Position numbers and translations under genes: made by a program
In this document: positions 1 through 64,000 of the stretch, one piece after another
Layout: every line of letters begins with the position of its first letter
Numbering within the stretch: position 1 is the stretch's first letter
Assembly: GCA_031412295.1 (NCBI GenBank)
Contig: JANOCU010000032.1
Span: forward strand, 66,956 to 130,955
Length of the DNA: 64,000 nucleotides
Source of the DNA: Bacteroidota bacterium
Lineage (GTDB): Bacteria > Bacteroidota > Bacteroidia > Palsa-965
Reading direction: 5' to 3'
The notes under the pieces: model-generated
What the model saw: only the letters and a program-made list of their open reading frames with translations
Databases searched by the model: none
Told to the model about the DNA's origin: nothing

Positions 1-222
1 GTCGTAATAAAATCTTCCTGATAATTCGGCTGCGAGATGTTGTGCGTCGGCAGCGCTTCCGCCATTTCCCGCCCACAACACTTTGCCACCATTCCTGTAG
101 CAATTCACAACTTCTTCAACGAGCTTGTGTAATGAATTTAAAATTGCATCGTGTGAAAGCAATGCTGTTTTTAAGTTCACCGATGCTTCTATGCGCTCGC
201 GTATAAATTTCAGCTCGTCCAT
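1..222 (-). CDS. gmhA: Phosphoheptose isomerase (SIS domain), 5' part only; the gene continues beyond the window start
   Basis: The reverse complement translates as [14 protein letters not shown]...[30 protein letters not shown], matching the GmhA SIS-domain motif GGKxLxxGNGGSxxDAQHxAxEL. Its start codon lies inside the 3' end of the upstream kinase gene. Confidence 0.7.
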
Positions 223-1235
223 GTAGTGAGTCCGTGATTGGTAAATGTAAAAGATTTTGTGCGTCCGCCGAATTGCTCTAATGCTTTTGCGACATTCAAA
301 CGTGTGGTGCCGGGACAATAGAAAAACATAAATCCGCCACCGCCGGCTCCTGAAATTTTTCCGCCGTTTGCTCCGGCTTTCATTGCTGCGAAATAAATGG
401 AATCTAAAAGATCATTGGAAATAGAGGCGGCCATTTTCTTTTTGTGCTCCCAGCCCATGTTTAAAATTTCGCCGAATTTATCTGTATCGCCGCGAAGCAA
501 ACATTCTTTCATGAGCACTGCATGTTTTTTTAATTCATGAGTTGCTTCAATTGCTTCGGTGTTATTTTTCTTTACGTTTTCGACTTGATGTGTGATGATC
601 TGCGCCGAGTCGCGTTTTGTTTCGGTGAAGTAGAGGAGGAGGTTCATCTCCAATTCATTCATCACATCGGGTTTGATCATCAGAGGATTTACAATGACTT
701 TATCGTTGGCGAGAAATTCCAAATAATTTACACCACCAAAAGTTGCCGCGTACTGATCTTGTTTTCCGCCGGCCATCTTCATTTCGATACGTTCAATCTC
801 GAAAGCCAAATGTGCAATATCGTATTGGCCAAGCGGCAACTTGAGCCACTCGACAAACGCGCCGATGATGGCAACTACCAATGTAGAAGACGTGCCGAGA
901 CCCGAACCCTGCGGCGCATCGATCCAGGTGGTCATGCGGAAGGAAAGTGGCTTGTGCGTGAATTGTTTTACGATGCGGTTATAAACACCGCATTGTAATT
1001 CGAAAGCGCGATCGTCGATTGGTAATGCGTTTGTTGCATCATACACACGCATAGTTGTAGCGCTGCCCGAAACGAATTCTATTTTTCCGTTGTCGAGTGG
1101 TTCAATGGTTGCGTATGCGTAGCTGCTGATGGTTGCATTAAGAATTGCACCGCCGAACATATCGGAATACGGAGAAACATCTGTTCCGCCGCCGGCAAGT
1201 CCCAAACGCAAAGGAGCTTTACTTTTGATCATCAT
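210..1235 (-). CDS. hddA: GHMP-family sugar kinase, probably D-glycero-alpha-D-manno-heptose 7-phosphate kinase
   Basis: 341 aa. It carries an N-terminal [11 protein letters not shown] motif and the GHMP ATP-binding motif [10 protein letters not shown]. It overlaps gmhA by 13 nt, as in GDP-heptose operons. Confidence 0.65.
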
Positions 1236-1257
1236 ATCGCTACGAAAGTAGCTAATA

Positions 1258-1321
1258 GACGTGAGATTTTAGACTTGAGACAGGAGACAAAATAAAATAG
1301 CGCCTGCTCACATCTCACGTC
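1258..1321. repeat. Intergenic inverted repeat GACGTGAGAT ... ATCTCACGTC with an internal ACTTGAGAC motif
   Basis: The two 10-bp arms are exactly complementary and 44 nt apart. The same core recurs at 4755..4792. Confidence 0.5.
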
Positions 1322-1328
1322 GCACGTC

Positions 1329-2912
1329 TCACATCTCCTTCCCCCATCTCAAAGCAATTTTCGCTTGTCTCACTTCTTCAAAACTTTTTCCGCAGATCTT
1401 ACTTTCCAAATAAGACGCGAGGTCGAACATTCGTGCGCTCAGCTCATCGGTTTCGTTTTCCAATTCGTTTTCCACTTCCTGTTTCCACTTCCGGAATCGT
1501 TCTATAATTTCTGATTCATTCAGCACTTTTCGAAAAACATCGCGCAGGAAATCGAGGATTGCTTTTTCGACTTTATGCAATTGTTTCTTTTGCACCAGGA
1601 AGCGGTAAGTGGAACGCAATTGGCTGTCTATTCCCAACCGGTCGCCGTGTTCGAATTCTACGACCAGCAAAAAAATACGTGCGCCGGCAGCAAGTGAAAT
1701 TGCTTTTTCGGCTGCAGGATGACGTAAAAGTTGGCGAAGCTGTTTAGCTGCCTGTTGCAATTTTCCGTTTGTGAACAAGGCGCAGGCACTGATGTAAAGT
1801 GCAATCAGCTCTTCCATTGGGCGATTTACCAGCTCCTGATTTTTATGAAGATATCCGATCATAGAAGCAGAAAGTTCGTGCACATCATCGTAGCGGCCGG
1901 TTTCCCAGGCTTCCATTAGTTTTAATCGCTGCAATAAAATATTTGATTTCGGATTGCCAAGATTATCTTTTACAATAAGTCGTTCGAGCACTTCGATTGA
2001 GGCGCGGACTTCCGATCGATAAAATAATAATTCATACAATGCTTTATTATAAAAGGCGGTGATATACGCTGTTGATTTTGACGTTGAATATTTCCAGTTT
2101 TCCAATAACCAGCCGCAATGTACATCCGCATATTTCAAGCCTTCTTTTATATCGCCACATATGTAATTATAATTGACAAGGAGCTGGTAATACAAATTGC
2201 GTGTGTCGAACGATTGCAAACGGCTTGTGTCATAGTGCTGCCATTGCCGGATCTTTTCACGGAAATGATTTATGTCTTCTTCCGTGCGTACCTGCGTGAT
2301 ACCGGAAGTTTTTCGTTTCAACAATTCCATTTCATGCTGCATCGTCGTCACTTCAATAGAAAGTGCGCTTGTTTCTTTGATCTGCTCAAGTATATTTTCT
2401 GTGCCACCCACCCATTCCGAATTGTACATGATGGTATGTGAAAGGAGCACGTGCAATACTTCCGTTTTCAGAATGGTATGCCCGTTCTTTTCACACAGCT
2501 GCAGCGCGCGCAGCAAAAGTTTATGACCAAGGAGTGTCAGGCCTTTGCGTCGGAGAATTGTATATTGATTGAGCAGGTTTCTTATTTCATTTGGTGCAGA
2601 AGAATCATAGGATTCGAGATGGCGGAGAATTACGTTTTGCAAATAATTTTTCGCGCCGGGAAAATTTTTCATGAATTGATCTTTCGCTAATTTTTTGCGC
2701 AAGGCAGCTTCATCGTAAGCTTTCTGCTTATCAATTGCATCGAAAAGCCGGAGGTAATTGTTTTCGCCACTTCCCTGGTGCACAAAAGCCATCCGGCGGA
2801 TATAACCTTTCTCGTGCGGTGTAAGCGATTTGATCAATGCGAAAAGCTGGTCCCGGGCCATTGGAAGTAGTTTGATGCAAATGTGCTGATTGTTCGCGGA
2901 AGTAGCATACAA
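1329..2912 (-). CDS. Hypothetical alpha-helical protein, 527 aa or shorter; the start is uncertain and may be the internal Met of MARDQLF
   Basis: Long uninterrupted ORF with no recognisable catalytic motif. Confidence 0.45.
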   Translation of the reverse strand: MYATSANNQHICIKLLPMARDQLFALIKSLTPHEKGYIRRMAFVHQGSGENNYLRLFDAIDKQKAYDEAALRKKLAKDQFMKNFPGAKNYLQNVILRHLESYDSSAPNEIRNLLNQYTILRRKGLTLLGHKLLLRALQLCEKNGHTILKTEVLHVLLSHTIMYNSEWVGGTENILEQIKETSALSIEVTTMQHEMELLKRKTSGITQVRTEEDINHFREKIRQWQHYDTSRLQSFDTRNLYYQLLVNYNYICGDIKEGLKYADVHCGWLLENWKYSTSKSTAYITAFYNKALYELLFYRSEVRASIEVLERLIVKDNLGNPKSNILLQRLKLMEAWETGRYDDVHELSASMIGYLHKNQELVNRPMEELIALYISACALFTNGKLQQAAKQLRQLLRHPAAEKAISLAAGARIFLLVVEFEHGDRLGIDSQLRSTYRFLVQKKQLHKVEKAILDFLRDVFRKVLNESEIIERFRKWKQEVENELENETDELSARMFDLASYLESKICGKSFEEVRQAKIALRWGKEM

Positions 2913-3124
2913 GTCAGGTGGAAAAATTCAGCCTTCGAAACCGTATGAAAATTGCCTTAACTTATTTTTATTTAATTGTATGTCAGATAAATATCTGATA
3001 ATTTGTTTAAAAGTTGCCTCTTTCGAATCCGCATGAATAACAGCTCTTTTTCTTGACCGGGAAACGGAAGAAGTGAATCTTTAATCCCGCAAACACATTC
3101 TTTTAAACCGATAACTTCTACGAT

Positions 3125-4732
3125 ATGAAAAAGAGCTACAAACTTCTCCTGATCGCTTTTGCTTTTTCGTGCATGGCGAGCGCGCAATCTATTTCACTTG
3201 ATTGGGTACAAACCGAGCAATATGGCGTGGATAATATGGGCGATGTTTTTATTATTGATAAATCAACTAATGATATAGTAACCGGTGTTATGGGAGTTTA
3301 CCTGGATCCCAATAACCAGTACCATGCGAATGCTTTGAATCGCCGCAACCAGCAGGGACAAATGATCTGCGATACGATATTTAACGATACGTCTTATCTT
3401 AATTATCGGTTACGTGGCTTTTACCCGAAAAACGGTGACACGTATTATTGTCTCAATTACCAGTCAAGCAACCTCATCTTTGAGAAGATAAGTGTTACGG
3501 GACAATTGTTATGGCAGCAGCAGCTTCCGCGTGCGACTTTATTTTTCGCTTATGATTGGAATTTGAAGGGCAATAATTATGTGATCGATGATTCGCTGAA
3601 CAATCGCATGTTATGGATGTTCGAACAATATGATCCTGCGTTCACAACCAGGAGCATTGGTGTTCTTGCAACAGATAATACAACCGGTGCAATTACAATA
3701 ATCGATACGTTAAGTCAATCCAGCCAGGCGACATGGAACTCATTTGCTGTAGAGCTGCAGCGCGACAATTACAACCACATTTATTTGAGCTCCTCAGATT
3801 CAAATCCGGGTATGCGAATTTCGTTGCTTGAAAACGGGCAATGGACAACCGTAGCCGCGCATGATTCTGTCGGAGAAAGGGATTATCCGCAGTCGATGCG
3901 CATCGTTGGAAATACGATGTTTGTCACTTCGCGTATTGAATTGAATTCCTATTCCATCAACAAGCTTCGTATTTATTCCATCGACAGTGCCGGTCATCTC
4001 ACGCTGATAAGTGAGCAGAACATGTCGGATACGCAAAATTATCTCTTGGGAATGCGTACGTTCAATAATTGCTGCTACGTATTTACTTCGGGATATGTAA
4101 ATTTTGGGTATCCAATGCTGACGCCGACGATTTGGAAATATGATAATGCAGGAAATCTTATCAGCACATTTACGTTATCCAATTTCGTTTCAAAATGTAT
4201 ATTGGATCTGGCTGTAACGAATAATGCTATTTATTGCTCCATGTATTCATCTGCCGGATATAATATGCTCGAAGTGATAGATCCGTTTGCAGGGCAACAT
4301 TTGACAAATTATTCGCTGCTTTACGAATTTACTGCTAGTGCAAATGATGGAGCTTACCAGGTGGAAGCGTACAGCACAAATGCAACAAGTGATGTGATTT
4401 TTATTGCCGGGAATCAATGGGTGAACAATACGAATATATTCGCCCGCCTTGCAAGATATGAGTATCAGGGAATGGAAAACAGCACGGGGGAATTAAGTGA
4501 TGATCCAATACTTACAGTATTTCCAAATCCCGCGAAAGATCGGCTGTTTGTGAATTACGCAAGCGAGGATTACACTATAGAAATAACTGATGCAGCGGGG
4601 AAATTGATTTTATCGCAACAAGCGCAAACCGCTCAGCAGGTTCTTGCTATTGGCGAATTAAGCAAAGGAATTTATTTTATCCGCTTGCACGATACAGAAA
4701 AAACTGTGGTGCGAAAATTCGTAAAAGAATAA
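3125..4732 (+). CDS. Secreted protein with a T9SS type-A C-terminal sorting domain
   Basis: It has a signal peptide, MKKSYKLLLIAFAFSCMASAQ. The C-terminus ...ILTVFPNPAKDRLFVNY...GIYFIRLHD... is a typical Por_Secre_tail. Confidence 0.7.
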   Translation: MKKSYKLLLIAFAFSCMASAQSISLDWVQTEQYGVDNMGDVFIIDKSTNDIVTGVMGVYLDPNNQYHANALNRRNQQGQMICDTIFNDTSYLNYRLRGFYPKNGDTYYCLNYQSSNLIFEKISVTGQLLWQQQLPRATLFFAYDWNLKGNNYVIDDSLNNRMLWMFEQYDPAFTTRSIGVLATDNTTGAITIIDTLSQSSQATWNSFAVELQRDNYNHIYLSSSDSNPGMRISLLENGQWTTVAAHDSVGERDYPQSMRIVGNTMFVTSRIELNSYSINKLRIYSIDSAGHLTLISEQNMSDTQNYLLGMRTFNNCCYVFTSGYVNFGYPMLTPTIWKYDNAGNLISTFTLSNFVSKCILDLAVTNNAIYCSMYSSAGYNMLEVIDPFAGQHLTNYSLLYEFTASANDGAYQVEAYSTNATSDVIFIAGNQWVNNTNIFARLARYEYQGMENSTGELSDDPILTVFPNPAKDRLFVNYASEDYTIEITDAAGKLILSQQAQTAQQVLAIGELSKGIYFIRLHDTEKTVVRKFVKE

Positions 4733-4754
4733 AGATAGACTTGGGATAAGAGAC

Positions 4755-4792
4755 TTGAGACGTGAGAAGAATTAGAAATTCTCACGTCTCAA
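4755..4792. terminator. Bidirectional hairpin terminator between convergent genes
   Basis: TTGAGACGTGAG then a 14-nt loop then CTCACGTCTCAA. The 12-bp stem is perfect and the loop is itself palindromic. Confidence 0.55.
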
Positions 4793-4793
4793 A

Positions 4794-5945
4794 TCAATCC
4801 ATCAAAATGCGGCGGTACAAGGTCTCAATATTATCCACCATCACATCCCAGCCGTATTTCTTTTTCTCTTCAATCGTTTCGCGCACAAAATCCTCTTCGC
4901 GTAAATTATCATAAAAGTCAACAATGCTGTCGGCAATAGCCTTTGCTTTCGGCGGTACCACATAACCTGATTTGCCGTGGAAAATAATTTCTCCGAGTCC
5001 GCCCACATTCGTTACAAGTGAAGGCTTATCAAACTGCAATGCAATTTTTGTTACGCCGCTTTGTGTGGCTGTATGATACGTCTGTGCAACTAAATCGCAA
5101 GCCGAGAAATACCATTTCACATCTTCATTCGCAATAAATTTCGCGTGCAGCACCACGTGATTTTTTAATTCGTACTTGTGAATTATTTCATCGTAGTACG
5201 TGCGGTCTTCATAAAATTCACCTGCAACAAGCAATTTTACACCGAGATTTTTCACGCGCACATCGGCCATTGCTTCTAGCAAAAGATCAAGTCCTTTGTA
5301 ACGGCGAATCAATCCGAAGAACAAAAGATATTTTCCGCTTTCATCAACACGTAAATGTTTACGCGCTTTGATTTTTTCTTCCGCATCACCGAACGAAGTA
5401 TACAGCGGATGTTCAGTAAAAATTTTCGTTGTGGAATCGGTGAATTGCTGCAGATCATGCAATACTTTTTGCGACATGGTTAAATAGCCATCGCAGCTTT
5501 TCAGGAAATAAGAAGAAAATAGTTTATCGCCCGGACGTTTTTCATGCGGAATAGCATTGTCAACGATCGCGATCACTTTTGTTTTTTTATTTTTCTTCGC
5601 GCGGCGTGCAATAGTTCCAAGCGACGGTCCCATAAACGGCAACCAGTAACGAATGAGAATAAAATCGGGCTGCTCTTTTTTAATGTAATTACCAACCGAA
5701 AGCCAGTTGAACGGATTGACGGAATTTATTTTGGTTTCAATGGTAATTCCTTCCGGTGCTTTTCCGCTTTCATCAAATTGCGTGGTTCCGGGGAATAGAA
5801 ATCCGGGATATTGCAATGAAAATGAAATGATGCTGCAATCGTGTCCCGCAGCAATTAACGAACGGCAAAGCAGCTCATCAAAAGTGGCAAGTCCGCCGCG
5901 CAAAGGCCAGGCGGGTCCGAGAATGAATATTTTTTTCTTTTCCAA
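4794..5945 (-). CDS. Glycosyltransferase, family 4-like
   Basis: 383 aa. The N-terminus KIFILGPAWPLRGGLATF and the C-terminal half fit the GT-B retaining glycosyltransferase pattern. Confidence 0.65.
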   Translation of the reverse strand: MEKKKIFILGPAWPLRGGLATFDELLCRSLIAAGHDCSIISFSLQYPGFLFPGTTQFDESGKAPEGITIETKINSVNPFNWLSVGNYIKKEQPDFILIRYWLPFMGPSLGTIARRAKKNKKTKVIAIVDNAIPHEKRPGDKLFSSYFLKSCDGYLTMSQKVLHDLQQFTDSTTKIFTEHPLYTSFGDAEEKIKARKHLRVDESGKYLLFFGLIRRYKGLDLLLEAMADVRVKNLGVKLLVAGEFYEDRTYYDEIIHKYELKNHVVLHAKFIANEDVKWYFSACDLVAQTYHTATQSGVTKIALQFDKPSLVTNVGGLGEIIFHGKSGYVVPPKAKAIADSIVDFYDNLREEDFVRETIEEKKKYGWDVMVDNIETLYRRILMD

Positions 5946-5995
5946 AATTGTCTGACAAAGTTAAGCGCGTGAGCTTACCCTCGCCGAAACCGGTG

Positions 5996-7567
5996 TTAAT
6001 GTTTTACACAGCACAACACATGCCCTGCAGGAATTCCATTTTCATATACAGAAACCGTGTACATTCCTTCTGCTAAGGCGGAAATTGAAATGTGGAATTT
6101 ATTTTCAGCATTCAATTGCAACGTCTCACTCCTGTTTATTCGTCCGGCTATATCAGTAATTTCAACGACCAGATTCGCATTCAGATCTTTCGGGGTATAA
6201 TGAATCGTCAACTCATCATTGGCCGGATTTGGAAAAATTGTTGGCCTGGCCAATGCTGCCGAATTTTCATTTATACCTGTTGGCAAACAACCATTCCATT
6301 TATCATAACCCAGCTGAACAGTTGTATCCGAATAATTAATATTTTCTGTTTGAATAAAATGAGGAATCGATAGGAGCTGGTTGGATAAAGTGGTGCTTGA
6401 ATTTACGGTAGTGATAATTGCGCGGGGCTTGAGGCAGCTTGAAATGGTATTCATATCGAAACGCATTAATGTATGACGATAATCCATAACCGCATCGTGG
6501 TAAATAGGACCGGCAAGCATAAATTCATTCGAGCTGCAAGGCTTTAAAACTTTGTAATTATTACTGCTGTTTACTGTAAATCCGGCACCGACCGGAAAAC
6601 CGAGCGTGTCTATTTCAAACATAACGCTGTCGGAGTAAAGCATAAGATTATTTCCGCTCGGATAAATATTCCTGATAGCGCTCATCGTCAAGCTGTTGGC
6701 CATGAGATACGTATGATACCAAATGAGAGCGCCGGAAGTATCAAATTTCGCAACGTATGAAACGCTTGTGCTTGTAAACGTAGTTCCGCCTGCAAAAATT
6801 GAACTACCAACACGGCATAAAGTAAACGCATTTCCTATGGAAGGATAAGATTTGGACCAGATAATTGCGCCGCCGGTTGTTGTTTTTGTAAGTGCTAAAC
6901 AATTTGCTTCACCATTGAATAAAAGTGTTGTATCCGGAAGCAAAAGGCAATCGCGTCCGCGGCTATACAAAGTATTTACCTGGTAAATTCCACTTGAAAT
7001 TACATTCAATTGTTGATCAAGCCTGTAAAATCCAAAGCGCTCATATTCTGAAATGCTGATGATAATGCTGCTATCTTCAGAGATGGTGAGCAACGGAAGA
7101 ACATTGGCATTACTGATATTAAGGGTGTCGCCGAGAGCAGTATAATCGAGCACATTTCCATTTGTGTCAAAAACAAAGATCACGTAAGCAGGTCTGCCGG
7201 GTACGCCTGTTTCCGCGAACATATAATAGTTGCCATTCAACAATTCCCCGACATTGGAAAAATTAATATTGTCGTAAGGCATTGCAGCATTATTAAAATT
7301 CAGCATAGTCGACCAGGTTTCCTGCAAAGCAGTATCTGTGCGAATCAATATGGTGTTGCGCACATTTGTTGAAGAGTATTTTTCTGCTGTAAGAAGGTAG
7401 CCGGATTGGTTGGAAAGTTCATGGCAATTGGTAAATGTTGTACCCACCATCGGGTTATTCACACCGAAAGAGAAGTATTTTGAAAATGTCGATTGCGCGT
7501 TTGCGGTGAAGACAACAAACAATAAGGCAATAACAAGAGTAAATCGCGACTTTTGTGTAGAGATCAT
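5996..7567 (-). CDS. Secreted protein with a T9SS type-A C-terminal sorting domain
   Basis: It has a signal peptide. The C-terminus TIFPNPANDELTIHY...GMYTVSVYENG is a Por_Secre_tail. Confidence 0.7.
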   Translation of the reverse strand: MISTQKSRFTLVIALLFVVFTANAQSTFSKYFSFGVNNPMVGTTFTNCHELSNQSGYLLTAEKYSSTNVRNTILIRTDTALQETWSTMLNFNNAAMPYDNINFSNVGELLNGNYYMFAETGVPGRPAYVIFVFDTNGNVLDYTALGDTLNISNANVLPLLTISEDSSIIISISEYERFGFYRLDQQLNVISSGIYQVNTLYSRGRDCLLLPDTTLLFNGEANCLALTKTTTGGAIIWSKSYPSIGNAFTLCRVGSSIFAGGTTFTSTSVSYVAKFDTSGALIWYHTYLMANSLTMSAIRNIYPSGNNLMLYSDSVMFEIDTLGFPVGAGFTVNSSNNYKVLKPCSSNEFMLAGPIYHDAVMDYRHTLMRFDMNTISSCLKPRAIITTVNSSTTLSNQLLSIPHFIQTENINYSDTTVQLGYDKWNGCLPTGINENSAALARPTIFPNPANDELTIHYTPKDLNANLVVEITDIAGRINRSETLQLNAENKFHISISALAEGMYTVSVYENGIPAGHVLCCVKH

Positions 7568-7920
7568 GATGCAAATTAGAATGAATGGAAAGAAATAGAA
7601 ACGGAATAAATGAGTAAATCTTACCTGTTCAGGAAAAATTCTGCTGAATTGCCCGGATTTAGTATAATAATACTCCCACGAACCGGCAGAAAAAAATGGA
7701 AATTAAAATTGTTTGAATACAAGATTCAGTATTGAAATTCTTCTTAGTCTTGCATAATAATTTGATAATCAGTATTTAATCACCGAGTGAGTTGGCTTTT
7801 TCATGAAATCTCGAATATTGAATATTGAATATTGAATTTTTGTTTTAAATCTTGAATTTTGAATATTGAATTTATTCCCTACATTTGCAGCCCTGATAAA
7901 ATTAACATACCACACACAAA

Positions 7921-8115
7921 ATGATCGTAGTAGCAGTTAAAGAAGGAGAGTCAATCGAAAAAGCTCTCAAAAAGTTCAAGAAAAAATTCGAAAAGACAGG
8001 CGTTGTACGTGAATTACGTGATCGTCAGAAATTTACAAAACCGTCTATTCGCAAGCGTGAAACAAAGTTGAAAGCCATCTACAAACAGGCGCTTCAGCTT
8101 TCTGAAGAAGCATAG
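7921..8115 (+). CDS. rpsU: 30S ribosomal protein S21
   Basis: MIVVAVKEGESIEKALKKFKKKFEKTGVVRELRDRQKFTKPSIRKRE is an S21 signature. Confidence 0.9.
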   Translation: MIVVAVKEGESIEKALKKFKKKFEKTGVVRELRDRQKFTKPSIRKRETKLKAIYKQALQLSEEA

Positions 8116-8236
8116 ACAGATGATATTGTAGAATCGCGATGCTTCGCGATTCAATATTAACATACATACACACAATTGTGCGAACTTCCTTAAACGGAAT
8201 CCGTACAATTGTGTGTATTTCTTTTTATAGCTGTTT

Positions 8237-9160
8237 GTGAACGACGACGCCACCGATATTTTCGACCCATTTATTGATTACCTCGGTTTTGAAAGGCGGC
8301 TTTCTCCTCATACCCTGACGGCCTACCGCACGGATCTCATCCAATTCCGTGATTTTCTCGCCACTTCTTACGAAAATCTGCCTCCACTGGAAGCCAATTA
8401 TCCCATCATCCGCACGTGGATCGCTTCTTTGATGGACAATAGCATTACCCCGCGTTCTGTAAATCGCAAGATCACAACGCTCCGCACTTATTTTCATTTT
8501 TTGCTCAAGAACGAGCTCATCCAGGTTAACCCGATGCTTAAGATCCAGGGACCGAAATCGGGTAAACGTCTGCCTGTGTTTGTGGAGGAAAAGCAGATGG
8601 AGAATTTGCTGGACAAAACTGCCTTCGAAGAGCGTGAAGCTGATGCGTATGATGCGATGCTTGTGCGGTTGGTAGTGGGAATGCTGTATGAAACAGGTAT
8701 GCGACTTTCAGAGTTGATAAATCTGAAGCAGGTTGACTTCGAACCGGTTGCAGGAACAGTAAAAGTTTTGGGAAAAAGAAATAAAGAAAGGATCATTCCG
8801 CTTACCGTTGAATTGATTGAACTTGGAAAGCAATTTGTCAATGAAAAGATAAAAGAAAACGTGCCTGCCGGTGATGAAAAATTTGTTTTTCTCCTACAGA
8901 AAAAAGATGGAAAAAAACTGAATGAAAAGTTTGTCTACACCCGTGTAAAATTCTACCTTAGTCTTGTAACAACCATTAATAAAAAATCCCCACATGTTTT
9001 ACGCCACTCTTTTGCTACTCACATGCTTAACAACGGTGCTGATCTTAACGCTATCAAAGAGCTTCTCGGTCATGCCAATTTATCTGCGACGCAAGTCTAC
9101 ACGCACAATACGGTCGAAAAATTAAAAGCGATTTATCACAAAGCGCACCCCCGCGCATGA
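8237..9160 (+). CDS. xerC: Tyrosine site-specific recombinase of the XerC/XerD family
   Basis: The N-terminal SAM-like domain reads LGFERRLSPHTLTAYRTDL. The C-terminal catalytic region reads RHSFATHMLNNGADLNAIKELLGHANLSATQVYTH and carries the catalytic Tyr. Its position between rpsU and hpf is conserved in Bacteroidota. Confidence 0.85.
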   Translation: MNDDATDIFDPFIDYLGFERRLSPHTLTAYRTDLIQFRDFLATSYENLPPLEANYPIIRTWIASLMDNSITPRSVNRKITTLRTYFHFLLKNELIQVNPMLKIQGPKSGKRLPVFVEEKQMENLLDKTAFEEREADAYDAMLVRLVVGMLYETGMRLSELINLKQVDFEPVAGTVKVLGKRNKERIIPLTVELIELGKQFVNEKIKENVPAGDEKFVFLLQKKDGKKLNEKFVYTRVKFYLSLVTTINKKSPHVLRHSFATHMLNNGADLNAIKELLGHANLSATQVYTHNTVEKLKAIYHKAHPRA

Positions 9161-9216
9161 AATTCATTTAATAAGGACAATGGTCCGAAACATATCCAAA
9201 AACAAGGAGGACAATT

Positions 9217-9516
9217 ATGAACATCCAGATCCAATCCATCCATTTTACCGCAGATCAAAAGTTGCTGGGGTTTATTGAGGAAAAAGTAGCAAAGCTTACA
9301 CATTTTTATGATGGAATTATCAGCAGCGAAGTTTTTTTGAGGCTTGATAACGCAGATGATGCAACAAATAAAGTGGCGGAAATAAAATTGATTGTTCCCG
9401 GAAACGATTTGTATGTAAAACGTCAATGTAAAACATTCGAAGAAGCGATTGACACAGGAATTTCAGCGCTTTCAAAACAGGTGAAGCGCTATAAAGAAAA
9501 ACAAAAAGGGATTTAA
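9217..9516 (+). CDS. hpf: Ribosome hibernation promoting factor (RaiA/HPF family)
   Basis: 99 aa. MNIQIQSIHFTADQKLLGFIEEKVAKL...IKLIVPGNDLYVKRQ matches the YfiA/HPF fold signature. Confidence 0.85.
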   Translation: MNIQIQSIHFTADQKLLGFIEEKVAKLTHFYDGIISSEVFLRLDNADDATNKVAEIKLIVPGNDLYVKRQCKTFEEAIDTGISALSKQVKRYKEKQKGI

Positions 9517-9540
9517 TCCTTTAAAATTTGAATTTAAAAA

Positions 9541-9576
9541 ACGTCTTGTCGGTTTGACAGGACGTTTTTTTTTATT
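9541..9576 (+). terminator. Rho-independent terminator after hpf
   Basis: ACGTCTTGTCGGTTTGACAGGACGT stem-loop followed by a T9 run. Confidence 0.7.
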
Positions 9577-9674
9577 TTCGCCGCGGTTTTAGTTTGAAAA
9601 CGGAGTTGAAGATCGATTAACAAGGTTTCGGGCTCAAAAAAGGCTGAAAATCACGTAAAAAAATAATATCAAAT

Positions 9675-9704
9675 TTGTTGCGTGATGAAATAATTGTACA
9701 TTTG
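9675..9704 (+). promoter_or_regulatory. Bacteroidota sigma-A-type promoter, TTG-N19-TACATTTG, for the tRNA-tuf transcription unit
   Basis: TTG at 9675..9677, a 19-nt spacer, then TACATTTG at 9697..9704. The same TACATTTGCAG -7 element lies upstream of rpsU at 7880..7890. Confidence 0.5.
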
Positions 9705-9812
9705 CAGTCCTTTTTGAGGGGCATCCAATTAAAAAGCCTCTAAAGTTCTTTGAAATCAGGAGATGTATGCATGATGGTCGCTTAGGCACATCCTCAGTGA
9801 CTCACACTAATA

Positions 9813-9885
9813 GCCGGTGTAGCTCAGCTGGTAGAGCAGCTGATTTGTAATCAGCAGGTCGGAGGTTCGAATCCCTTCGCCGGCT
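9813..9885 (+). tRNA. tRNA-Thr (anticodon TGT)
   Basis: The acceptor stem GCCGGTG pairs with CGCCGGC. D arm is GCTCAGCTGGTAGAGC. Anticodon stem-loop is GCTGA-TTTGTAA-TCAGC. T loop is TTCGAAT. Confidence 0.8.
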
Positions 9886-9960
9886 CATTTTTTTTATTAA
9901 AAATGAATCAAATAATTGTCACAGGGGAGGCTAAGGATATCAGCTTCATCAATGGCTTCG

Positions 9961-10042
9961 GGGGAGATACTCAAGCGGCCAACGAGGACAGACTGTAAAT
10001 CTGTTGACTTAGTCTTCACAGGTTCGAATCCTGTTCTCCCCA
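9961..10042 (+). tRNA. tRNA-Tyr (anticodon GTA)
   Basis: The acceptor stem GGGGAGA pairs with TCTCCCC. Anticodon loop is CTGTAAA. The long variable arm is typical of tRNA-Tyr. Confidence 0.85.
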
Positions 10043-10109
10043 CACATCCACCCGGCTTGGGTGGATACCTGCAAGGCAAATGCAGTAGTAATCGGAAGAT
10101 AAAAATTAA

Positions 10110-10182
10110 GCGGAAGTAGCTCATTTGGTAGAGCGATAGCCTTCCAAGCTATAGGTGGCCGGTTCGAGCCCGGTCTTCCGCT
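10110..10182 (+). tRNA. tRNA-Gly (anticodon TCC)
   Basis: The acceptor stem GCGGAAG pairs with CTTCCGC. The anticodon stem-loop is ATAGC-CTTCCAA-GCTAT. Confidence 0.85.
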
Positions 10183-10304
10183 CAAAATAAAAAGAGCACG
10201 GCACGTCCAACGAAGCTTCAGCGCAGTTGGATCTTCCGCTCAAAAGAAAAGTTATCCCGAAAGGGAAAAGTGAAAATAGAAGTCCATTGCATCTCCTGAT
10301 CATC

Positions 10305-10376
<72 letters not shown>

Positions 10377-10506
10377 CACAAAGTTCCGGCTTTGAGAGTA
10401 AACAGCTCAACCAGGGGGAATGAGGCAACCGGATTTGAAAAATATTGAAGAGTAACATTACGAAACACAGAAACACAAACAATAATCAACACCAAAAACA
10501 ATAGCA

Positions 10507-11694
10507 ATGGCAAAAGAAAAATTTGACCGCTCCAAACCACACGTGAACGTTGGTACCATCGGTCACGTTGACCACGGTAAGACAACACTTACTGCTGCAA
10601 TCACAACTGTACTTGCATCTAAAGGTCTCGCGGAAATCCGCGACTTTTCGTCAATCGATAACGCTCCTGAAGAAAAAGCACGTGGGATCACAATTAATAC
10701 ATCACACGTTGAATACTCAACTGCTGCGCGTCACTACGCTCACGTAGATTGTCCTGGTCACGCTGACTATGTAAAAAACATGGTTACAGGTGCTGCCCAA
10801 ATGGACGGTGCTATCCTTGTTGTAGCTGCAACAGATGGTCCTATGCCACAAACACGTGAGCATATCCTTCTTGCTCGCCAGGTTGGTGTTCCTGAACTTG
10901 TTGTGTTCATGAACAAAGTTGATATGGTTGATGATCTTGAGCTTCTTGATCTCGTTGAGATGGAGATCCGTGATCTTCTTGTGTTCTACAAATTCGATGG
11001 AACAAAAACTCCGATCATTCGTGGATCTGCACTTGGCGGATTGAATCAGGAGCCGAAATGGGTTGAGAAAATCATGGAATTGATGGATGCTGTGGATACT
11101 TATATCCCGACTCCTACACGTGATAAAGACAAGCCTTTCCTGATGTCTGTTGAGGACGTTTTCACAATCACAGGTCGTGGAACAGTTGCAACTGGTCGTA
11201 TCGAAACCGGCGTTGTAAACGTTGGTGAAGATGTTGAGATCATCGGAATGCAAGAGGAAAAACTCAAATCAACCTGCACAGGTGTTGAGATGTTCCGTAA
11301 GCTTCTTGATCGCGGCGAAGCTGGTGACAACGTTGGTCTTCTCCTTCGTGGTATTGATAAAGATGCAATCCGTCGTGGTATGGTTATCGCGAAACCGGGT
11401 TCTATCACACCTCACCACGATTTCAAAGCTGAGATCTACGTTCTTAAAAAAGAAGAAGGTGGCCGTCACACGCCATTCCACAATAAATACCGTCCACAGT
11501 TCTACTTCCGTACAACAGATGTAACAGGAGAAATCGAACTTCCGGAAGGACGCGAAATGGTAATGCCTGGTGATAACGTTACAATCACAGTTAAATTGAT
11601 TGTTCCGATCGCTATGGATAAAGGTCTTCGTTTCGCGATCCGCGAAGGTGGCCGTACTGTTGGCGCTGGCCAGGTAACTGAAATTCTTAAATAA
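10507..11694 (+). CDS. tuf: Translation elongation factor Tu
   Basis: 395 aa. [18 protein letters not shown] and NKVD are the G-domain motifs. Confidence 0.97.
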
Positions 11695-11750
11695 ATAAAA
11701 GGTACCTGTTTTCCTTAGCGTACGCTGAGGCGAACAAGATCACAGCAGAT

Positions 11751-11788
11751 CGAAGCTGTTCCCCGCTCAAACGGGGAACAGCTTTCGC
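11751..11788 (+). terminator. Stem-loop downstream of tuf with a 14-bp perfect stem and no U tract
   Basis: GAAGCTGTTCCCCG, loop CTCAAA, then CGGGGAACAGCTTC. It may be a processing or pause site before tRNA-Trp. Confidence 0.4.
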
Positions 11789-11820
11789 TGCCAAAAGGAC
11801 CTCCGGTAACCGAAACAAAA

Positions 11821-11891
11821 ACGGGAATAGTTCAATGGTAGAATAGCGGTCTCCAAAACCGTTGATCTTGGTTCGAGTCCAGGTTCCCGTG
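11821..11891 (+). tRNA. tRNA-Trp (anticodon CCA)
   Basis: The acceptor stem ACGGGAA pairs with TTCCCGT. The anticodon stem-loop is GCGGT-CTCCAAA-ACCGT. T loop is TTCGAGT. Confidence 0.85.
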
Positions 11892-11964
11892 CAAAGTCTG
11901 CCGAAGTTTAACATAGTCAGACAAGAATCGCCGGTCAGGCAAAGGCAGGCAAAAAACAAAAGCA

Positions 11965-12156
11965 ATGAATAAACTCAAAGTATACTTTCAGGAAGTCGGA
12001 GACGAGCTTCTCCGCAAAGTAACCTGGCCAACATGGTCAGAGCTGCAGGAAAGCGCAATCATTGTAATGATCGCAACTTTGATTTTTGCGGTTGTTGTTT
12101 TTGCAATGGATTTCACATTCAACAAAGGGATGGAAAAGCTGTATAGCATTTTCTAA
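11965..12156 (+). CDS. secE: Preprotein translocase subunit SecE
   Basis: 63 aa with a single C-terminal transmembrane helix. Its position between tRNA-Trp and nusG is conserved. Confidence 0.85.
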   Translation: MNKLKVYFQEVGDELLRKVTWPTWSELQESAIIVMIATLIFAVVVFAMDFTFNKGMEKLYSIF

Positions 12157-12193
12157 TATTTGAATTTCACAACCAATTAGTTCCCCACGGAAA

Positions 12194-12757
12194 ATGTCAA
12201 AGGTCCAAACAAAAGAACAACAGGTTAAGAAGTGGTATGTATTGCGTGTCGTTAACGGCAAAGAGAAAAAAATCAAGCAATACATCGATTCTGAGATTTC
12301 ACGTCTCGGAATGCAGGATTATGTGACGCAAGTGCTTATTCCGATGGAGAAGGTAATCCAGATCCGCGGAGGAAAAAAAGTAAGCAAAGAGCGTAACATC
12401 TTTCCTGGCTATATCATGCTCGAAGGTATGCTGGTAGGAGAGATCCCACACATGCTCAAAAATATTACCGGCGTAATCGGGTTCCTTGGTTCAAAAACAG
12501 GAGATCCCGTTCCGTTGCGTCAGTCTGAAATTAATCGCATTCTCGGAAAAGTCGATGAAATGGCAGGAGCAGAGGAAACAATGCTCAACACATTTGTGGT
12601 TGGAGAAACAGTGAAGGTGATCGACGGACCGTTCAATACCTTCTCAGGCGTGATCGAAGAGATCAACGAAGAGAAGAAGAAGCTTAAAGTGATGGTGAAA
12701 ATTTTCGGAAGAAAAACACCACTTGAGCTTAATTACATGCAGGTCGAAAAAGAATAG
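12194..12757 (+). CDS. nusG: Transcription termination/antitermination factor NusG
   Basis: 187 aa. The NGN domain is WYVLRVVNGKEKK. The C-terminal KOW domain is GETVKVIDGPFNTFSGVIEE. Confidence 0.95.
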   Translation: MSKVQTKEQQVKKWYVLRVVNGKEKKIKQYIDSEISRLGMQDYVTQVLIPMEKVIQIRGGKKVSKERNIFPGYIMLEGMLVGEIPHMLKNITGVIGFLGSKTGDPVPLRQSEINRILGKVDEMAGAEETMLNTFVVGETVKVIDGPFNTFSGVIEEINEEKKKLKVMVKIFGRKTPLELNYMQVEKE

Positions 12758-12821
12758 ACCTGCCCCTAACTCGCTGTTACGTTGCTTCCACAAATAACAG
12801 AAACAAAGTAAAAAAATCACA

Positions 12822-13265
12822 ATGGCAAAAGAAGTAAGTGCTCTAATTAAACTCCAGATCAAAGGTGGCGCAGCCAACCCGTCTCCTCCAATCGGACCTG
12901 CTTTAGGTGCGAAAGGTGTGAACATCATGGAGTTTTGCAAGCAGTTCAATGCCCGTACGCAAGCTCAAGCAGGAAAAGTTCTGCCGGTTATCATCACGGT
13001 TTATAACGATAAATCATTTGAATTTATCCTTAAAAATCCCCCTGTTGCTATCCAGTTGAAAGATGCTGCTAAAGTGCAAGTCGGTTCCGGTGAATCTAAC
13101 CGTAAGAAAGTTGGATCAGTAACATGGGAACAGGTGCGTGCAATCGCTGAAAACAAAATGCCCGATTTGAATTGTTTCACCATTGAATCAGCAATGAGCA
13201 TGGTGGCCGGTTCTGCCCGCAGTCTTGGTTTCACGGTTACGGGAACAAACCCGCTTGAAAACTAA
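12822..13265 (+). CDS. rplK: 50S ribosomal protein L11
   Basis: [29 protein letters not shown]. Confidence 0.97.
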
Positions 13266-13347
13266 ATCCGGGAATTCCGGAAGTTTTTAACCCGACGGAG
13301 TTTTTTGTAAAAGACAAAAAACGTTTGTACGTCACAACAGTAATTAA

Positions 13348-14040
13348 ATGGCAAAACTGACCAAAAAAAGAAAAGCGATCATCTCGAAATACGACGCAGC
13401 TAAGTCGTATACGCTCGTTGATGCAGCGAAGATCGTAAAGGAAATTACGACAACTAAGTTCGATGCTTCTGTAGACCTGAGCGTACGCCTCGGTGTTGAT
13501 CCGAAGAAAGCAAATCAGATGGTTCGTGGAACAGTAACACTTCCGCACGGAACAGGTAAAACTCTTCGTGTGCTTGTTATTTGTACCCCGGATAAAGAAG
13601 CTGAAGCGAAAGCTGCAGGCGCTGATTTTGTTGGAGGTGATGAATTTATCACCAAGATCAAAGAAGGCTGGACAGATGTTGACGTAATTATCACTACTCC
13701 GTCTATGATGGGTAAAGTAGGTGCATTAGGAAAAGTACTCGGACCCCGCGGACTCATGCCGAATCCTAAAACAGGAACGGTAACGATGGAAGTTGGCAAA
13801 GCCGTGAAAGATTCCAAAGGCGGAAAAATCGATTTCAAAGTAGACAAAGCAGGGATCATTCATTCCTCTGTGGGCAAAGCTTCTTTTGATGTTGAAAAGC
13901 TCGCTGAAAATGCAAACGAAATTCTTCAGTCGATTCTTAAGCTTAAGCCTGCTTCGGCAAAAGGTGCTTATATGAGAAGTGTTTATCTCTCCAGCACAAT
14001 GAGCCCAAGCGTTCAGGTTGAAACTAAATCGATCGCATAA
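13348..14040 (+). CDS. rplA: 50S ribosomal protein L1
   Basis: 230 aa. [11 protein letters not shown]...[15 protein letters not shown]. Confidence 0.97.
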
Positions 14041-14077
14041 CAGTCTTTTATAATCGGATCATTAACTGATCATCGAA

Positions 14078-14659
14078 ATGAATAAAGAAAATAAAACACA
14101 AATCATCAGCGACCTTGCAGAGAAACTTGCAGCAAGCAAGAATTTCTACCTGGCCGACACTTCTGAGCTTGCGTCTAATAAGACCAGCGCTTTGAGGAGA
14201 AAATGCTTTGATCAAGACATTAAGCTGATTGTTGTAAAAAACACGCTTTTGCAAAAAGCGTTAGAGCGCACAAACGATGAAGAGTTCAAAGCTCTTTATG
14301 TTGCATTGAAAGGCTCTACATCAATCATGTTCAGCGATTCAGCCGCGGCACCAGCGAAACTTATTAAAGAGTTCCGCCTGACAAACAAAAAGCCGGTATT
14401 AAAAGGTGCATTCGTTGAGCAAAGTGTTTATATCGGAGACGATCAATTAGATGCTCTTGCAGCGATAAAATCGAAAAACGAGCTTATCGGCGATGTACTT
14501 GCAGCCCTTCTTTCTCCTATCCGCAATGTCATTGGTGCCCTCACAAACGAGGAACGCAAAATGCCGGGATCGGAAGAAGCAACGCCAGAAGCACCAGCTC
14601 CTGAAGCAACGCCCGAAGCACCAGCTCCGGAAGCATCTACTGAGGAAACACCATCCTAA
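14078..14659 (+). CDS. rplJ: 50S ribosomal protein L10 with an unusual P/E/A-rich C-terminal tail
   Basis: 193 aa. The body is L10-like. The tail reads EEATPEAPAPEATPEAPAPEASTEETPS and is encoded by a 27-nt tandem repeat at about 14574..14650. Confidence 0.9.
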   Translation: MNKENKTQIISDLAEKLAASKNFYLADTSELASNKTSALRRKCFDQDIKLIVVKNTLLQKALERTNDEEFKALYVALKGSTSIMFSDSAAAPAKLIKEFRLTNKKPVLKGAFVEQSVYIGDDQLDALAAIKSKNELIGDVLAALLSPIRNVIGALTNEERKMPGSEEATPEAPAPEATPEAPAPEASTEETPS

Positions 14660-14759
14660 CCCAAGGCTTCAGCCTTGCGACTACCAGACATCCTGGTGAC
14701 AACAAAAACAACAAACCACATCACTCCTAAAGTTAAATCACAAAAACCAAATAAATAAA

Positions 14760-15131
14760 ATGGCAGACGTAAAAGCTATCGCAGAAACGTTAGTTAACCT
14801 TACTGTAAAAGAAGTAAGTGAACTTGCAAAAGTATTGAAAGATGAATATGGAATCGAACCTGCTGCTGCTGCTGTAATGGTTGCTGGCCCTGGTGCCGGT
14901 GCTCCTGCAGCTGCTGAACAAACATCATTCGACGTAATTCTCAAAGCAGCAGGCCCAACTAAGCTTGCTATTGTGAAAATCGTTAAAGATGCAACAGGAC
15001 TTGGACTTAAAGAAGCAAAAGACCTCGTTGATGGCGCTCCAAAGCCTATCAAAGAAGGTGTTAGCAAAGAAGATGCTGAATCACTCAAAAAGTTACTGGC
15101 TGATGCTGGTGCTGAAGTTGAGGTTAAGTAA
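14760..15131 (+). CDS. rplL: 50S ribosomal protein L7/L12
   Basis: 123 aa. It has an Ala-rich hinge and a C-terminal [12 protein letters not shown] motif. Confidence 0.97.
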
Positions 15132-15152
15132 TTCACTTCTTGCCTGAATTTT

Positions 15153-15188
15153 GGTTTAGATCCTCCAGTCTTATGGAGGATCTAAACC
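15153..15188 (+). promoter_or_regulatory. Hairpin between rplL and rpoB with a 14-bp perfect stem; classical position of the attenuator
   Basis: GGTTTAGATCCTCC, loop AGTCTTAT, then GGAGGATCTAAACC. Confidence 0.55.
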
Positions 15189-15191
15189 CTT

Positions 15192-18100
15192 TTGTTGCTT
15201 ACAGTGCCTTTATTTTCACGCATTAATTCCGAAGCTTTGGAAACGACCAAAAAACAGCAACGCATAAGTTTTGCAAAGAGCAAAGCGCAAATCGATTATC
15301 CGGATTTCCTGGATATTCAGCTGAAATCCTTCCAGGATTTCTTCCAGTTAGAAACCACCAGCGAAAATCGTCAGGACGAAGGTCTGTTCAAAGTATTCAG
15401 TGAGAATTTTCCTATCACTGATGCCCGCAACAACTTCGTGCTCGAATTCCTGGATTATTTTGTTGATCCGCCGCGCTACTCAATTGATGAGTGTATCGAG
15501 CGTGGACTAACTTACAGTGTTCCGCTTAAAGCGAAATTGCGTCTGTATTGTACAGACCCTGAACACGAAGATTTCGAAACAATCGTGCAGGATGTGTACC
15601 TGGGAACAATCCCGTACATGACCCCGCGCGCTACTTTCGTTATTAATGGCGCTGAACGTGTTATCGTATCGCAGCTGCACCGTTCACCTGGTGTATTCTT
15701 CGGACAATCACGCCACGCTAACGGAACAAAGCTTTATTCTGCCCGTGTAATTCCTTTCAAAGGTTCATGGATCGAATTTGCCACTGACATTAATAACGTC
15801 ATGTATGCATACATCGACCGTAAGAAAAAATTACCGGTTACAACTCTCCTCCGCGCAATCGGTTGGGAAAGTGATAAGCAGATCCTCGAACTTTTCGGTC
15901 TTGCCGATGAAGTGAAAGTTTCTAAAGCAGCTTTAAAAGCAGTGATCGGCCGTAAATTGGCTGCTCGTGTTTTGAAAACATGGGTAGAAGATTTCGTTGA
16001 TGAAGATACCGGTGAAGTTGTGTCAATCGAGCGTAACGAGGTTATCATCGATCGCGAAACCATTCTTGAAAATCAGCATGTGGATCTGATCGTTGACGCC
16101 AACGTAAAATCTGTCATCCTGCACAAAGAAGACGCCGCAAATCTTGATTATTCTATCATCTACAATACACTCCAAAAGGATACTTCGAATTCTGAGAAGG
16201 AAGCCGTGGAGCATATCTACCGTCAGCTTCGTAACGCTGAACCACCGGATGAAGAAACTGCCCGTGGAATTATCGACAAGCTTTTCTTCTCTGACAAACG
16301 TTATGATCTTGGAGAAGTTGGTCGTTACCGTATCAACAGAAAGTTAAAAGCAAGCACATCTTCTGAAACACGCGTTCTTACAAAAGATGATATCATCGCG
16401 ATCATTAAATATCTCATCGAGCTTATTAACTCGAAAGCAGATGTCGATGATATCGATCACTTGTCAAACCGTCGTGTACGTACTGTAGGCGAACAATTGT
16501 ATTCTCAGTTCGGAGTTGGTCTTGCCCGTATGGCACGTACCATCCGTGAGCGTATGAACGTTCGTGACAATGAAGTGTTCACACCAACAGATTTGATCAA
16601 CGCGAAGACACTTTCTTCCGTTATCAATTCGTTCTTCGGAACCAACCAGCTTTCACAGTTTATGGATCAGACCAACCCGTTGGCAGAGATCACGCACAAG
16701 CGTCGTCTCTCCGCACTCGGGCCTGGAGGTCTTTCACGTGAGCGCGCAGGATTCGAAGTTCGTGACGTTCACTATACGCACTACGGACGTCTTTGCACTA
16801 TTGAAACACCAGAGGGACCAAACATCGGTCTTATCTCTTCACTTTGCGTTTATGCGAAGATCAACAAGCTTGGATTTATCGAAACACCTTACCGTACAGT
16901 AACAAATGGTAAGATCGATATCAACAAGCCTGTTATCTACTTAACAGCAGAAGAAGAGGATATGCGTACCATCGCTCAGGCAAATGCTGAGACAGATGAC
17001 AAAGGAAACTTCATCGAGAAACGTATCAAAGCGCGTTACGAATCGGATTACCCGGTTGTAGAGCCTGAGCAAATTTCTTTGATGGACGTTGCTCCGAACC
17101 AGATCGCTTCTATTGCGGCTTCTTTGATTCCTTTCCTTGAGCATGATGATGCTAACCGTGCTCTTATGGGCTCGAACATGCAACGCCAGGCTGTACCACT
17201 TCTTCGTCCGGAAGCTCCGATTGTCGGAACCGGTCTTGAAGGATTGATCGCGCGTGACTCACGTGTGTTGTGGCAGGCTGAAGGTGAAGGTGTAGTTGAA
17301 TACGCTGACGCAACAGAGATCACGATCCGTTACAATCGTACAGATAAAGATCGTCTCGTTTCTTTCGACGACGATTTGAAAACATACAAGCTCACGAAAT
17401 TCCGCAAAACCAACCAGAGCACTTGTGTCAACCTTCGCCCTATGGTGAAAAAAGGAGACAAAGTGAAAAACGGTCAGATCCTCTGTGAAGGTTATGCAAC
17501 GAAAGACGCTGAAGTAGCATTGGGAAGAAACCTGAAAGTGGCTTTCATGCCATGGAAAGGTTACAACTTCGAGGATGCTATCGTTATCAGCGAACGCGTT
17601 GTGCGTGATGATATCTTCACTTCCCTTCACATTGATGAATACGTGATGGAAGTGCGTGATACAAAACGTGGTCTTGAAGAATTAACCGCAGACATTCCGA
17701 ACGTTTCTGAAGAGGCTACAAAAGACCTTGATGAAAACGGATTGATCCGCGTTGGTGCTGAAGTGAAAGAAGGAGATATTCTTATCGGAAAGATCACACC
17801 GAAAGGTGAAACAGATCCTTCTCCGGAAGAAAAGCTTCTGCGCGCGATCTTCGGCGATAAAGCAGGTGATGTAAAAGATGCTTCGTTGAAAGTTCCACCA
17901 TCCATTCGTGGTGTGATCATCGACAAAAAACTTTTCTCACGCGCTATCAAAGACAAAAAAGCGAAAGCTGATGAGAAAACACTGGTTGAGAAAATCGACA
18001 AAGAAGAAGCAGTTGAAGCAGCAGCTTTGAAAGCAGTTCTTGTTGAGAAGCTCACATCAATCCTCAGCGGAAAATCTACTCCGGGTGTATTCAGCAACCT

Positions 18101-19046
18101 CAAAGAAGAGGTAGTTGAAAAAGGAACAAAGTTCACCGGAAAAGTGCTTGAAAAAATCGATTTCGCTAACGTAAATCCATCTAAATGGACAAACGATAAC
18201 GACACTAACGATCTTGTAAAAGCAGTGCTTCACAACTTCAACATCAAGAACAATGATCTTGGTGGTGTGTACAAGCGTAAGAAATTCGCTTTACAGGTTG
18301 GTGATGAATTGCCAGCAGGAATTGTTCAGCTTGCTAAAGTTTACATCGCGAAAAAACGTAAGCTGAAAGTGGGAGATAAAATGGCCGGCCGTCACGGAAA
18401 CAAAGGTATCGTTGCGCGTATTGTACGTGATGAAGATATGCCGTTCCTTGATGATGGATCGACTGTGGATATCGTCCTCAATCCGCTTGGTGTACCATCG
18501 CGTATGAACCTTGGACAGATCTATGAAACTGTACTTGGCTGGGCCGGTATGAAGCTTGGTTTGAAATTCGGCACGCCGATTTTCGACGGAGCAACTATTG
18601 ACGAGATTAATGCATACACTGATAAAGCTGGTCTGCCACGTTTTGGCCGTACCTTCTTAACAGACGGCGGATCGGGAGAACCTTTCGATCAACCGGCTAC
18701 TGTTGGTGTGATTTACATGCTGAAGCTCGGTCACATGGTTGACGACAAAATGCACGCACGTTCAATCGGACCATACTCGCTCATCACTCAGCAGCCGCTT
18801 GGTGGTAAGGCACAGTTCGGTGGTCAGCGTTTCGGAGAGATGGAAGTTTGGGCACTCGAAGCATTCGGTGCAGCGAACATCCTCCAGGAAATTCTGACAA
18901 TCAAGTCTGATGACGTAGTAGGCCGTGCAAAAGCTTACGAAGCAATTGTTAAGGGTGAGAATATGCCAACACCTGGCATCCCGGAATCATTCAACGTATT
19001 GTTGCATGAGCTTCGCGGTCTTGCGCTCAACGTCAGCCTCGACTAA
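15192..19046 (+). CDS. rpoB: DNA-directed RNA polymerase subunit beta; the start is uncertain, TTG at 15192 or GTG at 15204
   Basis: About 1,280 aa. [48 protein letters not shown] and [18 protein letters not shown] are rpoB motifs. Confidence 0.97.
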
Positions 19047-19094
19047 TTTCAACCGATTCAGTTTTTATTTTCACGAACGAAAACAAAACAAAAC

Positions 19095-22000
19095 ATGTCT
19101 TTCCGAAAAGATATCAAAATAAAAAGTAACTTCTCTACGATCACGATCAGCCTGGCTTCCCCGGAATCCATCCTTGAGCGTTCGAGCGGTGAAGTGCTTA
19201 AACCGGAGACTATCAATTACCGTACTTACAAACCTGAACGCGATGGTTTGTTCTGCGAGAGGATCTTCGGACCAGTGAAAGACTGGGAGTGCCATTGCGG
19301 TAAATACAAACGTATCCGGTACAAAGGAATCGTTTGCGATCGTTGCGGTGTTGAAGTAACAGAGAAAAAAGTACGTCGTGAGCGCATGGGTCATATCAAT
19401 TTGACTGTGCCTGTTGCTCACATCTGGTACTTCCGTTCTTTGCCAAACAAAATCGGTTACCTGTTAGGTCTTCCTACAAAGAAGCTTGACATGATCATTT
19501 ACTACGAGCGTTATGTAGTAATCAACGCCGGTATCAAAGGTGAAGACGGAATTCAGTACATGGACTTTTTAACAGAAGAACAGTACTTAGAGATCCTTGA
19601 CACACTTCCAAAAGAAAATCTTCACCTCGATGACATGGACCCTAATAAGTTCGTGGCGCGTATGGGTGCAGAAGCGTTGTATGATTTATTGCAGCGCACA
19701 AAATTGGATGAGCTTTCTTACGACTTACGTCACAAAGCAAATACAGAAACTTCACAGCAGCGTAAAAACGAGGCGCTCAAACGTCTCCAGGTTGTTGAAG
19801 CATTCCGCCAGGCAAACAAACACGTTGAAAATCGTCCTGAATGGATGATCATCAAAGTTGTTCCTGTTATTCCACCGGAGCTTCGTCCACTCGTTCCGTT
19901 AGATGGCGGACGTTTCGCTACTTCTGATTTGAACGATTTGTATCGCCGTGTGATCATTCGTAACAATCGTCTTAAGCGTCTTATCGAAATCAAAGCTCCT
20001 GACGTAATTCTCCGTAACGAGAAACGTATGTTGCAGGAAGCTGTCGATTCATTATTCGATAACTCACGTAAATCAAACGCTGTAAAAACAGAATCAAACC
20101 GCGCCCTCAAATCGCTGTCTGATTCCCTCAAAGGAAAACAAGGCCGGTTCCGTCAGAATTTGCTCGGAAAACGTGTCGATTATTCTGCGCGTTCGGTTAT
20201 CGTCGTTGGACCGGAATTAAAATTACATGAGTGTGGTTTGCCAAAAGATATGGCAGCCGAGCTTTTCAAACCGTTTATCATTCGCAAGCTCATCGAGCGT
20301 GGAATCGTGAAAACAGTTAAGTCAGCGAAGAAAATCGTTGACAGAAAAGATGCAGTTGTTTGGGATATCCTCGAGAATGTACTTCGCGGACACCCGGTCC
20401 TTCTGAATCGTGCTCCAACACTTCACAGGTTAGGTATCCAGGCTTTCCAGCCAAAACTGATCGAAGGAAAAGCGATCCAGCTTCACCCACTCGTTTGTAC
20501 AGCGTTCAACGCCGATTTCGATGGTGACCAGATGGCGGTGCACGTTCCGTTAGGAAATGCAGCTATTCTTGAAGCGCAGATTTTGATGCTTGCTTCACAT
20601 AACATTCTTAACCCTGCGAATGGTGCGCCGATTGCGGTTCCATCACAAGACATGGTACTTGGTCTGTATTACATGACCAAAGGAATGCGCACAGATAAAA
20701 TCGTTACTGTAAAAGGTGAAGGTTTGAAATTCTACAGCGCTGAAGAAGCAATTATCGCTTACAACGAAGGACGCGTTCAGCTCCATGCATGGGTGCACGT
20801 GAAAATTCAGAATCACAAAGAAGGCGACAATCTTTTGCCTAAAGTGATCGAAACAACAATGGGTCGTATCATCTTCAACCAGGTTGTGCCTTTCGAAGCA
20901 GGTTATATCAATGAGCTTCTTACGAAAAAATCGCTGCGTGATATTATCGGAGCGATCGTGAAAGAAACAGGTATGGCTAAAACAGCTAAGTTCCTCGATG
21001 ATATCAAAGAACTTGGTTTCCGTATGGCGTTCAAAGGTGGACTTTCGTTCAACCTTGGTGACATCATCGTTCCGGAAGAAAAGCCGCAAATGATCAAAGC
21101 TGCTAACGAACAGGTTGAGGAAGTCAGATCAAATTACAACCTTGGTTTCATTACCAACAACGAGCGTTACAACCAGATCATTGACATCTGGACACATACA
21201 AACAATAAAATCACGAAACGTGTACTTGACCAATTGTCATCAGATCGCCAGGGCTTCAACCCGGTGTATATGATGCTTGATTCCGGTGCGCGTGGATCTA
21301 AAGAGCAGATCAAACAGCTCGGCGGAATGCGTGGACTGATGGCAAAGCCGTCAAAGGCAGGTTCATCAGGCGGGGAGATCATCGAGAATCCCGTTATCTC
21401 CAACTTCAAAGAAGGTCTGTCAATTCTTGAGTACTTCATCTCCACTCACGGTGCGCGTAAAGGTCTTGCCGATACTGCTCTTAAAACAGCGGATGCGGGT
21501 TACCTCACACGTCGTCTCGTTGACGTTGCACAGGATGTTGTAATCACAGAAGAAGATTGCGGAACACTTCGCGGACTCATTGCAGTTCCGTTGAAGAAAA
21601 ATGAAGAGGTTGTAGAATCATTGCACGATCGTATTCTTGGTCGCACAGCGGTTCATGATGTATACGATCCACAAACAGGCGATCTTATTATCGAATCAGG
21701 TTCTGAGATCACTGAAGGTTATGCAATGCTTATTGATAACACAGCAATCGAATCTGTTGAGATCCGTTCGGTACTTACCTGCGAATCGAAACAAGGTGTT
21801 TGCGGAAAATGCTACGGACGTAATCTTGCATCGGGCCGCATGGTTCAGCAGGGTGAAGCTGTTGGTGTTATCGCAGCGCAATCAATCGGTGAGCCGGGTA
21901 CACAGCTTACACTTCGTACCTTCCACGTTGGAGGAACTGCGTCGAGTATCGCTGCTGCTTCTAAACTCGAAGCGAAATACGACGGTATCATCGAGATCGA

Positions 22001-23390
22001 AGAGCTTCGTACTGTAAAACGTAAGAATGCAGAAGGAAATATGGTTGATGTTGTTATCGGCCGTTCTGCTGAGATGCGTATCATCGATACCAATACAAAG
22101 ATCGTTCTTACCACAGGTAACGTTCCTTACGGTTCACAGCTTTATGTGAAAAACGGGCAGAACGTGAAGAAGAATGAAGTGATCTGCGATTGGGATCCTT
22201 ACAATGCGGTTATCGTTTCTGAATTCGGTGGTAAGCTTGAATTCGAACATATCGAAGAAGGTGTTACTTTCCGTGAAGAGTCTGATGAGCAAACCGGATT
22301 TGCTGAGAAAGTAATTATCGAAACAAAAGATAAAACGAAGAATCCTTCTATCCGCATCATGGGTGGAAGCGATATCCTGAAAAACTATAACCTTCCTGTG
22401 GCTGCGCATATCGTTGTTGACAATGGTGCGAAGATCGAACCGGGTCAGATCCTGGTTAAGATCCCACGTGCTCTTGGAAAACAAGGTGATATTACAGGAG
22501 GTCTTCCACGTGTAACTGAATTGTTCGAAGCACGTAATCCTTCGAATCCTGCAGTTGTTTCTGAAATTGACGGTGTTGTTACTTTCGGAAAGATCAAACG
22601 TGGTAACCGTGAAGTTATGGTTGAGTCACGCACAGGGGAGCGCAAAACATATCTTGTTCCGTTATCAAAACATATTCTCGTACAGGAAAATGACTTCGTC
22701 CGCGCAGGAGAAGCATTATCTGATGGATCAATTTCGCCTGGTGATATCCTCGCGATCAAAGGACCAACAGCAGTACAGGAATATCTTGTTAACGAGGTGC
22801 AGGAAGTTTACCGTTTGCAGGGTGTAAAAATCAATGACAAACATTTTGAAGTAATCGTTCGTCAGATGATGCGCAAAGTGGATATCGTTGATCCGGGTGA
22901 TACAATTTTCCTTGAGACACAGTTGGCAAACAAAGCTGACTTCATGGAAGAGAACGATCGTCTCTACGGCAAAAAAGTTGTTGTTGAACCTGGTGATTCA
23001 CAAAGTCTCAAAGCAGGACAAATCATTTCCGCACGTAAATTGCGCGATGAGAATTCCATGTTGAAACGTAAAGATCAGAAGCAGGTTGAGGCACGTGATG
23101 CTGTTCCTGCAACATCTTCACAGATTCTTCAAGGTATCACACGTGCATCGTTACAGACTAACTCTTGGGTATCAGCTGCTTCCTTCCAGGAAACAACAAA
23201 AGTCCTCAACGAAGCTGCTGTCAACGGAAAAGTGGATATCCTCAACGGACTCAAGGAAAACGTTATTGTTGGTCACCTTATTCCAGCCGGAACAGGTCAC
23301 CGCACTTACGAAAAGCTTGTGGTTGGTTCGAAAGACGAATACGAAAAGCTCCTCGCTGCGAAAAAAGAAGCGATGGAAGAAGAAGCATAA
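19095..23390 (+). CDS. rpoC: DNA-directed RNA polymerase subunit beta prime
   Basis: 1,431 aa. The zinc-binding motif is [23 protein letters not shown]. The catalytic motif is [12 protein letters not shown]. The C-terminal domains are present. Confidence 0.97.
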
Positions 23391-23414
23391 AACCTTCTTT
23401 CTTTATAGAACAGA

Positions 23415-23450
23415 AAGTCCTCTCAACTCAGTTGGGGGGACTTTTTTTTT
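23415..23450 (+). terminator. Rho-independent terminator after rpoC
   Basis: AAGTCCTCTCAACTCAGTTGGGGGGACTT followed by a T9 run. Confidence 0.75.
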
Positions 23451-23475
23451 GCTATTTTAGAAGTAATTCCTTAAG

Positions 23476-24129
23476 ATGAACAATCAATTCCCGCGCGCTG
23501 CGAAATCCAATTCTGCTTTCAAAATAGTGATGATCTTTTGCCTGGTTTTGTTGGGTATCTGGATCATGGGAATGTTGGGCATTTATTTTTTATGCAATAA
23601 GATGATGAAAAGTTCAGAAGCTTACGAGCGAACCTTTACAGATTTTACGGGTGTATTTGAAGGAGATGATTCCGTTGTAGCTCCTTTATCAGGTGAAAAA
23701 ACCTTATTCGCTTTTTTTAATGTCAGGCGTACTCATTCAAAGATCGGCCCCGGACGTGATGACCCATCTGATGATTTCGAGTTTCTATATTTTAAACCAG
23801 GGACATTTTTTAATGTCAATGGCAAAAAGTACCACCTTTCAGGAACGCAGGTCCACAGATTTCATGGTAAAAAGAAGTACACTTCTTCCACTGAATTAAG
23901 TATTGTCGCCGTAAATTCAAGAGGAAAACATCATGATGAAATTCCTCCGGCGATCAATGGCCTTGATGTAAAGCTGGATAAATATCTTCGCGAGATAAAG
24001 GATTATTCATTCCAAGGTAATGGATGCGTTTTGTCTTTGAGAGAGTGGATTTATTCAGGAAAAGATACTGTTCAAATCCGCGTTCATGTACGAAATGATA
24101 CGATCTTCCTGAGAGAAAGCATGCGCTAA
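23476..24129 (+). CDS. Hypothetical membrane-anchored protein
   Basis: 217 aa. It has an N-terminal transmembrane helix, IVMIFCLVLLGIWIMGMLGIYFL, followed by a soluble domain of unknown function. Confidence 0.5.
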   Translation: MNNQFPRAAKSNSAFKIVMIFCLVLLGIWIMGMLGIYFLCNKMMKSSEAYERTFTDFTGVFEGDDSVVAPLSGEKTLFAFFNVRRTHSKIGPGRDDPSDDFEFLYFKPGTFFNVNGKKYHLSGTQVHRFHGKKKYTSSTELSIVAVNSRGKHHDEIPPAINGLDVKLDKYLREIKDYSFQGNGCVLSLREWIYSGKDTVQIRVHVRNDTIFLRESMR

Positions 24130-24239
24130 ATATTTACCAAAGCGTTTCTGAAATAACAAAGTCCTGTCACCTGATTTTTTCGTAAATTTCACCTACCAAC
24201 CGGCCTGATGAAAAGTATAAGATCAGGCATCTCCCCAGG

Positions 24240-26534
24240 ATGAAAGCAGCTACTTCTATCTCGAAGCAACTTTACTTTTTTATTCTTTTGCTTTTACCGG
24301 CAATAAATTCATTTGCACAGAATGCCGCAGCCGATACGCTTCGTCAGCAATTAGCTGCACTCAAACCAAATTCTCCAACGTACCTCGAAGATAAGATCGG
24401 CGGACTGGGAACACTTTTTCTTTCTATCGTTCACACTCATCCTGCGGAAGCGCTTAAAATTTCAGATCAGCTTGCGGCATGTTTGAAGCAGAAAGGTGAT
24501 TCTGTTGCGTATTACGAAGCGCTTTATCGTCACAAATCAATTGCCTATAAAGAAATGGGCGATTACACGAATAATATTATTTACCTCGAAGCTTATGCAG
24601 CAGCATTAAACCGGATTGGTAAAAGTGATGGGTATGCATATGTGGATATTGGAAATGCATATTATAGCCAAGGACTGCGTGTGCTCGCGAGAGATTGTTA
24701 CAGGCAGGCTGATGAAATTTTCGAGAAAGAAAATAATGTTCCCGGGCAATGTACGGTGCATAATAATTACGCGCAGATCTATATGATGCAGGCGCAATAC
24801 GATTCTGCATTATACGAATTGCATCTCACACATTCGCTTCGTTTGAATAAGCTGAAAGATGTTGCGATAGCAGGCGATTCAAAATTCCTGATCGGCATTT
24901 GTTATTTCAACCTGGCAAAGTATGATTCAGCTAAGTATTATTTTCGTCAGGTGCTTAATCTCATTGGAAGCGCAGCATTGCAAAATCACACCGATCATGT
25001 TGCGTTACAGGAAGAATACGCAGGCGCTTACAATCGGCTTGCAATGGTTTTTGTCAATGAAAAAAACTGGGACAGCGCTTCGTATTACCTCGATAAAGGA
25101 TTTGATTTTTATAGCGGCGCCGGTTATACACGCAAGATCAACAGCACGTATGCAACATGGGCAGAGCTGTATCTTAAAAAAGGAATGCCCGACAGCGCGC
25201 TGGCTAACATCATGCGTTTTGAAAAAAGAATAGCAGGAACCGGCAATCTTGAAGCGCAAATAAGATTGTATAAGCTCTACGCTGATTATTATAACGCAAA
25301 GGATGATAAAGAAGGCTATTACAAATTCATGATGCAGTATTATATGCTGGAGGATTCGCTGAAAGGTGAATCCATTAATGAAGGATCGCTGCTTGCATCG
25401 GGAACGATGATGGAATTAAAAAACAAATCACGTATCGAAGAGCAGAACATTGCGCTTGCACAGCAGGAAAAAGAAAAAGTAATGCTCTATGCAATTTCCG
25501 GGTTGTTACTTTTTATTATTTCCACCGGTATTTTCTTTTTCTTCCAGATCCGTAAAAAGAATAAGCTTATTCAACATTATAATATTGAGCTGGAAGAAGC
25601 GAATGCCACCAAAGAAAAATTTCTTTCTGTTATCAGCCATGATCTGCGTGGACCTTTTAATACGCTCATCGGCATGTCGAATGTGATGATGAATAATGTG
25701 AAAGCGCATAAGCTGGAGAATCTTTCTTCCAATGCCGAAGCGATCAATGTTTCTTCACGGAAAGCATATGTGCTGCTGGATAATTTAATGCAATGGGTGA
25801 GCTTGCAGAAAGAAAAAATTGTTGTGAACAAGGAAGAGCTTCAGGTGAATGAAATAGTGGAAGATGTGCTGGTGCTCTTCAGGAACCAGGCGTTGGCACA
25901 AAGCATAACAGTTAATAAAGATCTGAATGCGTCTGTAATTTTCGCTGATAAAAATCTGCTACAGGTTGTCTTGCGCAATTTATTATCAAATGCAATCCGG
26001 CATATTCCTGCAGGAGGAACGGTCAAGCTTTGTATCGAAGCAAATGGCAAAGACATGCTGATCATTGTGGAGGATAATGGTAACGGCATTGAAAAAGAAA
26101 CATTAGAATCACTGTTCATTAAAAAAGAGCATACCAGCATCGCACGAAAAGGAGGCGGGCTCGGATTACTTTTAGTGCAGGAGTTTGTAGAGCAAATGAA
26201 TGGCACCATCAAAGCAGAAAACATTCCTGCAGGTGGCGCAAAGTTTACAATTGTATTGCATAATGCAACTGTGTCGGGCGCCAATCATTCTGTGGGACAA
26301 ACTACTTCGTTGACAGAAGCACAATTTACTGACGACGAAAAGAAAAAAATGAATGCGCTGATACGCAAAATGGAGAAGTATGAAATTTTTGATACCACCG
26401 AATTGCGTGAATGTTTTGATGCATTTGATGCAGTCGATTCGGTGGCAATGAAAGAATGGATAAAAAATTTATCGCTCGCTGTTTATCATGCGAACAATGA
26501 GCAATTCAAAAAACTCATCAGCCTGGCTAATTAG
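24240..26534 (+). CDS. Sensor histidine kinase with a signal peptide, extracytoplasmic TPR domain, transmembrane helix, HisKA and HATPase_c
   Basis: The signal peptide is MKAATSISKQLYFFILLLLPAINSFAQ. The TPR region spans about 350 aa. The transmembrane helix is VMLYAISGLLLFIISTGIFFFFQI. The H-box is FLSVISHDLRGPFNTLIG. The N and G boxes are LLSNAIRH, EDNGNGIEKE and GGGLGLLLV. Confidence 0.85.
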   Translation: MKAATSISKQLYFFILLLLPAINSFAQNAAADTLRQQLAALKPNSPTYLEDKIGGLGTLFLSIVHTHPAEALKISDQLAACLKQKGDSVAYYEALYRHKSIAYKEMGDYTNNIIYLEAYAAALNRIGKSDGYAYVDIGNAYYSQGLRVLARDCYRQADEIFEKENNVPGQCTVHNNYAQIYMMQAQYDSALYELHLTHSLRLNKLKDVAIAGDSKFLIGICYFNLAKYDSAKYYFRQVLNLIGSAALQNHTDHVALQEEYAGAYNRLAMVFVNEKNWDSASYYLDKGFDFYSGAGYTRKINSTYATWAELYLKKGMPDSALANIMRFEKRIAGTGNLEAQIRLYKLYADYYNAKDDKEGYYKFMMQYYMLEDSLKGESINEGSLLASGTMMELKNKSRIEEQNIALAQQEKEKVMLYAISGLLLFIISTGIFFFFQIRKKNKLIQHYNIELEEANATKEKFLSVISHDLRGPFNTLIGMSNVMMNNVKAHKLENLSSNAEAINVSSRKAYVLLDNLMQWVSLQKEKIVVNKEELQVNEIVEDVLVLFRNQALAQSITVNKDLNASVIFADKNLLQVVLRNLLSNAIRHIPAGGTVKLCIEANGKDMLIIVEDNGNGIEKETLESLFIKKEHTSIARKGGGLGLLLVQEFVEQMNGTIKAENIPAGGAKFTIVLHNATVSGANHSVGQTTSLTEAQFTDDEKKKMNALIRKMEKYEIFDTTELRECFDAFDAVDSVAMKEWIKNLSLAVYHANNEQFKKLISLAN

Positions 26535-26538
26535 CGAT

Positions 26539-27405
26539 ATGAAAATATTCGAGCATAAAACAATTCTTGTAGCAGATGATGATCCGGGCAACCGTGAGCT
26601 TGTGGTAAGCACAATGCATAAGCTGGCAGAGGGAATTAAAGTGCTGTCGGCTTCGCATGGCGGACAGGTAATTGAAATTCTTAGCAAGCGGAATGTTGAT
26701 GCTGTGCTGCTCGATTGGGAAATGCCGGTGAAGGATGGTTATGCTGTGCTTTGTGAAATGAAAGCAAATCCAAGGTGGGCGGATATTCCTGTGCTTATGT
26801 ATACCGGTGTGATGACATCAAATGTGAATTTGGTAAAAGCGCTGGAGATTGGTGCGTCGGATTTTATCCGTAAGCCCACAGAACCGGTTGAGCTTACAGC
26901 GAGGATAAAATCTGCATTACAGCAGCGTGAAAATTTTAAAGCGTTGATTCGATTGGAGAAAGAAAGTGCGGAAATGCATGCGCTTGTTTTTGAAACCGAG
27001 ATCAGATCGCTTAAAGAGCAGCTCAATAATTACCTCATCCAGCTCGCGCGAAAAAATGAAGTGCTGATAAATGTGCGTGAACGTTTGATTAATGGAGAAG
27101 ACTCAATGGAGGCTGCCAGGTATATTGACAGTCTCGTGAACATGGAAAATTATTGGGATGAGCTGTTTCAGCAATTCAGCCGCCTCGATAAAAATTTCCT
27201 CACCACATTAAACGGTAAGCATGAAGACCTTTCGCCAAACGAATTAAAGTTTTGTGTGCTGCTTAAAGCCGGCATGGGATCAAAAGATATTGCGAGTCTT
27301 ATGAATGTATCCATCGCTGCAATTGAAAAGAACCGTTACCGCATTCGCAAAAAATTAGTGCTGAACCCGGAAGATTCCCTCGAAAAATATATTCTCTCTT
27401 TTTGA
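26539..27405 (+). CDS. Response regulator with a REC domain and a C-terminal LuxR-type HTH
   Basis: The REC domain reads KTILVADDDPGNREL...DAVLLDWEMPVKDGYAV...VLMYTG. The C-terminal HTH reads LSPNELKFCVLLKAGMGSKDIASLMNVSIAAIEKNRYRIRKKL. The ATG at 26539 sits immediately after the kinase stop codon TAG at 26532..26534. Confidence 0.85.
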   Translation: MKIFEHKTILVADDDPGNRELVVSTMHKLAEGIKVLSASHGGQVIEILSKRNVDAVLLDWEMPVKDGYAVLCEMKANPRWADIPVLMYTGVMTSNVNLVKALEIGASDFIRKPTEPVELTARIKSALQQRENFKALIRLEKESAEMHALVFETEIRSLKEQLNNYLIQLARKNEVLINVRERLINGEDSMEAARYIDSLVNMENYWDELFQQFSRLDKNFLTTLNGKHEDLSPNELKFCVLLKAGMGSKDIASLMNVSIAAIEKNRYRIRKKLVLNPEDSLEKYILSF

Positions 27406-27614
27406 TGCTGTTGTTTTAAGTAATATTTATTTGCGGAGATTTTATCCTTTCCTCCATCCGTTGATTTAATAATTTCTTTATATGCCTTCCGCTTTGTCCG
27501 GCTTTTGTCCGGCCGGCAGAATAGGCTGGTCCTCCCTTTTGAAATACTTTTGTGCTGATTTTACGAATTTCCCCGGCACCCCATTTTTACCTATTTCCTA
27601 TGTCAAGTGTTTCT

Positions 27615-30600
27615 ATGAAAAATAGACTGTTCACCATTGTGCTTGTTTTATTCAGCACAGCAGTATTCGCCCAGGTTATTACCCCTTTTTCCATTCGCTA
27701 TCAAACAACACAAAAAGGAGGCATTCGTTATCTTTCAAATACATCGGTAACATGCTCCGGTGTGGGGTGCGGAGCTGGTCGCTCAGAAGTTCCGCCCGCT
27801 GGTACTTCTACAGATAACGGGTTTACAGCGGCTTATGTTGATATCGACGCTGACGGAACAACATTCTCCTCTTCATCGGATAGTTTGGCGCTTCCGACTT
27901 GTAGTGAAATTTCATGGGCGGGGCTTTATTGGGGCGGTGAAATGACGAATGCCGGTGCAAACTATGCAACACGTAACCAGGTAAAGCTAAAAACAAATAA
28001 TGGTTCATACGTCAATCTTACTGCTGACGCTTTGCAGGATAATGCAGTTGGCTTCAGTACTTATCATTGCTACAAAGACATTACGGCTATCATGCAGGCA
28101 GGTGGCACCAATGCGCGTTATACCATTGCAAACGTTGCAGCACGCATAGGAGGAACAAATCGTTTTGGCGGATGGAGTATCGTGATCGTTTATAAAAATG
28201 ATTTGCAGCCAATGCGTAACCTGACGGTCTTTAACGGTTTGTCAAATGTGTCCGGTGCAAATCCTATTTCTGATATTACTGTAAGTGGATTTCTTACGCC
28301 ACTTTCCGGACCTGTTACGTTTGAAGTGGGTAATATTACCTATGACGGCGATCGCAGCTCCACCGGGGATCAATTGATGTTCAACGGAGGTAGTGGATTT
28401 GTAAATATCCTGGATGCCGTTAATCCAACGAATGATATTTTCAACAGCACCTATTCTTACAATGGTGTTCAGAAAGTTACGCCATTCATTAATCCGGGCT
28501 ATACCAATAGTCTTGGGTATGATGCTGATATTTTCCTTCCGAATAATGCAGCGAAAAATTTCATTGGAAACAGCGCAACCTCTGCAACACTACGACTAAC
28601 CACGGGAGGAGAAACCTTTCTCACCCAGGTTGTAACAATGGCCATTGACGTGTACGAGCCTGATCTTCGAGCCGCATGTCGTGTTGTCGATCTTAATGGC
28701 GGCTCTGTGCTTCCCGGCGACATTCTCGAATACACAATCGTCGGAAAAAACATTGGTTCGGATCCTTCTGTCAATACGTATATCACTGATACGCTCGAGT
28801 ATAACTCTGTATATATTCCGGGATCATTAAGTATTCTTTCCGGACCAAATGCTGGTCTTAAAACAGATGCAGCAGGTGATGATCAGGCAGAATACATTAC
28901 AGCCAGCCGTACAGTAAAAGTGCGCATAGGAACCGGTGCGAATGCAGTATCAGGAGGGCAGGTAAATAATTCCCCGCTTGGTATCGACAGCACACAAATC
29001 AGGTTTCGTACAATGGCAACGACAGATTGTATTGTATTACAATGTGATAATATTATTAATAACCGCGCTTACATTTTCGGGACAGGAAACGTTTCCGGAA
29101 ATAATTTTAACAACGGAAGTAATCCGAATATTTTTGACGGAAACGGATGCCCTGTTCCCGGAACAACAAACACCCCGATCAGCGCGGCAAGCTGTACACC
29201 ACCTTCCTCTTCAAGCAATTCACCTGTCTGCACAGGCTCAACATTAAGTCTTACCACCAGCCCATCCTCATCTATCGCCACTTATTCGTGGACAGGCCCG
29301 GGCGGATTTGTATCAACCGCAGCAAATCCAAATCGCGCTAATGCTACTGCTGCTATGGCAGGAACATATACGTGTGTTATCACTATTCCTGGTTCGGCTT
29401 GCTCATTTACAGTCACCACAACAGTTGTCATTAATACAAGACCTGCAACACCGGCTCCATCCAGCAACACACCGGTTTGTTCAGGCAATACAATCAATCT
29501 TTCAACTGCTGCAGTTGCAGGTGCAACATATTCATGGACCGGGCCATCTGCATTTGCTTCAGCGCTGCAAAATCCAACGCGCCCGGCCGCAACAGTTGCA
29601 ATGAGCGGAACCTATAGCGTAACGGTCACGGCAAATGGTTGTACTTCTGCAGTCGGAACAACTGTCGTCATTGTCAATTCAACTCCGGCAACTCCGGCAC
29701 CATCAAGCAACACTCCTGCTTGTACAGGAAACACAATTAATCTTTCCACAGCAGCAGTTGCAGGAGCTACATATTCCTGGACAGGGCCAAATTCATTTGC
29801 TTCTGCAGTACAAAATCCATCCATTGTAAATGCAACACCAGCAATGGCCGGGACTTACAGTGTAACTGTTACAACAAATGGTTGCACATCAGCAGTTGGA
29901 ACAACAGCAGTGGTTGTCAATGCAACTCCTGCAACACCTGCACCTTCAAGCAACACTCCTGTTTGTACAGGCAACACAATTAATCTTTCGACTGTAGCAG
30001 TTGCAGGAGCTACCTATTCCTGGACAGGTCCGAACAGTTTTGCTTCAGCAGTACAAAATCCATCCATTGTAAATGCAACAGCAGCAATGGCCGGAACATA
30101 CAGTCTAACTGTTACAACAAATGGTTGTACATCTGCGGTCGGAACAACTGTGTTGGTAATTAATACAACACCTGCAACACCTGCCCCGTCAAGCAACACA
30201 CCTGTTTGTACAGGCAACACAATTAATCTTTCTACTGCAGCAGTAGCAGGTGCAACTTATTCCTGGACTGGACCAAACAGTTTTGCTTCTGCCGTTCAGA
30301 ATCCTGCTATTGTTAATGCTACAACAGCAATGGCTGGAACGTACAGTGTGGTAGTTACAGCAAATGGTTGCTCATCGGCAGTCGGAACTACAGCTGTGGT
30401 TGTTAACTCAACTCCTGCTGCACCGGCACCATCAAGCAATTCACCGGTTTGTACAGGAAATACAATTAATCTTTCCACTGCAGCAGTAGCTGGAGCAACG
30501 TATTCATGGACCGGACCAGCTGCTTTTGTTTCTGCAGTTCAAAATCCAACACGTGCAGGTGCAACCGCTGCAATGGCGGGAACATATAGTGTAACTATTA

Positions 30601-33600
30601 CAACAAATGGTTGTACATCCCCAGTCGGAACTGTTGCTGTTGTTATCAATGCAACACCGGCCGCACCAACTGCTTCAAGCAATTCACCGGTTTGTACAGG
30701 CAATACAATTAATCTTTCAACACCAGTTGTAGCAGGGGCAACCTATTCCTGGACCGGACCAAATTCATTTGCTTCAGCGGTACAAAATCCATCTATTGTA
30801 AATGCAACAGCAGCAATGGCCGGCACTTATAGTGTAACCGTTACTACCACAGGTTGTACTTCGGCAGTCGGAACAGTTGCGGTTGTTGTGAATGCAACTC
30901 CGGCTGCACCAGCGCCATCAAGCAACTCTCCTGTTTGCACCGGAAATACAATCAATCTTTCTACAACAGCAGTAGCAGGCGCAACGTATTCCTGGACCGG
31001 ACCAAATTCATTTGTTTCAGCAGTACAAAATCCATCCATTGTAAATGCAACAGCAGCAATGGCCGGAACATATAGCTTAACTATTACTACAACAGGTTGT
31101 ACTTCGGCAGTCGGAACAATTGCTGTAATTATCAATGCAACTCCTGCTGCACCAACTGCATCAAGCAACTCTCCTGTTTGTAGCGGAAATACAATTAACC
31201 TTTCTACACCTGCCGTTGCAGGCGCGACTTATTCATGGACAGGACCAGCTGCATTTGTTTCTGCAGTTCAGAATCCAACACGCGCAAGCGCAACAGTTGC
31301 AATGTCCGGAACATATAGTGTGACGATTACGACTAACGGATGTACTTCAGCAGTCGGCACAGTTGCAGTAATTGTAAATGCAACACCGTCAACACCTGCG
31401 CCGTCAAGCAATTCACCTGTTTGTATCGGTAACACAATTAACCTTTCTACTGCAGCAGTTGCAGGCGCTACGTATTCATGGACAGGCCCGAACAGTTTTG
31501 TTTCAGCAGTACAAAATCCTTCAATTGTCAACGCAACAGCTGCGATGGCCGGAACATATAGTGTTACGGTAACAACCAATGGCTGTATATCTGCTGTGGG
31601 AACAACAGTGGTAACGATCACTCCGCCGCCAACAACAGCTGCGGCAGGTTCTGATCAGACCATTTGTGTGAACAGCACAACGATGGCTGCAAATGCTCCA
31701 ACAACCGGAACCGGAACATGGACGCAGATCAGCGGACCTGTTACGACAACGATCACTACGCCGTCATCTCCTGTAACAACTATTACGGGAATAACTACAG
31801 CCGGTACATATGTGTTCCAATGGACAATTTCAAATTCACCTTGCACAGCTTCAAGCGATTTAGTTTCCGTTATACTGAACGGAACAACCGCTGCCGCGAA
31901 TGCAGGGACTAATCAGCTGTTGTGCGATGTTACAACTACGGTTATGGCGGCAAATGCTGCTGCGCCGGGTGTTGGTTCATGGACACAAGTAAGCGGTCCG
32001 AATACAGCAACGATCACTTCACCAGCTTCTGAAACCACAACAATGACCGGTCTTATTACTGGTATATATGTTTTCGAATGGACCATTACAAATGCTCCAT
32101 GTCCTGCAACAACGGATAATGTAACAGTTACGATTTCTGCACAACCAACAACATCGTTTGCCGGTCCGGACCAGGCTATATGCAGTTCAGTTGCTTCAAT
32201 GCTTGCAAATACGCCGTCAGTCGGAGCAGGAACCTGGTCGCAGGTAAGTGGTCCGAACACTGCAACAATCACCACTCCAACTTCACCAGCAAGCACAATG
32301 ACCGGTTTAATTGCCGGAACATATGTGTTTGAATGGTCGATTGCAAATGCGCCTTGCGTTCAGTCGGATGATGTAGTTAGTATTGTTGTGAGCGCGGTTC
32401 CTACCACAGCAAATGCAGGAACTGATCAGACAATTTGTTCTGCTTCTGGTGCTGCTACTATGTCAGGAAATATTCCTGCTACCGGAACAGGTGCATGGAC
32501 GCAGGTAAGCGGACCAGTGAGTGCAACAATTACTTCTCCTTCTTCCGAAGCGACAACAATCACAGGTATGACAACTGCCGGCACCTATGTTTTCGAATGG
32601 AGCATCAGTAACGGTTCTTGTGCAGCTTCAAACGATTCAGTTAGTGTTATTGTAAATAATCCTCCGACAGTCGCCGCAGCTGGAAATAATCAATCGTTGT
32701 GTAATGTTACAACTGCTCTGATGAACGGAAATACTGCTGTGAACGGAACCGGTAACTGGACACAAATAAGCGGTCCGAATACAGCAACCATCACAACTCC
32801 TTCTTCTGAAGGAACAACAATGACAGGACTCATTGCAGGCACTTATGTATTTGAATGGACAATTTCCAATTCACCTTGTGCTGCTACAACTTCACAAGTA
32901 CAAGTTGACATTTTCGATTTGCCGACAACTTCAAATGCAGGCCCTGATACATCAATTTGCGCAGCAGCCGCTTCTACAACGATGAACGCGAATGCTGCAA
33001 CAACAGGAACAGGAAACTGGTCACAGGTGAGCGGTCCTTCAACAGCAGCGATTACAAATCCTGCTTCCCCGGTTACAACAGTTACCGGAATGGTTGCCGC
33101 AGGAACATATGTTTTCCAATGGGAAATCAGCAATGGTGTTTGTGCAGTGAGCGCTGATAGCATGCAGGTTATTGTAGCTGATCCGCCGACAACTTCCAGC
33201 GCAGGTGCTGATCAAACATTGTGTAACAGCGCAGCCGCTACAATGGGTGCAAATACTGCCGGAACAGGAACAGGTGCATGGACACAAATCAGCGGACCAA
33301 ACACCGCAACAATTACTTCACCGGCTTTCGAATCTACATCGGTGACAGGACTTATTGCAGGAACATATTTATTTGAATGGACAATTACCAGCGGCGCTTG
33401 CACACCAAGTTCCGACACAATACAAATTACAATTGATGATCTGCCAACAGCTTCGAACGCAGGTGCTGATCAGCAAATTTGTAATGCAACTGCAATAACG
33501 ATGGCTGCTAATATTCCATCAACAGGAACAGGAATGTGGTCGCAGTTGAGTGGTCCGAATACAGCGATAATTTCTTCACCATCTTCTGAAGCTACAACGA

Positions 33601-35813
33601 TCACAGGATTAACTTCCGGTGCTTACGTATTCGTTTGGTCGATAACGAATGGTGTTTGTGCTGTAAGTACTGACAGTGTGAATGTGATCGTTGATCCGTT
33701 ACCAACAACAGCATCAGCAGGGCCTGATCAATTGAGCATTTGTCCGCCGGTAACAACGATGACTGCGAATGTTCCAACAGAAGGAACAGGAATGTGGTCA
33801 CAACTAAGTGGTCCGAATACAGCGACCATCACCACACCGAATTCTGCAACGACAACAATTTCTTCGATCACATCAGGAACGTATGATTTTGTATGGACGA
33901 TCAGCAGCGGTGTTTGTGCTTCAAGCGCAGATACAATTCAAGTTGTTGTTATTCCATGTGATTCCGACGGTGATGGTGTTGCTGATCTCACAGAAGTTTC
34001 CGACGGAACAAATCCAAATGACCCATGCGATTATCTCACAGCAAGTGTGAATTTAATCCAGGGTGGTCTTTGGAATCTTGCGGATTGTGATGGTGATGGT
34101 GTGACGAACGGAACTGAGATCACTGACGGAACAAATCCAAATGATCCGTGTGATCATCTTGTTGCAAACATTACTTTATCGCAAGGCGGAAATTGGAATA
34201 CTGCAGATTGTGATAACGATGGTGTAACAAACGGAACAGAAATTGTTGACGGAACAAATCCATCTGATCCTTGCGATTATATTGCTGCAAACATGACGCT
34301 TCCACAAGGAGCAACCTGGAATGTGGCTGATTGTGATGGTGACGGAGTAATCAACGGAACAGAAGTAGCTGATGGAACAAATCCGAATAATCCTTGCGAT
34401 TATCTTACCGCCAATATTACATTATCACAAGGCGGAAACTGGAATGTTGCGGATTGTGACGGTGATGGTGTAATCAACGGAACAGAAATTACTGACGGAA
34501 CAAACCCGAATAATCCATGTGAATATCTTGCTGCGAATATTACTTTATCGCAAGGCGGAAACTGGAATGCTGCGGATTGCGACGGTGATGGTGTGACGAA
34601 CGGAACTGAAATTGCTGATGGAACAAATCCGAATAATCCATGCGAATATCTTGCTGTAAATATTACTTTATCACAAGGTGGAAATTGGAATGCTGCAGAT
34701 TGTGATGGAGATGGTGTGATCAACGGAACAGAAATTATTGACGGAACAAATCCGAATAATCCATGCGATTATTTGACAGCAAGCATGACATTGCCACAAA
34801 CAGGAAATTGGAATGTTGCGGATTGTGATGGTGATGGTGTAACAAACGGAACGGAGATCGTTGATGGAACAAACACAACTGATCCATGCGATTATCTTAC
34901 TGCAAACGTTACACTTCCGCAAGGAGGAAATTGGAATACGGTTGATTGTGACGGTGACGGTGTAACAAACGGAACTGAAATTGTTGACGGAACAAATCCA
35001 AACAATCCATGCGATTATCTTCTTGCAAATGTTACGCTTACTCCGGGTGGAAATTGGAATGCTGCAGATTGCGATGGTGATGGTGTGATCAACGGAACAG
35101 AAGTAGTTGACGGAACAAATGCAACTGATCCATGCGATTACTTAGCTGCAAACATGACGCTGCCACAAACCGGAAGCTGGAATGTTGCAGATTGTGATGG
35201 CGACGGAGTAACAAACGGAACAGAAGTAACCGACGGAACAAATACAAATGATCCATGCGATTACCTTGCTGCGAATGTTACGCTTCCACAAGGCGGAAAC
35301 TGGAACATTGTTGATTGCGATGGTGACGGTGTAACCAACGGAACTGAAATCGCTGACGGAACAAATCCGGATGCACCATGTGATCTCTTGCTTGCAAGTC
35401 AAACGCTTCCGCCAAATGCTGCGTGGAATGCATTGGATTGTGATGCTGACGGAATTACCAACGGCGTAGAAATTACCAATGGAAATAATCCATTAGATCC
35501 TTGCGATCCGAATGCATGCGACCTCATTATTCCTGAAGGATTCTCGCCGAACGGAGATGGCATCAATGATATTTTCGAGATCAAAGGAATTTCTGCTTAT
35601 CCGAATAATACAGTAACCATGTTTAACCGCTGGGGTAACTTAGTTTACAAAGCTGCCGGTTATGACAATGGTTCTGTGAGCTGGGATGCAACCAACCAGG
35701 GCGAGCTTAGCACCGGTTCCGGTCCATTACCGGAAGGAACTTATTTCTACGTCATCGATCTCGGTGATGGAAGCCCGATACGTTCCGGTTATGTATTTGT
35801 AAATCGTCAATAA
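27615..35813 (+). CDS. Giant cell-surface adhesin of about 2,730 aa with a type-B T9SS C-terminal domain (gliding-motility-associated CTD); SprB-like
   Basis: The signal peptide is MKNRLFTIVLVLFSTAVFAQ. An N-terminal globular region includes a DUF11-like segment, GDILEYTIVGKNIGSDPSVNTYITDTL. The first array is 11 x 80-aa Cys-containing beta-sandwich repeats (PVCTGNTINLST...ATYSWTGP...AGTYSVTVTTNGCTSAVGT). The second array is 9 x about 86-aa repeats (AGxDQxIC...GTGxWxQxSGP...GTYVFEWTIxNxxC). The third array is 12.5 x 42-aa Asp-rich thrombospondin-type-3-like Ca-binding repeats (DCDGDGVTNGTEIxDGTNPNxPCDY...). The C-terminus reads IPEGFSPNGDGINDIFEI...MFNRWGNLVY...GTYFYVIDL, which is the type-B sorting domain. 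The true start is likely the internal Met at 27615 rather than 27552. Confidence 0.9.
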   Translation: MKNRLFTIVLVLFSTAVFAQVITPFSIRYQTTQKGGIRYLSNTSVTCSGVGCGAGRSEVPPAGTSTDNGFTAAYVDIDADGTTFSSSSDSLALPTCSEISWAGLYWGGEMTNAGANYATRNQVKLKTNNGSYVNLTADALQDNAVGFSTYHCYKDITAIMQAGGTNARYTIANVAARIGGTNRFGGWSIVIVYKNDLQPMRNLTVFNGLSNVSGANPISDITVSGFLTPLSGPVTFEVGNITYDGDRSSTGDQLMFNGGSGFVNILDAVNPTNDIFNSTYSYNGVQKVTPFINPGYTNSLGYDADIFLPNNAAKNFIGNSATSATLRLTTGGETFLTQVVTMAIDVYEPDLRAACRVVDLNGGSVLPGDILEYTIVGKNIGSDPSVNTYITDTLEYNSVYIPGSLSILSGPNAGLKTDAAGDDQAEYITASRTVKVRIGTGANAVSGGQVNNSPLGIDSTQIRFRTMATTDCIVLQCDNIINNRAYIFGTGNVSGNNFNNGSNPNIFDGNGCPVPGTTNTPISAASCTPPSSSSNSPVCTGSTLSLTTSPSSSIATYSWTGPGGFVSTAANPNRANATAAMAGTYTCVITIPGSACSFTVTTTVVINTRPATPAPSSNTPVCSGNTINLSTAAVAGATYSWTGPSAFASALQNPTRPAATVAMSGTYSVTVTANGCTSAVGTTVVIVNSTPATPAPSSNTPACTGNTINLSTAAVAGATYSWTGPNSFASAVQNPSIVNATPAMAGTYSVTVTTNGCTSAVGTTAVVVNATPATPAPSSNTPVCTGNTINLSTVAVAGATYSWTGPNSFASAVQNPSIVNATAAMAGTYSLTVTTNGCTSAVGTTVLVINTTPATPAPSSNTPVCTGNTINLSTAAVAGATYSWTGPNSFASAVQNPAIVNATTAMAGTYSVVVTANGCSSAVGTTAVVVNSTPAAPAPSSNSPVCTGNTINLSTAAVAGATYSWTGPAAFVSAVQNPTRAGATAAMAGTYSVTITTNGCTSPVGTVAVVINATPAAPTASSNSPVCTGNTINLSTPVVAGATYSWTGPNSFASAVQNPSIVNATAAMAGTYSVTVTTTGCTSAVGTVAVVVNATPAAPAPSSNSPVCTGNTINLSTTAVAGATYSWTGPNSFVSAVQNPSIVNATAAMAGTYSLTITTTGCTSAVGTIAVIINATPAAPTASSNSPVCSGNTINLSTPAVAGATYSWTGPAAFVSAVQNPTRASATVAMSGTYSVTITTNGCTSAVGTVAVIVNATPSTPAPSSNSPVCIGNTINLSTAAVAGATYSWTGPNSFVSAVQNPSIVNATAAMAGTYSVTVTTNGCISAVGTTVVTITPPPTTAAAGSDQTICVNSTTMAANAPTTGTGTWTQISGPVTTTITTPSSPVTTITGITTAGTYVFQWTISNSPCTASSDLVSVILNGTTAAANAGTNQLLCDVTTTVMAANAAAPGVGSWTQVSGPNTATITSPASETTTMTGLITGIYVFEWTITNAPCPATTDNVTVTISAQPTTSFAGPDQAICSSVASMLANTPSVGAGTWSQVSGPNTATITTPTSPASTMTGLIAGTYVFEWSIANAPCVQSDDVVSIVVSAVPTTANAGTDQTICSASGAATMSGNIPATGTGAWTQVSGPVSATITSPSSEATTITGMTTAGTYVFEWSISNGSCAASNDSVSVIVNNPPTVAAAGNNQSLCNVTTALMNGNTAVNGTGNWTQISGPNTATITTPSSEGTTMTGLIAGTYVFEWTISNSPCAATTSQVQVDIFDLPTTSNAGPDTSICAAAASTTMNANAATTGTGNWSQVSGPSTAAITNPASPVTTVTGMVAAGTYVFQWEISNGVCAVSADSMQVIVADPPTTSSAGADQTLCNSAAATMGANTAGTGTGAWTQISGPNTATITSPAFESTSVTGLIAGTYLFEWTITSGACTPSSDTIQITIDDLPTASNAGADQQICNATAITMAANIPSTGTGMWSQLSGPNTAIISSPSSEATTITGLTSGAYVFVWSITNGVCAVSTDSVNVIVDPLPTTASAGPDQLSICPPVTTMTANVPTEGTGMWSQLSGPNTATITTPNSATTTISSITSGTYDFVWTISSGVCASSADTIQVVVIPCDSDGDGVADLTEVSDGTNPNDPCDYLTASVNLIQGGLWNLADCDGDGVTNGTEITDGTNPNDPCDHLVANITLSQGGNWNTADCDNDGVTNGTEIVDGTNPSDPCDYIAANMTLPQGATWNVADCDGDGVINGTEVADGTNPNNPCDYLTANITLSQGGNWNVADCDGDGVINGTEITDGTNPNNPCEYLAANITLSQGGNWNAADCDGDGVTNGTEIADGTNPNNPCEYLAVNITLSQGGNWNAADCDGDGVINGTEIIDGTNPNNPCDYLTASMTLPQTGNWNVADCDGDGVTNGTEIVDGTNTTDPCDYLTANVTLPQGGNWNTVDCDGDGVTNGTEIVDGTNPNNPCDYLLANVTLTPGGNWNAADCDGDGVINGTEVVDGTNATDPCDYLAANMTLPQTGSWNVADCDGDGVTNGTEVTDGTNTNDPCDYLAANVTLPQGGNWNIVDCDGDGVTNGTEIADGTNPDAPCDLLLASQTLPPNAAWNALDCDADGITNGVEITNGNNPLDPCDPNACDLIIPEGFSPNGDGINDIFEIKGISAYPNNTVTMFNRWGNLVYKAAGYDNGSVSWDATNQGELSTGSGPLPEGTYFYVIDLGDGSPIRSGYVFVNRQ
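29190..31630 (+). repeat. In-frame tandem array of about 11 copies of a 240-nt unit, up to about 90% identical
   Basis: For example, the units at 29449 and 29689 are near-identical, as are units at 240-nt spacing throughout. Confidence 0.85.
31621..33950 (+). repeat. In-frame tandem array of about 9 copies of an approximately 258-nt unit
   Basis: The protein-level motif PTTxxAGxDQxIC...GTYVFEWxI recurs with this period. Confidence 0.8.
33957..35520 (+). repeat. In-frame tandem array of about 12.5 copies of a 126-nt unit encoding DCDGDGVTNGTE... Ca-binding-type repeats
   Basis: GATTGTGATGGTGATGGTGT recurs every 126 nt. Confidence 0.85.
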
Positions 35814-35880
35814 AAAAAATATGGTAATCCGACTAATGCCTATTTGGTAAACCCGGTTTCGGCCGACGACAAAAAACAAA

Positions 35881-36813
35881 ATGAAAAAAATAATCTTCAG
35901 CAGTATGCTGCTCATCATTTCCGCTTCGCTGAAGCTTTCAGCGCAGCAGGATCCGCAGTTTACGCATTACATGTACAATACACTCAGCGTAAATCCGGCC
36001 TACGCAGGCAGCAGAGACGTGCTTAACATCAGCGCGCTTCATCGCCAGCAATGGATCGGGTTGAACGGCGCACCGACTTCACAATCCGTGCAGGTTCATT
36101 CGCCTTTGAAAAATAAAAAAATGGGTTTAGGATTTTCGGTCATCAACGATCGTATCGGGCCTATTAATCAAACATTTTTTTACGCGGATTATTCCTACAC
36201 CGTCAAGTTGGCTGAAAAGTTGAAGTTGAGCTTCGGCGTGAAAGGTGGAGTAAATTGGTTTCAACCGAAGATCGCTGAGCTCAATACGATCCAGGCGAAT
36301 GATCCTTCATTTGTCGGAAGCACATTGCAAAGCAGCGTTAAGCCGAACTTCGGAGCAGGAATTTATTTGCATCACGAGCGTTGGTATTTTGGTGCGAGCG
36401 CGCCGCGTTTGGTGCAGAATGCTTTTAACCTCGGCGAAGGAAACAGCGATACAACTTCTTTAAAAGAGTTGCGTCACCTGTTTTTTATCGGCGGCGTAAT
36501 TATTCCTGTTTCATCAGATCTGAAATTGAAACCGACGTTCCAGGTGAAGATGGTGCAAAATTCGCCGGTTTCTATTGATGCAACTGTTGAAGCATTGTTC
36601 CGTGAAAAGTTTTCTGTCGGATTAGGTATGCGTTACAATGACAGCTATTATGCATTAGTTGGCTACCAGCTGACAAGTCAGTTCCGCGCAGGTATTTCTT
36701 ACGATTATACATCAACAAAACTTCAAAATGTAAATAACGGAACAGTTGAAATTAACCTCAGCTACGATTTCAACAACAAGCAGGACAAACTGCGCTCACC
36801 GCGTTATTTCTAG
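35881..36813 (+). CDS. Type IX secretion system membrane protein of the PorP/SprF family
   Basis: 310 aa. It has a signal peptide followed by QQDPQFTHYMYNTLSVNPAYAG, the hallmark N-terminus of PorP/SprF. It lies immediately downstream of a type-B CTD cargo gene. Confidence 0.8.
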   Translation: MKKIIFSSMLLIISASLKLSAQQDPQFTHYMYNTLSVNPAYAGSRDVLNISALHRQQWIGLNGAPTSQSVQVHSPLKNKKMGLGFSVINDRIGPINQTFFYADYSYTVKLAEKLKLSFGVKGGVNWFQPKIAELNTIQANDPSFVGSTLQSSVKPNFGAGIYLHHERWYFGASAPRLVQNAFNLGEGNSDTTSLKELRHLFFIGGVIIPVSSDLKLKPTFQVKMVQNSPVSIDATVEALFREKFSVGLGMRYNDSYYALVGYQLTSQFRAGISYDYTSTKLQNVNNGTVEINLSYDFNNKQDKLRSPRYF

Positions 36814-36831
36814 GTTCAATAAAAAGTAAAA

Positions 36832-39045
36832 ATGAAAAATAGTATCGCAATATTTTTATCGCTTGTCCTTTTTTCTTCAATTGGATTTGCGCAGGGTTTA
36901 ACTGTGAAAAGTGCAGATCGCGCATTCGACAGGCTTGCTTATGTAAGAGCAGCAGAATTATACCTGCGTGTTGCTGACAAGAAAGGCAATGATCGCGTGT
37001 ATGAGCGGCTTGGAGATTGTTACCGCTTAATGGGACAAACAAATAAATCTGAATCGTGGTACGGAAAAGTTGCAACCGGTGCAGCGCCAACACCGACTTC
37101 ACTTTTGTATTATGCAGAAGCATTGCGTGCAAATGGAAGATACGATGAGAGTGATGCGTGGATGAAAAAATATTTTGCAGTTCGGGCAGATGATAACCGT
37201 GCAAAGCTGTATGTAAATAACTCCGCCTATTTTGAAGCGCTGAAAACACAGCAACCTTATTTTTCTATCAGCAATCTTGATGTCAATACACCGCAGGCTG
37301 ATTTCGGAACAACATTTTATAATGGAAAAATAGTTTTCGCTTCATCACGTATCGATCAGGTGGCAGTAAAAAATACACACTCGTGGAATGATATGCCTTT
37401 CCTGAATTTATACATTGCAGATCGTGACGAGCAGGGAAATCTTAGCAAAGTTGTAACACTGAATCAAAAGTTGAATACACGTTATCATGAAGGACCTGCA
37501 TGTTTTTCGACTGATGGAAATGTGTTGTATTTCACACGCAATAATTATTTTAAGAATGAATTCCGCAGAGACAAAAAGGGAATTAATAATCTTAAAATTT
37601 TCAGGGCAAAAAATGTAAATGGAACCTGGCAGGAAGAAAATCTGTCGATCAATAGTGATGAATTTTCTGTTGGGCATCCAACCATTTCACCTGATGGCAA
37701 CTTCCTTTATTTTGTCAGCGATATGCCTGGCGGAAAAGGAATGACAGATATTTACCGTGTGCAAATTAACCCTGACGCATCACTCGGAACCCCCGAAAAC
37801 CTGGGTGATGCTGTCAACACGGAAGGGCGTGAAATGTTTCCTTTTTTAGACACGGAAGGCAACCTGTTTTTCTCCTCCGACGGACAAGTTGGTCTTGGTG
37901 GACTGGATGTTTTTTATGCAGCGAACGATCGTAAAAATGGTTTTGCTAAGGTGACGAATGTTGGATTGCCTGTCAATTCTTCTTCTGATGATTTTGCGCT
38001 TGTGTTGGATGCTTCAGGTAAAAGCGGTTATTTCAGCAGCAACCGCGATGGCGGAAAAGGTGATGATGATATTTATGCGCTGAATCTTGTTCGTCCGTTC
38101 AAAACAACTTATTTATTGAAAGGAATTGCAAAAGATAAAGTGACAGGGCTTCCGCTTGTTTCATCTGAAGTATTGCTCAAAGAAAATTCCGGAAGTGTAA
38201 GCGATTTAATTACGACAGATGCAACAGGCGCTTTTCAATTTGAAATTGAACCGGATAAAAATTACACCTTAAGCGGAACAAAAGACAACTATTTTCCAGG
38301 AATGATGACGATCACTACCGTAAACATCGGTGATCAGACTGAGCTTACGCGCGATATTGCACTGGAAAAAGATCCGGGACTTGCCTTGTATTTTCTATTG
38401 AAAGATAAAGCAGACCGCAACGCTATTCGTGATGTGAAAATTAAGATCACAAATAATTTGACAGGAAAAACAGACAGCGTTTTCTCACTTGAAAATGGAG
38501 ACTTCAGAATTCCGGTAACAGGAAAAAAGATCGGCGAACAGTTAAGCTATAACATATCCTTTGAAAAGCCCGGCTATCTTTCGAAAAGCATGACATACAC
38601 TGCTGCGATCGAAAAAGAAGGGGAGATACGCATCGAAGAGAATCTCGATAAAATTTCCGTCGGACTCGATCTCGCAAAGATCATTGACATCAAACCAATT
38701 TATTTCGATCTCGGAAAATCCATCATTCGTCCTGATGCTGCAATTGAGCTTGACAAAATTGTAAAAGTGATGAATGAAAATCCGAACATGATCGTAGAGC
38801 TTGGTTCGCATACAGATTGTCGCGGAACAGCAGCATCCAACACATCACTTTCCGACAGAAGAGCAAAAGCATCGGCAGAATATATCAAGAAGCGCATTTC
38901 CAATCCAACCCGCATCTACGGAAAAGGATTCGGAGAAAGTCAGCTTACAAACGGATGCCAGTGTGAAGGCGCAGTAAAAGCAACTTGCTCCGAAGACGAA
39001 CATCAGAAAAACCGCCGCACGGAATTCAAGATCATCAAAATGTAA
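36832..39045 (+). CDS. PorE-like T9SS-associated OmpA-family protein with TPR, a TolB-like beta-propeller, a carboxypeptidase-regulatory-like domain and OmpA_C
   Basis: 737 aa. The N-terminal TPR is AYVRAAELYLRVADKKGND...GDCYRLMGQ. The PD40-type repeats include YFTRNNY, YFVSDMPGGKGMTDIY, FFSSDGQVGLGGLDVF and YFSSNRDGGKGDDDIY. The C-terminal OmpA-like domain is IYFDLGKSIIRPDAAIELDKIVKVMNENPNMIVELGSHTDCRGTAASNTSLSDRRAKA. Confidence 0.75.
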   Translation: MKNSIAIFLSLVLFSSIGFAQGLTVKSADRAFDRLAYVRAAELYLRVADKKGNDRVYERLGDCYRLMGQTNKSESWYGKVATGAAPTPTSLLYYAEALRANGRYDESDAWMKKYFAVRADDNRAKLYVNNSAYFEALKTQQPYFSISNLDVNTPQADFGTTFYNGKIVFASSRIDQVAVKNTHSWNDMPFLNLYIADRDEQGNLSKVVTLNQKLNTRYHEGPACFSTDGNVLYFTRNNYFKNEFRRDKKGINNLKIFRAKNVNGTWQEENLSINSDEFSVGHPTISPDGNFLYFVSDMPGGKGMTDIYRVQINPDASLGTPENLGDAVNTEGREMFPFLDTEGNLFFSSDGQVGLGGLDVFYAANDRKNGFAKVTNVGLPVNSSSDDFALVLDASGKSGYFSSNRDGGKGDDDIYALNLVRPFKTTYLLKGIAKDKVTGLPLVSSEVLLKENSGSVSDLITTDATGAFQFEIEPDKNYTLSGTKDNYFPGMMTITTVNIGDQTELTRDIALEKDPGLALYFLLKDKADRNAIRDVKIKITNNLTGKTDSVFSLENGDFRIPVTGKKIGEQLSYNISFEKPGYLSKSMTYTAAIEKEGEIRIEENLDKISVGLDLAKIIDIKPIYFDLGKSIIRPDAAIELDKIVKVMNENPNMIVELGSHTDCRGTAASNTSLSDRRAKASAEYIKKRISNPTRIYGKGFGESQLTNGCQCEGAVKATCSEDEHQKNRRTEFKIIKM

Positions 39046-39113
39046 TTTCACCTGGCGGCCTTCTGAACGTTTCGCACAGCCACATTAAAGCTATTTTACA
39101 CACCATATAAGTG

Positions 39114-39149
39114 ACACCGCGGGCTTAAACTGGCCTTGCGGTGTTTTTT
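39114..39149 (+). terminator. Rho-independent terminator after the PorE-like gene
   Basis: ACACCGCGGGC, loop TTAAACTG, then GCCTTGCGGTGT followed by TTTTTT. Confidence 0.6.
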
Positions 39150-39169
39150 GTGCAGATTATTTATCCAAC

Positions 39170-39720
39170 GGTAAGGGTTGTCCGGCTTTTGTCTGGCTTG
39201 CTGAATTGACTTACGTTTCTTATTGGAATACTTTAGTAATAAGTTTAGATCATTGCAATAACCCCTTATTACCCACTGCGCAAAATGAAAAATTCAGTTC
39301 TACAACCGGGCAAATTCCCACATGAAAAAACAGAGAACGCCTCAATTGAAGCGACTCAAAAAAAGGGTTTCCCTGTCAGAGAAAAAACATCGCTTGACAT
39401 CACAAAAAAGCTTCACCAGATTTTGCAAAAGCGCCTGGTACAATACGCTGATCAGGATTAATAAAAAGCTCAACTCACTAGTGCATTACGTTCTGTATTT
39501 CCCCGTTTTATAAATCTTCTGCCGATCAGAAATCGAAGACAATAAGTAAACCGTGTACAATTTAACCCTGGCTCCATTTCCCGGAACCCCTGAAAACCCG
39601 GGTGGTGTGGTCTACACGGAAGAACGAGAAGTTTTCGTTCTTAGCCACTAAAGGCAACCTGTTCTTTTTACCCCAACGAACAGGTTGACCTTGGTGCTCT
39701 TACCTGGTTGAAATTCTGAA
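39170..39720 (+). pseudogene. Decayed partial duplicate of a leader resembling the adhesin gene's upstream region plus a segment of the PorE-like gene
   Basis: 39170..39300 resembles 27490..27610 (GTCCGGCTTTTGTCYGGC ... GGAATACTTT ... ATGAAAAAT). 39322..39720 is a degenerate, out-of-frame copy of about 37490..37920; for example CCGTGTACAATTTAACCCTGGC versus CCGTGTGCAAATTAACCCTGACGC, and CACGGAAGAACGAGAAGTTTTCGTTCTTAGCCACTAAAGGCAACCTGTTCTTTTT versus CACGGAAGGGCGTGAAATGTTTCCTTTTTTAGACACGGAAGGCAACCTGTTTTTCT. No intact ORF remains. Confidence 0.45.
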
Positions 39721-39765
39721 ATAGAAAAAGCAAAGAAGATTAATTCTTATTCTACAGGACCCGAA

Positions 39766-39800
39766 AAACAGCTGTCAATTATGACGGCTGTTTTCTTTTT
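39766..39800 (+). terminator. Rho-independent terminator at the end of the decayed duplicate
   Basis: AACAGCTGTC, loop AATTATG, then ACGGCTGTT followed by TTTCTTTTT. Confidence 0.5.
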
Positions 39801-40018
39801 GTAGTAGTCGAACTATAATCTTTCAATAGAACTTAGCCTGCTGCTATTTATTACGCCGCCATTCATGGCCGGGGGCAAACAAACGCAGCAGTACCGGCTT
39901 TAGCTAAATACATACAGCACTGATCCACGGCATTCTCCCTGATAATTCCCTGGATCTCATTAAAAAGCCTGTCTATAATTTTAGGTAACTTTATCCCACT
40001 AATAAAACACAAAACACC

Positions 40019-40333
40019 ATGCAAGACGATAACAACAATCAGCAGCTCAATATCGAATTAAACGAGGATGTAGCATCCGGTGTTTATTCCAATTTCGCAG
40101 TCATCACACATTCCGCTTCTGAATTTGTGCTCGATTTCATCCAGGTGATGCCCGGCGTTCCGAAAGCAAGAGTAAAGTCGCGCGTGATTCTTACACCACA
40201 GCACGCAAAACGTTTGATGAAAGCGCTGAAAGAAAATGTATCCCGTTTCGAAAGCGCTCACGGCGCAATCAACGATACCGAATTCGCACAAGCCTACCCA
40301 ATGAATTTCGGCGGACCAAAAGGACAAGCTTAA
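40019..40333 (+). CDS. Small conserved protein, probably of the DUF3467 family
   Basis: 104 aa. The core FAVITHSASEFVLDFIQVMPG matches this Bacteroidota-wide family as I recall it. Confidence 0.5.
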   Translation: MQDDNNNQQLNIELNEDVASGVYSNFAVITHSASEFVLDFIQVMPGVPKARVKSRVILTPQHAKRLMKALKENVSRFESAHGAINDTEFAQAYPMNFGGPKGQA

Positions 40334-40474
40334 AGAAAAGTTGTCAGATGCCAGTTGTCAGTTGTCAATTGTCAGACAAAATAACAGGGAAAGAATTACG
40401 AATCCTCGAATAAGAAATAGTACACAGGTACCTTTCGTATATTCGTTTTCATTCGTAATTCGTCCCCTTTCTAT

Positions 40475-42637
40475 TTATTTCCCTCTTATCAGCTGAACAA
40501 ATCCTGTTGCTGTTTCTTTCAGGTTGACTCCGCTGAGAATATAATAGTACGTTCCGTCAACACAATCTGCGCCGCTTCCGTTTTTCTTTCCGTTCCAGTC
40601 ATTGAGATAATTTCCATTCTCATAAACCAGCGCGCCCCAGCGATCATAAACCTGAAGCGCAGTATTCGGATAAAATTCAAGATTTTTGAAAATCAGCAAA
40701 TCATTTGTCGCATCGCCATTCGGTGTAAATACATTCGGCGCTTCTACATTGCGTGGCAAAACAATTACATCCGAACACGCAGTATCAATACAACCTGCAT
40801 TGCTCGTGGTAATAACACAAACACGATATGTTCCTCCAACCGGGTATGAATGTGAAGGATTTTGTAACGTGGATGTATTTCCATCGCCGAAATTCCACAA
40901 CCACGAAGAAACTCCGCCTGTCGACAAATCTGTAAAATAATACGAGCTGTCGGCGAAAATCACCGTTGGCAAATACGAAAACAACGCAACCGGCAAAGGA
41001 GAAATTGTTACAGTAGCAATGTCAACATCCGTACAGCCGATCGCATTCGTAACAGTACATGTATAGGTTGTGGTAACAGTTGGTGTAGCAATAGGATTTT
41101 GAATGTTTGGATTATTCAAACCCGCAGTCGGCGTCCATGAATAAGAAACACCGCCTGTCGCTGTGAGTGTTGCGCTTTGCCCAAGACAAATTGTTGTATC
41201 CGGACCTGCATTTGCAAGAGTGAATTGCACTGTTACTACAACCGGTTCCGATGCAGCGCAGGTTCCGTTTGATGCAGTAACCACGTAGGTTGTTGTCACC
41301 GCAGGGGTCGCCACCGGGTTAGAGATATTCGGATTATTTAAACCTGTTGCCGGTGACCAGGAATATGCTGTTGCTCCGTTAGCAAATAGAGTTGCCGATG
41401 AGCCTGCACAAATACTTGTATCGTTGCTCGCAGTAATCACAGGCGAAGGCAATACAACAACCACGATCGGAATAGATGTTACACCCGAGGGAACGCCGTT
41501 GTCAGTTGCTGTAATGATAATTGTATTCGTTCCCTGGTTAGCTGCGGATGCAACAAAATAGGCGACAAGTGTTGCAGTATTTCCCGGCGTATTGCTCGTT
41601 TGAAAATAACCGGTCGTTCCGGTAGTGTCAATTGTGATGACCGTATTTTGTATTGCTTCCGGTGCGAAAAAAGAAACGTTCAACGGAAGTGTATCGCCGA
41701 TGCACAGATAAAGTGTATCACAAACTGCAATTCCTGATGCAGTAGGCGGAACGTTGTTTGAATTTCCACAAGCATCAAAAAGAAATGTTTGATTATCGAG
41801 CCAGTCAATTCCGCTGCCGCCAACCTGCGGACCATTATAAACTCCACCCGGCTGATTGAATGCGCCGAATTGAATGTAATCAACTCCATTTCCCTGGTTG
41901 GCACCAACAACTGCATCAGAGCCACCAAAACCATTTACACCACCTGAAGCATCACCGGTAGTCCATTGCATGTCCTTGTAACAAAACGCAACATTACCAC
42001 CCGGAACAATCGGATCACTTCCATTGGTAATAATTACCTGGAACGTATTCAGCTTATCTGTGTATGCAGAAAAATAACCTACACTATCCCATTGCACGAT
42101 CATGTAAGTAGGTGTGATCTTGTAATGAGGAAGTCCGCTCAGCACACCACGCGTGTCTACATCGGCCCAGAAAGGCGCAACCATTACAAATGAATTATTC
42201 GGAAATCCTGTAGCAGTAAATGTTCCATACGGCGCACCGAAAGAAATATTTCCATTGTTATTGATGTAGCAATCCGTCCACGTTTGACCATAAAGACAAA
42301 AGCTGAACGGAAGAGGAATAAGCGGTGAAGAAAGATCGTCGTTGCGATATTCAGGAGGAAGTGCGCCGGTCATCGGAACAATATCCCAGGTGGAATCGCG
42401 CGTTTGCCAGCACTGGCAGCTTGAAGTGGCAGGTTTTACCGGAACGTTGGGGGAAATGCGAAAAGCAGGCTGTGTTTTTGGCGATGCCGTAACAGGCGCA
42501 TTTTTTGCTTTCCCGTTCAACGTACCTTCTTTTTTTGCTTTTTCCCATTGCGATGGTGTCAGCGATGGTGCCTGGCCAAATGCAAAAAAATAGCATAACA
42601 AGCAGGAAACTGCTGTCAGAAGTAGTTTTGTTTTCAT
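40475..42637 (-). CDS. Secreted multi-domain protein with a type-B T9SS C-terminal domain
   Basis: 720 aa. The signal peptide is MKTKLLLTAVSCLLCYFFAFGQ. Internal 60 to 80-aa Cys-containing repeats (SICAGSSATLFANGATAYSWSPATGLNNPNISNP...TTTYVVTASNGTCAA, twice) resemble the first repeat class of the giant adhesin. A PKD-like segment reads GDGNTSTLQNPSHSYPVGGTYRVCV. The C-terminus PNVFTPNGDATNDLLIF...VYDRWGALVY...GTYYYIL is the type-B CTD. Confidence 0.8.
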   Translation of the reverse strand: MKTKLLLTAVSCLLCYFFAFGQAPSLTPSQWEKAKKEGTLNGKAKNAPVTASPKTQPAFRISPNVPVKPATSSCQCWQTRDSTWDIVPMTGALPPEYRNDDLSSPLIPLPFSFCLYGQTWTDCYINNNGNISFGAPYGTFTATGFPNNSFVMVAPFWADVDTRGVLSGLPHYKITPTYMIVQWDSVGYFSAYTDKLNTFQVIITNGSDPIVPGGNVAFCYKDMQWTTGDASGGVNGFGGSDAVVGANQGNGVDYIQFGAFNQPGGVYNGPQVGGSGIDWLDNQTFLFDACGNSNNVPPTASGIAVCDTLYLCIGDTLPLNVSFFAPEAIQNTVITIDTTGTTGYFQTSNTPGNTATLVAYFVASAANQGTNTIIITATDNGVPSGVTSIPIVVVVLPSPVITASNDTSICAGSSATLFANGATAYSWSPATGLNNPNISNPVATPAVTTTYVVTASNGTCAASEPVVVTVQFTLANAGPDTTICLGQSATLTATGGVSYSWTPTAGLNNPNIQNPIATPTVTTTYTCTVTNAIGCTDVDIATVTISPLPVALFSYLPTVIFADSSYYFTDLSTGGVSSWLWNFGDGNTSTLQNPSHSYPVGGTYRVCVITTSNAGCIDTACSDVIVLPRNVEAPNVFTPNGDATNDLLIFKNLEFYPNTALQVYDRWGALVYENGNYLNDWNGKKNGSGADCVDGTYYYILSGVNLKETATGFVQLIRGK

Positions 42638-42776
42638 GAATCTTGTCTTAAATGTGTTCCGAAATATATTGCCAGATTAAAGATAAGCAATCTGTTAAAG
42701 ATATAACGCTGTATTCCGGATTTGATACAGTAACAGGCACGTTAAATTGGAATAGGAAAGATTTTTTCCCGAACTT

Positions 42777-45152
42777 TTAATCCATCGTCTTCCTGTTGAA
42801 TATAATATATCCGAAATTAAACAACAGGCTGAATGGTTGTTGTCGCGGACTATAATAATTCAGGCTCAGGCTTAATGGTCCGAGTGGAGAATGCCATACA
42901 AATGCAGTCATTGCCATAGACTGCAATGTTTTTATGTATTGAAAATTAAAAGCCGGCGGCACCGCGTAAGAAGCAGTGAGATTTGCATTCTGAACAATTT
43001 TCTCATATGGAGCGAAAATGTAACCTTCAATTCTCCATTCAATATTTTTTGCAAGAACAAAAATGCTTTTTAATCCCATTCCTAAAAACTGGTGTGCGCG
43101 GAAATCAGGAATGAAATACGTTTTACTTTCCGGTGTTGGTTCAAATGCCGGGGCATTCAACATCGTGGAAATATAATTATGAAAGAACGGCTGATCCTGG
43201 AATGGCTGTGTCGAATAAACAAGCTCCGCGAGGTAACCTAAACGCCATCTTCCTCTTTCTTTAAAGTACGTATCGTATGTTAAACGAAATTGCAGCCAGT
43301 TATGAATGCCGCGAAAATTTTCATCTACGATTGCAGTTGTCCCCGGACGATAAAACTCTTCACCCTGGACAAATCGTGCGCGGATGGCAAAATAAGTACC
43401 GGAGGACGCGAATTGTTTTCTGTTTAACGTATTTCGCTCATACAAAAAGTGAGTAGTGATGAGATTGAAATCAGTAATATCAGCAACATCGGAAGAGCTG
43501 AAAATATCTGTCTGGTAGTATAAATTTCTATTCGCTGCAAAACCGGTTCCGATCACGAATCGGCCTTTGTTACGGACCGGGAATCCCGCATCAACTTCTG
43601 CGAAACGATCAATATTAACAAGGAACGGTGGTTTTGTATCGGAGAAAAATGCAGGGCTGCTGCGGTAATAATCCCAGCGATTCCACGTAACAATCGGCTC
43701 AAGGTAAAATGGAAGACGAAAAGGAAAATCGATACGCGCTCTTACTTGTGCTCCGCTGTAAAGTTTTCCGAAGTAACCATTCCCGCTGACAGAAATAGAT
43801 GGATTGCTGAGAAAATTATAGCGGAAACCAACAAATCCCATATTGATCGGGCGGTTCGAAAAATTACCACCGAAAGAAGTGGAAACATTTTTCTCTTTTT
43901 TGATCGTCAGCTTCAAATCATAATAACCCGTGGTTTTATTGTAATGCGCTTTCGGGAAAATGGTTTTTATTTTATCATCTGCGGCAAGACGGAAATAGCC
44001 GGGCTTCAAATCTTCAATGGCAACATATTTTTCACGATGACGAAGCAAACGCGAAACATATGCAACCTGACGTTTTTTTAATCCCGTTCCTTCAATGGTA
44101 ATATTATCAAAAACAATTTTCGGCTGCTTCGCGATGAACGCTGCACGACCCGCTGCAAGCTGCGCAGGATCACTTCTCCGCACAACCGACATTTTGATCG
44201 TATCCATCTTCCGCATAGTAGCAACGTAACCACTATCAATTATTCGTTGTGCATTTACGAAATCAAAAAGTCCGAGCCAGTCCGCATCAGGTTCAATAAT
44301 AATTCCGTTTTCACATTGTGCATCGAATGTTGTTTTGCTCGTAAGCATCGCGCGTATTTGTGAAATAAGATTGTCTTCATCCGGATTTTGAAATTCAGAT
44401 GCAACATTGCTTCCGATGATAAAGTCAGGAAAGAAATCCTGGTACATGATATTCGCCGGAAAATTATTGTACAAACCTCCGTCATACAAAAGTTTCCCAT
44501 TTACGCTGATCGGTTTCAAATAGAACGGATAAGACATCGAAGCGCGCAATGCTTCACCTAGATCTCCTTCTTTAAAAACAACAGATTGTTTTGCCGCAAC
44601 ATCTGAAGCCACACAACGGAACGGAATAAAAAGACTGTCGAAATTGTAATTTGCTGCCGCTGCTGCTGCGGCCGTGCGTTCCATCAATGCAAAATCAAGC
44701 TGCACAGGAGAAATTAAATTCGTCGGAAGATTGGATGAAAGTGCAGTATCAAGATTCAGCTTGAAGGTTACCCATGAAGCATCGTCTTCTTTTTTCTTGA
44801 AATAATAAATATTATCAGGACGAACACTTCCCGTTGCCCAGCTTAAAAACTCTTCTGATTTCACCAACGTTTCAATTTCAGTCGGCGTCAAACCTTCTGC
44901 ATAAAGGCAGCCGATCAAAGCGCCCATTGAAGTTCCGCAGATATAATCGATTGGAATATTATTTTCTTCCAGCGCTTTTAAAACACCGATGTGCGCAAGC
45001 CCTGAAGCACCACCGCCGCTAAGCACAACTCCCACCTTTTCACCCGTATATTGGACCGGCCCCACCTGTACAGGTGCACGATCAATAACCTGTGCCTTTA
45101 ATGAAAAGCAGAAGAGGAGGGAAAGAAACAAAACCGAAATCCGCCGGATCAT
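42777..45152 (-). CDS. Patatin-like phospholipase fused to an Omp85/surface-antigen-type beta-barrel, PlpD-like
   Basis: The signal peptide is MIRRISVLFLSLLFCFSLKAQ. The patatin motifs GVVLSGGGASG and GTSMGA (GxSxG) are present. About 450 aa of C-terminal, beta-strand-rich sequence ends in an aromatic residue. The start is assigned to the internal Met at 45152. Confidence 0.7.
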   Translation of the reverse strand: MIRRISVLFLSLLFCFSLKAQVIDRAPVQVGPVQYTGEKVGVVLSGGGASGLAHIGVLKALEENNIPIDYICGTSMGALIGCLYAEGLTPTEIETLVKSEEFLSWATGSVRPDNIYYFKKKEDDASWVTFKLNLDTALSSNLPTNLISPVQLDFALMERTAAAAAAANYNFDSLFIPFRCVASDVAAKQSVVFKEGDLGEALRASMSYPFYLKPISVNGKLLYDGGLYNNFPANIMYQDFFPDFIIGSNVASEFQNPDEDNLISQIRAMLTSKTTFDAQCENGIIIEPDADWLGLFDFVNAQRIIDSGYVATMRKMDTIKMSVVRRSDPAQLAAGRAAFIAKQPKIVFDNITIEGTGLKKRQVAYVSRLLRHREKYVAIEDLKPGYFRLAADDKIKTIFPKAHYNKTTGYYDLKLTIKKEKNVSTSFGGNFSNRPINMGFVGFRYNFLSNPSISVSGNGYFGKLYSGAQVRARIDFPFRLPFYLEPIVTWNRWDYYRSSPAFFSDTKPPFLVNIDRFAEVDAGFPVRNKGRFVIGTGFAANRNLYYQTDIFSSSDVADITDFNLITTHFLYERNTLNRKQFASSGTYFAIRARFVQGEEFYRPGTTAIVDENFRGIHNWLQFRLTYDTYFKERGRWRLGYLAELVYSTQPFQDQPFFHNYISTMLNAPAFEPTPESKTYFIPDFRAHQFLGMGLKSIFVLAKNIEWRIEGYIFAPYEKIVQNANLTASYAVPPAFNFQYIKTLQSMAMTAFVWHSPLGPLSLSLNYYSPRQQPFSLLFNFGYIIFNRKTMD

Positions 45153-45205
45153 GGGGTGATTTTGAATGATTGGTAAAGGTACATAATCCCCCGCTACAGG
45201 AAATC

Positions 45206-46018
45206 TCAATGTAAAGACGAAAGCAATTCAAAAAAGTAGCCGGGAGATTTCAGCAATCTTGTGCCGTACCAGGAAAATAATTCTCCGTCTACCAATAACA
45301 CCTGCGTACCGGGACAAACTTCATGCAGCAGCTCAATGTGTTTTTCCCGAAAAGGATAAGGTTCTGATGACAGAAAAATAACATCAGGCTTTTCTGCTGC
45401 CAGCTCTTCCAGCGTTATTTCAGGATAACGCATTTGGGCGAAAATATTTTCAAGTCCGCAAATGCCCAGCATATGGTCAATGAACGTATCGCCACCTGCA
45501 ACCATCCAGGGCGATTTCCAGATAAAATAGGCAACACGTTTTTTGGGAAATTTATTGATCTGTTTGCGGAGTTTGGAAAATCGTTTTTCAATTTCCCCGG
45601 CTAATTCTTCCGACCTTTCGTTTTTCCCTGTCAGCTCACCAATGCGTCGAATCATATCACAAGCATCACCAAGCGTTTTGATGTCGCTCATCCACACACA
45701 TTTTGTTTTTATCAGCTCTTCAACCTGGCCCTTTTCATTTTCTTCTTTATTGCCAATGATAAGATCCGGTTTGAGCGATTTGATCTTATCCAGCTCCAAT
45801 GTTTTTGTTCCACCGATCCTTTCTTTGGTTCGAAACCAATCCATCGGGTAAATACAAAACTTAGTGATCCCGATCACTTCTTTTTCTAAACCTAAATCTG
45901 CCAACAATTCTGTTTGTGAAGGAACAAGAGAAATTATCCGCCCGGGTAAACCCTGTAACGTAATTTCTCTCTGCATCTGATCCTTAAATTTCATATTGCA
46001 AAGATGAATTGATTCCAA
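45206..46018 (-). CDS. Periplasmic-binding-protein fold of the BtuF / Fe-siderophore / TroA-like class (cobalamin- or chelate-binding)
   Basis: 270 aa. GRIISLVPSQTELLADLGL...KPDLIIGNKEENE matches BtuF-like proteins. No clear signal peptide is seen. Confidence 0.55.
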   Translation of the reverse strand: MESIHLCNMKFKDQMQREITLQGLPGRIISLVPSQTELLADLGLEKEVIGITKFCIYPMDWFRTKERIGGTKTLELDKIKSLKPDLIIGNKEENEKGQVEELIKTKCVWMSDIKTLGDACDMIRRIGELTGKNERSEELAGEIEKRFSKLRKQINKFPKKRVAYFIWKSPWMVAGGDTFIDHMLGICGLENIFAQMRYPEITLEELAAEKPDVIFLSSEPYPFREKHIELLHEVCPGTQVLLVDGELFSWYGTRLLKSPGYFFELLSSLH

Positions 46019-46339
46019 TCAACTCCCAAAGAAAAGCAGTAGGAAAAAATTTAATAAATATGAATTGTTCAATTACACTTTATGGATGTAGCCTTGAAAG
46101 ACTATGATGAAATTCTTCTACCTGGAGTTTAAGCTGGCAGGAATTTTCTTCCTGTCAGTATCATTTCCTTCATATTGATGAGCAAGTAGAACCGCGATAC
46201 TAATAAAAATTTATTGTGGAATGCTATTGTTAAATGTAGATTCTTGTCCACATGAATTTCACAAAACACCAGCACGATACAATGAGATACCGGATGGTAT
46301 AGCGTTTGTTGCTTTAGTATAATTAAAACTCGAAAAGAT

Positions 46340-47656
46340 ATGAGAAACCAACGATCAAACGGAAGCTCTTCTTCACAAAACAGTGAAAGAGGTTCACATG
46401 GCCAGGACAAAAGCCATGGCAACAGAAATACCTATTCCAATTCATTCGGTAATTCAAGACAAGAAAGGAATTCACATAGCGGGTACAATGAAAATGATCA
46501 GCGCAGTTCACGTTATGGTTCGAACAATGAAACAGGTCAGTACAGAAGAGATGAAAATCCGCGCGGACGTTCTATTGACCAGGACGACCGAAATAACAGG
46601 AATAATAATTCGCGTAATTCAGAACACGGCAACTCACGCGGCGGATCAAATCAAAATGATAATCGCAGCTCACGAAATAATTCAACGAATGCAGGTTCCG
46701 CTTCCCGGAATTCTCAGGGTGGACAGGGGAATTCACGCAGTCGCTACCAGCGCGATGACGATACTAATAGTGCACGCTATAACTCATCATCCGGTTCAGG
46801 TAATTCTTCCGGCAGGGGAGGAAATCAACGCGACGAGCGCAGCGCACGATATGGCAATGCAGGGAATTCCGGTCAATACGGAAATCAAGGTGGCGGACGT
46901 TACGACAGTGATTTGAGCTCACGTCGCAGCTTCAATGATTTTGAAGATGATGATCGTGAATCAAGAGAAGAAGATTTCGATTCCTTCTATGAAAATGATT
47001 CACGCAGTCACGCATTCGATAGGAATTCGCAGAATCGTTCCGGCCAGGGAAACAATCGCAATTCCTCCTACAACGATCATGATGCGCGCGGCTCATATGA
47101 TGACGACGATGATGACGATTTCGAAGACGATATCGAGAATGAATACGAAGATGATTCAGACGACGAGCAATCCGGCCACGGATATTCATCACGGGGAAAT
47201 AATTCGCACGGTAACAATTCTTATGGAAGAGAAAATTCATCGCGTGGAAATAATTCGGGCTCATCATATGAAAGAGAAAATTCATCGCGAGGAAATAATT
47301 CCGGTTCATACTACGGAGGCGGCAATTTTTCACGAAATAATTCGGGTTCATCGTACGGCGGAGAAAACAATTCACGTGGAAATAATTCCGGCTCATCATA
47401 TGGAAGAGAAAATACATCCCGCGGAAATAATAATCCCGGTTCATCCTACGGAGGAGGAAATAATTCGCGCGGAAATAATTCCGGTTCATCTTATCGTGGA
47501 GAAAGCTTTTCAGGAAAGGGCTTTTATGCCACTCCCGACGAACAAACCGGCGTAAGCAATTCAAATTTGTCAGGAGGAGATTATGATGATGACAGCTCCT
47601 CTAACGGCAGCCAACACACCGGCTCCCGCAACTCCCGCTCAACACGAGAGTGGTAG
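46340..47656 (+). CDS. Low-complexity N/S/G/R-rich intrinsically disordered protein with an acidic core; hydrophilin-like
   Basis: 438-aa ORF. The acidic block is DDDDDDDFEDDIENEYEDDSDDEQ. It is followed by degenerate 15-aa repeats such as SSYGRENSSRGNNSG. A perfect terminator hairpin lies 25 nt downstream. Alternative-frame ORFs in the same region are likely repeat artefacts. Confidence 0.5.
   Translation: MRNQRSNGSSSSQNSERGSHGQDKSHGNRNTYSNSFGNSRQERNSHSGYNENDQRSSRYGSNNETGQYRRDENPRGRSIDQDDRNNRNNNSRNSEHGNSRGGSNQNDNRSSRNNSTNAGSASRNSQGGQGNSRSRYQRDDDTNSARYNSSSGSGNSSGRGGNQRDERSARYGNAGNSGQYGNQGGGRYDSDLSSRRSFNDFEDDDRESREEDFDSFYENDSRSHAFDRNSQNRSGQGNNRNSSYNDHDARGSYDDDDDDDFEDDIENEYEDDSDDEQSGHGYSSRGNNSHGNNSYGRENSSRGNNSGSSYERENSSRGNNSGSYYGGGNFSRNNSGSSYGGENNSRGNNSGSSYGRENTSRGNNNPGSSYGGGNNSRGNNSGSSYRGESFSGKGFYATPDEQTGVSNSNLSGGDYDDDSSSNGSQHTGSRNSRSTREW
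47185..47520 (+). repeat. Degenerate 45-nt tandem repeats, about 7 copies, inside the low-complexity ORF
   Basis: The peptide period RGNNSGSSYGRENSS is repeated. Confidence 0.6.
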
Positions 47657-47680
47657 AAAATTAAAATTCGTCATATAAAA

Positions 47681-47716
47681 AGAGACGGCAGGAATTTTTT
47701 CCTGCCGTCTCTTTTT
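47681..47716 (+). terminator. Rho-independent terminator
   Basis: AGAGACGGCAGG, loop AATTTTTT, then CCTGCCGTCTCT followed by TTTTT. Confidence 0.75.
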
Positions 47717-47730
47717 AATTCAATCGCTAC

Positions 47731-47775
47731 CTTTTGTCAGACTGAGTAACGAAGTGTATCGAAGGCTGACAAAAG
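47731..47775. repeat. Palindromic repeat element, copy 1 (45 nt)
   Basis: CTTTTGTCAG, then ACTGAGTAACGAAGTGTATCGAAGG, then CTGACAAAAG. Confidence 0.8.
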
Positions 47776-47789
47776 ATAGAGATTGAATG

Positions 47790-48096
47790 TTATTTCTTTT
47801 TGGCCCTTGGCTTCTTCTTTGAAAGGGCAGGTAATTTTTCTTCTTGTCCATTAATTAACGCTTCCTTTTTTGCACGCGACCACCCCTTAAGTTGTTTCTC
47901 ACGTGCAATAGCAAGATTTACATATTTAAAATCTTCCCACCAAACTAAATGAACCGGCCTGCGATCTGCAGTATTACGAACCTTCATTAATTCCTTCCTC
48001 ATGCTGTTCAAATCTCAGGTCAAGATTATTCGTCATTCCAACATAATAAGAATCAGCAGCGCAAAGTAAAATGTAAGTAAAGTAACGATCTTTCAT
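47790..48096 (-). pseudogene. GIY-YIG nuclease-family small protein gene disrupted by a frameshift
   Basis: The N-terminal part runs 48096 to 47974 and reads MKDRYFTYILLCAADSYYVGMTNNLDLRFEQHEEGINEGS then stop. The C-terminal part is in another frame and reads ...KVRNTADRRPVHLVWWEDFKYVNLAIAREKQLKGWSRAKKEALING. Together they match the about 100-aa GIY-YIG family, whose typical sequence is Y.YIL...G..YIG.T.DL.RR..EHN.G...YT...RPW.LVY.E.F.....A..RE.Q.KGWSR.KK. The frames differ by one nt near 47975..48000. Confidence 0.6.
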
Positions 48097-48252
48097 AGCT
48101 TATAATTAACAATCATTTATCAGACGAATTAACGAAAAGTTTCAAAACAAATAAATGCTTTAAGAAATCATTCTTCGTTTTTTTTCTCAGACTAAGCTGT
48201 GAAAATTATCGAATACGGCTAAATAATATCAATGAAGAGAATCCCTAAATTC

Positions 48253-48277
48253 CTTTTGTCAGACTGAGTAGCGAGTA
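48253..48277. repeat. Palindromic repeat element, truncated copy (left arm and part of the loop)
   Basis: CTTTTGTCAGACTGAGTAGCGAG, then divergent sequence. Its upstream flank AATAATATCAATGAAGAGAATCCCTAAATTCC resembles the flank of copy 4 (AATAGTATCAATGAAGAAGTTCACATAGTAGC). Confidence 0.6.
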
Positions 48278-48318
48278 ACAACGAATCAAATCAAATAATT
48301 CCAAGAAAATGTCCCCAC

Positions 48319-48373
48319 AGTTCCTTTTGTCAGACTGAGTAGCGAAGCGTATCGAAGGCTGACAAAAGGAACT
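48319..48373. repeat. Palindromic repeat element, copy 3, with an extended stem
   Basis: AGTTCC-CTTTTGTCAG-ACTGAGTAGCGAAGCGTATCGAAGG-CTGACAAAAG-GGAACT. Confidence 0.8.
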
Positions 48374-48454
48374 AGCGCAATATTACTTTTTGTCACCGTG
48401 AATATCAAAGTTGCCCGAAGAGCACCAAATAGTATCAATGAAGAAGTTCACATA

Positions 48455-48507
48455 GTAGCTTTTGTCAGACTGAGTAGCGAAGCGTATCGAAGGCTGACAA
48501 AAGCTAC
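48455..48507. repeat. Palindromic repeat element, copy 4, with an extended stem; it abuts the stop codon of the CBS gene
   Basis: GTAGC-CTTTTGTCAG-ACTGAGTAGCGAAGCGTATCGAAGG-CTGACAAAAG-GCTAC. The 45-nt core is identical to copy 3, but the flanking 5 to 6 nt differ and remain complementary. Confidence 0.8.
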
Positions 48508-49886
48508 TAGCACAACGCCTTTATTATATCATGCCGCGTAATAATAAAATTCGAATCCGTTTTAAAATCCCTCACCAGCACAGCAGGATTTTCAGGCGTG
48601 ATCATCGACGCGAGCGATTCAACAGGAGTAGAAATATCCACGAATGGAAAAGCCGCCTGCATGATCGTTTCAACAGCATCCGATTTTTTATCCGGATTTT
48701 TCACAAGACTGTCGAACAATTGCATTTCGTTTATCGATCCCACAATTCTTCCGCCGTTTGTTACAGGCATTTGAGAAAAATCATTTTCACGCATTATTTT
48801 CACCGCGCGTTCTATCGGCTCAGTACATTCAATCGCTTTTAAAGTTCCGCCTTTGATCGTCGATACCACATCTTTCGCAGTCTGACCTTTCGGCTCAAAA
48901 AATCCTTTCTCACGCATCCAGTCGTCGTTGAACATTTTTCCAAGGTAACGTGTACCGTGATCATGGAAAATTACAACAGCCAGGTCACCTTCTTTCAGCT
49001 GCGCTGCCAATTGAACAACACCCGCCATTGCAGAACCTGCAGAATTCCCTGCAAAAATTCCTTCTTCTTTCGAAATGCGGCGTGTCATCACAGCAGCATC
49101 TTTATCCGTTACTTTTTCAAACAAATCAATAATGCTGAAGTCAACATTCTGCGGCAAAAAATCTTCCCCGATTCCTTCTGTGATGTAAGGGTAAATTTCA
49201 TTCTTATCGAAAATGCCGGTCTCTTTATATTTTTTGAAAATAGATCCGTACGTATCAATTCCCCAGCATTTAATATTCGGATTTTTCTCTTTCAGATATT
49301 TTCCTGTTCCGCAAATTGTTCCGCCCGTTCCAACGCCAACAATCAAATGCGTAATTTTTCCTTCCGTCTGTTCCCAAATTTCCGGACCCGTTTGCTCATA
49401 ATGCGCCTGCGAATTCGAAAGATTATCATACTGGTTTGGCTTCCACGAATTCGGAACTTCTTTTATCAAACGTGAAGAAACAGAATAATAAGAACGCGGA
49501 TCTTCCGGATCAACGTTGGTCGGACAAACAATTACTTCCGCACCAAAAGCCTTCAGCGCATCCACTTTTTCTTTCGACTGTTTATCAGTAGTAGTAAAAA
49601 TGCATTTGTAACCCTTAATGATCGCCGCAATCGCCAACCCCATTCCTGTATTACCCGAAGTGCCTTCAATAATTGTTCCTCCCGGCTTCAGTCTTCCGTC
49701 CTTTTCAGCATCCTCAATCATCTTGAGCGCCATTCTGTCTTTAATAGAATTACCCGGATTAAAAGTTTCAATCTTGGCGTAAACTTTCGCTTTCGTCAGC
49801 CCTTTGGTAAGGTTATTAATACGCACCAGCGGAGTATTTCCGATTGTACCGAGAACGTTGTCGTAAACTTGTTTGGAAGGATTCAC
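48507..49886 (-). CDS. Cystathionine beta-synthase-like enzyme: PLP-dependent cysteine-synthase fold plus a C-terminal CBS-domain pair
   Basis: 459 aa. The cysK/CBS catalytic core is GNTPLVRINNL...KIETFNPGNSIKDRMALKMIEDAEKDGRLKPGGTIIEGTSGNTGMGLA. C-terminal tandem CBS domains are present. It probably uses a GTG start. Confidence 0.7.
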   Translation of the reverse strand: MNPSKQVYDNVLGTIGNTPLVRINNLTKGLTKAKVYAKIETFNPGNSIKDRMALKMIEDAEKDGRLKPGGTIIEGTSGNTGMGLAIAAIIKGYKCIFTTTDKQSKEKVDALKAFGAEVIVCPTNVDPEDPRSYYSVSSRLIKEVPNSWKPNQYDNLSNSQAHYEQTGPEIWEQTEGKITHLIVGVGTGGTICGTGKYLKEKNPNIKCWGIDTYGSIFKKYKETGIFDKNEIYPYITEGIGEDFLPQNVDFSIIDLFEKVTDKDAAVMTRRISKEEGIFAGNSAGSAMAGVVQLAAQLKEGDLAVVIFHDHGTRYLGKMFNDDWMREKGFFEPKGQTAKDVVSTIKGGTLKAIECTEPIERAVKIMRENDFSQMPVTNGGRIVGSINEMQLFDSLVKNPDKKSDAVETIMQAAFPFVDISTPVESLASMITPENPAVLVRDFKTDSNFIITRHDIIKALC

Positions 49887-49924
49887 TTTTCTTTGGATTT
49901 ATGGAGGCGCAAAGGTAAGGTTTT

Positions 49925-49954
49925 AGTTATGAGTTTGGAGTTATGAGTTCGGAG
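49925..49954. repeat. Direct 15-nt tandem repeat, two copies
   Basis: GTTATGAGTTTGGAG followed by TTATGAGTTCGGAG. Confidence 0.5.
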
Positions 49955-50013
49955 ATTTTAGGGGATGGAACAATGGCTTTTTTCAGAAGCTATTCCTGCT
50001 CTCGGCAGTCGCT

Positions 50014-50068
50014 TTTTTCTTTCATCATTAGGCGAGTTTCTTAAACTCGCCTAATGATGAAAGAAAAA
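50014..50068. repeat. Perfect 26-bp inverted repeat with a 3-nt loop
   Basis: TTTTTCTTTCATCATTAGGCGAGTTT, loop CTT, then AAACTCGCCTAATGATGAAAGAAAAA. It lies between the lolE-like stop and the CBS start. No U tract follows it in either orientation. Confidence 0.8.
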
Positions 50069-50156
50069 GAGCTTCAACAAATGCCTCCATCAGGGCTAAA
50101 GAGGAGAAGTGTCCTTACATCTCCATGCTTCAGCTTGGAGACCCTGGAAGCCAACC

Positions 50157-51392
50157 TCAACTAAACCTAATCGCCTTCACCGGAGAAATCCTCGTCACGA
50201 TCAACGCAGGAAGCAGCAACGCCAACTGGCACAACACCAGCGTCGCCAAATTCAGCAGCAGCACATTTACCCAGTCAATTGCAATCGGAACAGTTTTAAC
50301 GTAATAAGAAACTTCATCCAAATGCACCAGTCCGAATTCATCCTGCAAAAAGCACATGCCTAATCCTAATGCATTTCCTATCAGCAAGCCAAATAAAATA
50401 AGTTTTGAGGCATGCATAAGGAAAATACGGATCACACTTTTGTCAGATGCCCCTAAAGCTTTTATTGTTCCGATCATGTTTGTGCGATCGAGAATTAAAA
50501 TAATAAGCGCGCTTATCATATTGATCATGCTCACAAATAACATCAGCACAATTATGATCACCGCATTCACATCCAGCACATCCAGCCACGAAAAGATTTG
50601 TGGTGTCAATTCTTTTATGCTTTGCGCATTCATTGTAATGTCAATCGTATTATTTACATCTTCCGTTGCTTTATCCAGCGCTTCGTAATTATCCACAAGC
50701 ACTTCAAATCCCGCAACAAGATTCGTATCCCAGTCATTTAATTTCTGCACCTGGCGAATGTCGCACAACAAAAAACGATCGTCAAAACCATCCGTCAATC
50801 CCGTATCGTAAATTCCCGAAACCATAAATGCACGCTGTTTCGTTTCAGATCCGCGCAGAAAAAACATCCTGAATTTTTTTCCCACTTTCAATCCCATCTT
50901 ATCCGCAATGTATCTCGAAACCATAACCTGGTTCGAAACCGTATCCGGCAAATTAAAAACTGCACCTTCTTTTAAGTTCTGCTTAAAAAACGTCCAGTCA
51001 AAATCTTTATCCACGCCTTTCAGCACCACGCCAAGCAATTGATCGCCCGATTTAATAATACCCGGCTTCAACCCGAAAACCTGCACATGCCGCACACCGG
51101 GAAGCTTTTTTACTTCTTCAATTGAAGGCTGATTGCGGTTCATCGAATCCGTTTCAAAAGATTCATTCGTATCAAATCCCATGATCTGGATATGCGATCC
51201 GAATCCTATTACTTTCTGACGAATAGATTTCTGAAACCCGTTCATCACTGCCAGCGTCAGGATCATCACCGCAAGCCCTACTGCAATTCCGCCCACCGCC
51301 ACACGCACAATCGGCCGCGACATACGTCCACCCGCATCCGCCTGGTTAAGCATCCGCCGCGCAATAAGACGTTCGAAATAAAATCGTGACAT
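50157..51392 (-). CDS. lolE: Lipoprotein-releasing system permease of the LolC/LolE family (FtsX-like ABC permease)
   Basis: 411 aa. It has an N-terminal transmembrane helix, a MacB-like periplasmic domain and a C-terminal FtsX 3-TM bundle. MSRFYFERLIARRML...RPIVRVAVGGIAVGLAVMIL. Confidence 0.75.
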   Translation of the reverse strand: MSRFYFERLIARRMLNQADAGGRMSRPIVRVAVGGIAVGLAVMILTLAVMNGFQKSIRQKVIGFGSHIQIMGFDTNESFETDSMNRNQPSIEEVKKLPGVRHVQVFGLKPGIIKSGDQLLGVVLKGVDKDFDWTFFKQNLKEGAVFNLPDTVSNQVMVSRYIADKMGLKVGKKFRMFFLRGSETKQRAFMVSGIYDTGLTDGFDDRFLLCDIRQVQKLNDWDTNLVAGFEVLVDNYEALDKATEDVNNTIDITMNAQSIKELTPQIFSWLDVLDVNAVIIIVLMLFVSMINMISALIILILDRTNMIGTIKALGASDKSVIRIFLMHASKLILFGLLIGNALGLGMCFLQDEFGLVHLDEVSYYVKTVPIAIDWVNVLLLNLATLVLCQLALLLPALIVTRISPVKAIRFS

Positions 51393-51413
51393 TGGCGGTA
51401 AAGATAGTCAATG

Positions 51414-51485
51414 AAAAGGTTGGTGGTAGGTGGTCAAAAAGGTTGGTAGTAGGTGGTCAAAAGGGTTGGTGGTCGGTACAAAAAT
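51414..51485. repeat. Three tandem, roughly 23-bp G/T-rich repeats in a divergent promoter region
   Basis: AAAAGGTTGGTGGTAGGTGGTCAAA, then AAGGTTGGTAGTAGGTGGTCAAA, then GGGTTGGTGGTCGGTACAAAAA. Confidence 0.7.
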
Positions 51486-51540
51486 TTTTTGCACGTTATT
51501 TGCTAATTCAATAACTGACTGACTACTGACTATTGACAAC

Positions 51541-51572
51541 TTTTTTTTCACCACCAACCACCAACCTTTTTT
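51541..51572. repeat. Inverted partner of the 51414..51485 repeats
   Basis: TTTTTTTTCACCACCAACCACCAACCTTTTTT is the reverse complement of AAAAGGTTGGTGGTTGGTGGTGAA. Confidence 0.7.
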
Positions 51573-51589
51573 AGTAATTTCACTCCCCG

Positions 51590-52801
51590 ATGAAATCCTT
51601 CCCGCTCATCCTTCTCTTCACCCTTCTTTTTTCCTTCACAGGGAATTCGCAGATCATTATTCGTACGCAATTGAATGATGAAAAAACAGATGCGGATATT
51701 AAAACCGGAGCTGAACGAACCGAGGTTTATCTGCCATGGCTCGCAGGAAAAAATGTGGCGGTAGTTGCCAATCAAACTTCAATGATCAATTCCACTTCGC
51801 TCGTGGATAGTTTGATCTCACTTAAAGTAAAAGTCAAAAAAATATTTTGCCCTGAACATGGTTTCCGCGGAATGGCAAGTAATGGCGAAGAAATTGGCAA
51901 TGCTGTTGATGCAAAAACAGGTTTACCCATCATTTCCCTTTACGGCGATCATGTAAAACCATTACCACAGGATTTAAAGGGAATCGATATTGTCATTTAC
52001 GATTTGCAGGATGTAGGTGTGCGTTGTTATACTTACATCACAACAATGACCAATGTAATGGAAGCCTGCGCAGAGCAGAAAAAAACATTGATCATTCTCG
52101 ATCGTCCTAATCCGAATGGCTATTATGTAGATGGACCTGTTTTAGAACCGGCGAATAAATCGTTTGTCGGAATTCATCCTGTTCCGCTGGTGTATGGAAT
52201 GACCATTGGCGAATACAGCAAAATGGTGAATGGAGAAAAGTGGCTGGCGAATGGAATTCAGTGCGATCTGAAAGTTGTTACCTGTGATAATTATAATCAC
52301 AATGACTGGTATCAATTGCCGGTTGCACCATCACCGAATTTACCGAATATGGCTTCCGTGTATTTGTATCCATCGCTTTGTCTTTTTGAAGGAACAGTGA
52401 TGAGCGTTGGAAGAGGAACCGATTTGCCTTTCCAGGTGGTCGGACATCCGAAGCTTAAAAATGCGGCGTATCAATTCACACCCGCTTCACGCACCGGCGC
52501 AAAAAAGCCTCCTTACGAAAAACAACTTTGTTACGGCCACGATCTTCATGATTTCGCGTTGCTGTACGTGCGCGATTACAAAGGCGTTTATCTCTACTGG
52601 TTGATGTCGTCTTACAAAGACATGCCGGAGCAGTCAACTTATTTCAATTCTTTTTTCGTGCGCCTTGCCGGAACAAAAACACTACAAGAACAAATCATAG
52701 CCGGACAAACAGAGGAGCAAATAAAAGCCTCCTGGCGCCCCGCCATCATGAAATTCAAACTCATTCGAAAAAAGTATCTTCTCTACAGCGATTTTGAGTA
52801 A
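51590..52801 (+). CDS. namZ: DUF1343-family protein, NamZ-like exo-beta-N-acetylmuramidase
   Basis: 403 aa. It has a signal peptide. The conserved core is GKNVAVVANQTS...FCPEHGFRG...LYGDHVKP...DIVIYDLQDVGVRCYTYI...LDRPNPNG. Confidence 0.65.
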   Translation: MKSFPLILLFTLLFSFTGNSQIIIRTQLNDEKTDADIKTGAERTEVYLPWLAGKNVAVVANQTSMINSTSLVDSLISLKVKVKKIFCPEHGFRGMASNGEEIGNAVDAKTGLPIISLYGDHVKPLPQDLKGIDIVIYDLQDVGVRCYTYITTMTNVMEACAEQKKTLIILDRPNPNGYYVDGPVLEPANKSFVGIHPVPLVYGMTIGEYSKMVNGEKWLANGIQCDLKVVTCDNYNHNDWYQLPVAPSPNLPNMASVYLYPSLCLFEGTVMSVGRGTDLPFQVVGHPKLKNAAYQFTPASRTGAKKPPYEKQLCYGHDLHDFALLYVRDYKGVYLYWLMSSYKDMPEQSTYFNSFFVRLAGTKTLQEQIIAGQTEEQIKASWRPAIMKFKLIRKKYLLYSDFE

Positions 52802-53032
52802 GGAAAAGGAAAATAGGAAATTAAGGGGATAAATAATTAAGAATTGAGAAATTAGGTAAAGAAGTAATTAGACCTTCATCACATTCTATATTTTAGGTTG
52901 CATTTCCCGAATTTCTAATCTTCCAGTTTCGATTTGTTAATTGCCTATAGCTCCCATTTCCCTAATTCCCTAATTTCCCTAGTTTCCCCCTTTTCCCTAC
53001 CTTTGCATCCATACAAAAAACTCAACTCTTTC

Positions 53033-55210
53033 ATGAAAAAACACTTACTCGCATTTTCATTTTTTGCACTATTCGGAAGCTTAAGCCTGAATGCGCAAAT
53101 CGTTTATTCCGAAGATTTCGATGGAATCCCCGGACCAACAGCAGGCGGACCCGGAACATATACCATGGCTCCCGGAATGCTACTTCGCAATGTGGATAAC
53201 CGCACACCTGATGCACAGGTTTCTTATGTGAATGAAGCATGGGAACGTCGTGAAGATTTCAACTTTAACGTTGCTGACTCTTGTGCATTCAGCACTTCAT
53301 GGTATTCACCTGTAGGAGCTGCAAATGATTTTATGTGGACACCGGTGATCGGGCCATTGCCTGCGAATTCGGTGCTTTCATGGAATGCTGTAGCGTACGA
53401 TCCAACATTCCTGGATGGTTATGAAGTTCGTATCATGACTATTGCTCCTACCGGCGGAACAGGTGTGATCGGAAATCAGCTTACCAGCTCAACAGTTATC
53501 TTCTCAACCGCCGCTGAAGCAAGCACATGGACTTCCCATTCCGTAAGTCTTTCTGCGTATGCAGGTCAATCCGTTTACATCGGGTTCCGAAATAATTCGA
53601 ATGATAAATTTTTATTGCTCGTTGATGATATTCTAGTGCAGGTACAAGTGAATTTCGATGCAGAATTGTTGAGTGTGGATTCCATGCAGTACACAATTGA
53701 ACCAACATCGCAACGCACACCAAATACAATTAAAGGTGTTGTCCGCAATAATGGTTCGAGCGCAATTACGAACGTACAATTGGTATTCAGTGTATTTGAC
53801 GGAACAATGACACAGGTGTATACTAACTCCAGCCCTGTGCTTGGTTCACTTGCACCAAATGCTACTTCAACGTTAACTGTTGGTTCTTACACACCACCGG
53901 CCGCAATTGATCTTTATACTTACACTTATACCGTAACTACAAGCAGCACCGACCAGGTTCCTGCAAATAATTCACTTTCAAGGACTCTTATCGTTGACGA
54001 CAGCATATACGCACGCGACGATGGGAATGTTGTAGGATCACTTGGAATCGGTGCAGGAAATGGCGGTTATCTCGGTCAGCAATTCGAAGTAGTAAGCAGC
54101 GCTGATCCGTTGACATCCATTTCTTATTACATGACCCGCGGTTATACAGGTCGTCGTACTGCAGCAGTAGTGTGGGATATGCTTTCAGGAGCACCAAATC
54201 AAATTATTGCTTTCACAGATACAATTCTTTACCAGGATGACTCTGCACGTCTTTACACAATAATGATTGACGGCGGTCCAATGTCATTAACACCGGGCAT
54301 GTATGTAGTAACTGCAATTGAATTTGATTCCACGCTGGCACTCGGACAAACAAATACAATTTTCGTCCCCGGAACAACATGGGTAGACTGGCCGACAAGT
54401 CCGATCACAGGTTGGGCAAACAATGAAGACTTCGGTGCAGGATTCATGAAGCCTTATGTAATTCGTCCGAACTTCGGTGATCCTTGTATCGGCTTCTCTT
54501 CACTTGCAACAAGCACAGATGCAACATGCGGCGCTTGTACAGACGGTTCAGCAACAGTCACACTTACTGAAGGAAGCGCGCCTTTCACATACGCATGGTC
54601 GAGCGGCGGAACTGCTGCAACAGAAAATAATCTTGCAATGGGTTCCTATATTGTAACTGTAACAGATCAGTTCGGTTGCACAACAAGTGATACCGTTGCT
54701 GTTGGAAATGATTGCAGCAGCTACAGCGCTTCTGCTTCTTCAGTTGCCGCGTCATGTGCCGTTTGTGCAGATGGAACAGCAACCGCAACCACAACAAACG
54801 GAACAGGGCCATTCACTTACCTCTGGTCGAACGGCGATACTGCTATGACAGCAGACAGTTTGCTCCCGGGAGTTTACACAGTAACAGTAACTGATGCAGC
54901 AGGATGCAGTTCGGTGGTAACTGTAACAGTAAACTTCACAACTTCTACACATACATTAGGCGTAGCAGGTTCTGTAGGCGTTTTCCCTAATCCATCAGAA
55001 GGAAACTTTACCCTGTTCGTGAATATTCCTTCAGCAGCAGATGTGCAGGTTGAAGTAATAAATTCACTCGGACAAGTTGTTTATGCAAGCGCTCACCTGG
55101 ATTATTCCGGTGGACAGCTTCCGATTTTTATTGAAACACCCGGAATGTACACCGTGAAAATCATGACAGCGGAAGCAATGCGTGCGATTCCTGTATTGAT
55201 TAAAAATTAA
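53033..55210 (+). CDS. Secreted protein with a choice-of-anchor-J-like N-terminal domain, two SprB-type repeats and a T9SS type-A CTD
   Basis: The signal peptide is MKKHLLAFSFFALFGSLSLNAQ. The SprB-like repeats are CGACTDGSATVTLTEGSAPFTYAWSSGG...GSYIVTVTDQFGCTTSD and CAVCADGTATATTTNGTGPFTYLWSNGD...GVYTVTVTDAAGCSS. The C-terminus VFPNPSEGNFTLFVN...GMYTVKIMT is the sorting domain. The start is assigned to the internal Met at 53033. Confidence 0.75.
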   Translation: MKKHLLAFSFFALFGSLSLNAQIVYSEDFDGIPGPTAGGPGTYTMAPGMLLRNVDNRTPDAQVSYVNEAWERREDFNFNVADSCAFSTSWYSPVGAANDFMWTPVIGPLPANSVLSWNAVAYDPTFLDGYEVRIMTIAPTGGTGVIGNQLTSSTVIFSTAAEASTWTSHSVSLSAYAGQSVYIGFRNNSNDKFLLLVDDILVQVQVNFDAELLSVDSMQYTIEPTSQRTPNTIKGVVRNNGSSAITNVQLVFSVFDGTMTQVYTNSSPVLGSLAPNATSTLTVGSYTPPAAIDLYTYTYTVTTSSTDQVPANNSLSRTLIVDDSIYARDDGNVVGSLGIGAGNGGYLGQQFEVVSSADPLTSISYYMTRGYTGRRTAAVVWDMLSGAPNQIIAFTDTILYQDDSARLYTIMIDGGPMSLTPGMYVVTAIEFDSTLALGQTNTIFVPGTTWVDWPTSPITGWANNEDFGAGFMKPYVIRPNFGDPCIGFSSLATSTDATCGACTDGSATVTLTEGSAPFTYAWSSGGTAATENNLAMGSYIVTVTDQFGCTTSDTVAVGNDCSSYSASASSVAASCAVCADGTATATTTNGTGPFTYLWSNGDTAMTADSLLPGVYTVTVTDAAGCSSVVTVTVNFTTSTHTLGVAGSVGVFPNPSEGNFTLFVNIPSAADVQVEVINSLGQVVYASAHLDYSGGQLPIFIETPGMYTVKIMTAEAMRAIPVLIKN

Positions 55211-55228
55211 TTTTCATAAACCCGTAAA

Positions 55229-55262
55229 AAAGAGGCTGGTCAATCGATCAGCCTCTTTTTTT
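55229..55262 (+). terminator. Rho-independent terminator
   Basis: AAGAGGCTG, loop GTCAATCGAT, then CAGCCTCTT followed by TTTTTTT. Confidence 0.75.
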
Positions 55263-55307
55263 GCGCTGTGTTTTTGAGTAACTTGCATTAAAATTCAAAC
55301 ACTCCCG

Positions 55308-56876
55308 ATGTCAAAAAAGTTACTTTTCATTTTCGCCGCATTTTTCCTCATCAAAACCGGGATCGCACAACCAACATGGGCGACAGATGTAGCACCGATT
55401 TTATACCAGCATTGCACCAGTTGCCATAATGCAACCGGCATCGCACCATTTTCACTAATGACCTACGCTGATGCATTTCCGAATGCAGGTGATATGGCGA
55501 ATGATGTTTCACAGCGCATTATGCCACCGTGGCCTCCCGATACAGCCTACACACGCTTTTGTGATGAGCGGATTCTTTCACAGGCAGAAATTCAAACCAT
55601 CGTTGACTGGGCTTCAACAGGCGCTCAACCGGGAAATTTAGCATCTGCTCCAACACCACCAACTTATACAGGAATTGCAGCCATCACTAATCCTGATCTC
55701 GTTGCACAAATTCCACTGTACACCGTAAATACAGCAACAGATCTTTATCGCTGCTTCGTAGTACCAAGTGGAAATGCCAGCACAGAATACATCACAAAGA
55801 TCGAAGTGCTTCCGGGTAACCGCGCAATTGTTCACCACGTTTTGGTGTACCAGGACCAGGCCAACACCTGCGTTAATCTTGATAATGCAGATCCGGCTCC
55901 GGGGTATACAAATTTTGGTGGCGTTGGTTCAAACACAGCAACCCTTGTACTTGGTTGGGTTCCCGGACAGGATATGTATCAGCTTCCGGCTAACATGGGA
56001 ATAAAGCTGGAGGCAAATACAAATTTGATTTTCCAGGTGCATTATCCCGGCGGAACATTCAACCAGGTCGACAGCACACAGGTACGAATGACATTTTCTT
56101 CCGGCTTAGTAAGAAATGTTTCGCTTGCCCCGGTAATCAATCATTCCACATCGCTTACAAATGGTCCGTTGTATATTCCGGCCAACCAGGTGCAAACATT
56201 TTACGCGCAGGAATTTGTCAGCCTTGATGCAACCATTATCAGCATCGCGCCGCACATGCATTTGATCGGTAAGTCAATTACAAATTATGCAGTAACGCCA
56301 TTGGCAGATACAATTCCTTTGATCCAAATCAATGATTGGGATTTTCACTGGCAGGGTTTTTACAATTATCGTCAGCCCGTTCACGTTCCGTATGGCAGCA
56401 CACTTTACGCGCACGCGGTGTATGATAATACCGTAAACAATCCATCTAATCCGAACAATCCACCACAAGCAGTTTGGGAAGGCGAATCCACCACCGATGA
56501 AATGATGATCGTGTATTATGCTTATTTGCCGTACCAGCTCGGTGATGAGAATATTATCATCGATTCAACAGTTGCCGTGCAGGAACACATGTATTCCGAT
56601 TTGATCATCACGCCACAACTTTACGAACCATATCCTGTTCCATCAGCGAATGGAGAAAGTGTAACCGTTTCTTTTTTCCTCCCGAATAAAACAGGAGTGA
56701 AAATCGAAATCGTTGATGTAACAGGAAAAGTGATTGCAGTTCCAATGCAAACCACAGAAACATCTGCAGGCTTCGGAAAAGCACAAATCAACACAACAGG
56801 ATTTGCAAAAGGAACCTACATCGTGAAGCTCACTGCAGACGGAAGTGTAAAAACGAAATCGATTATTGTTCAATAA
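55308..56876 (+). CDS. Secreted fusion of a c-type cytochrome (CxxCH) domain and a copper type II (PHM/DBH-like) monooxygenase, with a T9SS type-A CTD
   Basis: It has a signal peptide. The heme motif is HCTSCHN at aa 35..41. The Cu2-monooxygenase His/Met ligand pattern is VHHVLVY, then about 68 aa to QVHYP, then about 72 aa to APHMHLIG, then about 80 aa to DEMMIVYY. The C-terminus SVTVSFFLPNKTGVKIEIVDVTGKV...GTYIVKLTADG is the sorting domain. Confidence 0.65.
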   Translation: MSKKLLFIFAAFFLIKTGIAQPTWATDVAPILYQHCTSCHNATGIAPFSLMTYADAFPNAGDMANDVSQRIMPPWPPDTAYTRFCDERILSQAEIQTIVDWASTGAQPGNLASAPTPPTYTGIAAITNPDLVAQIPLYTVNTATDLYRCFVVPSGNASTEYITKIEVLPGNRAIVHHVLVYQDQANTCVNLDNADPAPGYTNFGGVGSNTATLVLGWVPGQDMYQLPANMGIKLEANTNLIFQVHYPGGTFNQVDSTQVRMTFSSGLVRNVSLAPVINHSTSLTNGPLYIPANQVQTFYAQEFVSLDATIISIAPHMHLIGKSITNYAVTPLADTIPLIQINDWDFHWQGFYNYRQPVHVPYGSTLYAHAVYDNTVNNPSNPNNPPQAVWEGESTTDEMMIVYYAYLPYQLGDENIIIDSTVAVQEHMYSDLIITPQLYEPYPVPSANGESVTVSFFLPNKTGVKIEIVDVTGKVIAVPMQTTETSAGFGKAQINTTGFAKGTYIVKLTADGSVKTKSIIVQ

Positions 56877-56889
56877 TAAAGTCTTCAGA

Positions 56890-56929
56890 AATAAAGAAAG
56901 CGATTCTGCAAAGGGTCGCTTTCTTTATT
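56890..56929. terminator. Bidirectional hairpin terminator between convergent genes
   Basis: AATAAAGAAAGCG, loop ATTCTGCAAAGGGT, then CGCTTTCTTTATT. Confidence 0.6.
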
Positions 56930-57065
56930 GGAGAGAAGCAGTGGTGCATCGTCATTTATGGCGGGGTAAAACGCCCACACGAAACCGGCTTTAGCCAAAC
57001 TACACCTTAGCATCCACGTCCTTCAAGAAAAGGCAAACGCAAGAGAAAAATCTCCCCAATAAAAT

Positions 57066-57659
57066 TTACTGCTGATTCTGCTGCCTCACCAAATACCTGT
57101 TCAGCTCCCACGTTCCCCACGCACATGCCGAACCAATCAACGCGCCAATCAAAACATCCGTCGGGTAATGCACACCCAAATGCATGCGCGAATAACCAAC
57201 TGTAAACGCCCAGATATAAGCCGGCGCAATCACATACCACTTCGGGTAACACAAACTAACCGAAGTCGCCAGCGCAAACGCAGAAGAAGTATGCCCCGAA
57301 GGAAAAGATTTCGGACCCGCATGCGTATCATGCCTGAAAATATCCGGGTAAGTAACATAAGGCCGCGGACGATTGACAGTGTATTTCAATCCAAGCGTAA
57401 TGCTCACACTCGCAGCAAGCGAAAAACAAACAACAGCAGGTTTCCGGATATCACCATCTTTCCTGAAATATTCGTAAGCCAGCAACCCTGCAGGAATTCC
57501 AATCATCAATGGAGCTACCGTCTGCGAAGTAAACCGCATCGTTCTGTCGATTCGCAAATTTTCAGGACCGTTGATGTTGCGTAAAAGACGGATGTCAGCA
57601 TTCTGCGCGTTTGCTGTCGCGAATAAAAAAGAGAAAAGAAAAAGGAAAAAGGTTTTCAA
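57066..57659 (-). CDS. PAP2-superfamily phosphatase (membrane)
   Basis: 197 aa. KYTVNRPRP, PSGHTS and SRMHLGVHYPTD are the three PAP2 motifs. Confidence 0.75.
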   Translation of the reverse strand: MKTFFLFLFSFLFATANAQNADIRLLRNINGPENLRIDRTMRFTSQTVAPLMIGIPAGLLAYEYFRKDGDIRKPAVVCFSLAASVSITLGLKYTVNRPRPYVTYPDIFRHDTHAGPKSFPSGHTSSAFALATSVSLCYPKWYVIAPAYIWAFTVGYSRMHLGVHYPTDVLIGALIGSACAWGTWELNRYLVRQQNQQ

Positions 57660-58879
57660 TGTATAGCGACGGTAGTTTTTTTCACGGTTCTTCCCGGGTA
57701 AACTTTTAATGCTTCATCGAGACAGATCATCGCATTTTTCAGATCCGTGCGATTCAGAACGTAGGCGATACGCACTTCATCTGTTCCCGCTCCCGGCGTA
57801 GAATAAAATCCTGTCGCAGGAGCAAGCATTACTGTTTCTCCGCTGTGATTAAAACTTTCCAAAAGCCATTGACAGAAAATATCTGCATTGTCAATTGGTA
57901 AACGCGCAATGCAATAAAATGCCCCGCTTGGCTTCGGACAAAAAACTCCGTCCATTTTATTCAGCGCTTCAATCACAAAATCTCTTCGTGCTGTATATTC
58001 CATAATTACACCATCGAAATAAGATTGCGGTGTTTCCAAAGCAGCCTCAGCGCCGATCTGTCCGAATGTTGGCGGACTTAATCGTGCCTGCGCAAATTTC
58101 ATTGCGTTCGCCATCACCTCTTTATTTTTCGAGATCAGCGCGCCGATTCGTGCACCGCATGCGCTGTAACGTTTCGAAATGGAGTCGAGAAGCACTACAT
58201 TGTTTTCAAGTCCTGCGAGATGCATAACAGAAACATAGGTCTTTCCGTCGTAGCAAAACTCGCGGTAAACTTCATCCGACAAAAGGAACAGGTCGTACTT
58301 CAAAACCAGCTGCTTCAATGCTTCCAGCTCTTCGCGTGTGTAGAGATAACCTGTAGGATTTCCCGGATTGCAGATCATGATGCCTTTTGTTTTCGGCGTG
58401 ATCATTTTTTCAAACGCTTCAATAGGAGGAAGTGCAAAACCGGATTCAATAGAAGAACGAATTGGTTTTACGATGAGATCCGCCGCGCAGGAAAATCCAT
58501 TGTAGTTCGCATAAAATGGTTCCGGGATTATGATTTCATCACCCGGATTGAAACAAGTCAGCATCGCAATTTCAATCGCTTCCGATCCGCCTGTGGTGAT
58601 CATAATATCTTCCATCTCCACAGGCATATCGAACTTGCGGTAATAAGCAGCAAGCTTTTTGCGATATGATTCAATTCCTGCAGAATGGGAATATTCAATA
58701 ATTTTTATGTTGGAATTCTTAATCGCGTTCAACATCACCTCAGGAGTTTCAATGTCGGGCTGACCGATATTGAGGTGATAGATTTTCTTGCCTTCTTTTT
58801 TCGCTTTTTCAGCGAATGGAACAAGCTTGCGAATAGGGGACGACGGCATATGATCCGCCTTCTGGGATACTTTTGGCAT
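57656..58879 (-). CDS. Class I/II pyridoxal-phosphate-dependent aminotransferase, aspartate/aromatic aminotransferase-like
   Basis: 407 aa. The N-terminus reads SSPIRKLVPFAEKAKKEGKKIYHLNIGQPDIETP. The PLP-lysine region is DSISKRYSACGARIG. It overlaps the PAP2 start by 4 nt. Confidence 0.75.
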   Translation of the reverse strand: MPKVSQKADHMPSSPIRKLVPFAEKAKKEGKKIYHLNIGQPDIETPEVMLNAIKNSNIKIIEYSHSAGIESYRKKLAAYYRKFDMPVEMEDIMITTGGSEAIEIAMLTCFNPGDEIIIPEPFYANYNGFSCAADLIVKPIRSSIESGFALPPIEAFEKMITPKTKGIMICNPGNPTGYLYTREELEALKQLVLKYDLFLLSDEVYREFCYDGKTYVSVMHLAGLENNVVLLDSISKRYSACGARIGALISKNKEVMANAMKFAQARLSPPTFGQIGAEAALETPQSYFDGVIMEYTARRDFVIEALNKMDGVFCPKPSGAFYCIARLPIDNADIFCQWLLESFNHSGETVMLAPATGFYSTPGAGTDEVRIAYVLNRTDLKNAMICLDEALKVYPGRTVKKTTVAIH

Positions 58880-59043
58880 GGGAAGTTTCTAGGATGGTAA
58901 AGGTCGCAAATAGCCGCTGATTTCGCTGATTTTCGCAGATAAAAAATACAGGAAAATCGGGCATGCCTTAAATAATCACCGTAAATCTGCGAAACCGCTG
59001 CCTGCAGACGCGCGTGCATTGCTGCGGCAGGCAGGAGCGGCTG

Positions 59044-59463
59044 CTAACCTTTCCGCTTCAGCACAATCGCCTTAAACGTAAGCGTAACCGGTGAATTCGA
59101 AGCATTTGATTTTACGATCACCGTTCTTTCCTGGCGGTCCATTGCACTTTTGCTGTCGAAAGTAACTTTTACTATTCCTGTTTGTCCTGTTTGAATCGGT
59201 TGTTTTGGGAAATCTACTTTCGTGCATTCACACGATACTTCTGCTTCGGTAATAATTAAAGGTTCATCGCCGGTATTTGTAAAGGTAAATTCATGCGAAA
59301 CAATATCGCCCTGGTGAATCATTCCGAAATTATGTTTCACCGAATCAAATGTCATTGCAGCGGCCTGCCTGCCCACGTGTTGAGCTGCGCGTTGCAGGCA
59401 GGGATTAGAAACCCTGAAAGCAAAAACGCTGATGAGAAATACGAATGCGAGGAGCCTTTTCAT
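59044..59463 (-). CDS. DUF1573-domain protein, paralog 1
   Basis: 139 aa. It has a signal peptide. The core is FTFTNTGDEPLIITEAEVSCECTKVDFPKQPIQTGQTGIVKVTFDS. Confidence 0.7.
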   Translation of the reverse strand: MKRLLAFVFLISVFAFRVSNPCLQRAAQHVGRQAAAMTFDSVKHNFGMIHQGDIVSHEFTFTNTGDEPLIITEAEVSCECTKVDFPKQPIQTGQTGIVKVTFDSKSAMDRQERTVIVKSNASNSPVTLTFKAIVLKRKG

Positions 59464-59555
59464 GAAATGAAGTTACAATTTAAAAAAACAAAAAGAGCAA
59501 ATACCAAATTCCAAACATTGTCTTGGGATTTGATATTTGCTCTTTTGTATTTCAT

Positions 59556-59960
59556 TTAGGGTGTTACAATTGTTCCGTTAAGATGAAGAACTATATTTCC
59601 GTCACCGTTATTCGAAATGATCGTGGCTGTTTTATGCTGTAGTCCCATTTTATTGGCAGAATCAAACACCACGTGAATTGTTCCTGATTTACCCGGGGCA
59701 ATCGGCTCTTTCGGATAATTAGGAACGGTACAGCTGCACGATCCTTCTGCTGAGGTAATGATCAATGGTGTTTTTCCTGTATTCTTAAATACAAAATCCA
59801 TTTCCACTTTCGTTCCTTGTTTTACCGTTCCGAAATCAATCGTGTCTTGTTTAAATGTCATCACCGGAGCAGATGGATCGATCCCGGCGGTAGATTGCGG
59901 TTGTGCAGACACAGATAAAAATCCGGTCATAAGAATTGCAGCGAGTAGGAACATTTTCAT
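59556..59960 (-). CDS. DUF1573-domain protein, paralog 2
   Basis: 134 aa. FVFKNTGKTPLIITSAEGSCSCTVPNYPKEPIAPGKSGTIHVVFDS. Confidence 0.7.
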   Translation of the reverse strand: MKMFLLAAILMTGFLSVSAQPQSTAGIDPSAPVMTFKQDTIDFGTVKQGTKVEMDFVFKNTGKTPLIITSAEGSCSCTVPNYPKEPIAPGKSGTIHVVFDSANKMGLQHKTATIISNNGDGNIVLHLNGTIVTP

Positions 59961-60019
59961 TGGAGAAAATTTTAGTTTGTTAGGTAATTCACTAACTGCA
60001 AATACTACGCCACGAAATG

Positions 60020-61051
60020 TTAATCCGGTTTGTAAGGCGGAGTGACTTCGCCGATAATATTTAATACTACTACCTGGTCATTATTATACCTAATGATAAT
60101 CTGCTTATGCTGTACTCCTCTTCTGGCATCCGTATTAAGCAGGTATTTTATTACACCCTTTCCACCGGGAGGAATCGGTTCACGAGGTGCTTCAGCAACA
60201 TCACATCCGCAGGCAGTAACACAATCAGTTATTTGAATGGGTGTTGTTCCGGTATTTGTAAAAGGAATTTCAAGCCTTACATATTCACCCTGTTTTACTT
60301 TTTCAAAATGATAAGTTGTTGAATCGAATTTCATATACTGCACTGCATAAACCCATCCTGTCAATTGCAGCTGAACACTTCCATTTTCACTGTTCGATTG
60401 AATGTCGATCGATTTACTCAATGGTCCTGTTCGGTCAGAAGTGGTTTGCGTTATTTTAATTACACCCGATTCACCCGGCGGAATTTCATTCTTTGGCCAT
60501 TCCGCATAGTTAGCGCCATGACCAAATACTACATTCCTGATGATGAGATTTGCTTTACCTGCATTTGTAAAATGAAATTCTTTAACAATCAATGTTCCCT
60601 GTTCCACTTTTCCGAAACTGATTGATGTCGAATCAAACCTGATGAGCGCAAACGGACCGGTCGTGATATTTCCTTTTATATGCAGCACAATATTTCCATC
60701 CCGATTATTCGATTCGATCGTAGTTGTTTTATCCTGCAACCCCATTTTACCATCCGTACAAAAACGAATAACAATCACTCCCTTATTTCCCGGCGCTATC
60801 GGCTCTTTCGGATAATCTGCAACCGTCCCACCTGAACCGCGCGCACCAGTAATAATAAGAGGGGATTTCCCTGTATTCTTAAAATAGAAATTCTCCAGGA
60901 CCTGTGTACCCGGTTTTACATCACAAAAATTTTGAGTTAAAGAATCAAACGTCATCACCGGCTCATTCAGATCGAGTGGGGGTGGAATACTTTGTGCTTC
61001 CGAATTCGCATAACAAAAAAGAAGAATAAAAAAGAGGAGAAATTTTTTCAT
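60020..61051 (-). CDS. Triple-DUF1573-domain protein, paralog 3
   Basis: 343 aa containing three consecutive DUF1573-like modules. Confidence 0.7.
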   Translation of the reverse strand: MKKFLLFFILLFCYANSEAQSIPPPLDLNEPVMTFDSLTQNFCDVKPGTQVLENFYFKNTGKSPLIITGARGSGGTVADYPKEPIAPGNKGVIVIRFCTDGKMGLQDKTTTIESNNRDGNIVLHIKGNITTGPFALIRFDSTSISFGKVEQGTLIVKEFHFTNAGKANLIIRNVVFGHGANYAEWPKNEIPPGESGVIKITQTTSDRTGPLSKSIDIQSNSENGSVQLQLTGWVYAVQYMKFDSTTYHFEKVKQGEYVRLEIPFTNTGTTPIQITDCVTACGCDVAEAPREPIPPGGKGVIKYLLNTDARRGVQHKQIIIRYNNDQVVVLNIIGEVTPPYKPD

Positions 61052-61093
61052 GCAGCGGGATTTGGGTTTATCTAACCAACAAAAATCAAGCCT

Positions 61094-61281
61094 GCCTCAC
61101 CCCGTGGGAGATTTCATCTCACGAACATTTCCAATCCCCCTCTCCAGGGAGAGGGGGATTGGAAGTTTTCATAGAAAGGTTTCAGCAAAATTTCGTGAGA
61201 AGAAAATCTAAATCCCCCTCTCCCCCGGAGAGGGAACACCACAATGCCCATCGCTATAAAAATCTCCCAAAGGGGTGAGGC
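61094..61281. mobile_element. MITE-like 188-bp element with about 21-bp terminal inverted repeats and internal GGGGG/CCCCC palindromes
   Basis: The left TIR is GCCTCACCCCGTGGGAGATTT and the right TIR is AAATCTCCCAAAGGGGTGAGGC. The internal perfect palindromes are CCAATCCCCCTCTCC-AGGG-AGAGGGGGATTGG at 61131..61162 and CCCTCTCCC-CCGG-AGAGGGA within 61213..61235. There is also CATCTCACGAA ... TTCGTGAGAAG. Confidence 0.45.
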
Positions 61282-61305
61282 ACAAAAATTTAGTTTTAAC
61301 CAAAA

Positions 61306-61737
61306 TTAATTCCCGCCTGTGGCCGGTGTGCCGGCGGGAGTTACTGTACCTTTAATTTTTACGTCAACAATTGCATTCGATGCGTTCGATGTTACTGTGA
61401 TCTTTTTGTCAAACATTCCCGGACGATTTGTTGTATCATATTTTACTTTAAAAGAAGCTGTTCCCCCGGGAGGAATCGGATCTTTTGGCCAGCCTTCAGG
61501 TAATGTAGTGCAACCACACTGACCTTTGATGCTGGTAATTATCAATGGTGTTTTTCCTGTATTTGTAAATGTAAAAACACGAATTGCCTCTGTTCCGTAA
61601 ACAATACTTCCGAAGTTGATCTCTGTTTCTGCAAAAGTGATCACAGGTGCATTCGGATCTGCAAGAGCAACGGGTGCTTGTGCAGACAAACGCATGGAAG
61701 CGACAAGCAAAAACAATACAGGAATGAATCGTTTCAT
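61306..61737 (-). CDS. DUF1573-domain protein, paralog 4
   Basis: 143 aa. FTFTNTGKTPLIITSIKGQCGCTTLPEGWPKDPIPPGGTASFKVKYDT. Confidence 0.7.
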   Translation of the reverse strand: MKRFIPVLFLLVASMRLSAQAPVALADPNAPVITFAETEINFGSIVYGTEAIRVFTFTNTGKTPLIITSIKGQCGCTTLPEGWPKDPIPPGGTASFKVKYDTTNRPGMFDKKITVTSNASNAIVDVKIKGTVTPAGTPATGGN

Positions 61738-61751
61738 CGGATTGTGGCTGA

Positions 61752-62321
61752 TTAGTTATTTACCGGGGTTGCACCATTTGTTGGTGTTGAACCTGGTCCC
61801 GGGAAAGATGTTTCAGAAGGCGGAGCTTCAACAGTTCCTTTAATTTTAAGAACTGCAGGAGTATCTTTTCCCTGGAAAGTCACTGTAACCTGCTTTTCAA
61901 AAGGTCCGATACGATTTGTATCGTAGTGAACTGTGATTACAACAGTTTGTCCCGGTTTGATCGGCTCTTTCGGATAAGTTGGAACCGTACAGCCACATGA
62001 ACCGTGCGCTTCAGTGATTACAAGCATTTCTTTGCTTGTATTCGTGATGCGGAATTCACAATTAGGCTCGCCACCTTTTTTGATAGTGCCGTAATCGTGT
62101 GTGGTTTTGTCAAACTTATAACCAGGATCAGCCTTGGTTTGAGTTGTTGCGGCCGGGGCTGTTTGCGTAGTTGCAGGTGCAGTCTTTGTTGTTGCAGCCG
62201 GAGCTGGTTTAGTAGCAGCAGGAGCCGGTTTGGTTGCTGTTGGAGCCGGTTTGGTAACCGTTTGTGCATTAGCAGCAGCAAAACCAAAGCAAAGGACAGA
62301 AATTGCGATCAGCTTTTTCAT
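61752..62321 (-). CDS. DUF1573-domain protein, paralog 5, with an N-terminal KPAPAAT/TTQTAPA low-complexity linker
   Basis: 189 aa. FRITNTSKEMLVITEAHGSCGCTVPTYPKEPIKPGQTVVITVHYDT. Confidence 0.7.
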   Translation of the reverse strand: MKKLIAISVLCFGFAAANAQTVTKPAPTATKPAPAATKPAPAATTKTAPATTQTAPAATTQTKADPGYKFDKTTHDYGTIKKGGEPNCEFRITNTSKEMLVITEAHGSCGCTVPTYPKEPIKPGQTVVITVHYDTNRIGPFEKQVTVTFQGKDTPAVLKIKGTVEAPPSETSFPGPGSTPTNGATPVNN

Positions 62322-62341
62322 TTGGAAAAAGGGTTTTAAAA

Positions 62342-62950
62342 TTAGTGTTTCGGCTTTTCAGCTGGTGTTGTTGGAGCTGTTGTTCTTGGCGCTGTAGATG
62401 CAGGAGCTGTAGTAGCAGTTTTTGGTGCTGTAGCAGGACCATTTGTGCCTTTTGGAGCTGTTGTAGTTGCAGGTGTTGTAGTTGATTTAGGGGCCGGTGT
62501 TGAAGCGCCGCCTTGTGGTGCTGTCTGGCCATCTTTTGGTGCAGCTGCAGCCTCTACATTTCCTTTAATATGAAGAACAATAGTTTTGTCAGTGTCATAT
62601 GTCAAAGTAACTGTTTTGTCCTGCATGCCCATTTTACCTGCAGAGTTAAAAGTCACTTTAATGATGCCTGAACCATTTGGTTTGATCGGCTCTTTTGGAT
62701 AATCAGGAACTGTGCAGCCACATGATCCGACAGCATTATTAATGATCAATGGCTCACGACCTGTGTTTTTGAATTTGAACTCGTAGGTTACAGATTCACC
62801 TTGTTTGATAGTTCCGTAATTGTATTCAAGAACATCAAAGGTCATAACCGGACCATTTTTAGATTCCATTCCGGAAGTTACAGGAGCTTGCGCTTTAGAA
62901 ACGGTGATAAAACCGAGGCACAAAAGCGGCAGGAGGAGCAATTTTTTCAT
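62342..62950 (-). CDS. DUF1573-domain protein, paralog 6, with a C-terminal Pro/Thr/Ala-rich tail
   Basis: The start is taken at MKKLLLLPLLCLGFITVSKAQ, an internal Met of the longer ORF. The core is FKFKNTGREPLIINNAVGSCGCTVPDYPKEPIKPNGSGIIKVTFNS. The tail is TPAPKSTTTPATTTAPKGT... Confidence 0.7.
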   Translation of the reverse strand: MKKLLLLPLLCLGFITVSKAQAPVTSGMESKNGPVMTFDVLEYNYGTIKQGESVTYEFKFKNTGREPLIINNAVGSCGCTVPDYPKEPIKPNGSGIIKVTFNSAGKMGMQDKTVTLTYDTDKTIVLHIKGNVEAAAAPKDGQTAPQGGASTPAPKSTTTPATTTAPKGTNGPATAPKTATTAPASTAPRTTAPTTPAEKPKH

Positions 62951-63104
62951 TGTAAAAGTTTTTTGATGATTAGGAGTGTAATAGTTTCGGTTCTCAACAG
63001 CTAAAATCATGCCATAGTCAGGCTTCCTTAAACTATTGACTCGGCGAAAATTATTAGCTTTACAGCCCTTGTAAATAAAGGGAAGTACCGAAGATAAGCT
63101 ATTT

Positions 63105-64000
63105 ATGGAAATCGCAAAAACCTTTGAATTTTCTGCCGCTGAAGAGCGCTGGTATGACTTCTGGAATAACCAGGGCTTTTTCCGCTCTGTTCCCGATGAT
63201 CGTGAGCCGTATACCATTGTAATTCCGCCTCCTAACGTTACAGGCGTGCTGCACATGGGGCATATGTTAAATAACACTATCCAGGATGTGCTGGTGCGCC
63301 GGGCAAGAATGCTGGGCAAGAATGCGTGCTGGGTTCCGGGGACCGACCATGCTTCCATTGCTACTGAGGCTAAGGTAGTTGCGCTCCTGAAAGAAAAAGG
63401 AATTAACAAAAAAGATCTGACCCGCGATGAGTTTTTGAAATACGCGTGGGAATGGAAAGAAAAATACGGCGGAATTATTTTAGAGCAGCTCAAAAAGCTC
63501 GGCGCCTCCTGCGATTGGGAACGTACGCGTTTTACAATGGAAGAAGAGCTGAGCGAATCCGTGATCGATGTTTTTATTGATCTCTACCAGAAAGGTCATA
63601 TTTACCGCGGAACACGAATGGTCAACTGGGACGTTTCTGCATTGACCGCTGTTTCGGATGAAGAAGTAATCATGAAAGAGGCGACTTCGAAATTGTATTA
63701 TTTAAGGTACAAAATCGAAGGCACAGAAGATGAATGGGTGACGATTGCCACTACACGACCTGAAACAATTTTAGGTGATACTGCTGTTTGTGTTCATCCC
63801 GAAGATGAGCGTTATGCAAAACTGGCAGGCAAAAAAGTAATCGTTCCTTTATTAAATCGCCCGATCGAAATTATTTACGATGAATATGTAGATAAAGAAT
63901 TCGGAACAGGCGCTTTGAAAGTTACTCCTGCGCACGATCGTAACGATTATGAATTAGGAAAAAAACATAATCTAGCTTCCATTGATATTTTGAATCCGGA
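63105..64000 (+). CDS. valS: Valine--tRNA ligase, 5' part; the gene continues beyond the window end
   Basis: [26 protein letters not shown]...[29 protein letters not shown] matches the class-I HIGH region, and the ValRS N-terminus is conserved. Confidence 0.9.

Follow-up and report, generated by a model that had tools for sequence, protein, structure and literature searches.

A giant adhesin gene, a PorP/SprF-family gene and a PorE-like gene follow one another on a single strand at positions 27615-39045 of the DNA analyzed here (a 64,000-nt stretch, the window), as established by open reading frames and HMM searches. Together with the sensor kinase and response regulator genes upstream, they probably make up a five-gene cassette in a T9SS-bearing Bacteroidota bacterium. 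The cargo/PorP-like/PorE-like triplet is an already known arrangement, and the locus is an ordinary example of it. The accounts in PMC12618676 and PMC9143113, which cite Kulkarni et al. 2019, describe five or six such operons in F. johnsoniae, so the locus belongs to a known kind. What appears from sequence comparison to be new is the conserved linkage to a TPR-kinase/REC-LuxR pair and a shared operator-like DNA site. The sensor/regulator pair and its control site provide a testable handle on the switching-on of giant adhesins.

The whole is likely best explained as a tethered-adhesin triplet under TPR-kinase/REC-LuxR control. The Sec-exported adhesin would cross the outer membrane via the T9SS, and its uncleaved CTD would be taken up by the cognate PorP-like barrel and remain bound there. 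The PorE-like protein would link the PorP-like barrel to peptidoglycan, and the adhesin would therefore be a static fiber tethered to the cell wall rather than a gliding adhesin. These anchoring steps draw on published work on PG1035-PorP-PorE, SprB-SprF and Fjoh_3952-3951-3950 (PMC9143113, PMC12618676, PMC5053529), and the regulatory steps draw on comparative genomics.

The two-component system

Every gene lies where the preliminary description had placed it. The sensor histidine kinase gene (24240..26534, + strand) matches HATPase_c (79 bits), HisKA (26 bits) and TPR_12 (35.5 bits). Its product is ordered as an N-terminal signal/anchor, an extracytoplasmic TPR region of ~390 aa, a TM helix at ~aa 413-436, HisKA and HATPase_c, and an 80-aa C-terminal tail. 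The periplasmic TPR region and the putative control of a surface appendage recall FimS of P. gingivalis, a TPR-sensor kinase over fimbrial genes, but the FimS-like model that is the best NCBIfam match scores only 126 bits, far under its cutoff of 600, and the match spans the kinase core. The response regulator (288 aa; 26539..27405, + strand) consists of a REC domain (79.9 bits to Response_reg), a helical linker of approximately 100 aa and a C-terminal LuxR/sigma70-region-4-type HTH. Its family is 280-294 aa long with an invariant C-terminal K..RYR.RKK motif. The true start is MKIFEHK, 5 nt past the kinase stop; a longer reading frame starting at 26488 was rejected. The REC and LuxR-type HTH domains joined by a long linker set the protein apart from the OmpR-type FimR and from PorX-type regulators; the T9SS regulators PorXY-SigP were named beside FimS/FimR among the closest systems.

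The operator-like repeat and the adhesin promoter

The gap between the regulator stop and the adhesin ATG measures 209 nt (210 nt had been given earlier). It contains a tandem direct repeat, TTGTCCGGC-TT-TTGTCCGGC, with an 11-nt period (27494..27513, + strand; half-sites TTGTCCGG), located at ~-63 to -44 of the predicted adhesin promoter. A -7 box, TACTTTTG (27545..27552, + strand), begins 51 nt from the operator start. This box fits TAnnTTTG, reportedly the -7 consensus of Bacteroidetes, and no clear -33 element was found in the adhesin promoter. The operator 20-mer matches twice in 64 kb, compared to 0.02 matches expected. The operator to -7 box offset is 51-52 nt in 14/14 aligned sites, and no columns of the 14 promoters are invariant apart from those of both half-sites and the -7 box. 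The kinase would phosphorylate the regulator, which would bind the direct repeat TTGTCCGGN-NN-TTGTCCGGN, probably as a tandem dimer, with the repeat's center ~55 nt upstream of the start site. The bound regulator is predicted to activate an otherwise weak adhesin-operon promoter.

In at least five genomic contexts, whose regulators share 45-100% identity, a giant surface-protein gene accompanies the two-component system. The kinase, regulator, adhesin (CHU_C), PorP and PorE-like order recurs on a 4.8-Mb contig with a regulator 72% identical to the one here, and on an ENA contig of the 64% regulator family. The kinase and regulator genes precede a giant Ig/PKD protein in further contexts: beside SecDF/TatA/GlnA (L009, L010), in L014/15, in L019 and in L012/L022. 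At least three unrelated head domains occur in the proteins downstream. All linked loci keep the operator in front of the giant gene. Each of them has a single PWM site of at least 23 bits, located without exception between regulator and giant gene, and across the other loci (about 1 Mb) the best score is 17.4 bits. The closest genome found to that of the window is a 'Bacteroidia bacterium' MAG.

It is unlikely that the two-component system is a mere neighbor controlling other genes, with the direct repeat bound by another factor or serving as an UP-like element of the promoter. Neither an adjacent adhesin nor a strong site accompanies the orthologous systems at 57% identity (L011, L017, L018) or more distant ones (L013, L021, L025-27), and adhesins are likewise missing beside orthologues at 43% identity or less. 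The regulator HTH also scores under the Pfam cutoffs (Sigma70_r4_2, 22.3 bits; GerE, 17.3 bits). Against this, linkage to the giant gene persists while the upstream contexts and the downstream head domains change, the operator is confined to loci that have both the regulator and the giant gene and is missing from L011, whose orthologous system has no adhesin, and it remains beside the regulator in two loci that have lost the adhesin (L096, L016). The case for control of the adhesin by the pair, which the preliminary description had raised as a candidate, is strengthened by this linkage and by the conserved operator-like repeat.

The adhesin and its predicted tether

The adhesin is a giant type-B T9SS cargo of 2,732 aa (27615..35813, + strand; ORF and HMMs), close to the ~2,730 aa described before. 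A signal peptide, MKNRLFTIVLVLFSTAVFAQ, followed by VITPF (27615-27674) precedes the head module (27675-29186), three repeat arrays and the type-B CTD (35505-35810), all on the + strand. The CTD assignment was borne out by profile searches: aa 2639-2726 match TIGR04131 with 50.0 bits (curated cutoff 35), and PF13585 CHU_C scores 90.7 bits. The next gene encodes a PorP/SprF-family outer-membrane protein of 310 aa, the putative cognate shuttle/anchor (35881..36813, + strand). Its family membership, claimed from its N terminus, holds across the whole TIGR03519 profile (278.7 bits, cutoff 90.55; positions 1-292 of 292) and in PF11751 (280 bits).

The third gene encodes a 737-aa candidate periplasmic tether (36832..39045, + strand). 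The four-domain layout claimed for it stands, with TPR, a PD40 beta-propeller (49 bits), two CRD-like domains (CarboxypepD_reg, 46.6 bits), the second of them weak, and a peptidoglycan-binding OmpA_C domain (OmpA, 48.6 bits); the TPR match is weak at 22.9 bits, under its cutoff. HTD and LSDRRA residues are kept in the OmpA_C domain, and among PDB structures that of the PorE C-terminal domain, 6TOP, matches best (E 1e-15). The protein is not PorE itself. It scores 367.5 bits against NF052230 PorE (cutoff 600) and 434 bits against NF053607 (CHU_0125; cutoff 620), and its SPI-type signal peptide has no lipobox Cys, hence the name PorE-like. The missing lipoprotein Cys means that its outer-membrane attachment would rest wholly on the PorP-like partner.

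The three genes are predicted to be co-transcribed as a dedicated unit, as the preliminary description had proposed. No terminator or hairpin was found in the 67-nt adhesin-PorP gap or the 18-nt PorP-PorE-like gap, relatives share the gene order, and L096 has lost the adhesin, PorP and the 5' half of the PorE-like gene as one block. An intrinsic terminator follows at 39106..39152 (+ strand; -24 kcal/mol, z = -5.2, then a U6 run).

Fjoh_3952/Fjoh_3951/Fjoh_3950 has the same order on one strand, cargo to PorP-like to PorE-like (a PorE homologue). In contrast to Fjoh_3952, the cargo here carries a head module and Ig-like, K319L-PKD and TSP3-like arrays, and in a comparison of gene order and cargo, a TPR-kinase/REC-LuxR pair and an operator-like repeat precede the locus here. 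The F. johnsoniae operons are proposed to form a static peptidoglycan-anchored complex (PMC9143113, PMC12618676). PG1035-PorP-PorE of P. gingivalis likewise unites a type-B CTD protein, a PorP barrel and a peptidoglycan-binding TPR/beta-propeller/CRD/OmpA_C protein (PMC9143113), PorE being PG1058 (PMC5053529; structure PDB 6TOP). However, PorP and PorE of P. gingivalis are single-copy core T9SS components outside any operon with cargo, and PorE is a lipoprotein, whereas the PorE-like protein has an extra CRD-like segment. PorE is not an established requirement for the secretion of type-B cargos, and the PorP-PG1035 complex forms in its absence (PMC9143113).

That the adhesin is instead a mobile, SprB-like cargo is improbable. 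SprB of F. johnsoniae is also a giant repeat adhesin carrying a type-B CTD that needs an adjacent PorP/SprF-family protein, SprF, and the head module of the adhesin is common to proteins with SprB repeats. [quoted passage not shown] Equally improbable is that the third gene encodes a general T9SS PorE or a CHU_0125-type outer-membrane-integrity protein rather than a dedicated tether. These two families are its best NCBIfam matches, and the approximately 740-aa form is widespread (>7,600 homologues at E <= 1e-30). Nevertheless, both scores fall under the curated cutoffs, only 18 nt separate the gene from the cargo/PorP pair, and the relatives examined have it together with PorP and a CHU_C cargo. 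Its joint loss in L096 occurred although another type-B cargo was kept, and many Bacteroidetes hold 2-13 PorE paralogues (PMC5053529).

The repeat arrays

The three consecutive blocks described earlier were recovered on the + strand with revised periods and copy numbers. Class 1 is an Ig-like array of 10 x 81 aa (aa 525-1335; 29187-31619) with a DNA period of 243 and a divergent copy 1, not 11 x 80 aa with a 240-nt period. Class 2 agrees with the 9 x about 86 aa reported, having 9 x 85-88 aa (aa 1336-2115; 31620-33959) and nine matches to PF22352 K319L-like PKD (204 bits). Class 3 is a TSP3-like Ca-binding array of ~13 x 41 aa (aa 2116-2630; 33960-35504; PF18884 bacterial TSP3, 149 bits), with 12 full copies, one partial copy and a DNA period of 123 in place of 12.5 x 42 aa and 126 nt. 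The Ca-binding repeats would lie closest to the cell, followed by 9 PKD and 10 Ig-like domains and, at the tip, a beta-sandwich head of roughly 500 aa. The repeat collapse previously thought likely is in fact unlikely, because the copies are only 70-88% identical in DNA and exact repeats reaching 60 nt are absent. Assembly artefacts are a very doubtful source of the arrays or of their copy numbers. Contigs built from short reads of the same genome or of relatives end within arrays (class 1 in L006, class 3 in L001) and class-1 copies vary among relatives (7, 10 and 12), but the 8.2-kb reading frame is unbroken and two independent contigs of 4.8-5.0 Mb show the same three-block layout (12/9/14 copies).

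The region downstream of the triplet

An orphan second type-B CTD protein is encoded on the opposite strand 1.4 kb downstream of the triplet. With this protein so close by, the earlier term 'self-contained' fits the operon and not the neighborhood. L096 retains the orphan along with the two-component system and both operators.

The only other copy of the operator 20-mer in the 64 kb, TTGTCCGGCTTTTGTCTGGC, follows the PorE-like gene at 39178..39197 (+ strand), with a -7 box, TACTTTAG, at 39229-39236 (+ strand). This second adhesin-type promoter would drive a 58-aa hydrophilic ORF (39285..39461, + strand) without a Pfam match. The ORF is conserved in relatives, its homologues of 58 and 57 aa being 83% and 46% identical, and it occupies the same position in L096/L097; in L096, the operator and -7 box also precede it. 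Beyond the ORF lies a relic, its frame broken, of part of a PorE-like gene (39550..39696, + strand) with 77% nt identity to 37754-37900 (E 3e-26). A second intrinsic terminator, with a 13-bp stem (39765..39804, + strand; -18 kcal/mol, z = -4.3) and a T-run, is predicted to end the small-ORF unit.

Gene organization of the adhesin locus

Six consecutive plus-strand genes are located directly 3' of rpoB-rpoC in the window. The first (23476-24129) encodes a 217-aa membrane protein that has a TM segment at its N terminus and matches no Pfam or NCBIfam family. The others encode a histidine kinase of 764 aa (24240-26534), a response regulator (RR) of 288 aa, a 2,732-aa adhesin (27615-35813), a 310-aa PorP/SprF-family protein (35881-36813), and a 737-aa PorE-like protein (36832-39045). 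The ATG at 26539, 5 nt past the kinase stop, is the real start of the regulator. The gaps of 67 nt before porP and 18 nt before the porE-like gene lack a stable hairpin (z = -0.17), and a strong terminator (-24 kcal/mol, z = -5.2, U6) is found 60-105 nt past the PorE-like stop. Gene content, family memberships, operon layout, and the conservation of synteny and of the operator described below are direct observations. The preliminary description of the last three genes as a triplet holds as a whole, with minor numerical correction of the array figures, and its interpretation as a dedicated attachment and secretion unit for a single adhesin is supported. The order type-B cargo, PorP/SprF-like, PorE-like has already been described (PMC9143113, PMC12618676), and therefore the window triplet is a further example and not a new arrangement.

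The 217-aa ORF between rpoC and the kinase is also present in the compared loci L006 and L007 (201 aa, 127 bits). It is missing from the 86%-identical MAG L001, which has a 50-nt gap instead of 726 nt, and it lies outside the two-component system (TCS) cassette in other genomic contexts.

The adhesin has three repeat arrays and a type-B CTD

The adhesin N terminus is a Sec signal peptide, assigned by reading the sequence directly (MKNRLFTIVLVLFSTAVFAQ, aa 1-20, followed by VITPF). HMM analysis places a type-B CTD at the extreme C terminus (aa 2639-2726 of 2732) with scores of 50.0 bits for TIGR04131 (cutoff 35) and 90.7 bits for PF13585 CHU_C (cutoff 27), in agreement with the CTD type first assigned by eye. 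The head of ~505 aa is followed by three arrays that succeed one another strictly. Class 1 consists of 10 Cys-paired Ig-like units of 81 aa (Ig_2, Ig_7 'CHU_C associated'), class 2 of 9 K319L-like PKD units of 85-88 aa (204 bits), and class 3 of 12 full and one partial bacterial TSP3 units of 41 aa with the form DCDGDG...DGTNPNDPCD. The strict block order had been recognized at the outset; the original figures of 11 x 80 aa and 12.5 x 42 aa were slightly off. PF18884 (bacterial TSP3, DxDxDG-type motif) matches eight stretches of class 3 with 149 bits, and the thirteen DCDGDG units are spaced by exactly 41 aa. These TSP3-like repeats are a candidate Ca-binding segment.

Array copies in the window adhesin are 70-88% identical in DNA and 72-91% identical in protein, and the gene contains no exact repeat of at least 60 nt. 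It follows that the arrays are old, are under purifying selection, and are unlikely to collapse with reads of at least 100 nt, contrary to the initial view that repeat collapse was likely. An adhesin orthologue with the same three blocks occurs on two contigs of 4.8-5.0 Mb (12/9/14 copies). Class 1 has 10 copies in the window (29187-31619), 12 in L007, and 7 in L001, and class 3 has 13 in the window (33960-35504), 14 in L007, and at least 5 in L001. The class-2 PKD array is constant at nine copies in all three. No Pfam family matches the first 340 aa of the head, yet the head is a widespread N-terminal module. It is fused in Bacteroidota to SprB, cadherin-like, or Ig repeats with a type-A or type-B CTD, and it is also found in DUF11 proteins from other phyla.

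The PorP/SprF-like and PorE-like partners

The PorP/SprF-like protein matches TIGR03519 over the whole profile (1-292 of 292) with 278.7 bits (cutoff 90.55), bearing out an assignment originally made from its N-terminal signature, and matches PF11751 with 280.2 bits. The OMP_b-brl match is sub-threshold (18.9 bits, threshold 28.7), and no solved homologue was found by sequence. An exact-sequence query with the protein returned no match. The gene directly follows the type-B cargo gene on the same strand with no intervening terminator, and a porP-like gene is directly 3' of the cargo gene also in L094, a relative with a 72% identical regulator, and in L095. Secretion of the adhesin via the T9SS with the PorP/SprF-like protein as its cognate partner is probable, based on the adjoining porP-like gene, the other T9SS cargos in the window, and the literature.

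The four domains expected of PorE (TPR, beta-propeller, CRD, and OmpA_C) are present in the PorE-like protein in the order TPR_12 (22.9 bits, weak), PD40 (49), CarboxypepD_reg (46.6), and OmpA (48.6). A second CRD-like segment is weak (23 bits); PorE homologues with a longer CRD region are known (PMC5053529). The best-scoring NCBIfam models for the protein are the CHU_0125 OmpA-like outer-membrane integrity family NF053607 (434.2 bits, equivalog cutoff 620) and the PorE family NF052230 (367.5 bits, NCBI cutoff 600), below the cutoff in each case. It is a paralogue inside the PorE/CHU_0125 superfamily and an orthologue of neither. Its signal peptide (MKNSIAIFLSLVLFSSIGFAQ, followed by GLTV) has no lipobox Cys, and there is no Cys among the first 60 residues, whereas P. 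gingivalis PorE has a lipobox cysteine. The OmpA_C domain most resembles 6TOP, the crystal structure of the PorE C-terminal domain (E 1e-15), and retains the peptidoglycan-binding residues HTD and LSDRRA in GSHTDCRG...LSDRRAKA. It departs from LSX2RAX2VX3L at the later V and L, which are S and I. More than 7,600 proteins match the PorE-like protein at E <= 1e-30, and many are ~730-760 aa among the best 120 of these, thus the ~740-aa form is common. Some species have 2-13 PorE paralogues (PMC5053529).

The sensor kinase and response regulator

The kinase consists of a signal-peptide-like N terminus, a TPR-rich region of ~390 aa, one TM helix, HisKA, and HATPase_c. The order of signal-like sequence, TPR region, and TM helix makes the TPR part extracytoplasmic, as the preliminary description had it. 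The match to the FimS-type family NF053520 is confined to aa 303-675 and scores 125.8 bits, under the cutoff of 600. The regulator, a candidate NarL/FixJ (LuxR-type) member, is composed of REC (79.9 bits), a helical linker of ~100 aa, and a C-terminal HTH that stays under the cutoffs of both Sigma70_r4_2 (22.3 bits against 25.7) and GerE (17.3 bits against 23.5). Across the family, its C-terminal segment hardly varies. The window regulator is 100% identical to P0001 and to the copy on the Logan contig L006. A GTDB genome scan with the kinase returned one true relative, the Bacteroidia MAG L001 (86% nt identity); the other four matches were unrelated kinases.

A direct repeat with fixed spacing to the -7 box precedes the adhesin

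The spacer between the regulator and the adhesin contains the putative operator TTGTCCGGCTTTTGTCCGGC (27494-27513). It is a direct repeat in tandem, with the half-site TTGTCCGG and a period of 11 nt. Allowing up to three mismatches, the operator occurs twice in 64 kb compared with 0.02 expected. The same repeat is found between regulator and giant gene at every linked locus. At these loci, a -7 box of the Bacteroidetes type (TAnnTTTG, the consensus for promoters in Bacteroides and Flavobacterium, or a sequence with one mismatch to it) begins 51-52 nt from the first base of the repeat. The invariant columns of 14 aligned regions are GTCCG, TTTGTC, and TA..TT only. An operator PWM scores 23.6-33.3 bits at linked sites; its maximum is 17.4 bits across the other ~70 loci and 13.5 bits in the rest of the window. 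A sigma-70-type promoter scan gave fewer matches than shuffles, as is expected for Bacteroidota. The position of the operator at roughly -63 to -44 and the lack of a clear -33 element fit an activator-dependent adhesin promoter. The co-occurrence of operator and regulator suggests that the adjacent regulator may be the operator-binding protein, and from the comparisons made here the TCS would activate the adhesin via the direct repeat.

The two-component system is linked to giant surface proteins

Linkage was surveyed in the neighbourhoods of regulator homologues and in 14 further full-length family loci from metagenomes. The histidine kinase-regulator pair (HK-RR) is followed by a giant Ig/PKD-repeat protein on the same strand in several settings. 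The rpoC context is shared by the window, L001, and L007/L094. L009 and L010 have a SecDF-TatA-GlnA context; the giant protein there is 4,666 aa long, and its head differs. HK-RR and a giant Ig/PKD-repeat gene are also present in L014/L015. The full order HK-RR, 2,580-aa CHU_C protein, PorP, PorE-like is found in L095, and L019 joins HK-RR to a 3,285-aa protein with CTD_B and a head as in the window adhesin. The more distant L012/L022 (RR 45-46% identity) carry giant proteins with DUF7948/SBBP/PKD or DUF11/PKD domains. No giant gene is found beside the TCS in L011, L017, and L018 (RR 57-58%) or, with the exceptions of L012/L022, at the examined loci with RR identity of 49% or less (L013, L020, L021, L025-L027).

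L011 and L019 have the same TCS and share some upstream genes, namely a GDSL-type lipase and two size-matched minus-strand ORFs beside the kinase, with annotation on the L011 genes only. Downstream of the 57%-identical RR, L019 contains the operator and its type-B adhesin, whereas L011 has neither an adhesin nor an operator site, and its next genes, DNase II among them, are on the opposite strand. Because the upstream genes are shared, the difference looks like a presence/absence polymorphism of the adhesin.

A second operator and a natural deletion in the operon

The second operator copy is located at 39178-39197, 133 nt past the PorE-like stop, with the -7 box TACTTTAG at 39229. Next come a hydrophilic ORF of 58 aa (39285-39461), a piece of a PorE-like gene with a broken frame (39550-39696; 77% identity to window positions 37754-37900 in the PorE-like gene), and a strong terminator (39765-39794). 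Homologues of the small ORF are 58 aa (83% identity) and 57 aa (46%) long. L096/L097 have the homologue of the small ORF in the same place, with an operator copy before it at the same offset; L094 is without the second-site unit, and its gap is 128 nt. We read the second site as a second promoter of the adhesin regulon within a rearrangement scar. The stretch 39145-39804 resembles a rearrangement scar or a decayed duplicate module. Rfam searches over 39000-40100 gave nothing above chance. A 561-nt transcript model folds well (z = -3.8) but is partly the PorE-like gene relic, and an sRNA is not claimed.

L096 (RR 82% identical) joins the first ~87 adhesin codons to codon ~299 of the PorE-like gene. 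The deletion is equivalent to window 27877-37703 and removes the adhesin, PorP, and the 5' half of the PorE-like gene. L096 keeps the TCS and both operators together with the small ORF, DUF3467, and the convergent NIDO/PKD/CHU_C protein. L016 shares the 3' junction of L096 and has decayed further. In L096 (3952-5669) and L016 (864-1260), whose regulators are 79-82% identical, a 440-aa PorE-like remnant is left from MPGGKG, and the TCS persists with both operator copies. The PorP-like and PorE-like genes are thus dispensable once the adhesin is gone, and the neighbouring orphan type-B protein is probably independent of this PorP.

A 720-aa orphan type-B protein (NIDO, PKD, and CHU_C, 85 bits) is encoded convergent to the operon at 40475-42637 (-) with no adjoining porP-like gene. 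Sharing of the adhesin's PorP shuttle by the orphan is unlikely because the two CTDs are only 31% identical and the orphan, which is kept in L094 and L096, persists even after the loss of PorP. In L094, an additional gene of the PKD/CHU_C type (896 aa) adjoins the orphan. A DUF3467 protein (110 bits) lies between the cassette and the orphan at 40019-40333 (+) and is conserved in place in L094 and L096/L097.

A model for tethering and regulation

Binding has been shown for the P. gingivalis PorE-PorP-PG1035 complex and for F. johnsoniae SprB-SprF (PMC9143113), and cognate CTD/shuttle pairs have been demonstrated (PMC12618676). For F. johnsoniae, PMC9143113 gives six porP-like genes that adjoin porE-like genes, and PMC12618676 counts five cargo/PorP-like/PorE-like operons. 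Non-mobile type-B proteins are proposed to be tethered to the wall by means of PorP-PorE-like complexes (PMC9143113), and the Fjoh_3952 CTD behaves as a static signal, in keeping with the PorE homologue Fjoh_3950 (PMC12618676). Following this literature, the window adhesin would be exported by the T9SS, its CTD would be retained on the putative PorP-like barrel, and the PorE-like protein would bridge the barrel to peptidoglycan. The adhesin would then be a static fibre with the putative Ca-binding TSP3-like segment proximal and the head distal. The static, wall-tethered model for PorE-like-containing operons rests on very few examples, and the window locus is a clean natural one. The L096-type deletion variant loses cargo, shuttle, and tether together.

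To our knowledge, type-B T9SS adhesins are the least understood T9SS cargo class, and we know of almost nothing on the signals that control their expression outside PorXY-SigP of Porphyromonas. The sensor-regulator-operator cassette was not found described in the literature searched and is what this locus adds to the described triplet. We give an even chance to the reading that the TPR-kinase/REC-LuxR pair and the TTGTCCGGN-NN-TTGTCCGGN operator make up a portable cassette of sensor and promoter, whose dedicated role in several Bacteroidota lineages is to activate the giant T9SS surface protein located 3', whichever it is. Heads and repeat types would vary by lineage, the cargo operon would be repeatedly gained and lost, and the second operator would control the conserved 57-58-aa protein, perhaps an accessory or feedback factor. 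If true, it would be the first description of a signal-transduction module dedicated to type-B T9SS adhesin operons. The regulatory hypothesis that the locus offers is testable and comprises the kinase and regulator, the 20-bp operator with its fixed spacing to the -7 box, and a regulon of two promoters.

Other features of the window

The organism clearly makes heavy use of the T9SS. Four proteins with type-A T9SS sorting domains (Por_Secre_tail) are encoded at 3125-4732 (+), 5996-7567 (-), 52934-55210 (+), and 55308-56876 (+); SprB repeats are present in one of them and copper type II monooxygenase-like domains in another. Two DUF1573/HYDIN-VesB-like Ig-domain proteins are near each other at 60020-61051 (-) and 62342-63493 (-). 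Four clustered tRNA genes (Thr, Tyr, Gly, Thr; 9813-10377) have a tyrosine recombinase (Phage_integrase with a SAM-like N domain; 8237-9160, +) ~650 nt upstream and are followed by tuf, tRNA-Trp, nusG, rpl genes, and rpoBC.

Follow-up and report, generated by a model that had tools for sequence, protein, structure and literature searches.

Among the described systems closest to the locus studied here, the KGG/YciG proteins (Pfam PF10685) include the short members YciG of E. coli and GsiB of B. subtilis. Eukaryotic low-complexity/RGG proteins of the FUS family draw on a palette of Ser, Tyr, Gly and Asn/Gln plus Arg. Hydrophilins are a class defined by composition; in the part of Garay-Arroyo et al. 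(2000) that is quoted in PMC4190154, the criteria are a Gly content >6%, a GRAVY < -1 (Kyte-Doolittle hydrophilicity index >1) and a mean hydrophilicity >1, and a high Asn+Gln content is given there as typical. In Bacteroides thetaiotaomicron, the disordered region of Rho, which consists of a KE-rich subdomain and an N/Q-rich prion-like subdomain, drives RNA-dependent coacervation via short charged motifs (PMC13269538).

In the 64-kb stretch of Bacteroidota DNA analyzed here (the window), the first-pass annotation described an N/S/G/R-rich frame of 438 codons starting at an ATG, and this frame was recovered; the annotated end at 47716 takes in a hairpin, and the ORF itself ends at 47656 (Table 1). 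The product is a 48-kDa protein with a pI of 5.3, a net charge of -13 and a GRAVY of -2.05. Ser (21.2%), Asn (16.7%), Gly (14.6%) and Arg (11.6%) make up 64.2% of the residues, rising to 84.7% with Tyr, Asp and Glu, and I+L+V+M+F+W+C account for 3.9%. Asn+Gln amount to 21%, and the protein has 51 Arg, 24 Tyr, 2 Lys, 12 RG and 20 SR dipeptides. Charge is segregated along the chain more strongly than in shuffled sequences (z = 3.6): the N-terminal arm carries a net charge of 0 to +2 per 25 aa, the two acidic blocks carry -8 (aa 201-225) and -17 (aa 251-275), and the C-terminal tail has a small acidic patch (-5 in the window aa 401-425). The second block had been read as about 25 consecutive acidic residues; in fact, it contains 18 D/E in 26 residues (aa 253-278), and the longest pure run is DDDDDDD. 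The estimate of around seven repeat copies was fair, as TRF reported 6.1 copies with a 45-nt period at 47222-47494, and at the protein level 5 units in aa 279-395 scored above the shuffle threshold, alongside 3 degenerate or partial ones. The ORF is the sole low-complexity hydrophilic segment of this type in the window and its frame is conserved in a second genome, so the feature exceeds chance.

Table 1. Features of the locus (positions in the window) and the two long KGG/YciG-type proteins compared with it (positions in their own loci).
Feature	Position	Strand	Remarks
Lineage-specific insertion, ~2.49 kb	46019..48506	.	From btuF-like start to CBS stop
Upstream hairpin CTGGCAGGAATTTTCTTCCTGTCAG	46133..46158	+	Conserved in L002
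Conserved upstream block	46224..46252	+	29/29 with L002 (intergenic alignment); occurs once in window
Second upstream block GATGGTATAGCGTTTGTTGC	46296..46315	+	19/20 with L002; 25 nt before ATG
CDS	46340..47656	+	ATG start, 438 codons + TAG stop
N-terminal arm, aa 1-198	46340..46933	+	R/S/N/G/Q-rich, Y scattered; from charge profile
Acidic core, aa 199-278	46934..47173	+	Two D/E/F/Y blocks with a short basic linker between
Repeat arm, aa 279-395	47174..47524	+	GSSYG(R/G)ENSSRGNNS, ~6 full + 2 partial copies, 45-nt period
C-terminal tail, aa 396-438	47525..47653	+	Non-repetitive, KGFYATPDEQTGVSNSNLSGGDYDDDSSS...STREW; kept in L002
Perfect hairpin, 19 bp, 4-nt loop	47676..47717	.	Arms 47676-47694 / 47699-47717; A run and T run at sides
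REP-like palindrome copy 1	47718..47788	-	26-nt arms, 44-nt core 47731-47774, directly after GIY-YIG stop
Small GIY-YIG nuclease gene	47790..48096	-	Split by one frameshift
REP-like palindrome copy 2	48324..48367	-	
REP-like palindrome copy 3	48459..48502	-	Abuts CBS stop codon
Long KGG/YciG-type protein in L042	6110-6949	-	
Long KGG/YciG-type protein in L040	15488-16627	-	

Comparison with a related MAG (L002) indicates that this repeat-rich stretch is almost certainly a real protein-coding gene. The L002 ortholog shares 82% amino acid identity, has the same GRAVY (-2.05), and remains an open frame across 44 gapped codons. Every one of the seven indels is a multiple of 3 (gap runs of 3, 3, 21, 12 / 3, 87, 3 nt in a frame-blind nucleotide alignment), and the repeat arm of L002 is shorter by 29 aa (87 nt, about two units). 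The start codon and the C-terminus are conserved. Substitutions at codon positions 1, 2 and 3 were 9.8, 8.8 and 31.4%, and dN/dS was 0.156 (bootstrap 0.109-0.215) as compared with 0.26-1.9 in the five other frames. By segment, it was 0.19 in the N-terminal arm, 0.105 in the acidic core (the lowest of the four) and 0.21 in the C-terminal tail, with purifying selection on all four segments (at most about 0.21 each). Only two orthologs are known, so these values come from one pairwise comparison. The dS of the ORF (0.68) exceeded that of both flanking genes (0.29) by a factor of 2.3, for which alignment uncertainty in low-complexity sequence may be partly responsible, and its dN was 4 to 12 times that of the neighbors, where the patatin dN/dS was computed on an ungapped nucleotide alignment. 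In addition, a gene caller predicted an identical protein on an independent Logan assembly contig.

The codon-position and frame tests thus strongly favor the frame that had been named as coding. The accompanying remark that alternative frames also stay open is accurate only in part, as frame +1 has three stops and frame -2 has four; they are partly open because T fills only 4% of second codon positions. A gene on the opposite strand was rejected: 22 stops interrupt frame -1, and a dN/dS of 0.26 there is what the shadow of the sense frame would be expected to produce. A non-coding, microsatellite-like region, in which repeat composition alone happens to keep the frame open, would account for the low-complexity DNA, the two further frames that are nearly open and the lack of database homologs, but it is contradicted by the frame-specific dN/dS of 0.16, the 3-nt periodicity of substitutions, the in-frame indels and the conserved ends, and is hardly credible. 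At the level of sequence comparison, coding status and purifying selection can be regarded as established, and the ORF, which selection maintains, was found in one narrow Bacteroidia lineage only. This support is evolutionary in kind, and the ORF is presumably expressed.

The protein is very probably disordered, as the first-pass annotation had proposed, and composition, hydropathy and AlphaFold2 all point in this direction. Its longest hydrophobic run (I/L/V/M/F/W/C/A) is 2 residues, and the best 19-aa Kyte-Doolittle window reaches -0.67. The AlphaFold2 model, which is weak evidence alone because it was made from a single sequence, had a mean pLDDT of 35.9 and no secondary structure, and says little more than that there is no confident fold. 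Neither a signal peptide (N-terminus MRNQRSNGSSSS, with the same best hydropathy window) nor a membrane segment nor a T9SS sorting domain (CHU_C, Por) was found in the ORF, and a secreted or T9SS-dependent protein was rejected for lack of the signal peptide and of these domains. The protein is probably cytoplasmic.

The ORF lies in a lineage-specific insertion that splits an otherwise conserved CBS-btuF-patatin cluster. Hairpins, three REP-like palindromes and a GIY-YIG gene with a frameshift lie in it too. The whole insertion is missing from the next closest genome (L003), where CBS and the btuF-like gene are separated by 157-178 nt and share 96% and 75% amino acid identity, respectively, with the window; similarity between L003 and the window ends at 48508 and ~46023-46062. 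Because two close genomes have the ORF and the next relative lacks it at the syntenic site, its gain maps to a short branch. Of the 33 loci with both genes, many place CBS immediately upstream of btuF, and in other lineages the junction holds different inserts, including RAYT-like transposases. The first-pass annotation had called such a protein unusual next to housekeeping genes. This has to be qualified, since a lineage-specific insertion at a variable junction contains the ORF, and long YciG/KGG proteins of similar composition occur in other Bacteroidota. Within the insertion, the C-terminal part of the small nuclease gene matches Pfam GIY-YIG (E = 1.2e-4), its frameshift marking either a pseudogene or an assembly error, and REP-like copy 1 has a folding energy of -29.4 kcal/mol (z = -8.5). 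Elsewhere in the neighborhood, the gene at 40475-42637 has a CHU_C domain.

Several elements around the ORF were conserved between the window and L002. The block at 46224..46252 is a candidate promoter or operator element; searches of the region preceding the ORF detected neither a sigma-70-type nor a Bacteroidetes TAnnTTTG promoter consensus. The upstream hairpin, whose 56-nt surroundings (46120-46175) fold with -20.3 kcal/mol (z = -5.2), has the core GGCAGGAATTTT..TTCCTG in common with the downstream hairpin, and direct-repeat family D6 ties it to 47687-47698; it may serve as an insulating terminator or be a remnant. The downstream hairpin had been described as a perfect 12-bp terminator 25 nt after the ORF; it is indeed perfect and strong (-31.9 kcal/mol, z = -8.8 vs shuffles), with 19-bp arms that begin 20 nt past the stop. 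An intrinsic terminator would have a stable G+C-containing stem-loop and then a T run just past a stop codon, and this hairpin, followed by TTTTTAATT, fits that form. The T run pairs with the upstream A run, and the hairpin is intrinsic-terminator-like, with a bidirectional shape that would be usable from both strands. It was missing from the output of a simple terminator scan. The L002 contig end retains its 5' arm. Rfam gave only sub-threshold chance matches on the locus, and there were no tRNAs near the ORF.

Database searches suggest that the ORF is a young or lineage-restricted orphan gene with no detectable homologs. An exhaustive phmmer/HMMER search against 1.84 billion representatives, a collection from which the ORF protein itself is absent, gave 0 matches. 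This was not an artifact of the bias filter, because in a local HMMER control the ORF scored 829 bits to itself and 519 bits to its ortholog. A further homolog search scored none among the 8000 candidates listed, which were filled by low-complexity words. Pfam assigned 0 families even at E<=10, the protein matched nothing in NCBIfam, PHROGs, PADLOC or PDB sequences, tblastn against plasmids and phages was empty, and neither two scans of JGI metagenomes nor a viral scan detected a homolog.

In composition, the protein resembles hydrophilins, and this part of the initial description held up: Gly is 14.6% and GRAVY is -2.05, as compared with the >6% and < -1 quoted in PMC4190154, and Asn+Gln, which that paper gives as typically high, is 21%. 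The Hopp-Woods mean is 0.68, its use as the scale of the third criterion (>1) being an assumption about that quoted definition. The protein is far longer than typical microbial hydrophilins, and the proposed likeness to LEA proteins and dehydrins did not extend to membership, since no LEA, dehydrin or KGG family was matched in Pfam at E<=10.

The nearest likeness is to long YciG/KGG proteins, of which 48 (P0001-P0048, labeled 'general stress protein YciG' at JGI) were compared. The Jensen-Shannon composition divergence of the ORF from these proteins had a median of 0.11 and a minimum of 0.04, as compared with 0.255 for ordinary window proteins. They share with it an extreme hydrophilicity (family median GRAVY -1.75), richness in R/S/G/D/E/Y and a near absence of hydrophobic residues, and two of them from Bacteroidota (L040 and L042) match its layout of a basic S/R/G/N arm, a D/E/Y core and a repeat arm. 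A diverged YciG/GsiB relative that has lost the KGG motif, homologous and not merely analogous, would explain this composition and layout, the similar N-termini (MRNQRSNGSSSSQNSERG in the ORF and MENRRNGRSSSSSSNGSRG in P0009) and the long, low-identity alignments of uncorrected BLASTP. However, the similarity disappears once composition is corrected for: neither phmmer nor BLASTP (comp_based_stats 2) found anything between the ORF and KGG-type family members, and hhalign aligned 19 acidic columns only, with 35% probability. The L042 protein, used as a positive control, matches Pfam KGG with E = 4.6e-10, whereas the ORF does not match it, and NCBIfam was likewise negative. The repeat RGFAxMxxExxxxIAxxGGxASHGG that defines KGG proteins is missing from the ORF, its own unit GSSYGRENSSRGNNS is unrelated, and Asn is fivefold more frequent in the ORF (16.7%) than in the family (3.4%). 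Thus, membership in the KGG family was rejected and descent from it is improbable; the function of such a relative would overlap with the explanation that we prefer. Another candidate is an RNA-binding disordered protein, acting as an RNA chaperone or as the scaffold of an RNA-protein condensate and regulating RNA metabolism instead of giving general stress protection. Its Arg, Tyr, RG and SR counts are in keeping with this, and its acidic blocks could hold the basic arms in an auto-inhibited state, in the way described for the B. thetaiotaomicron Rho region (PMC13269538). The ORF is also similar to that region in phylum, long disorder, N/Q-rich parts, dense charge stretches of both signs, and a composition kept better than sequence or length; however, the Rho region is a Lys/Glu-rich insertion in an essential folded enzyme (PMC13269538), whereas the ORF protein stands alone, uses Arg with 2 Lys, and is not joined to a catalytic domain. 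Pfam detected no RNA-binding domain (RRM, KH, cold-shock or other), the overall charge is acidic, and the arms are just weakly basic (0 to +2 per 25 residues). The suggested RG/RGG-type character was not borne out, as there is no di- or tri-RGG box but two isolated RGG triplets (aa 100-102 and 159-161, ~59 residues apart) among dispersed RG dipeptides. On balance, a primary role in RNA binding is unlikely.

The residue palette and the SYG triplets that recur in the repeats recall FUS-family proteins, but the ORF has few [GS]Y[GS] motifs (5, short of a FUS-like count), no RGG box, RRM or zinc finger, and large acidic blocks. Its aromatic residues are no more evenly spaced than in shuffles (CV 0.95 vs 0.92). 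Arg and Tyr counts are nearly the same in the ORF and L002 (51/50 and 24/24) despite 18% divergence, and charged and aromatic residues are conserved no better than 'spacer' residues. Therefore, a sticker-and-spacer grammar is not specifically supported, and both even aromatic patterning and a preferential conservation of 'sticker' residues were rejected. The setting of the ORF raises the further alternative of a mobile or selfish insertion cargo, with a role in conflict (acidic nucleic-acid mimic, anti-defence) or as a neutral passenger. A nuclease gene and REP-like palindromes accompany it in the 2.5-kb lineage-specific insertion, the same junction elsewhere carries RAYT-like transposases among other inserts, and its dN points to fast evolution. 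However, phage, plasmid, viral-contig, PHROGs and PADLOC matches are all absent, GC, GC3 and synonymous codon use lie inside the host gene range (so a foreign base composition was rejected), purifying selection extends across all segments, and the ORF has stayed intact next to a decayed GIY-YIG gene. Such a cargo role is also improbable. Slightly less so, and still rather speculative, is a very young orphan born in or delivered by a GIY-YIG/REP-type insertion, partly via expansion of the 45-nt repeat and already under purifying selection, which would form a motif-less, 'all-linker', self-regulated condensate scaffold with Arg/Tyr arms set against acidic auto-inhibitory blocks.

Taken together, the explanation that we prefer, at about even confidence, is that the ORF encodes a young orphan cytoplasmic disordered polyampholyte serving as a stress protectant and/or a coacervating protein. 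The ORF would have its own transcription unit, as indicated by the conserved upstream blocks, the absence of a same-strand neighbor and the strong terminator hairpin. Its product would be disordered from end to end, a blocky polyampholyte in which weakly basic Arg/Ser/Asn/Gly arms with scattered Tyr lie on both sides of two acidic blocks. It would most likely act by bulk physical chemistry, as is thought for the YciG/GsiB/KGG general stress hydrophilins, which do bear the motif. If abundant under water limitation or starvation stress, it could bind water and shield other macromolecules, while the Arg/Tyr arms might contact its own acidic blocks or RNA and thereby drive coacervation upon changes in ionic strength, pH or crowding. 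A hydrophilin-type stress function is possible, with somewhat less than even confidence; stress role and condensation are both suggested by these properties. Against the preferred explanation, the protein belongs by sequence to no stress-protein family, and the upstream region yielded no promoter consensus.

Large stand-alone, fully disordered bacterial proteins have been little studied and are invisible to homology-based annotation, and this ORF indicates that selection on such a protein can be demonstrated even when homologs are absent. Its composition converges on that of YciG/KGG proteins, although the one motif conserved among them is absent. If the ORF protein protects cells or condenses, function in KGG proteins would reside in their low-complexity 'linkers' as well as in the KGG motif. 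If the condensate scaffold proved correct, the locus would offer a naturally occurring minimal system in which to follow bacterial phase separation and the birth of a disordered protein. Should the explanation that we prefer be true, the ORF would offer a compact model of stress-triggered coacervation in Bacteroidota, and even with no measurable activity it would clearly illustrate how a lineage-restricted gene evolves fast within an insertion hot spot.

The N/S/G/R-rich ORF is, judged by its pattern of conservation, a real gene under purifying selection. Related loci were fetched with the adjacent btuF-like protein as query, with one genome per species, and the closest of them was L002, a locus from a Bacteroidia MAG; its neighbour gene shares 94% identity with that of the window. 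L002 holds an ortholog of the ORF at the same position and in the same orientation, with 82% identity across 407 aligned residues and 44 gapped positions, and both ends of the protein are kept (start MRNQRS, end STREW). In a frame-blind nucleotide alignment of the two genes, all gap runs (3, 3, 21, 12 and 3, 87, 3 nt) were multiples of three, and substitutions were most frequent at codon position 3 (31.4%, vs. 9.8% at position 1 and 8.8% at position 2). For the annotated frame, the Nei-Gojobori method gave a dN/dS of 0.156, with a 95% bootstrap interval of 0.109-0.215. Taken as four separate segments, the N arm, acidic core, repeats, and C tail each had values between 0.105 and 0.21, and the five remaining frames ranged from 0.26 to 1.9. 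GC content (0.457), GC3 (0.378), and synonymous codon choice were within the range of the window's other genes, and an identical protein was gene-called on L001, an independent Logan assembly contig. Codon-position periodicity and frame-specific dN/dS clearly favour the named frame, and a non-coding repeat region with no frame favoured is not what was found. The alternative frames +1 and -2 contain 3 and 4 stops, respectively, and are nearly open because T occupies only 4% of second codon positions.

The synonymous divergence of the ORF from L002 was 2.3 times that of both flanking genes, with a dS of 0.68 (0.68-0.80 in three of the four segments) vs. 0.29 and 0.29 for these two genes (42777-46018). 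Low-complexity DNA may have a raised mutation or conversion rate, or codon selection may be weaker in the ORF. It is also conceivable that some misalignment remains, or that the island was replaced through recombination with a more distant strain.

The composition described in the first-pass annotation was confirmed with small corrections. Ser (21.2%), Asn (16.7%), Gly (14.6%), and Arg (11.6%) make up 64.2% of the product, and together with Asp, Glu, and Tyr they reach 84.7%, while Ile, Leu, Val, Met, Phe, Trp, and Cys account for 3.9%. The protein has a pI of 5.3, a net charge of -13, and a GRAVY of -2.05. The charge stays at 0 to +2 per 25 residues over positions 1-200 and 276-400, and strongly negative values were found at residues 201-225 (-8) and 251-275 (-17), with -5 at residues 401-425 inside the C-terminal tail; shuffled sequences show weaker charge segregation (z = 3.6). 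An acidic block is indeed present, with 18 D/E in 26 residues rather than the roughly 25 consecutive acidic residues first proposed. Tandem Repeats Finder placed 6.1 copies of a 45-nt period at 47222-47494, corresponding to the protein unit GSSYG(R/G)ENSSRGNNS. Five copies of this unit pass the 95% shuffle threshold, and another three are partial or degenerate.

No homolog of the product was detected at E<=0.001 by exhaustive HMMER among 1.84 billion cluster representatives, a collection from which the product and its L002 ortholog are themselves absent. In a local HMMER control, the product scored 829 bits against itself and 519 bits against the ortholog. A word-indexed protein search was swamped by low-complexity words. 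There was also no match in two JGI metagenome scans and one viral scan, in plasmids or phages by tblastn, in PDB, or in Pfam, NCBIfam, PADLOC, and PHROGs; composition correction may mask remote low-complexity relatives. The protein was sighted three times, namely in the window, in a single SRA run, and in a single MAG, and the ORF, as judged from these searches, is apparently an orphan gene confined to one narrow Bacteroidia lineage, a point new to this analysis.

Features of the ORF and its neighbourhood (window coordinates)
Feature	Position	Strand	Remark
T9SS cargo protein gene	40475-42637	-	upstream neighbour of ORF
Patatin-like gene	42777-45209	-	upstream neighbour of ORF
btuF-like (periplasmic-binding-protein) gene	45206-46018	-	upstream neighbour of ORF
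Upstream hairpin	46133-46158	+	conserved in L002; core GGCAGGAATTTT..TTCCTG common to terminator hairpin
Upstream block	46224-46252	+	29/29 conserved with L002
Upstream block	46296-46315	+	19/20 conserved with L002
ORF	46340..47656	+	ATG start, 438 codons + TAG
Perfect 19-bp hairpin, 4-nt loop	47676-47717	both usable in principle	20 nt after ORF stop
44-nt REP-like palindrome, 3 copies	47731-47774, 48324-48367, 48459-48502	-	plus fragment near 48262-48290
Small GIY-YIG nuclease gene	47790-48096	-	inside insertion; split by one frameshift
Cystathionine-beta-synthase-type gene (PALP + CBS)	48507-49886	-	downstream of ORF

A second point new to this analysis is that the ORF arrived or arose within a 2.5-kb insertion, which also carries GIY-YIG/REP-like elements and lies at a recurrent insertion site. 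CBS lies upstream of btuF in 33 of 80 related loci, in many of them with a gap of only 5-200 nt and usually with patatin next. In L003, the next closest genome after L002, CBS, patatin, and the btuF-like protein are 96%, 89%, and 75% identical to those of the window, and CBS and btuF lie about 157-178 nt apart. Similarity between L003 and the window breaks off precisely at the stop of CBS (48508) and close to the start of btuF (46023-46062), and the intervening 2.49 kb of the window is therefore a lineage-specific insertion. Within it, the GIY-YIG gene has its N-terminal 40 codons (MKDRYFTYILLCAADSYYVGMTNNLDLRFEQHEEGINEGS, then a stop) in one frame and a C-terminal 73-aa ORF, which matches Pfam GIY-YIG (E = 1.2e-4), in another; the split reflects either pseudogene decay or an error of assembly. 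Copies (TTTTGTCAGCC...GTCTGACAAAAG) of the 44-nt palindrome, TTTTGTCAGCCTTCGATACGCTTCGCTACTCAGTCTGACAAAAG, flank this gene, and no copy was found in the rest of the window or in 81 loci. The short ORF-bearing contigs L001 and L002 both end just past the ORF hairpin, right before the palindrome, and this shared break suggests that the palindrome is multi-copy in those genomes. The palindrome may be associated with GIY-YIG, in analogy to REP/RAYT. Other inserts at the CBS|btuF junction include RAYT/IS200-like Y1 transposases (MPLRYRKHIRLPDHDY...) in L018, L021, L027, and L058, a TPR-SpoIIE phosphatase protein in L004 (7509-9980), and, in L013 and L034 (about 6900-10000), a pair of genes for products of 842 aa and 183 aa. 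As the inserts differ across Bacteroidota lineages, insertion at this junction seems to be recurrent.

Elsewhere in the window, the 9813-11892 / 15192-23390 region carries a housekeeping cluster with tRNA-Thr/Tyr/Gly/Thr, a 395-aa ORF that is probably EF-Tu, and tRNA-Trp, followed by tandem 1284-aa and 1431-aa ORFs consistent in size and position with rpoB and rpoC. A 2753-aa ORF lies at 27552-35813.

The perfect hairpin after the ORF is present, with arms longer than the 12 bp given in the first-pass annotation. Its folding energy is -31.9 kcal/mol (z = -8.8), and it was not among the listings of a simple terminator scan. Since an A run upstream is paired with the T run downstream, the hairpin could serve as a terminator for both directions. 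Upstream of the ORF, neither a sigma-70-type nor a Bacteroidetes TAnnTTTG promoter motif was recognised. The btuF-ORF intergenic region spans 321 nt in the window vs. 616 nt in L002, which has about 300 additional nt beside btuF (window 46019-46131 region); similarity resumes at the upstream hairpin (46133).

The closest analogues of the product, also newly recognised here, are the long YciG/KGG stress proteins found in its own phylum. A scan of related loci for hydrophobic-poor ORFs yielded two further such proteins, in L040 (15488-16627, -) and L042 (6110-6949, -), which resemble the product in layout: an arm rich in S/R/G/N, an acidic core of D/E/Y, and C-terminal arms made of repeats. The L042 protein matches Pfam KGG ("stress-induced bacterial acidophilic repeat", E = 4.6e-10), and its relatives in a large protein collection (P0001-P0048, 150-410 aa) are labelled "general stress protein YciG". 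The linkers between their motifs closely resemble the entire ORF product, with almost equal composition. Measured against the 48 full proteins, the Jensen-Shannon divergence of the product's amino-acid composition was 0.11 at the median and 0.04 at the lowest, vs. 0.255 against the window's ordinary proteins. Asn is the chief difference (16.7% vs. 3.4%). The product is built, and perhaps also works, like a KGG-type hydrophilin consisting solely of linker. Family membership was rejected, since the defining KGG motif is absent by Pfam and neither composition-corrected BLASTP nor phmmer gave a match; hhalign aligned just 19 acidic columns (35% probability). In the composition-based hydrophilin definition excerpted from PMC4190154 (Gly >6%, GRAVY < -1, mean hydrophilicity >1), the product agrees with the first two values, and its mean hydrophilicity is 0.68, below 1, on the Hopp-Woods scale, assumed to be the one intended. 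The hydrophilin-like reading is reasonable as an analogy, but membership in the LEA, dehydrin, KGG, or RGG proteins fails.

The product lacks a signal peptide, a membrane segment, and a T9SS domain, and should therefore stay in the cytoplasm. It should also be disordered over its full length, given that hydrophobic residues make up 4% and that AlphaFold gave no confident structure (mean pLDDT 35.9 and no secondary structure, weak evidence from a single sequence only). A role as a general stress hydrophilin is our preferred mechanism, tentatively put forward from composition. At high concentration, the protein would retain water and act as a steric shield for other macromolecules during water loss or starvation. 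Its dense acidic blocks lie between weakly basic Arg/Tyr arms, so it may also self-associate or coacervate with RNA upon shifts in salt, pH, or crowding. In Rho of B. thetaiotaomicron, of the same phylum, charged motifs in a disordered region have been demonstrated to drive coacervation (PMC13269538). The "sticker-spacer" picture is poorly matched: aromatic residues are spaced no more evenly than chance, charged and aromatic residues are not preferentially conserved against L002 over Ser/Asn/Gly (81% vs. 84%, p = 0.58), and RGG boxes are absent from the product. R and Y counts are alike in the two orthologs, whereas the number of repeats has drifted and L002 is 29 residues shorter there; selection seems to target overall composition and block layout. 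With its function inferred from composition only, the ORF is a clean, testable case of a young stand-alone disordered protein.

Follow-up and report, generated by a model that had tools for sequence, protein, structure and literature searches.

The Ssn enzymes described by Chenal et al. (Nat Commun 2025; PMC11893778) are single-domain GIY-YIG nucleases whose genes are flanked by a cognate hairpin repeat, the SRM or NTS. No site-specific nuclease restricted to single-stranded DNA (ssDNA) was known before them; they act on one strand only and are under development as tools. Each enzyme recognises the hairpin repeat that belongs to it and places its nick a few nucleotides to the 5' side; the identity of the loop is inessential, and each enzyme/repeat pair has its own specificity. 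SsnA mutants are described at Y6, Y17 and E64, and RNA is not bound; the family is defined by cd10448 (CDD), 29% of its homologues are reported without a recognised SRM, and the authors themselves make the analogy with REP/RAYT systems (PMC11893778).

Repeats of a second kind, the CGTC/TGTC-tagged REPs, which include dRS3 of Neisseria and RPE-4/6 of Rickettsia, were described by Di Nocera, De Gregorio and Rocco (BMC Genomics 2013; PMC3733652). They report the family in Bacteroidetes and Chlorobi; describe an unpaired tag, an 8-9-bp stem starting with A-T pairs, a 4-5-nt loop and a CCA tail; and state that no associated transposase was found.

Here we describe a locus in a 64-kb stretch of DNA from a Bacteroidota bacterium (the window, meaning the whole stretch that was analysed) at which a small GIY-YIG gene lies amid palindromic elements. 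We consider this locus, with a probability of about 0.78, to be a decaying Ssn/SRM module: the small gene would encode a stand-alone Ssn-related GIY-YIG nuclease, inactivated here by a frameshift, and the palindromic elements would be the cognate recognition repeats of that nuclease. An earlier note on this DNA had proposed that a family of REP-like palindromes is linked with a small GIY-YIG nuclease, in analogy to REP/RAYT, and this proposal is supported by covariation and by gene association; the note knew of no description of such an arrangement for this family, but the Ssn nucleases with their SRM/NTS repeats were already published (PMC11893778).

The GIY-YIG gene and the element copies around it

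The nuclease gene, Ssn-like and single-domain (47790-48096, minus strand; PF01541), is frameshifted, as had been claimed from the sequence, and is read as two ORFs that each match PF01541. The frameshift is +1, an extra base in "TAAT" (~47973-47976); removing one base there restores a 101-aa protein that is colinear with its homologues, and the frameshift parts the two halves carrying the catalytic columns. The gene in the window is a pseudogene. Its reconstructed product is 88% identical to an intact orthologue (P0001); PF01541 is the sole domain, and most of the listed intact orthologues measure 94-114 aa. The columns Y7, Y16/Y17, R27, H31 and E65 are invariant in 23 homologues, and the spacing of Y7, Y16/17 and E65 resembles that of Y6, Y17 and E64 in SsnA. 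BLASTP aligns the protein at 36-45% identity (E 1e-10 to 1e-15) to GIY-YIG ORFs with canonical SRM/NTS repeats beside them, among them that of locus L087, which has the exact NTS consensus CGTCATTCCCGCGAAGGCGGGAATCCAG on both sides. The protein has no match in NCBIfam, and its best PDB matches are named UPF0213 (1ZG2 and 1YWL; 36 and 32 bits). With UPF0213 proteins as its nearest solved structures, the protein could belong to a sister clade of the Ssn family.

The conserved upstream neighbour of the nuclease gene is a cystathionine-beta-synthase-like (CBS) gene with PALP and CBS domains (48507-49886, minus strand), a synteny anchor that is outside the nuclease/repeat system. The locus is syntenic in the clade (CBS - ssn - Peripla_BP_2), with one gene-bearing locus per genome among the matches. 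A homing endonuclease or an autonomous TIR transposon is unlikely, since the gene is syntenic and vertically inherited and the layout around it is not fixed.

The hairpin-element cluster spans 47718-48509 of the window, with one copy 3' of the nuclease gene and four copies 5' of it: the three intact copies and the truncated one recognised earlier, all at the places given for them and all on the plus strand, and a degenerate fifth. The first intact copy, c1 (plus strand), has its core at 47731-47775 within an extended stem at 47718-47788 and carries the apical mini-hairpin ACGAAGT; its outer stem of 23 bp, with two mismatches, is locus-specific, and its predicted fold reaches -27.4 kcal/mol (z -5.8). 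The tail of c1 points at the GIY-YIG stop codon, and its stem ends 2 nt short of that stop. A separate, terminator-like perfect hairpin lies at 47676-47717. The degenerate copy (48181-48226, plus strand; TTTTCTCAGACTAAGCTGTGAAAATTATCGAATACGGCTAAATAA) has an alignment score of 39.5, against a maximum of 31 among ~3000 random windows, and has lost the fold (z -0.55). The truncated copy, c2 (48250-48275, plus strand), consists only of the 5' arm and the 5' half of the core, CCTTTTGTCAGACTGAGTAGCGA. Intact copy c3 (stem 48319-48373, core 48324-48368; plus strand) has the apical mini-hairpin GCGAAGC and a perfect 15-bp outer stem, AGTTCCTTTTGTCAG/CTGACAAAAGGAACT; intact copy c4 (stem 48453-48509, core 48459-48503; plus strand) has a perfect 16-bp outer stem and does reach the CBS stop codon, which its 3' arm overlaps at 48507-48509. 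The copies between the nuclease and CBS genes are spaced by ~71 nt or a multiple of it and have upstream sequence in common.

Within the 64 kb, the two halves of the core (18-20 nt) are present in 4 and 3 copies, all of them in this cluster; shuffling predicts 0.00 and 0.09 matches, and none of 100 shuffles reaches the observed count. "TTGTCAG-like heptamers", to which the earlier note had drawn attention, are present at 40341-40377 and 51510-51546, yet their alignment scores against the element (23.5 and 20.5) lie within the range of random windows (null mean 18.8, sd 3.3), and kinship between these arrays and the element is unsupported. Within the CBS gene, an element-like stretch (48858-48884; 3 anchor mismatches) was treated as chance because it is coding.

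Element anatomy, folding strand and polarity

The element had been pictured as a 10-bp stem around a conserved 25-nt loop. The palindromes are real, but the "loop" is really a conserved core, CAGACTGAGTA ... GTATCGAAG, that surrounds a variable apical hairpin; the whole architecture reads (TGT)CAGACTGAGTA-G[variable hairpin]C-GTATCGAAG(G CTGACA). The core ACTGAGTA ... GTATCGAAGG can pair through C-G, U-A, tandem G·A/A·G and G-C, and the apical hairpin ranges in size from C-GAA-G in the window copies up to ~60 nt. The TGTCAG head is invariant in 23/23 aligned copies. In solitary copies the CTGACA tail closes the outer stem, which locus-specific complementary flanks lengthen further. Because the conserved "loop" encloses a variable apical hairpin, the two changes that the "loop" of c1 carries relative to the other copies are a compensatory change of G-C to A-T.

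The flanks vary between copies and still pair, as had been observed in the window: AGTTCC with GGAACT in c3, GTAGC with GCTAC in c4, and the 23-bp stem with two mismatches in c1. The same complementarity extends beyond the window, where the outer stem is closed and locus-specific in roughly half of the 105 unique copies; the covariation test of the outer stem gave 0.441 vs. 0.162 for shuffled flanks (0/500 shuffles), with slid controls at 0.10-0.14. The apical hairpin is closed by GC in 16 copies, AU in 6 and GU in 1.

The pairing also distinguishes the two strands. Among 78 different apical hairpins, the ungapped stems contain 473 Watson-Crick pairs, 20 G·T and 1 A·C as read on the CAGACTGAGTA strand, and the mismatches of the outer stems are 43 G·T vs. 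18 A·C. The apical caps are often C(GNA)G triloops, GCGAAGC among them; d(GCGAAGC) is an exceptionally stable DNA mini-hairpin, and triloops of the C(GNA)G type are suited to DNA rather than RNA hairpins. The excess of G·T over A·C on one strand (20 to 1), together with the C(GNA)G caps, points to a hairpin of single-stranded DNA.

An alternative that we think unlikely is a structured RNA: the element would act as a 3'-UTR stabiliser, a terminator, a small RNA or a ribozyme-like motif, would be transcribed in the same or the opposite direction as its neighbours, and would have only an incidental or regulatory link with the GIY-YIG gene. Conserved internal loops, covarying helices and a length-variable apical stem are the usual signature of an RNA motif; placement and polarity at gene 3' ends are strict, with 41 tails vs. 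9 heads within 45 nt of stop codons (p = 5.6e-6); and many REPs are argued to be transcribed (Di Nocera et al., PMC3733652). However, the pair-keeping strand, that of CAGACTGAGTA polarity, is antisense to the adjacent gene and is therefore absent from the mRNA of that gene. Head-to-head doublets and solitary copies would also give topologically different RNAs; three-nucleotide caps are common and often of the C(GNA)G form; a conserved promoter is absent upstream, because the 5' flank is a variable stem arm; and the characterised homologue does not bind RNA (PMC11893778). Rfam families are likewise unmatched: nothing reached the gathering threshold in the window, in the 1-kb region (searched at E up to 10), in 14 related loci, in the doublet of locus L026 or in the Empedobacter and Spirosoma loci, the only matches being chance ones to generic, miRNA-type hairpins.

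Two specific RNA-level candidates were rejected. By inspection, a hammerhead-like reading of CUGAGUAG-[stem]-CGUAUCGAAG has U at the position equivalent to G8, lacks a third helix and leaves the ribozyme models unmatched; an intrinsic terminator would call for a T-run, which is absent after the stem on both strands in c3, c4, L010 and L011.

Dispersal of the element and its association with GIY-YIG genes

Our first scans of sequence collections demanded ATCGAANGNCTGACA and in this strict form found nothing in the viral and genome collections, and only two solitary copies in the metagenome collection; a later scan was relaxed to the true core. The relaxed scan found 46 loci in ~15 MAGs of the genome collection and none in viral contigs. 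The hosts are Bacteroidota and Ignavibacteriota MAGs, with up to ~13 exact matches within one fragmented MAG. Of 114 copies scored for context, 106 are intergenic; the scattered copies are single or form head-to-head doublets, mostly just 3' of stop codons, and some lie inside genes (L026). The position after the CBS stop is occupied by an element in all seven related lineages compared.

Around the nuclease gene, flanking by elements on both sides is found not only in the window but also at eight other loci (L002, L012, L019, L020, L025, L039, L053 and L060). We surveyed orthologues and paralogues (45-100% identity) from 10 or more lineages and no fewer than 4 distinct genomic loci: without exception, the GIY-YIG genes of this clade that we examined had element copies no more than ~400 bp away, in most cases on either flank. 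Among neighbours within 800 bp of the elements, GIY-YIG alone recurs as a protein family across non-syntenic loci, and the association between gene and repeat holds across phyla, the type of repeat shifting with lineage. The proposed link with GIY-YIG genes is upheld, being far beyond chance. Most copies lie away from such genes, as is usual in REP/RAYT-type systems: 40 of the 46 loci of the genome scan lack a GIY-YIG gene.

These 40 loci also bear on the explanation that the element is an ordinary REP or MITE moved by another enzyme (a RAYT or IS200-type Y1 transposase, or some other transposase), with the GIY-YIG gene merely sitting in a repeat-rich spot. Such an explanation would further accommodate the "GAGTAG + hairpin" arrangement, which recalls the GTAG tag of RAYT-type REPs, and the inverted doublets, which recall REPINs. 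We regard it as improbable nonetheless: no transposase-like family, RAYT and Y1 (HUH) transposases included, recurs within 800 bp of the elements, where GIY-YIG is the sole non-syntenic recurrent neighbour; the GIY-YIG association is seen in different phyla and at four or more loci that are unrelated, the type of repeat shifting by lineage; and for CGTC-type REPs Di Nocera et al. (PMC3733652) report no associated transposase.

A purely local tandem duplication of an intergenic hairpin such as a terminator, without wider family or function, would fit the ~71-nt spacing with its common upstream sequence and the variation of tandem copy number between strains of one related lineage (L012-L018; 3-5 copies of a 102-nt unit), but it is very improbable and is refuted as the sole explanation by the presence of the same core at at least 46 unrelated loci in ~15 genomes and by the invariance of that core next to a CBS gene whose nucleotide identity has fallen to 81-90%: local duplication would account for the array, not the family.

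Comparison with Ssn repeats and tagged REPs

The reading of the locus as a decaying Ssn/SRM module draws on several likenesses. As in the Ssn systems, the protein is a single-domain GIY-YIG nuclease of ~100 aa with the same catalytic spacing, has its own hairpin repeat around the gene, and is 36-45% identical to ORFs flanked by canonical SRMs. As with SRM/NTS repeats, the element is multi-copy, intergenic and directional, with one folding DNA strand by sequence evidence and a variable apical loop; judged by the general description of such repeats (20-50 nt, a 5' (C/T)GTC head and a hairpin), it is of this kind, as counted over the 46 loci in ~15 MAGs. We propose that the apical hairpin is free to vary because the enzyme does not read the loop. 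The nuclease gene would be passed on vertically at a fixed locus with repeats around it, and further copies would be scattered by the logic of REP/REPIN-RAYT systems. From the published biochemistry of homologues we infer ssDNA binding and cleavage, and any role in repeat spread or in ssDNA restriction.

The element nevertheless differs from the canonical SRM. The published SRM pattern, HGTCWYN(0-2)YYVSBRHN(0-5)WNVSBRGN(0-2)RNCYNB, matches neither the window nor the Bacteroidota loci checked, nor does it fit the motifs from Spirosoma and Empedobacter; the same script does detect it on the flanks of the GIY-YIG genes of L083-L087. Where the canonical repeat has a G+C-rich Watson-Crick palindrome, the stem here uses a conserved tandem G·A core (CTGAG/CGAAG). 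Its loop is enlarged to UA-G[hairpin of 5-60 nt]C-GUAU; in solitary copies the TGTC head pairs with the CTGACA tail; and the TGTC heads face the gene, whereas they point outward in L084-L087. The elements are probably a previously uncatalogued Bacteroidota version of the Ssn-associated hairpin repeats and, by analogy, are probably cut by such nucleases.

The locus would define an enzyme/repeat pair whose repeat escapes the published SRM search motif, which suggests that some of the 29% of homologues without an SRM have unrecognised repeats. It would also offer a candidate recognition site whose core departs from Watson-Crick pairing and whose apical hairpin can be exchanged at will, and extend the Ssn-type system to Bacteroidota and Ignavibacteriota.

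The published Ssn model does not foresee the strong bias in how copies are oriented towards neighbouring genes, which could reflect an RNA-level or transcription-linked role. It is possible, although we advance this only tentatively, that the element represents a second Ssn recognition architecture, with a tandem G·A core and an expandable hairpin, combined with complementary stem extensions and with a strict polarity that sets the tail of the repeat against stop codons and makes the template strand of the adjacent gene the one that folds. Such polarity and such perfectly complementary, locus-specific extensions are not reported for the Ssn family. On this reading, either copies would be counter-selected where transcription exposes the cleavable strand, or insertion would be aimed at gene ends; the polarity gives a handle on the cellular role of these systems outside naturally transformable Neisseria. 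The stem extensions could arise by fold-back priming from a nuclease-cut ssDNA hairpin, and would then be the trace left by active, REPIN-like copying with a hydrolytic GIY-YIG enzyme as its driver.

The resemblance to REP/REPIN and RAYT systems lies in the arrangement: a single-copy, vertically inherited nuclease gene amid its own repeats; dispersed intergenic singlets and inverted doublets, most copies being away from the enzyme gene; a GTAG-like tetranucleotide 5' of the hairpin; and a strand-specific ssDNA hairpin as the presumed target, judging from the Ssn homologues. The GIY-YIG fold and its chemistry are unrelated to those of the Y1/HUH transposases, and no copy of the element had a RAYT nearby; as GIY-YIG enzymes are hydrolytic, without a covalent tyrosine intermediate, strand transfer is not expected.

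The comparison with the CGTC/TGTC-tagged REPs is by the features stated in PMC3733652. By these, the element shares a TGTC head followed by a hairpin, the prevalence of inverted dimers, positions downstream of coding regions with some inside genes, and the absence of an associated tyrosine transposase; its stem begins A-T, G-C, next to the TGTC tag. It differs in that its apical module is much larger, the CCA tail is absent, the head is paired in solitary copies and the tags lie inside the dimers, vs. mostly outside in PMC3733652. The present locus would link these "orphan" REPs of 2013 to a candidate enzyme. Compact relatives of the element next to GIY-YIG genes in Empedobacter and Spirosoma agree with the tagged REPs in stem and loop size, with an 8-bp stem starting A-T and a 5-nt loop.

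Copies and anatomy of the element

The earlier note claimed three full copies of a hairpin element (c1, c3 and c4) and a truncated one (c2) around a GIY-YIG gene, with complementary stem extensions differing by copy; all four are present as described on the + strand, and each full copy has extensions of its own. Copies c1, c3 and c4 fold much better than shuffles (z −4.3 to −5.8); halves of copies are absent elsewhere in the 64 kb, where shuffles expect 0.00 and 0.09 matches; and a fifth copy, degenerate, occupies 48181-48226 (alignment score 39.5 vs. a null maximum of 31). The heptamer arrays mentioned in the earlier note are no more similar to the element than background. Such arrays, short, tandem and intergenic with GTCAG or GTCAC, occur at 40341-40377 and 51510-51546 of the window and at 6520-6590 of contig L048, where a (TGTCACC)n array directly adjoins the compact motif CCTGAGCCTGTCGAAGG; given L048, a link to the TGTC head of the element is conceivable. 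A core-like stretch in the neighbouring CBS coding sequence (48858-48884, −), with 3 mismatches in two anchors and the 7-nt spacing kept, is probably due to chance. Directly adjoining c1, a perfect 19-bp inverted repeat (47676-47717; 4-nt loop, A-/T-runs on either side) resembles a bidirectional terminator serving the 46340-47656 ORF, separate from the element family.

Comparison of the surroundings of P0001, the closest intact orthologue (88% identity), with those of the more distant P0003, P0004, P0006 and P0007 established the anatomy of the element: the conserved part is what had been called the loop, instead of the stem. The core comprises, in order, (TGT)CAGACTGAGTA, a variable hairpin enclosed by G and C, and GTATCGAAG, often followed by (G/T)CTGACA. 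The variable hairpin has its minimal form, GCGAAGC, in the window, and c1, with ACGAAGT, differs at two “loop” positions through a compensatory change from G-C to A-T in the closing pair of this apical hairpin. Across all loci we found 78 different apical hairpins of 7-59 nt, in recurrent types, and in nearly all of them the stem begins right after GAGTA and stops right before GTATCG. The conserved strands could themselves pair as C-G, U-A, G·A, A·G and G-C, judging from their sequence.

At L002 (4322-4540), 92-nt tandem units carry a different hairpin, TCCCGATCACAATCGGGA, in place of GTATCG. Elements in three genomes (L027 3321-3361, L033 1631-1657 and L055 819-853) lie near ORFs that are homologous and may represent one orthologous gene; the apical hairpins of these elements, of 21, 7 and 15 nt, are not alike, a sign that the apical module may have been replaced or that gene conversion took place between copies.

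Covariation and folding of one strand

Covariation was established on a gap-free alignment of 23 copies with the minimal apical hairpin, which takes in copies lacking an outer stem and omits two with a 3′-arm indel. The outer helix pairs at 80.8%, vs. 64.3% in shuffles (0/500), both sides have changed in eleven of its pairs, and the covariation score is 0.441 vs. 0.162 shuffled (0/500), or 0.10-0.14 with the partner slid; the apical closing pair is GC in 16 copies, AU in 6 and GU in 1. Strand asymmetry is shown as well: Watson-Crick pairs number 473 in ungapped apical stems on the CAGACTGAGTA strand, where G·T occurs 20 times and A·C just once, and outer stem mismatches comprise 43 G·T vs. 18 A·C. 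Symmetric mutation would equalise the two mismatches; therefore, one strand has been selected to fold. Many apical caps are C(GNA)G triloops, a type suited to DNA rather than to RNA, and d(GCGAAGC) is a DNA mini-hairpin of exceptional stability.

Dispersal and association with GIY-YIG genes

A scan with the core, using one genome per species, demonstrated dispersal over 46 loci in ~15 MAGs of Bacteroidia, Flavobacteriales, Melioribacteraceae and Ignavibacteriales; a few contigs with the element were binned as Actinomyces. Orientation and context counts are approximate because ORF calls were crude, and the bias is large even so: 106 of 114 copies scored for context are intergenic, adjacent pairs are mostly head-to-head (19 with heads inside, 4 with tails inside, 13 tandem), and a stop codon lies within 45 nt of the GTATCGAAG tail 41 times and of the head only 9 times (p = 5.6e-6). 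The tail is frequently 0-3 nt from TGA, TAA or TAG; in most cases, therefore, the strand that folds serves as template for the adjacent gene.

Although a GIY-YIG gene is present at only 6 of the 46 loci, 1-10 elements lie within 400 bp of every GIY-YIG gene of the clade sampled (45 to 100% identity), and GIY-YIG is the sole protein family recurring near elements at non-syntenic loci, which demonstrates the association. Most commonly the gene lies inside a head-to-head doublet, elsewhere between doublets; all copies in the window are oriented alike. Tandem copy number differs among strains, with 3 to 5 102-nt units downstream of the nuclease gene in L012-L018 (3313-3700 in L012); the L014 and L015 scaffolds have N-runs in this region.

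Assemblies tend to break at element repeats, and MAG copy numbers are thus underestimates. The Logan contig L001, the only other contig with the CBS gene, stops inside c4 (window 48471), the related MAG contig L034 begins inside an element array, and several IMG/VR contigs (among L077-L080 and L087) end right beside the GIY-YIG gene.

At L026 (3525-3542), the compact motif CCTTCGACAGGCTCAGG lies in frame within a long ORF, coding ...FDPSTGSGL...; from its sequence we presume this ORF to be an aminoacyl-tRNA-synthetase gene. The in-frame motif recalls the REP/RPE insertions within genes that Di Nocera et al. 2013 reported (PMC3733652).

Relation to Ssn nucleases and state of the window locus

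More distant GIY-YIG genes likewise have shared hairpin repeats on their flanks. A compact motif, GTCA(C/T)-YCTGAGC-NTGT-CGAAGR, occurs at Empedobacter and Spirosoma loci; some IMG/VR contigs (e.g. L077 and L078) show a grammar like that of the window, CCTCATCC-CGAGGAG-C(hairpin)G-CGTCTCGAGG-GACGAGG; and others carry classic (C/T)GTCAT-stem-GNAA-stem-CCA repeats, known from Di Nocera et al. 2013 as CGTC/TGTC-tagged REPs. That paper places these REPs in five phyla, Bacteroidetes and Chlorobi among them; most are inverted dimers that lie downstream of genes, and no transposase is associated with them (PMC3733652).

Chenal et al. 2025 (PMC11893778) reported that small GIY-YIG genes bordered by such repeats (SRMs) encode Ssn nucleases, with a repeat nearby in 71% of homologues, and themselves drew the REP/RAYT analogy. 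Ssn binds its own repeat as ssDNA only and on one strand only, cuts a few nucleotides 5′ of it, ignores RNA and dsDNA, and needs no particular loop sequence (PMC11893778), in agreement with the single folding strand, DNA-type caps and freely variable apex deduced here. The window protein resembles Ssn in being single-domain with correctly spaced catalytic residues; it shares 36-45% identity with ORFs that have canonical SRMs on their flanks, in one case the exact Neisseria NTS consensus, and its nearest solved structures are labelled UPF0213. We infer from these comparisons that the locus probably works like an Ssn/SRM module and that its protein is probably an Ssn member.

The repeat is a new variant relative to the published SRM. 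The published degenerate pattern detected repeats at loci L083-L087; it does not match the element and gave no hit in the window, in the Bacteroidota loci checked or, when tested directly, in the Empedobacter/Spirosoma motifs, and no Rfam family matches the element. Tags point outward in canonical loci, whereas here they face the gene. The earlier observation is real and its REP-like reading correct in outline; this kind of system was already described in 2025, and the novelty lies in how the repeat is built, in the phyla that host it and in the polarity rule.

By analogy with its homologues, an intact enzyme would bind the + strand hairpin as ssDNA and nick it in the variable 5′ arm. Speculatively, the cut hairpin might then prime synthesis on its own 5′ flank, giving rise to locus-specific complementary arms, and the gene-relative polarity might serve to avoid exposing the cleavable strand in transcription bubbles.

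One extra base splits the GIY-YIG gene of the window (47790-48096, −); each half matches PF01541, and removal of one base gives a 101-aa protein colinear with homologues. With a frameshift in the gene and decay in two copies, the module may be inactive in this genome, unless the frameshift arose as an error of assembly. Vertical inheritance is evident within the lineage of the window: the locus is conserved in the order CBS - GIY-YIG - Peripla_BP_2 - patatin, and the element core is invariant while flanking genes fall to 81-90% nucleotide identity. The P0007 gene lies at a different locus, flanked by elements in the same style.

Between Peripla_BP_2 and the nuclease gene, a position without such an ORF in L012, L019, L025 and L053, the window has a 438-aa ORF (46340-47656, +) rich in Ser, Asn, Gly, Arg and Asp, with six ~45-nt coding tandem repeats (SSYGxENxSRGNN) at 47180-47524 and no Pfam match. 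Elsewhere in the window, five tRNA genes (9813-10376 and 11821-11891) form a cluster flanking an ORF (10507-11694) that we take from its position to be tuf, in which case rpoB and rpoC would be the long ORFs at 15192-23390; the region is conserved and of an ordinary kind, and it helps to place the organism in Bacteroidota.

Follow-up and report, generated by a model that had tools for sequence, protein, structure and literature searches.

A gene within a 64,000-nucleotide stretch of contig JANOCU010000032.1 from a Bacteroidota bacterium (assembly GCA_031412295.1; the whole stretch is hereafter the window) raises the question of whether copper monooxygenases of the PHM/DBH type occur in bacteria as secreted proteins with an electron donor of their own. 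PHM, DBH and TBM are textbook animal or eukaryotic enzymes; in animals, enzymes of this kind produce noradrenaline and amidated hormones. A sequence-only reading of the window had proposed that the gene product is a cytochrome c fused to a PHM/DBH-like copper monooxygenase and exported by the T9SS. The analysis presented here leads us, with moderate confidence, to view the gene as encoding a self-contained, exported haem-copper monooxygenase. An evolutionary review of the PHM/DBH/TBM enzymes lists eukaryotic lineages only (PMC6529398), and we found no paper on bacterial PHM/DBH-type members in the literature.

Precursor layout and export signals

The precursor comprises, in order, a signal peptide, a cytochrome c domain, a CuH domain, a CuM domain, a linker and a T9SS C-terminal sorting domain (CTD). 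The coordinates of these features, of the putative metal ligands and of the flanking hairpins are collected in Table 1. By eye, the signal peptide shows KK in its n-region, then a hydrophobic core, and ends at an A–Q junction (GIA followed by Q21); it is conserved across the family alignment and forms a helix at residues 3–18 in the AF2 model. Q21, at least 90% conserved, is probably the mature N-terminus.

Table 1. Features of the target gene and its flanks, with positions in the window
Feature	Position	Strand	Basis or detail
Intrinsic terminator of upstream SprB-repeat/T9SS gene	55223..55265	+	stem AAAAAGAGGCUGGUC...GAUCAGCCUCUUUUU, then U-run
Target gene	55308..56876	+	522-aa precursor; ORF list, Pfam, NCBIfam, AF2 model
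Sec signal peptide, residues 1–20, MSKKLLFIFAAFFLIKTGIA	55308..55367	+	sequence inspection
Monohaem c-type cytochrome-like domain, residues ~21–112	55368..55643	+	helices 24–35, 53–68, 92–103
CxxCH haem c attachment motif, C36-T-S-C39-H40	55413..55427	+	motif, conservation
M72-P-P-W-P-P motif	55521..55538	+	M72, P73, P74 invariant
CuH (electron-accepting) beta-sandwich domain, residues ~131–270	55698..56117	+	PF01082, Foldseek
Predicted CuH ligands H176-H177 (PHM H107/H108)	55833..55838	+	profile alignment
Predicted third CuH ligand H245 (PHM H172)	56040..56042	+	profile alignment
CuM (O2-activating, catalytic) beta-sandwich domain, residues ~271–410	56118..56537	+	PF03712, Foldseek
Predicted CuM ligands H316-M-H318 (PHM H242/H244)	56253..56261	+	profile alignment; PHM H-T-H
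Predicted CuM Met ligand M399 (PHM M314)	56502..56504	+	D-E-M motif, DEM on DEM
Linker with G-D-E-N-I motif, residues 411–441	56538..56630	+	conservation, model
Type A T9SS C-terminal sorting domain, residues 442–522	56631..56873	+	TIGR04183, PF18962
Hairpin right after target stop codon	56882..56934	.	between convergent target and PAP2 genes

The earlier claim of a type A T9SS tail is borne out by two profiles, both above their cut-offs: TIGR04183 (42.9 bits against 23, E 3.6e-11) and PF18962 (40.9 bits against 27, E 2.5e-10). The CTD was found in 31/31 scanned homologues, and the family profile also matches the solved CTDs 8glk_D and 8glj_D. Within the linker, D413 and E414 are invariant in the family alignment of 95 homologues, and model confidence drops at residues 421–430 (pLDDT 64). 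Longer relatives carry PKD or Ig spacers inserted at this position, between core and CTD; spacers of this type are usual in surface enzymes. The host very likely encodes a T9SS, because the gene upstream of the target is an SprB-repeat protein with a Por_Secre_tail and all close relatives of the target are found in Bacteroidota MAGs. Judging from these sequence signals, the protein would be located outside the cell or on its surface. It has only five cysteines, two of them within the haem motif, and our literature search found no T9SS cargo described as binding haem c covalently.

The predicted copper core

Both halves of the copper core score above the Pfam gathering cut-offs: PF01082 (Cu2_monooxygen) with 34.8 bits (cut-off 30) over residues 138–246, and PF03712 (Cu2_monoox_C) with 35.3 bits (cut-off 23) over residues 309–408. 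Both families were matched in all 31 homologues scanned. The PHM-like succession of an HH pair, a single H, an HxH and a Met, proposed from the letters, is present as described: H176/H177, H245, H316/H318 and M399, with 68 residues from H177 to H245, 71 from H245 to H316 and 81 from H318 to M399. The sequence-only reading would have failed had these residues not aligned with the catalytic residues of PHM; profile alignment to solved PHM and DBH places all six in register. H176/H177 align with VHHML of PHM and VHHME of DBH, and IFQVHY of the target aligns with LQVHY of PHM, which brings Q243 onto PHM Q170. With the target sequence alone, phmmer finds nothing in the PDB; it takes the family profile to reach DBH (4zel, E 1.8e-5) and PHM (E 7e-5), and all ligands are then in register.

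Conservation of the ligands extends beyond the close relatives. None of the six varies in 95 homologues, whose identity goes down to 47%. Among 150 diverse cluster representatives (32–56% identity) the six-ligand set is complete in 137/141, and the single positions are kept in 148/150 (H176), 147/150 (H177), 146/150 (H245), 145/150 (H316), 147/150 (H318) and, within a conserved D-E-M motif, 138/141 aligned representatives (M399). The CuM domain has further invariant motifs, W344-x-F-x-W-Q-G-x-Y and Y-D-N...N-P.

The AF2 model (pLDDT 91, pTM 0.84) agrees with the profiles. In a Foldseek search against the PDB, DBH 4zel is the best match (E 5.7e-14), followed by PHM from E 6e-13; down to rank 28 (E 5.7e-14 to 2e-10) the matches are exclusively DBH or PHM, 27 of them PHM entries. 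The PHM entries reach a TM of 0.56–0.66, normalized on PHM length, at 16–18% identity. As predicted from sequence and model together, the catalytic core is a two-jelly-roll member of the PHM/DBH-type superfamily (copper type II ascorbate-dependent monooxygenases) in which no CuH or CuM ligand is missing. A C149–C188 disulfide was considered and rejected, as the two positions do not co-vary.

Membership of the superfamily does not extend to the substrate of PHM. In PHM, R240, N316 and Y318 anchor the peptidyl-Gly carboxylate and backbone (PHM–substrate structure 1OPM). In the target A314 stands at the position of R240, which is taken by A, F, S, L or T in the family; that of N316 is I401 in the target and L, V or I across the family; that of Y318 is partly kept (Y403 in the target, Y or F elsewhere). 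With the carboxylate anchors R240 and N316 not kept, we rejected a peptidylglycine hydroxylase or PHM orthologue, and a C-terminal glycine-extended peptide is not the expected substrate. Peptides had been listed among the possible substrates, and the replacements R240 to A314 and N316 to I401 speak against those of the glycine-extended kind. Glycans had been listed as well and are not favoured either: no PUL or CAZyme linkage was found in 86 loci.

The putative haem domain

The motif HCTSCHN (residues 35–41) lies approximately 15 residues past the likely signal-peptide cleavage site. Its CxxCH is invariant in 95 close homologues, and no other CxxCH is found in any ORF of at least 100 aa in the window. 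The sixth (distal) haem ligand may be M72, which is present in 147/147 aligned representatives. The set of C36, C39, H40 and M72 is complete in 139/140 diverse representatives. This near-complete retention, together with that of the copper ligands, indicates that the haem and copper sites are under joint selection. Three representatives have the haem motif but have lost the copper ligands, and the haem domain may accordingly have a role of its own.

The proposal of a cytochrome was upheld by the invariant CxxCH but not by the target's own Pfam scores: no cytochrome model reaches its gathering score on the protein, with Haem_bd at 15.5–22.1 bits and Cytochrome_CBB3 at 14.1 bits against a cut-off of 27. 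The homologous domain of distant members exceeds the same cut-off (P0136, 34.1 bits; P0243, 37.1 bits). All 25 diverse N-terminal domains compared match Cytochrome_CBB3 at E ≤1 (best 1.3e-6), and the matches of the N-terminal profile in the PDB are almost exclusively c-type cytochromes. The invariant motif, with these sub-threshold and transitive matches, supports the assignment of the N-terminal domain as a c-type cytochrome module.

Family distribution and genomic context

The window protein belongs to a family of 12,650 clusters at 50% identity; its own cluster representative, P0001, is 100% identical to it. The GTDB species with a member number at least 524 and are for the most part uncultured Bacteroidota; Chitinophagaceae, Flavobacteriales and Sphingobacteriales are among the groups with homologues. 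Almost every member has the fused cytochrome c, and the combination of cytochrome c and copper module is kept across phyla, Acidobacteriota included. The only name that the NCBI pipelines give to members is "T9SS type A sorting domain-containing protein".

The target gene is monocistronic and stands alone. The upstream terminator, which separates it from the SprB-repeat/T9SS gene, folds at -26 kcal/mol (z -6.8), and the downstream hairpin, likely a bidirectional terminator, at -27.7 kcal/mol (z -6.3); in both cases 0/200 shuffles were as stable. No conserved partner gene was found in five distant contigs or upon clustering all ORFs of 86 loci, where the commonest neighbour families reach at most 16/86 loci. 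The strong flanking hairpins and the lack of a conserved neighbour in the 86 loci imply that the electron donor module is either built in or generic. The recurrent neighbour families form two lineage-specific synteny blocks; they do not count as evidence of functional links, and we therefore rejected genomic context as a pointer to the substrate. In one lineage (12 loci), a T9SS-tailed GSDH-type (PQQ-like) dehydrogenase is encoded 1.3–3.4 kb from the gene. The window has no homologue of this GSDH/PQQ-like T9SS protein, and as a partner the dehydrogenase is only a lead. The window also has no paralogue of the target. Around the target gene it encodes cell-surface and T9SS proteins.

Proposed mechanism and alternative readings

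Under the mechanism that we propose, the precursor would cross the inner membrane via Sec. In the periplasm, both copper sites would be loaded and haem would become covalently bound to C36-x-x-C39-H40, its distal ligand probably being Met72; the type A CTD would take the folded holoprotein via the T9SS to the cell surface or the medium. The core would work like PHM and DBH, as a non-coupled binuclear copper monooxygenase: CuH (H176, H177, H245) would store an electron and pass it on, and CuM (H316, H318, M399) would bind O2 and hydroxylate a substrate C–H bond. The fused one-electron cytochrome c would re-reduce CuH, with electrons from an external or periplasmic donor. The CuH donor of the animal enzymes is ascorbate, whose place is here most likely taken by the fused haem. 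The potentials of His/Met c-type haems are typically in the range of the ascorbate radical couple and of PHM CuH, which makes such a replacement thermodynamically plausible. This donor role, and that of an extracellular or surface hydroxylase, gain indirect support from the near-perfect joint retention of haem and copper ligands and from the CjX183 precedent discussed below. A donor other than ascorbate would set the target apart from the family's name but not from the family's catalytic core. We infer that both cofactors are bound, that electrons pass from haem to CuH and that the chemistry is that of a hydroxylase.

A more far-reaching version of this mechanism would make the protein a bacterial equivalent, in a single polypeptide, of the fungal CDH-LPMO pair: the surface haem c would harvest electrons from secreted PQQ-type dehydrogenases, Fe(II) or reduced humics, and the PHM-type copper would hydroxylate recalcitrant extracellular organic matter. 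We regard it as possible but doubtful.

Several features of the family could be read differently. Distant relatives carry the module fused to AhpC/TSA peroxiredoxin and thioredoxin-like domains, which hints at thiol or peroxide chemistry beyond the simple model; at one locus (L004) the gene adjoins two AhpC/TSA genes and a thioredoxin gene, and P0243, where such genes cluster, carries an AhpC/TSA and thioredoxin-like fusion. LPMOs are now thought to use H2O2 as a co-substrate, and PHM supports a peroxide shunt in vitro. The copper could thus use H2O2 in place of O2, with the haem priming the copper occasionally or handling peroxide. However, the AhpC neighbour family is found in few loci (4/86), the window protein has neither a redoxin domain nor related neighbours, a His/Met six-coordinate haem is that of an electron carrier and not of a peroxidase, and the metal ligands match exactly those of PHM and DBH, which use O2. 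We consider peroxide-linked chemistry unlikely. Quite unlikely, in our estimate, is an extracellular oxidase or electron sink, whose haem would collect electrons from Fe(II), reduced humics, thiols or a secreted dehydrogenase and whose copper would turn O2 into superoxide, H2O2 or water, in the service of ROS formation, metal oxidation or detoxification. Such an enzyme would fit the absence of PHM substrate anchors and of any substrate-related gene (0/86 loci), the resemblance of the N-terminal profile to PccH, FoxE and MtoD of extracellular or iron-related electron transfer, and the nearby T9SS-tailed dehydrogenase of the 12 loci from one lineage. It would not explain the strict conservation of the CuM Met and of the whole two-domain cleft, which true monooxygenases share, or the likeness of the invariant aromatic and polar motifs of the CuM domain to a specific substrate pocket; PHM and DBH, moreover, tightly couple O2 reduction to hydroxylation.

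Two further readings dispense with one of the cofactors' proposed roles. If the CxxCH domain were haem-less, or merely structural or sensing, small molecules would reduce the copper core directly, as they do in the animal enzymes. The target's below-cut-off cytochrome scores and the weak structural support for a cytochrome c fold leave room for this; yet the exact set of haem ligands, complete in all but one of the representatives and kept across phyla as far as the Acidobacteriota, is hard to explain in a domain without haem, and both the Cytochrome_CBB3 matches of 25/25 N-terminal domains and the nearly exclusive c-type cytochrome matches in the PDB point the same way. We hold this to be improbable. 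The fold of PHM is also that of PNGase F, a secreted Bacteroidota enzyme, and the gene is located among cell-surface and T9SS genes; a non-catalytic PHM/PNGase F jelly-roll with a glycan-binding, amidase-like or copper-buffering function was considered for these reasons. The invariance of six catalytic metal ligands makes it highly improbable. A PNGase F-like identity was rejected, since Pfam assigns copper monooxygenase and not PNGase F families and the top 28 structure matches are DBH or PHM throughout.

Implications

A very large bacterial family, effectively hidden behind a generic NCBI T9SS name, is built around what appears to be an intact PHM/DBH catalytic core. Should the haem be the electron entry point, as in the haem-copper monooxygenase that we favour, the family would represent a natural route for PHM/DBH chemistry without ascorbate, an easily expressed and spectroscopically addressable system for inter-copper electron transfer, and unrecognized surface oxidative chemistry in abundant freshwater, soil and sludge Bacteroidota. 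The CDH-LPMO-like version, if true, would add the first c-type cytochrome cargo of the T9SS, evidence for an extracellular redox chain in environmental Bacteroidota and, for the much-debated passage of electrons from CuH to CuM in PHM and DBH, a bacterial model that haem can trigger.

Comparison with known systems

The target shares with PHM (1PHM, 1OPM, 1SDW) the two-beta-sandwich core (Foldseek E about 1e-12, TM ~0.65 on PHM length), the predicted CuH site of three His and the CuM site of two His and a Met, all in register, and equivalents of PHM Q170 and Y79 (Q243 and Y147). It differs in being bacterial and only 16–18% identical, in having neither a PAL partner nor a membrane anchor nor the PHM disulfide pattern, in the added N-terminal cytochrome c domain and T9SS tail, and in its reductant, presumably haem and not ascorbate.

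DBH, with tyramine beta-monooxygenase and MOXD, provides the best match in both profile (E 1.8e-5) and structure (E 5.7e-14) comparisons, through 4ZEL. DBH likewise has an extra domain before the copper core, a DOMON; in other proteins the DOMON fold binds haem b. The N-terminal domain of the target, in contrast, is an alpha-helical CxxCH module and not a DOMON beta-sandwich, and the target is a prokaryotic, T9SS-exported protein without a dimerization domain. The DBH structure is described in PMC4846438.

This N-terminal module resembles the class I-like monohaem cytochromes c (Cytochrome_CBB3 PF13442, Haem_bd PF14376, PccH PF22297) in its CxxCH after the first helix, a Met approximately 32 residues past the CxxCH and a C-terminal amphipathic helix; the match to the haem c domain of hydrazine synthase alpha (5C2V) spans the motifs ..DIxPIL..C..CH and LT..E...I..W...GA. 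Unlike those cytochromes, the target scores below the Pfam gathering thresholds and has a distinctive invariant M-P-P-W-P-P, and domains of its type are found as the N-terminal module of a copper enzyme, never as a free carrier.

A parallel to the proposed electron path comes from LPMOs. CjX183, a secreted c-type cytochrome domain from the Cbp2D protein of Cellvibrio japonicus, reduces the copper of LPMOs and powers their catalysis (PMC8981238); an extracellular one-electron haem domain there feeds a mononuclear copper oxygenase site. The cytochrome domain of fungal cellobiose dehydrogenase follows the same logic with LPMOs, replacing small-molecule reductants such as ascorbate. In these systems one protein is the donor and another the copper enzyme, whereas the target combines the two in one polypeptide; the LPMO has a histidine brace in an unrelated fold, whereas the target has a predicted PHM-type two-copper core. 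The resemblance, as an analogy, is one of the way of working and not of family membership.

Domain architecture and export signals

The open reading frame begins with a Sec signal peptide, as read from the sequence (MSKKLLFIFAAFFLIKTGIA followed by Q), and Q21 is at least 90% conserved among homologues. Mature proteins of Bacteroidota habitually begin with glutamine, a habit that Q21 at the mature start fits. Both Pfam models of the copper monooxygenase core match above their gathering cut-offs, and the type A T9SS sorting domain claimed from the sequence alone is recognised by both Por_Secre_tail and TIGR04183. The latter (42.9 bits, cut-off 23) is the only NCBIfam match, which is why NCBI records give the relatives no name beyond "T9SS type A sorting domain-containing protein". 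The architecture of signal peptide, CxxCH domain, two-copper monooxygenase core and T9SS tail can be assigned with high confidence.

Coordinates of the target gene, its protein features and nearby genes (residues of the precursor; nucleotides of the window)
Feature	Location	Strand	Details
Target ORF	55308..56876	+	522 aa
HCTSCHN motif	residues 35-41
Cu2_monooxygen (PF01082)	residues 138-246		34.8 bits, cut-off 30 (Pfam)
Cu2_monoox_C (PF03712)	residues 309-408		35.3 bits, cut-off 23 (Pfam)
Por_Secre_tail	residues 442-521		40.9 bits, cut-off 27 (Pfam)
Aligned with PHM H107, H108	H176, H177		PHM motif VHHML; profile alignment
Aligned with PHM Q170, H172	Q243, H245		PHM motif LQVHY; profile alignment
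Aligned with PHM H242, H244	H316, H318		PHM motif H-T-H; profile alignment
Aligned with PHM E313-M314	E398-M399		PHM motif D-E-M; profile alignment
C149 codon	55752-55754
Upstream T9SS cargo gene	52934-55210	+	SprB repeats, Por_Secre_tail
DUF1573 array	59044-62321, extending past 62321	-	at least 5 tandem paralogues
DUF1573 array member	60020-61051		three repeats

The sequence-only reading had also made the N-terminal domain a cytochrome c. Its CxxCH motif is present, and C36, C39, H40 and M72-P-P-W are invariant in 95 full-length homologues (to 47% identity). The profile check supports the assignment through the homologues; in the target itself no cytochrome model of Pfam attains its cut-off (Haem_bd 15.5-22.1 bits, cut-off 27). 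Among 31 homologues, Pfam finds Haem_bd in 28, Cytochrome_CBB3 in 23 and Cytochrom_C in 10; 25 diverse N-terminal domains all match Cytochrome_CBB3 (best E 1.3e-6), with Haem_bd in 21, Cytochrom_C in 20 and PccH in 11. The homologous domains of the distant members P0136 and P0243 score 34.1 and 37.1 bits, above the Cytochrome_CBB3 cut-off of 27. Compared with the PDB, the N-terminal profile yields 44 matches at E ≤10, almost all of them c-type cytochromes, including c555, bc1 cytochrome c subunits, CcoP, c6 and PccH; the haem domain of hydrazine synthase alpha is matched at both the N- and the C-terminal motifs. We conclude that the domain is a divergent class I-like monohaem cytochrome c module, a putative haem carrier, with Met72 as the probable distal ligand.

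Copper core

The ligand spacing is exactly as had been described: H176-H177, H245 (+68), H316-M-H318 (+71) and M399 (+81). A single-sequence search of the PDB with the target returns no match; a profile of 31 homologues finds human DBH (4zel, E 1.8e-5) and rat PHM (1opm, 1phm and others, E 7e-5). With PHM numbering reproduced by chain position and an offset of +44, all His and Met ligands fall in register with the PHM catalytic residues, the point on which the claim had been staked beforehand and on which it is not refuted. The AlphaFold2 model, built from 95 homologues, has a mean pLDDT of 91 and a pTM of 0.84. Its 28 best structural matches in the PDB are DBH or PHM only (E 5.7e-14 to 2e-10), PHM entries reaching a target-normalised TM of 0.56-0.66, and no bacterial structure with this fold is among the matches.

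In the substrate-bound structure of PHM, R240, N316 and Y318 hold the peptidyl-glycine substrate. A peptide-amidating PHM orthologue is ruled out because these residues correspond to A314, I401 and Y403; across the family the positions are occupied by A, F, S, L or T, by L, V or I, and by Y or F, respectively. The disulfide pattern of PHM is likewise absent from the target, which has only five cysteines, two of them in the haem motif, and C149 does not co-vary with C188. Two motifs of the O2-activating CuM domain are invariant and family-specific (W344-D-F-H-W-Q-G-x-Y and Y-D-N-T..N-P..N-P), and they probably shape a substrate pocket different from that of PHM.

Conservation of the haem and copper sites

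The copper-site residues H176, H177, H245, H316-M-H318 and E398-M399 are likewise invariant in the 95 full-length homologues. Scanned exhaustively with HMMER, with the core minus its T9SS tail as query, 1.84 billion cluster representatives yield 12,650 proteins at E ≤1e-3 and 2,285 at E ≤1e-30. When the 150 top-scoring representatives (32-56% identity to the target) are aligned to the family HMM, the six copper ligands are complete in 137 of the 141 that cover those positions, and the haem set of C/C/H and M72 in 139 of 140. Across wide divergence, the haem site is thus kept along with both copper sites, and this joint retention is the strongest argument, though an indirect one, that the predicted sites work together.

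Three representatives (P0255, P0257 and P0259) keep the CxxCH and Met haem motif and have lost most or all copper ligands, showing YSLWQQ, HAQNHE and YSETHE where HHHHHM is expected. They may be pseudo-enzymes, or their haem domain may have an independent role. C149, a lone cysteine in the electron-accepting CuH domain, aligns with PHM C81 and lies beside Y147, the counterpart of PHM Y79. Close homologues conserve it to at least 90%, 98 of the 150 representatives have it, and no partner cysteine co-varies with it; near CuH, a free thiol would be an unusual feature.

Genomic setting

The gene stands alone as a unit: a strong hairpin with a U-run separates its start codon from the upstream gene (-26 kcal/mol, z -6.8), and a second hairpin comes after its stop codon (-27.7 kcal/mol, z -6.3). 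Its neighbours encode a MacB/FtsX permease, NamZ, a SprB-repeat T9SS protein, a PAP2 phosphatase, a class I/II aminotransferase and a tandem DUF1573 array, and we see no obvious functional link between them and the enzyme. The window holds no paralogue of the target, no GSDH-type homologue and no other CxxCH ORF of at least 100 aa. With its listed TTG start, the upstream gene would encode a 33-residue leader ahead of a typical signal peptide (MKKHLLAFSFFALFGSLSLNAQ); translation therefore probably begins at the ATG at about 53033. Each HYDIN-VesB-like Ig-domain protein of the DUF1573 array has a signal peptide and most have a conserved C-x-C (SCECT, SCSCT, ACGCD, QCGCT, SCGCT), whose paired cysteines could bind metal; in 12 related loci this array is likewise found downstream of the monooxygenase gene.

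The gene order of the window recurs in relatives at 58-78% identity and is lost in more distant ones. When all ORFs of 86 loci were clustered, no neighbour family was conserved in more than 16, and the recurrent families form two lineage-specific synteny blocks, one of which is the arrangement of the window. The other, confined to one Bacteroidota lineage, has a cytoplasmic DDAH/amidinotransferase-like gene directly upstream of the monooxygenase gene in 16 loci. In 12 loci (L005, L022, L023, L025, L027-L030, L036, L040, L049 and L082) it also has a divergent gene, 1.3-3.4 kb upstream, for a T9SS-tailed GSDH-type (PQQ-like sugar dehydrogenase) protein of ~625 aa, matched by Pfam GSDH in L005. 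This protein is conceivable as an extracellular electron donor for the monooxygenase; the linkage may reflect shared ancestry only.

Distribution and domain variants

With one genome per GTDB species, at least 524 species have a relative of the target. Every one of the 80 top-ranking genomes is metagenome-assembled, and almost all carry a Bacteroidota label (Bacteroidia, Flavobacteriales, Chitinophagales, Saprospiraceae, Sphingobacteriales); the closest is "Bacteroidia bacterium ant_bin.335" at 97% identity. Records for L016, L056, L021, L032 and L083 carry implausible or isolate-species titles (among them Synechococcus sp., Bifidobacterium sp., Chitinophaga pinensis and Chryseobacterium gleum) and are probably mislabelled or contaminated bins. 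Acidobacteriota also hold members, and source names are only generic, such as "mono/diheme cytochrome c family protein" or "hypothetical protein".

About two-thirds of the 150 representatives share the ~520-aa layout. In longer members, PKD, Ig or InlB-type spacers precede the T9SS tail; further variants have a duplicated module, added EF-hands or a fusion to AhpC/TSA and thioredoxin-like domains. Distant members such as P0243 (L088, 4171-7926) join the module to AhpC/TSA peroxiredoxin and thioredoxin-like domains, with two modules in one 1251-aa protein, and such relatives cluster in L088 beside further large AhpC/TSA-containing proteins. P0136 combines two modules with EF-hand motifs. Such architectures suggest that in other phyla the module is connected with the chemistry of thiols, peroxide or calcium. 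In the non-Bacteroidota locus L087, the monooxygenase gene runs with its stop into the start of the next gene (8779-9996), whose 405-aa product matches no Pfam family; a gene for a PQQ_2 beta-propeller comes after it (10138-11256). This is a possible operon and could point to partner proteins. Two tandem paralogues occur in L079 (5926-8581) and L084 (4342-7581), and P0064 and P0066, both with a longest contig of 50,817, may lie on one contig.

Proposed mechanism and comparison with known enzymes

We infer cofactor occupancy, electron path, chemistry and location as follows. The precursor would be exported by Sec, receive haem c and copper in the periplasm, and pass as a folded holoprotein through the T9SS to the surface or medium. 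There the His/Met haem would give one electron to CuH, from which it would reach CuM, and CuM would activate O2 and hydroxylate a substrate. We consider this full course, a haem-fed exported copper monooxygenase, somewhat favoured. An N-terminal domain that is haem-less or no electron donor is poorly compatible with the conservation data and the structural matches, and so is a non-catalytic jelly-roll protein, given the same conservation and the DBH/PHM matches of the model. A further rival is an enzyme that would work outside the cell on no organic substrate, as an oxidase, a generator of ROS or an oxidiser of metals.

A search of the open-access literature and bioRxiv found no description of this family, whether among bacterial PHM/DBH-like enzymes, cytochrome fusions or T9SS c-type cytochromes; a review of PAM evolution covers eukaryotes only (PMC6529398). 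The target represents a very large, uncharacterised bacterial family, in which a known kind of enzyme takes a new form in architecture and function; specialists in copper enzymes would find a PHM-type enzyme from bacteria, with its predicted built-in haem, notable and of experimental use. The DOMON fold binds haem b in other proteins. DBH has an extra N-terminal DOMON domain (PMC4846438), so a haem module before this copper core has an analogy. A published parallel to the proposed haem-to-copper logic is CjX183, a secreted c-type cytochrome domain: it reduces the copper of LPMO and keeps catalysis going while less peroxide leaks than with ascorbate (PMC8981238).
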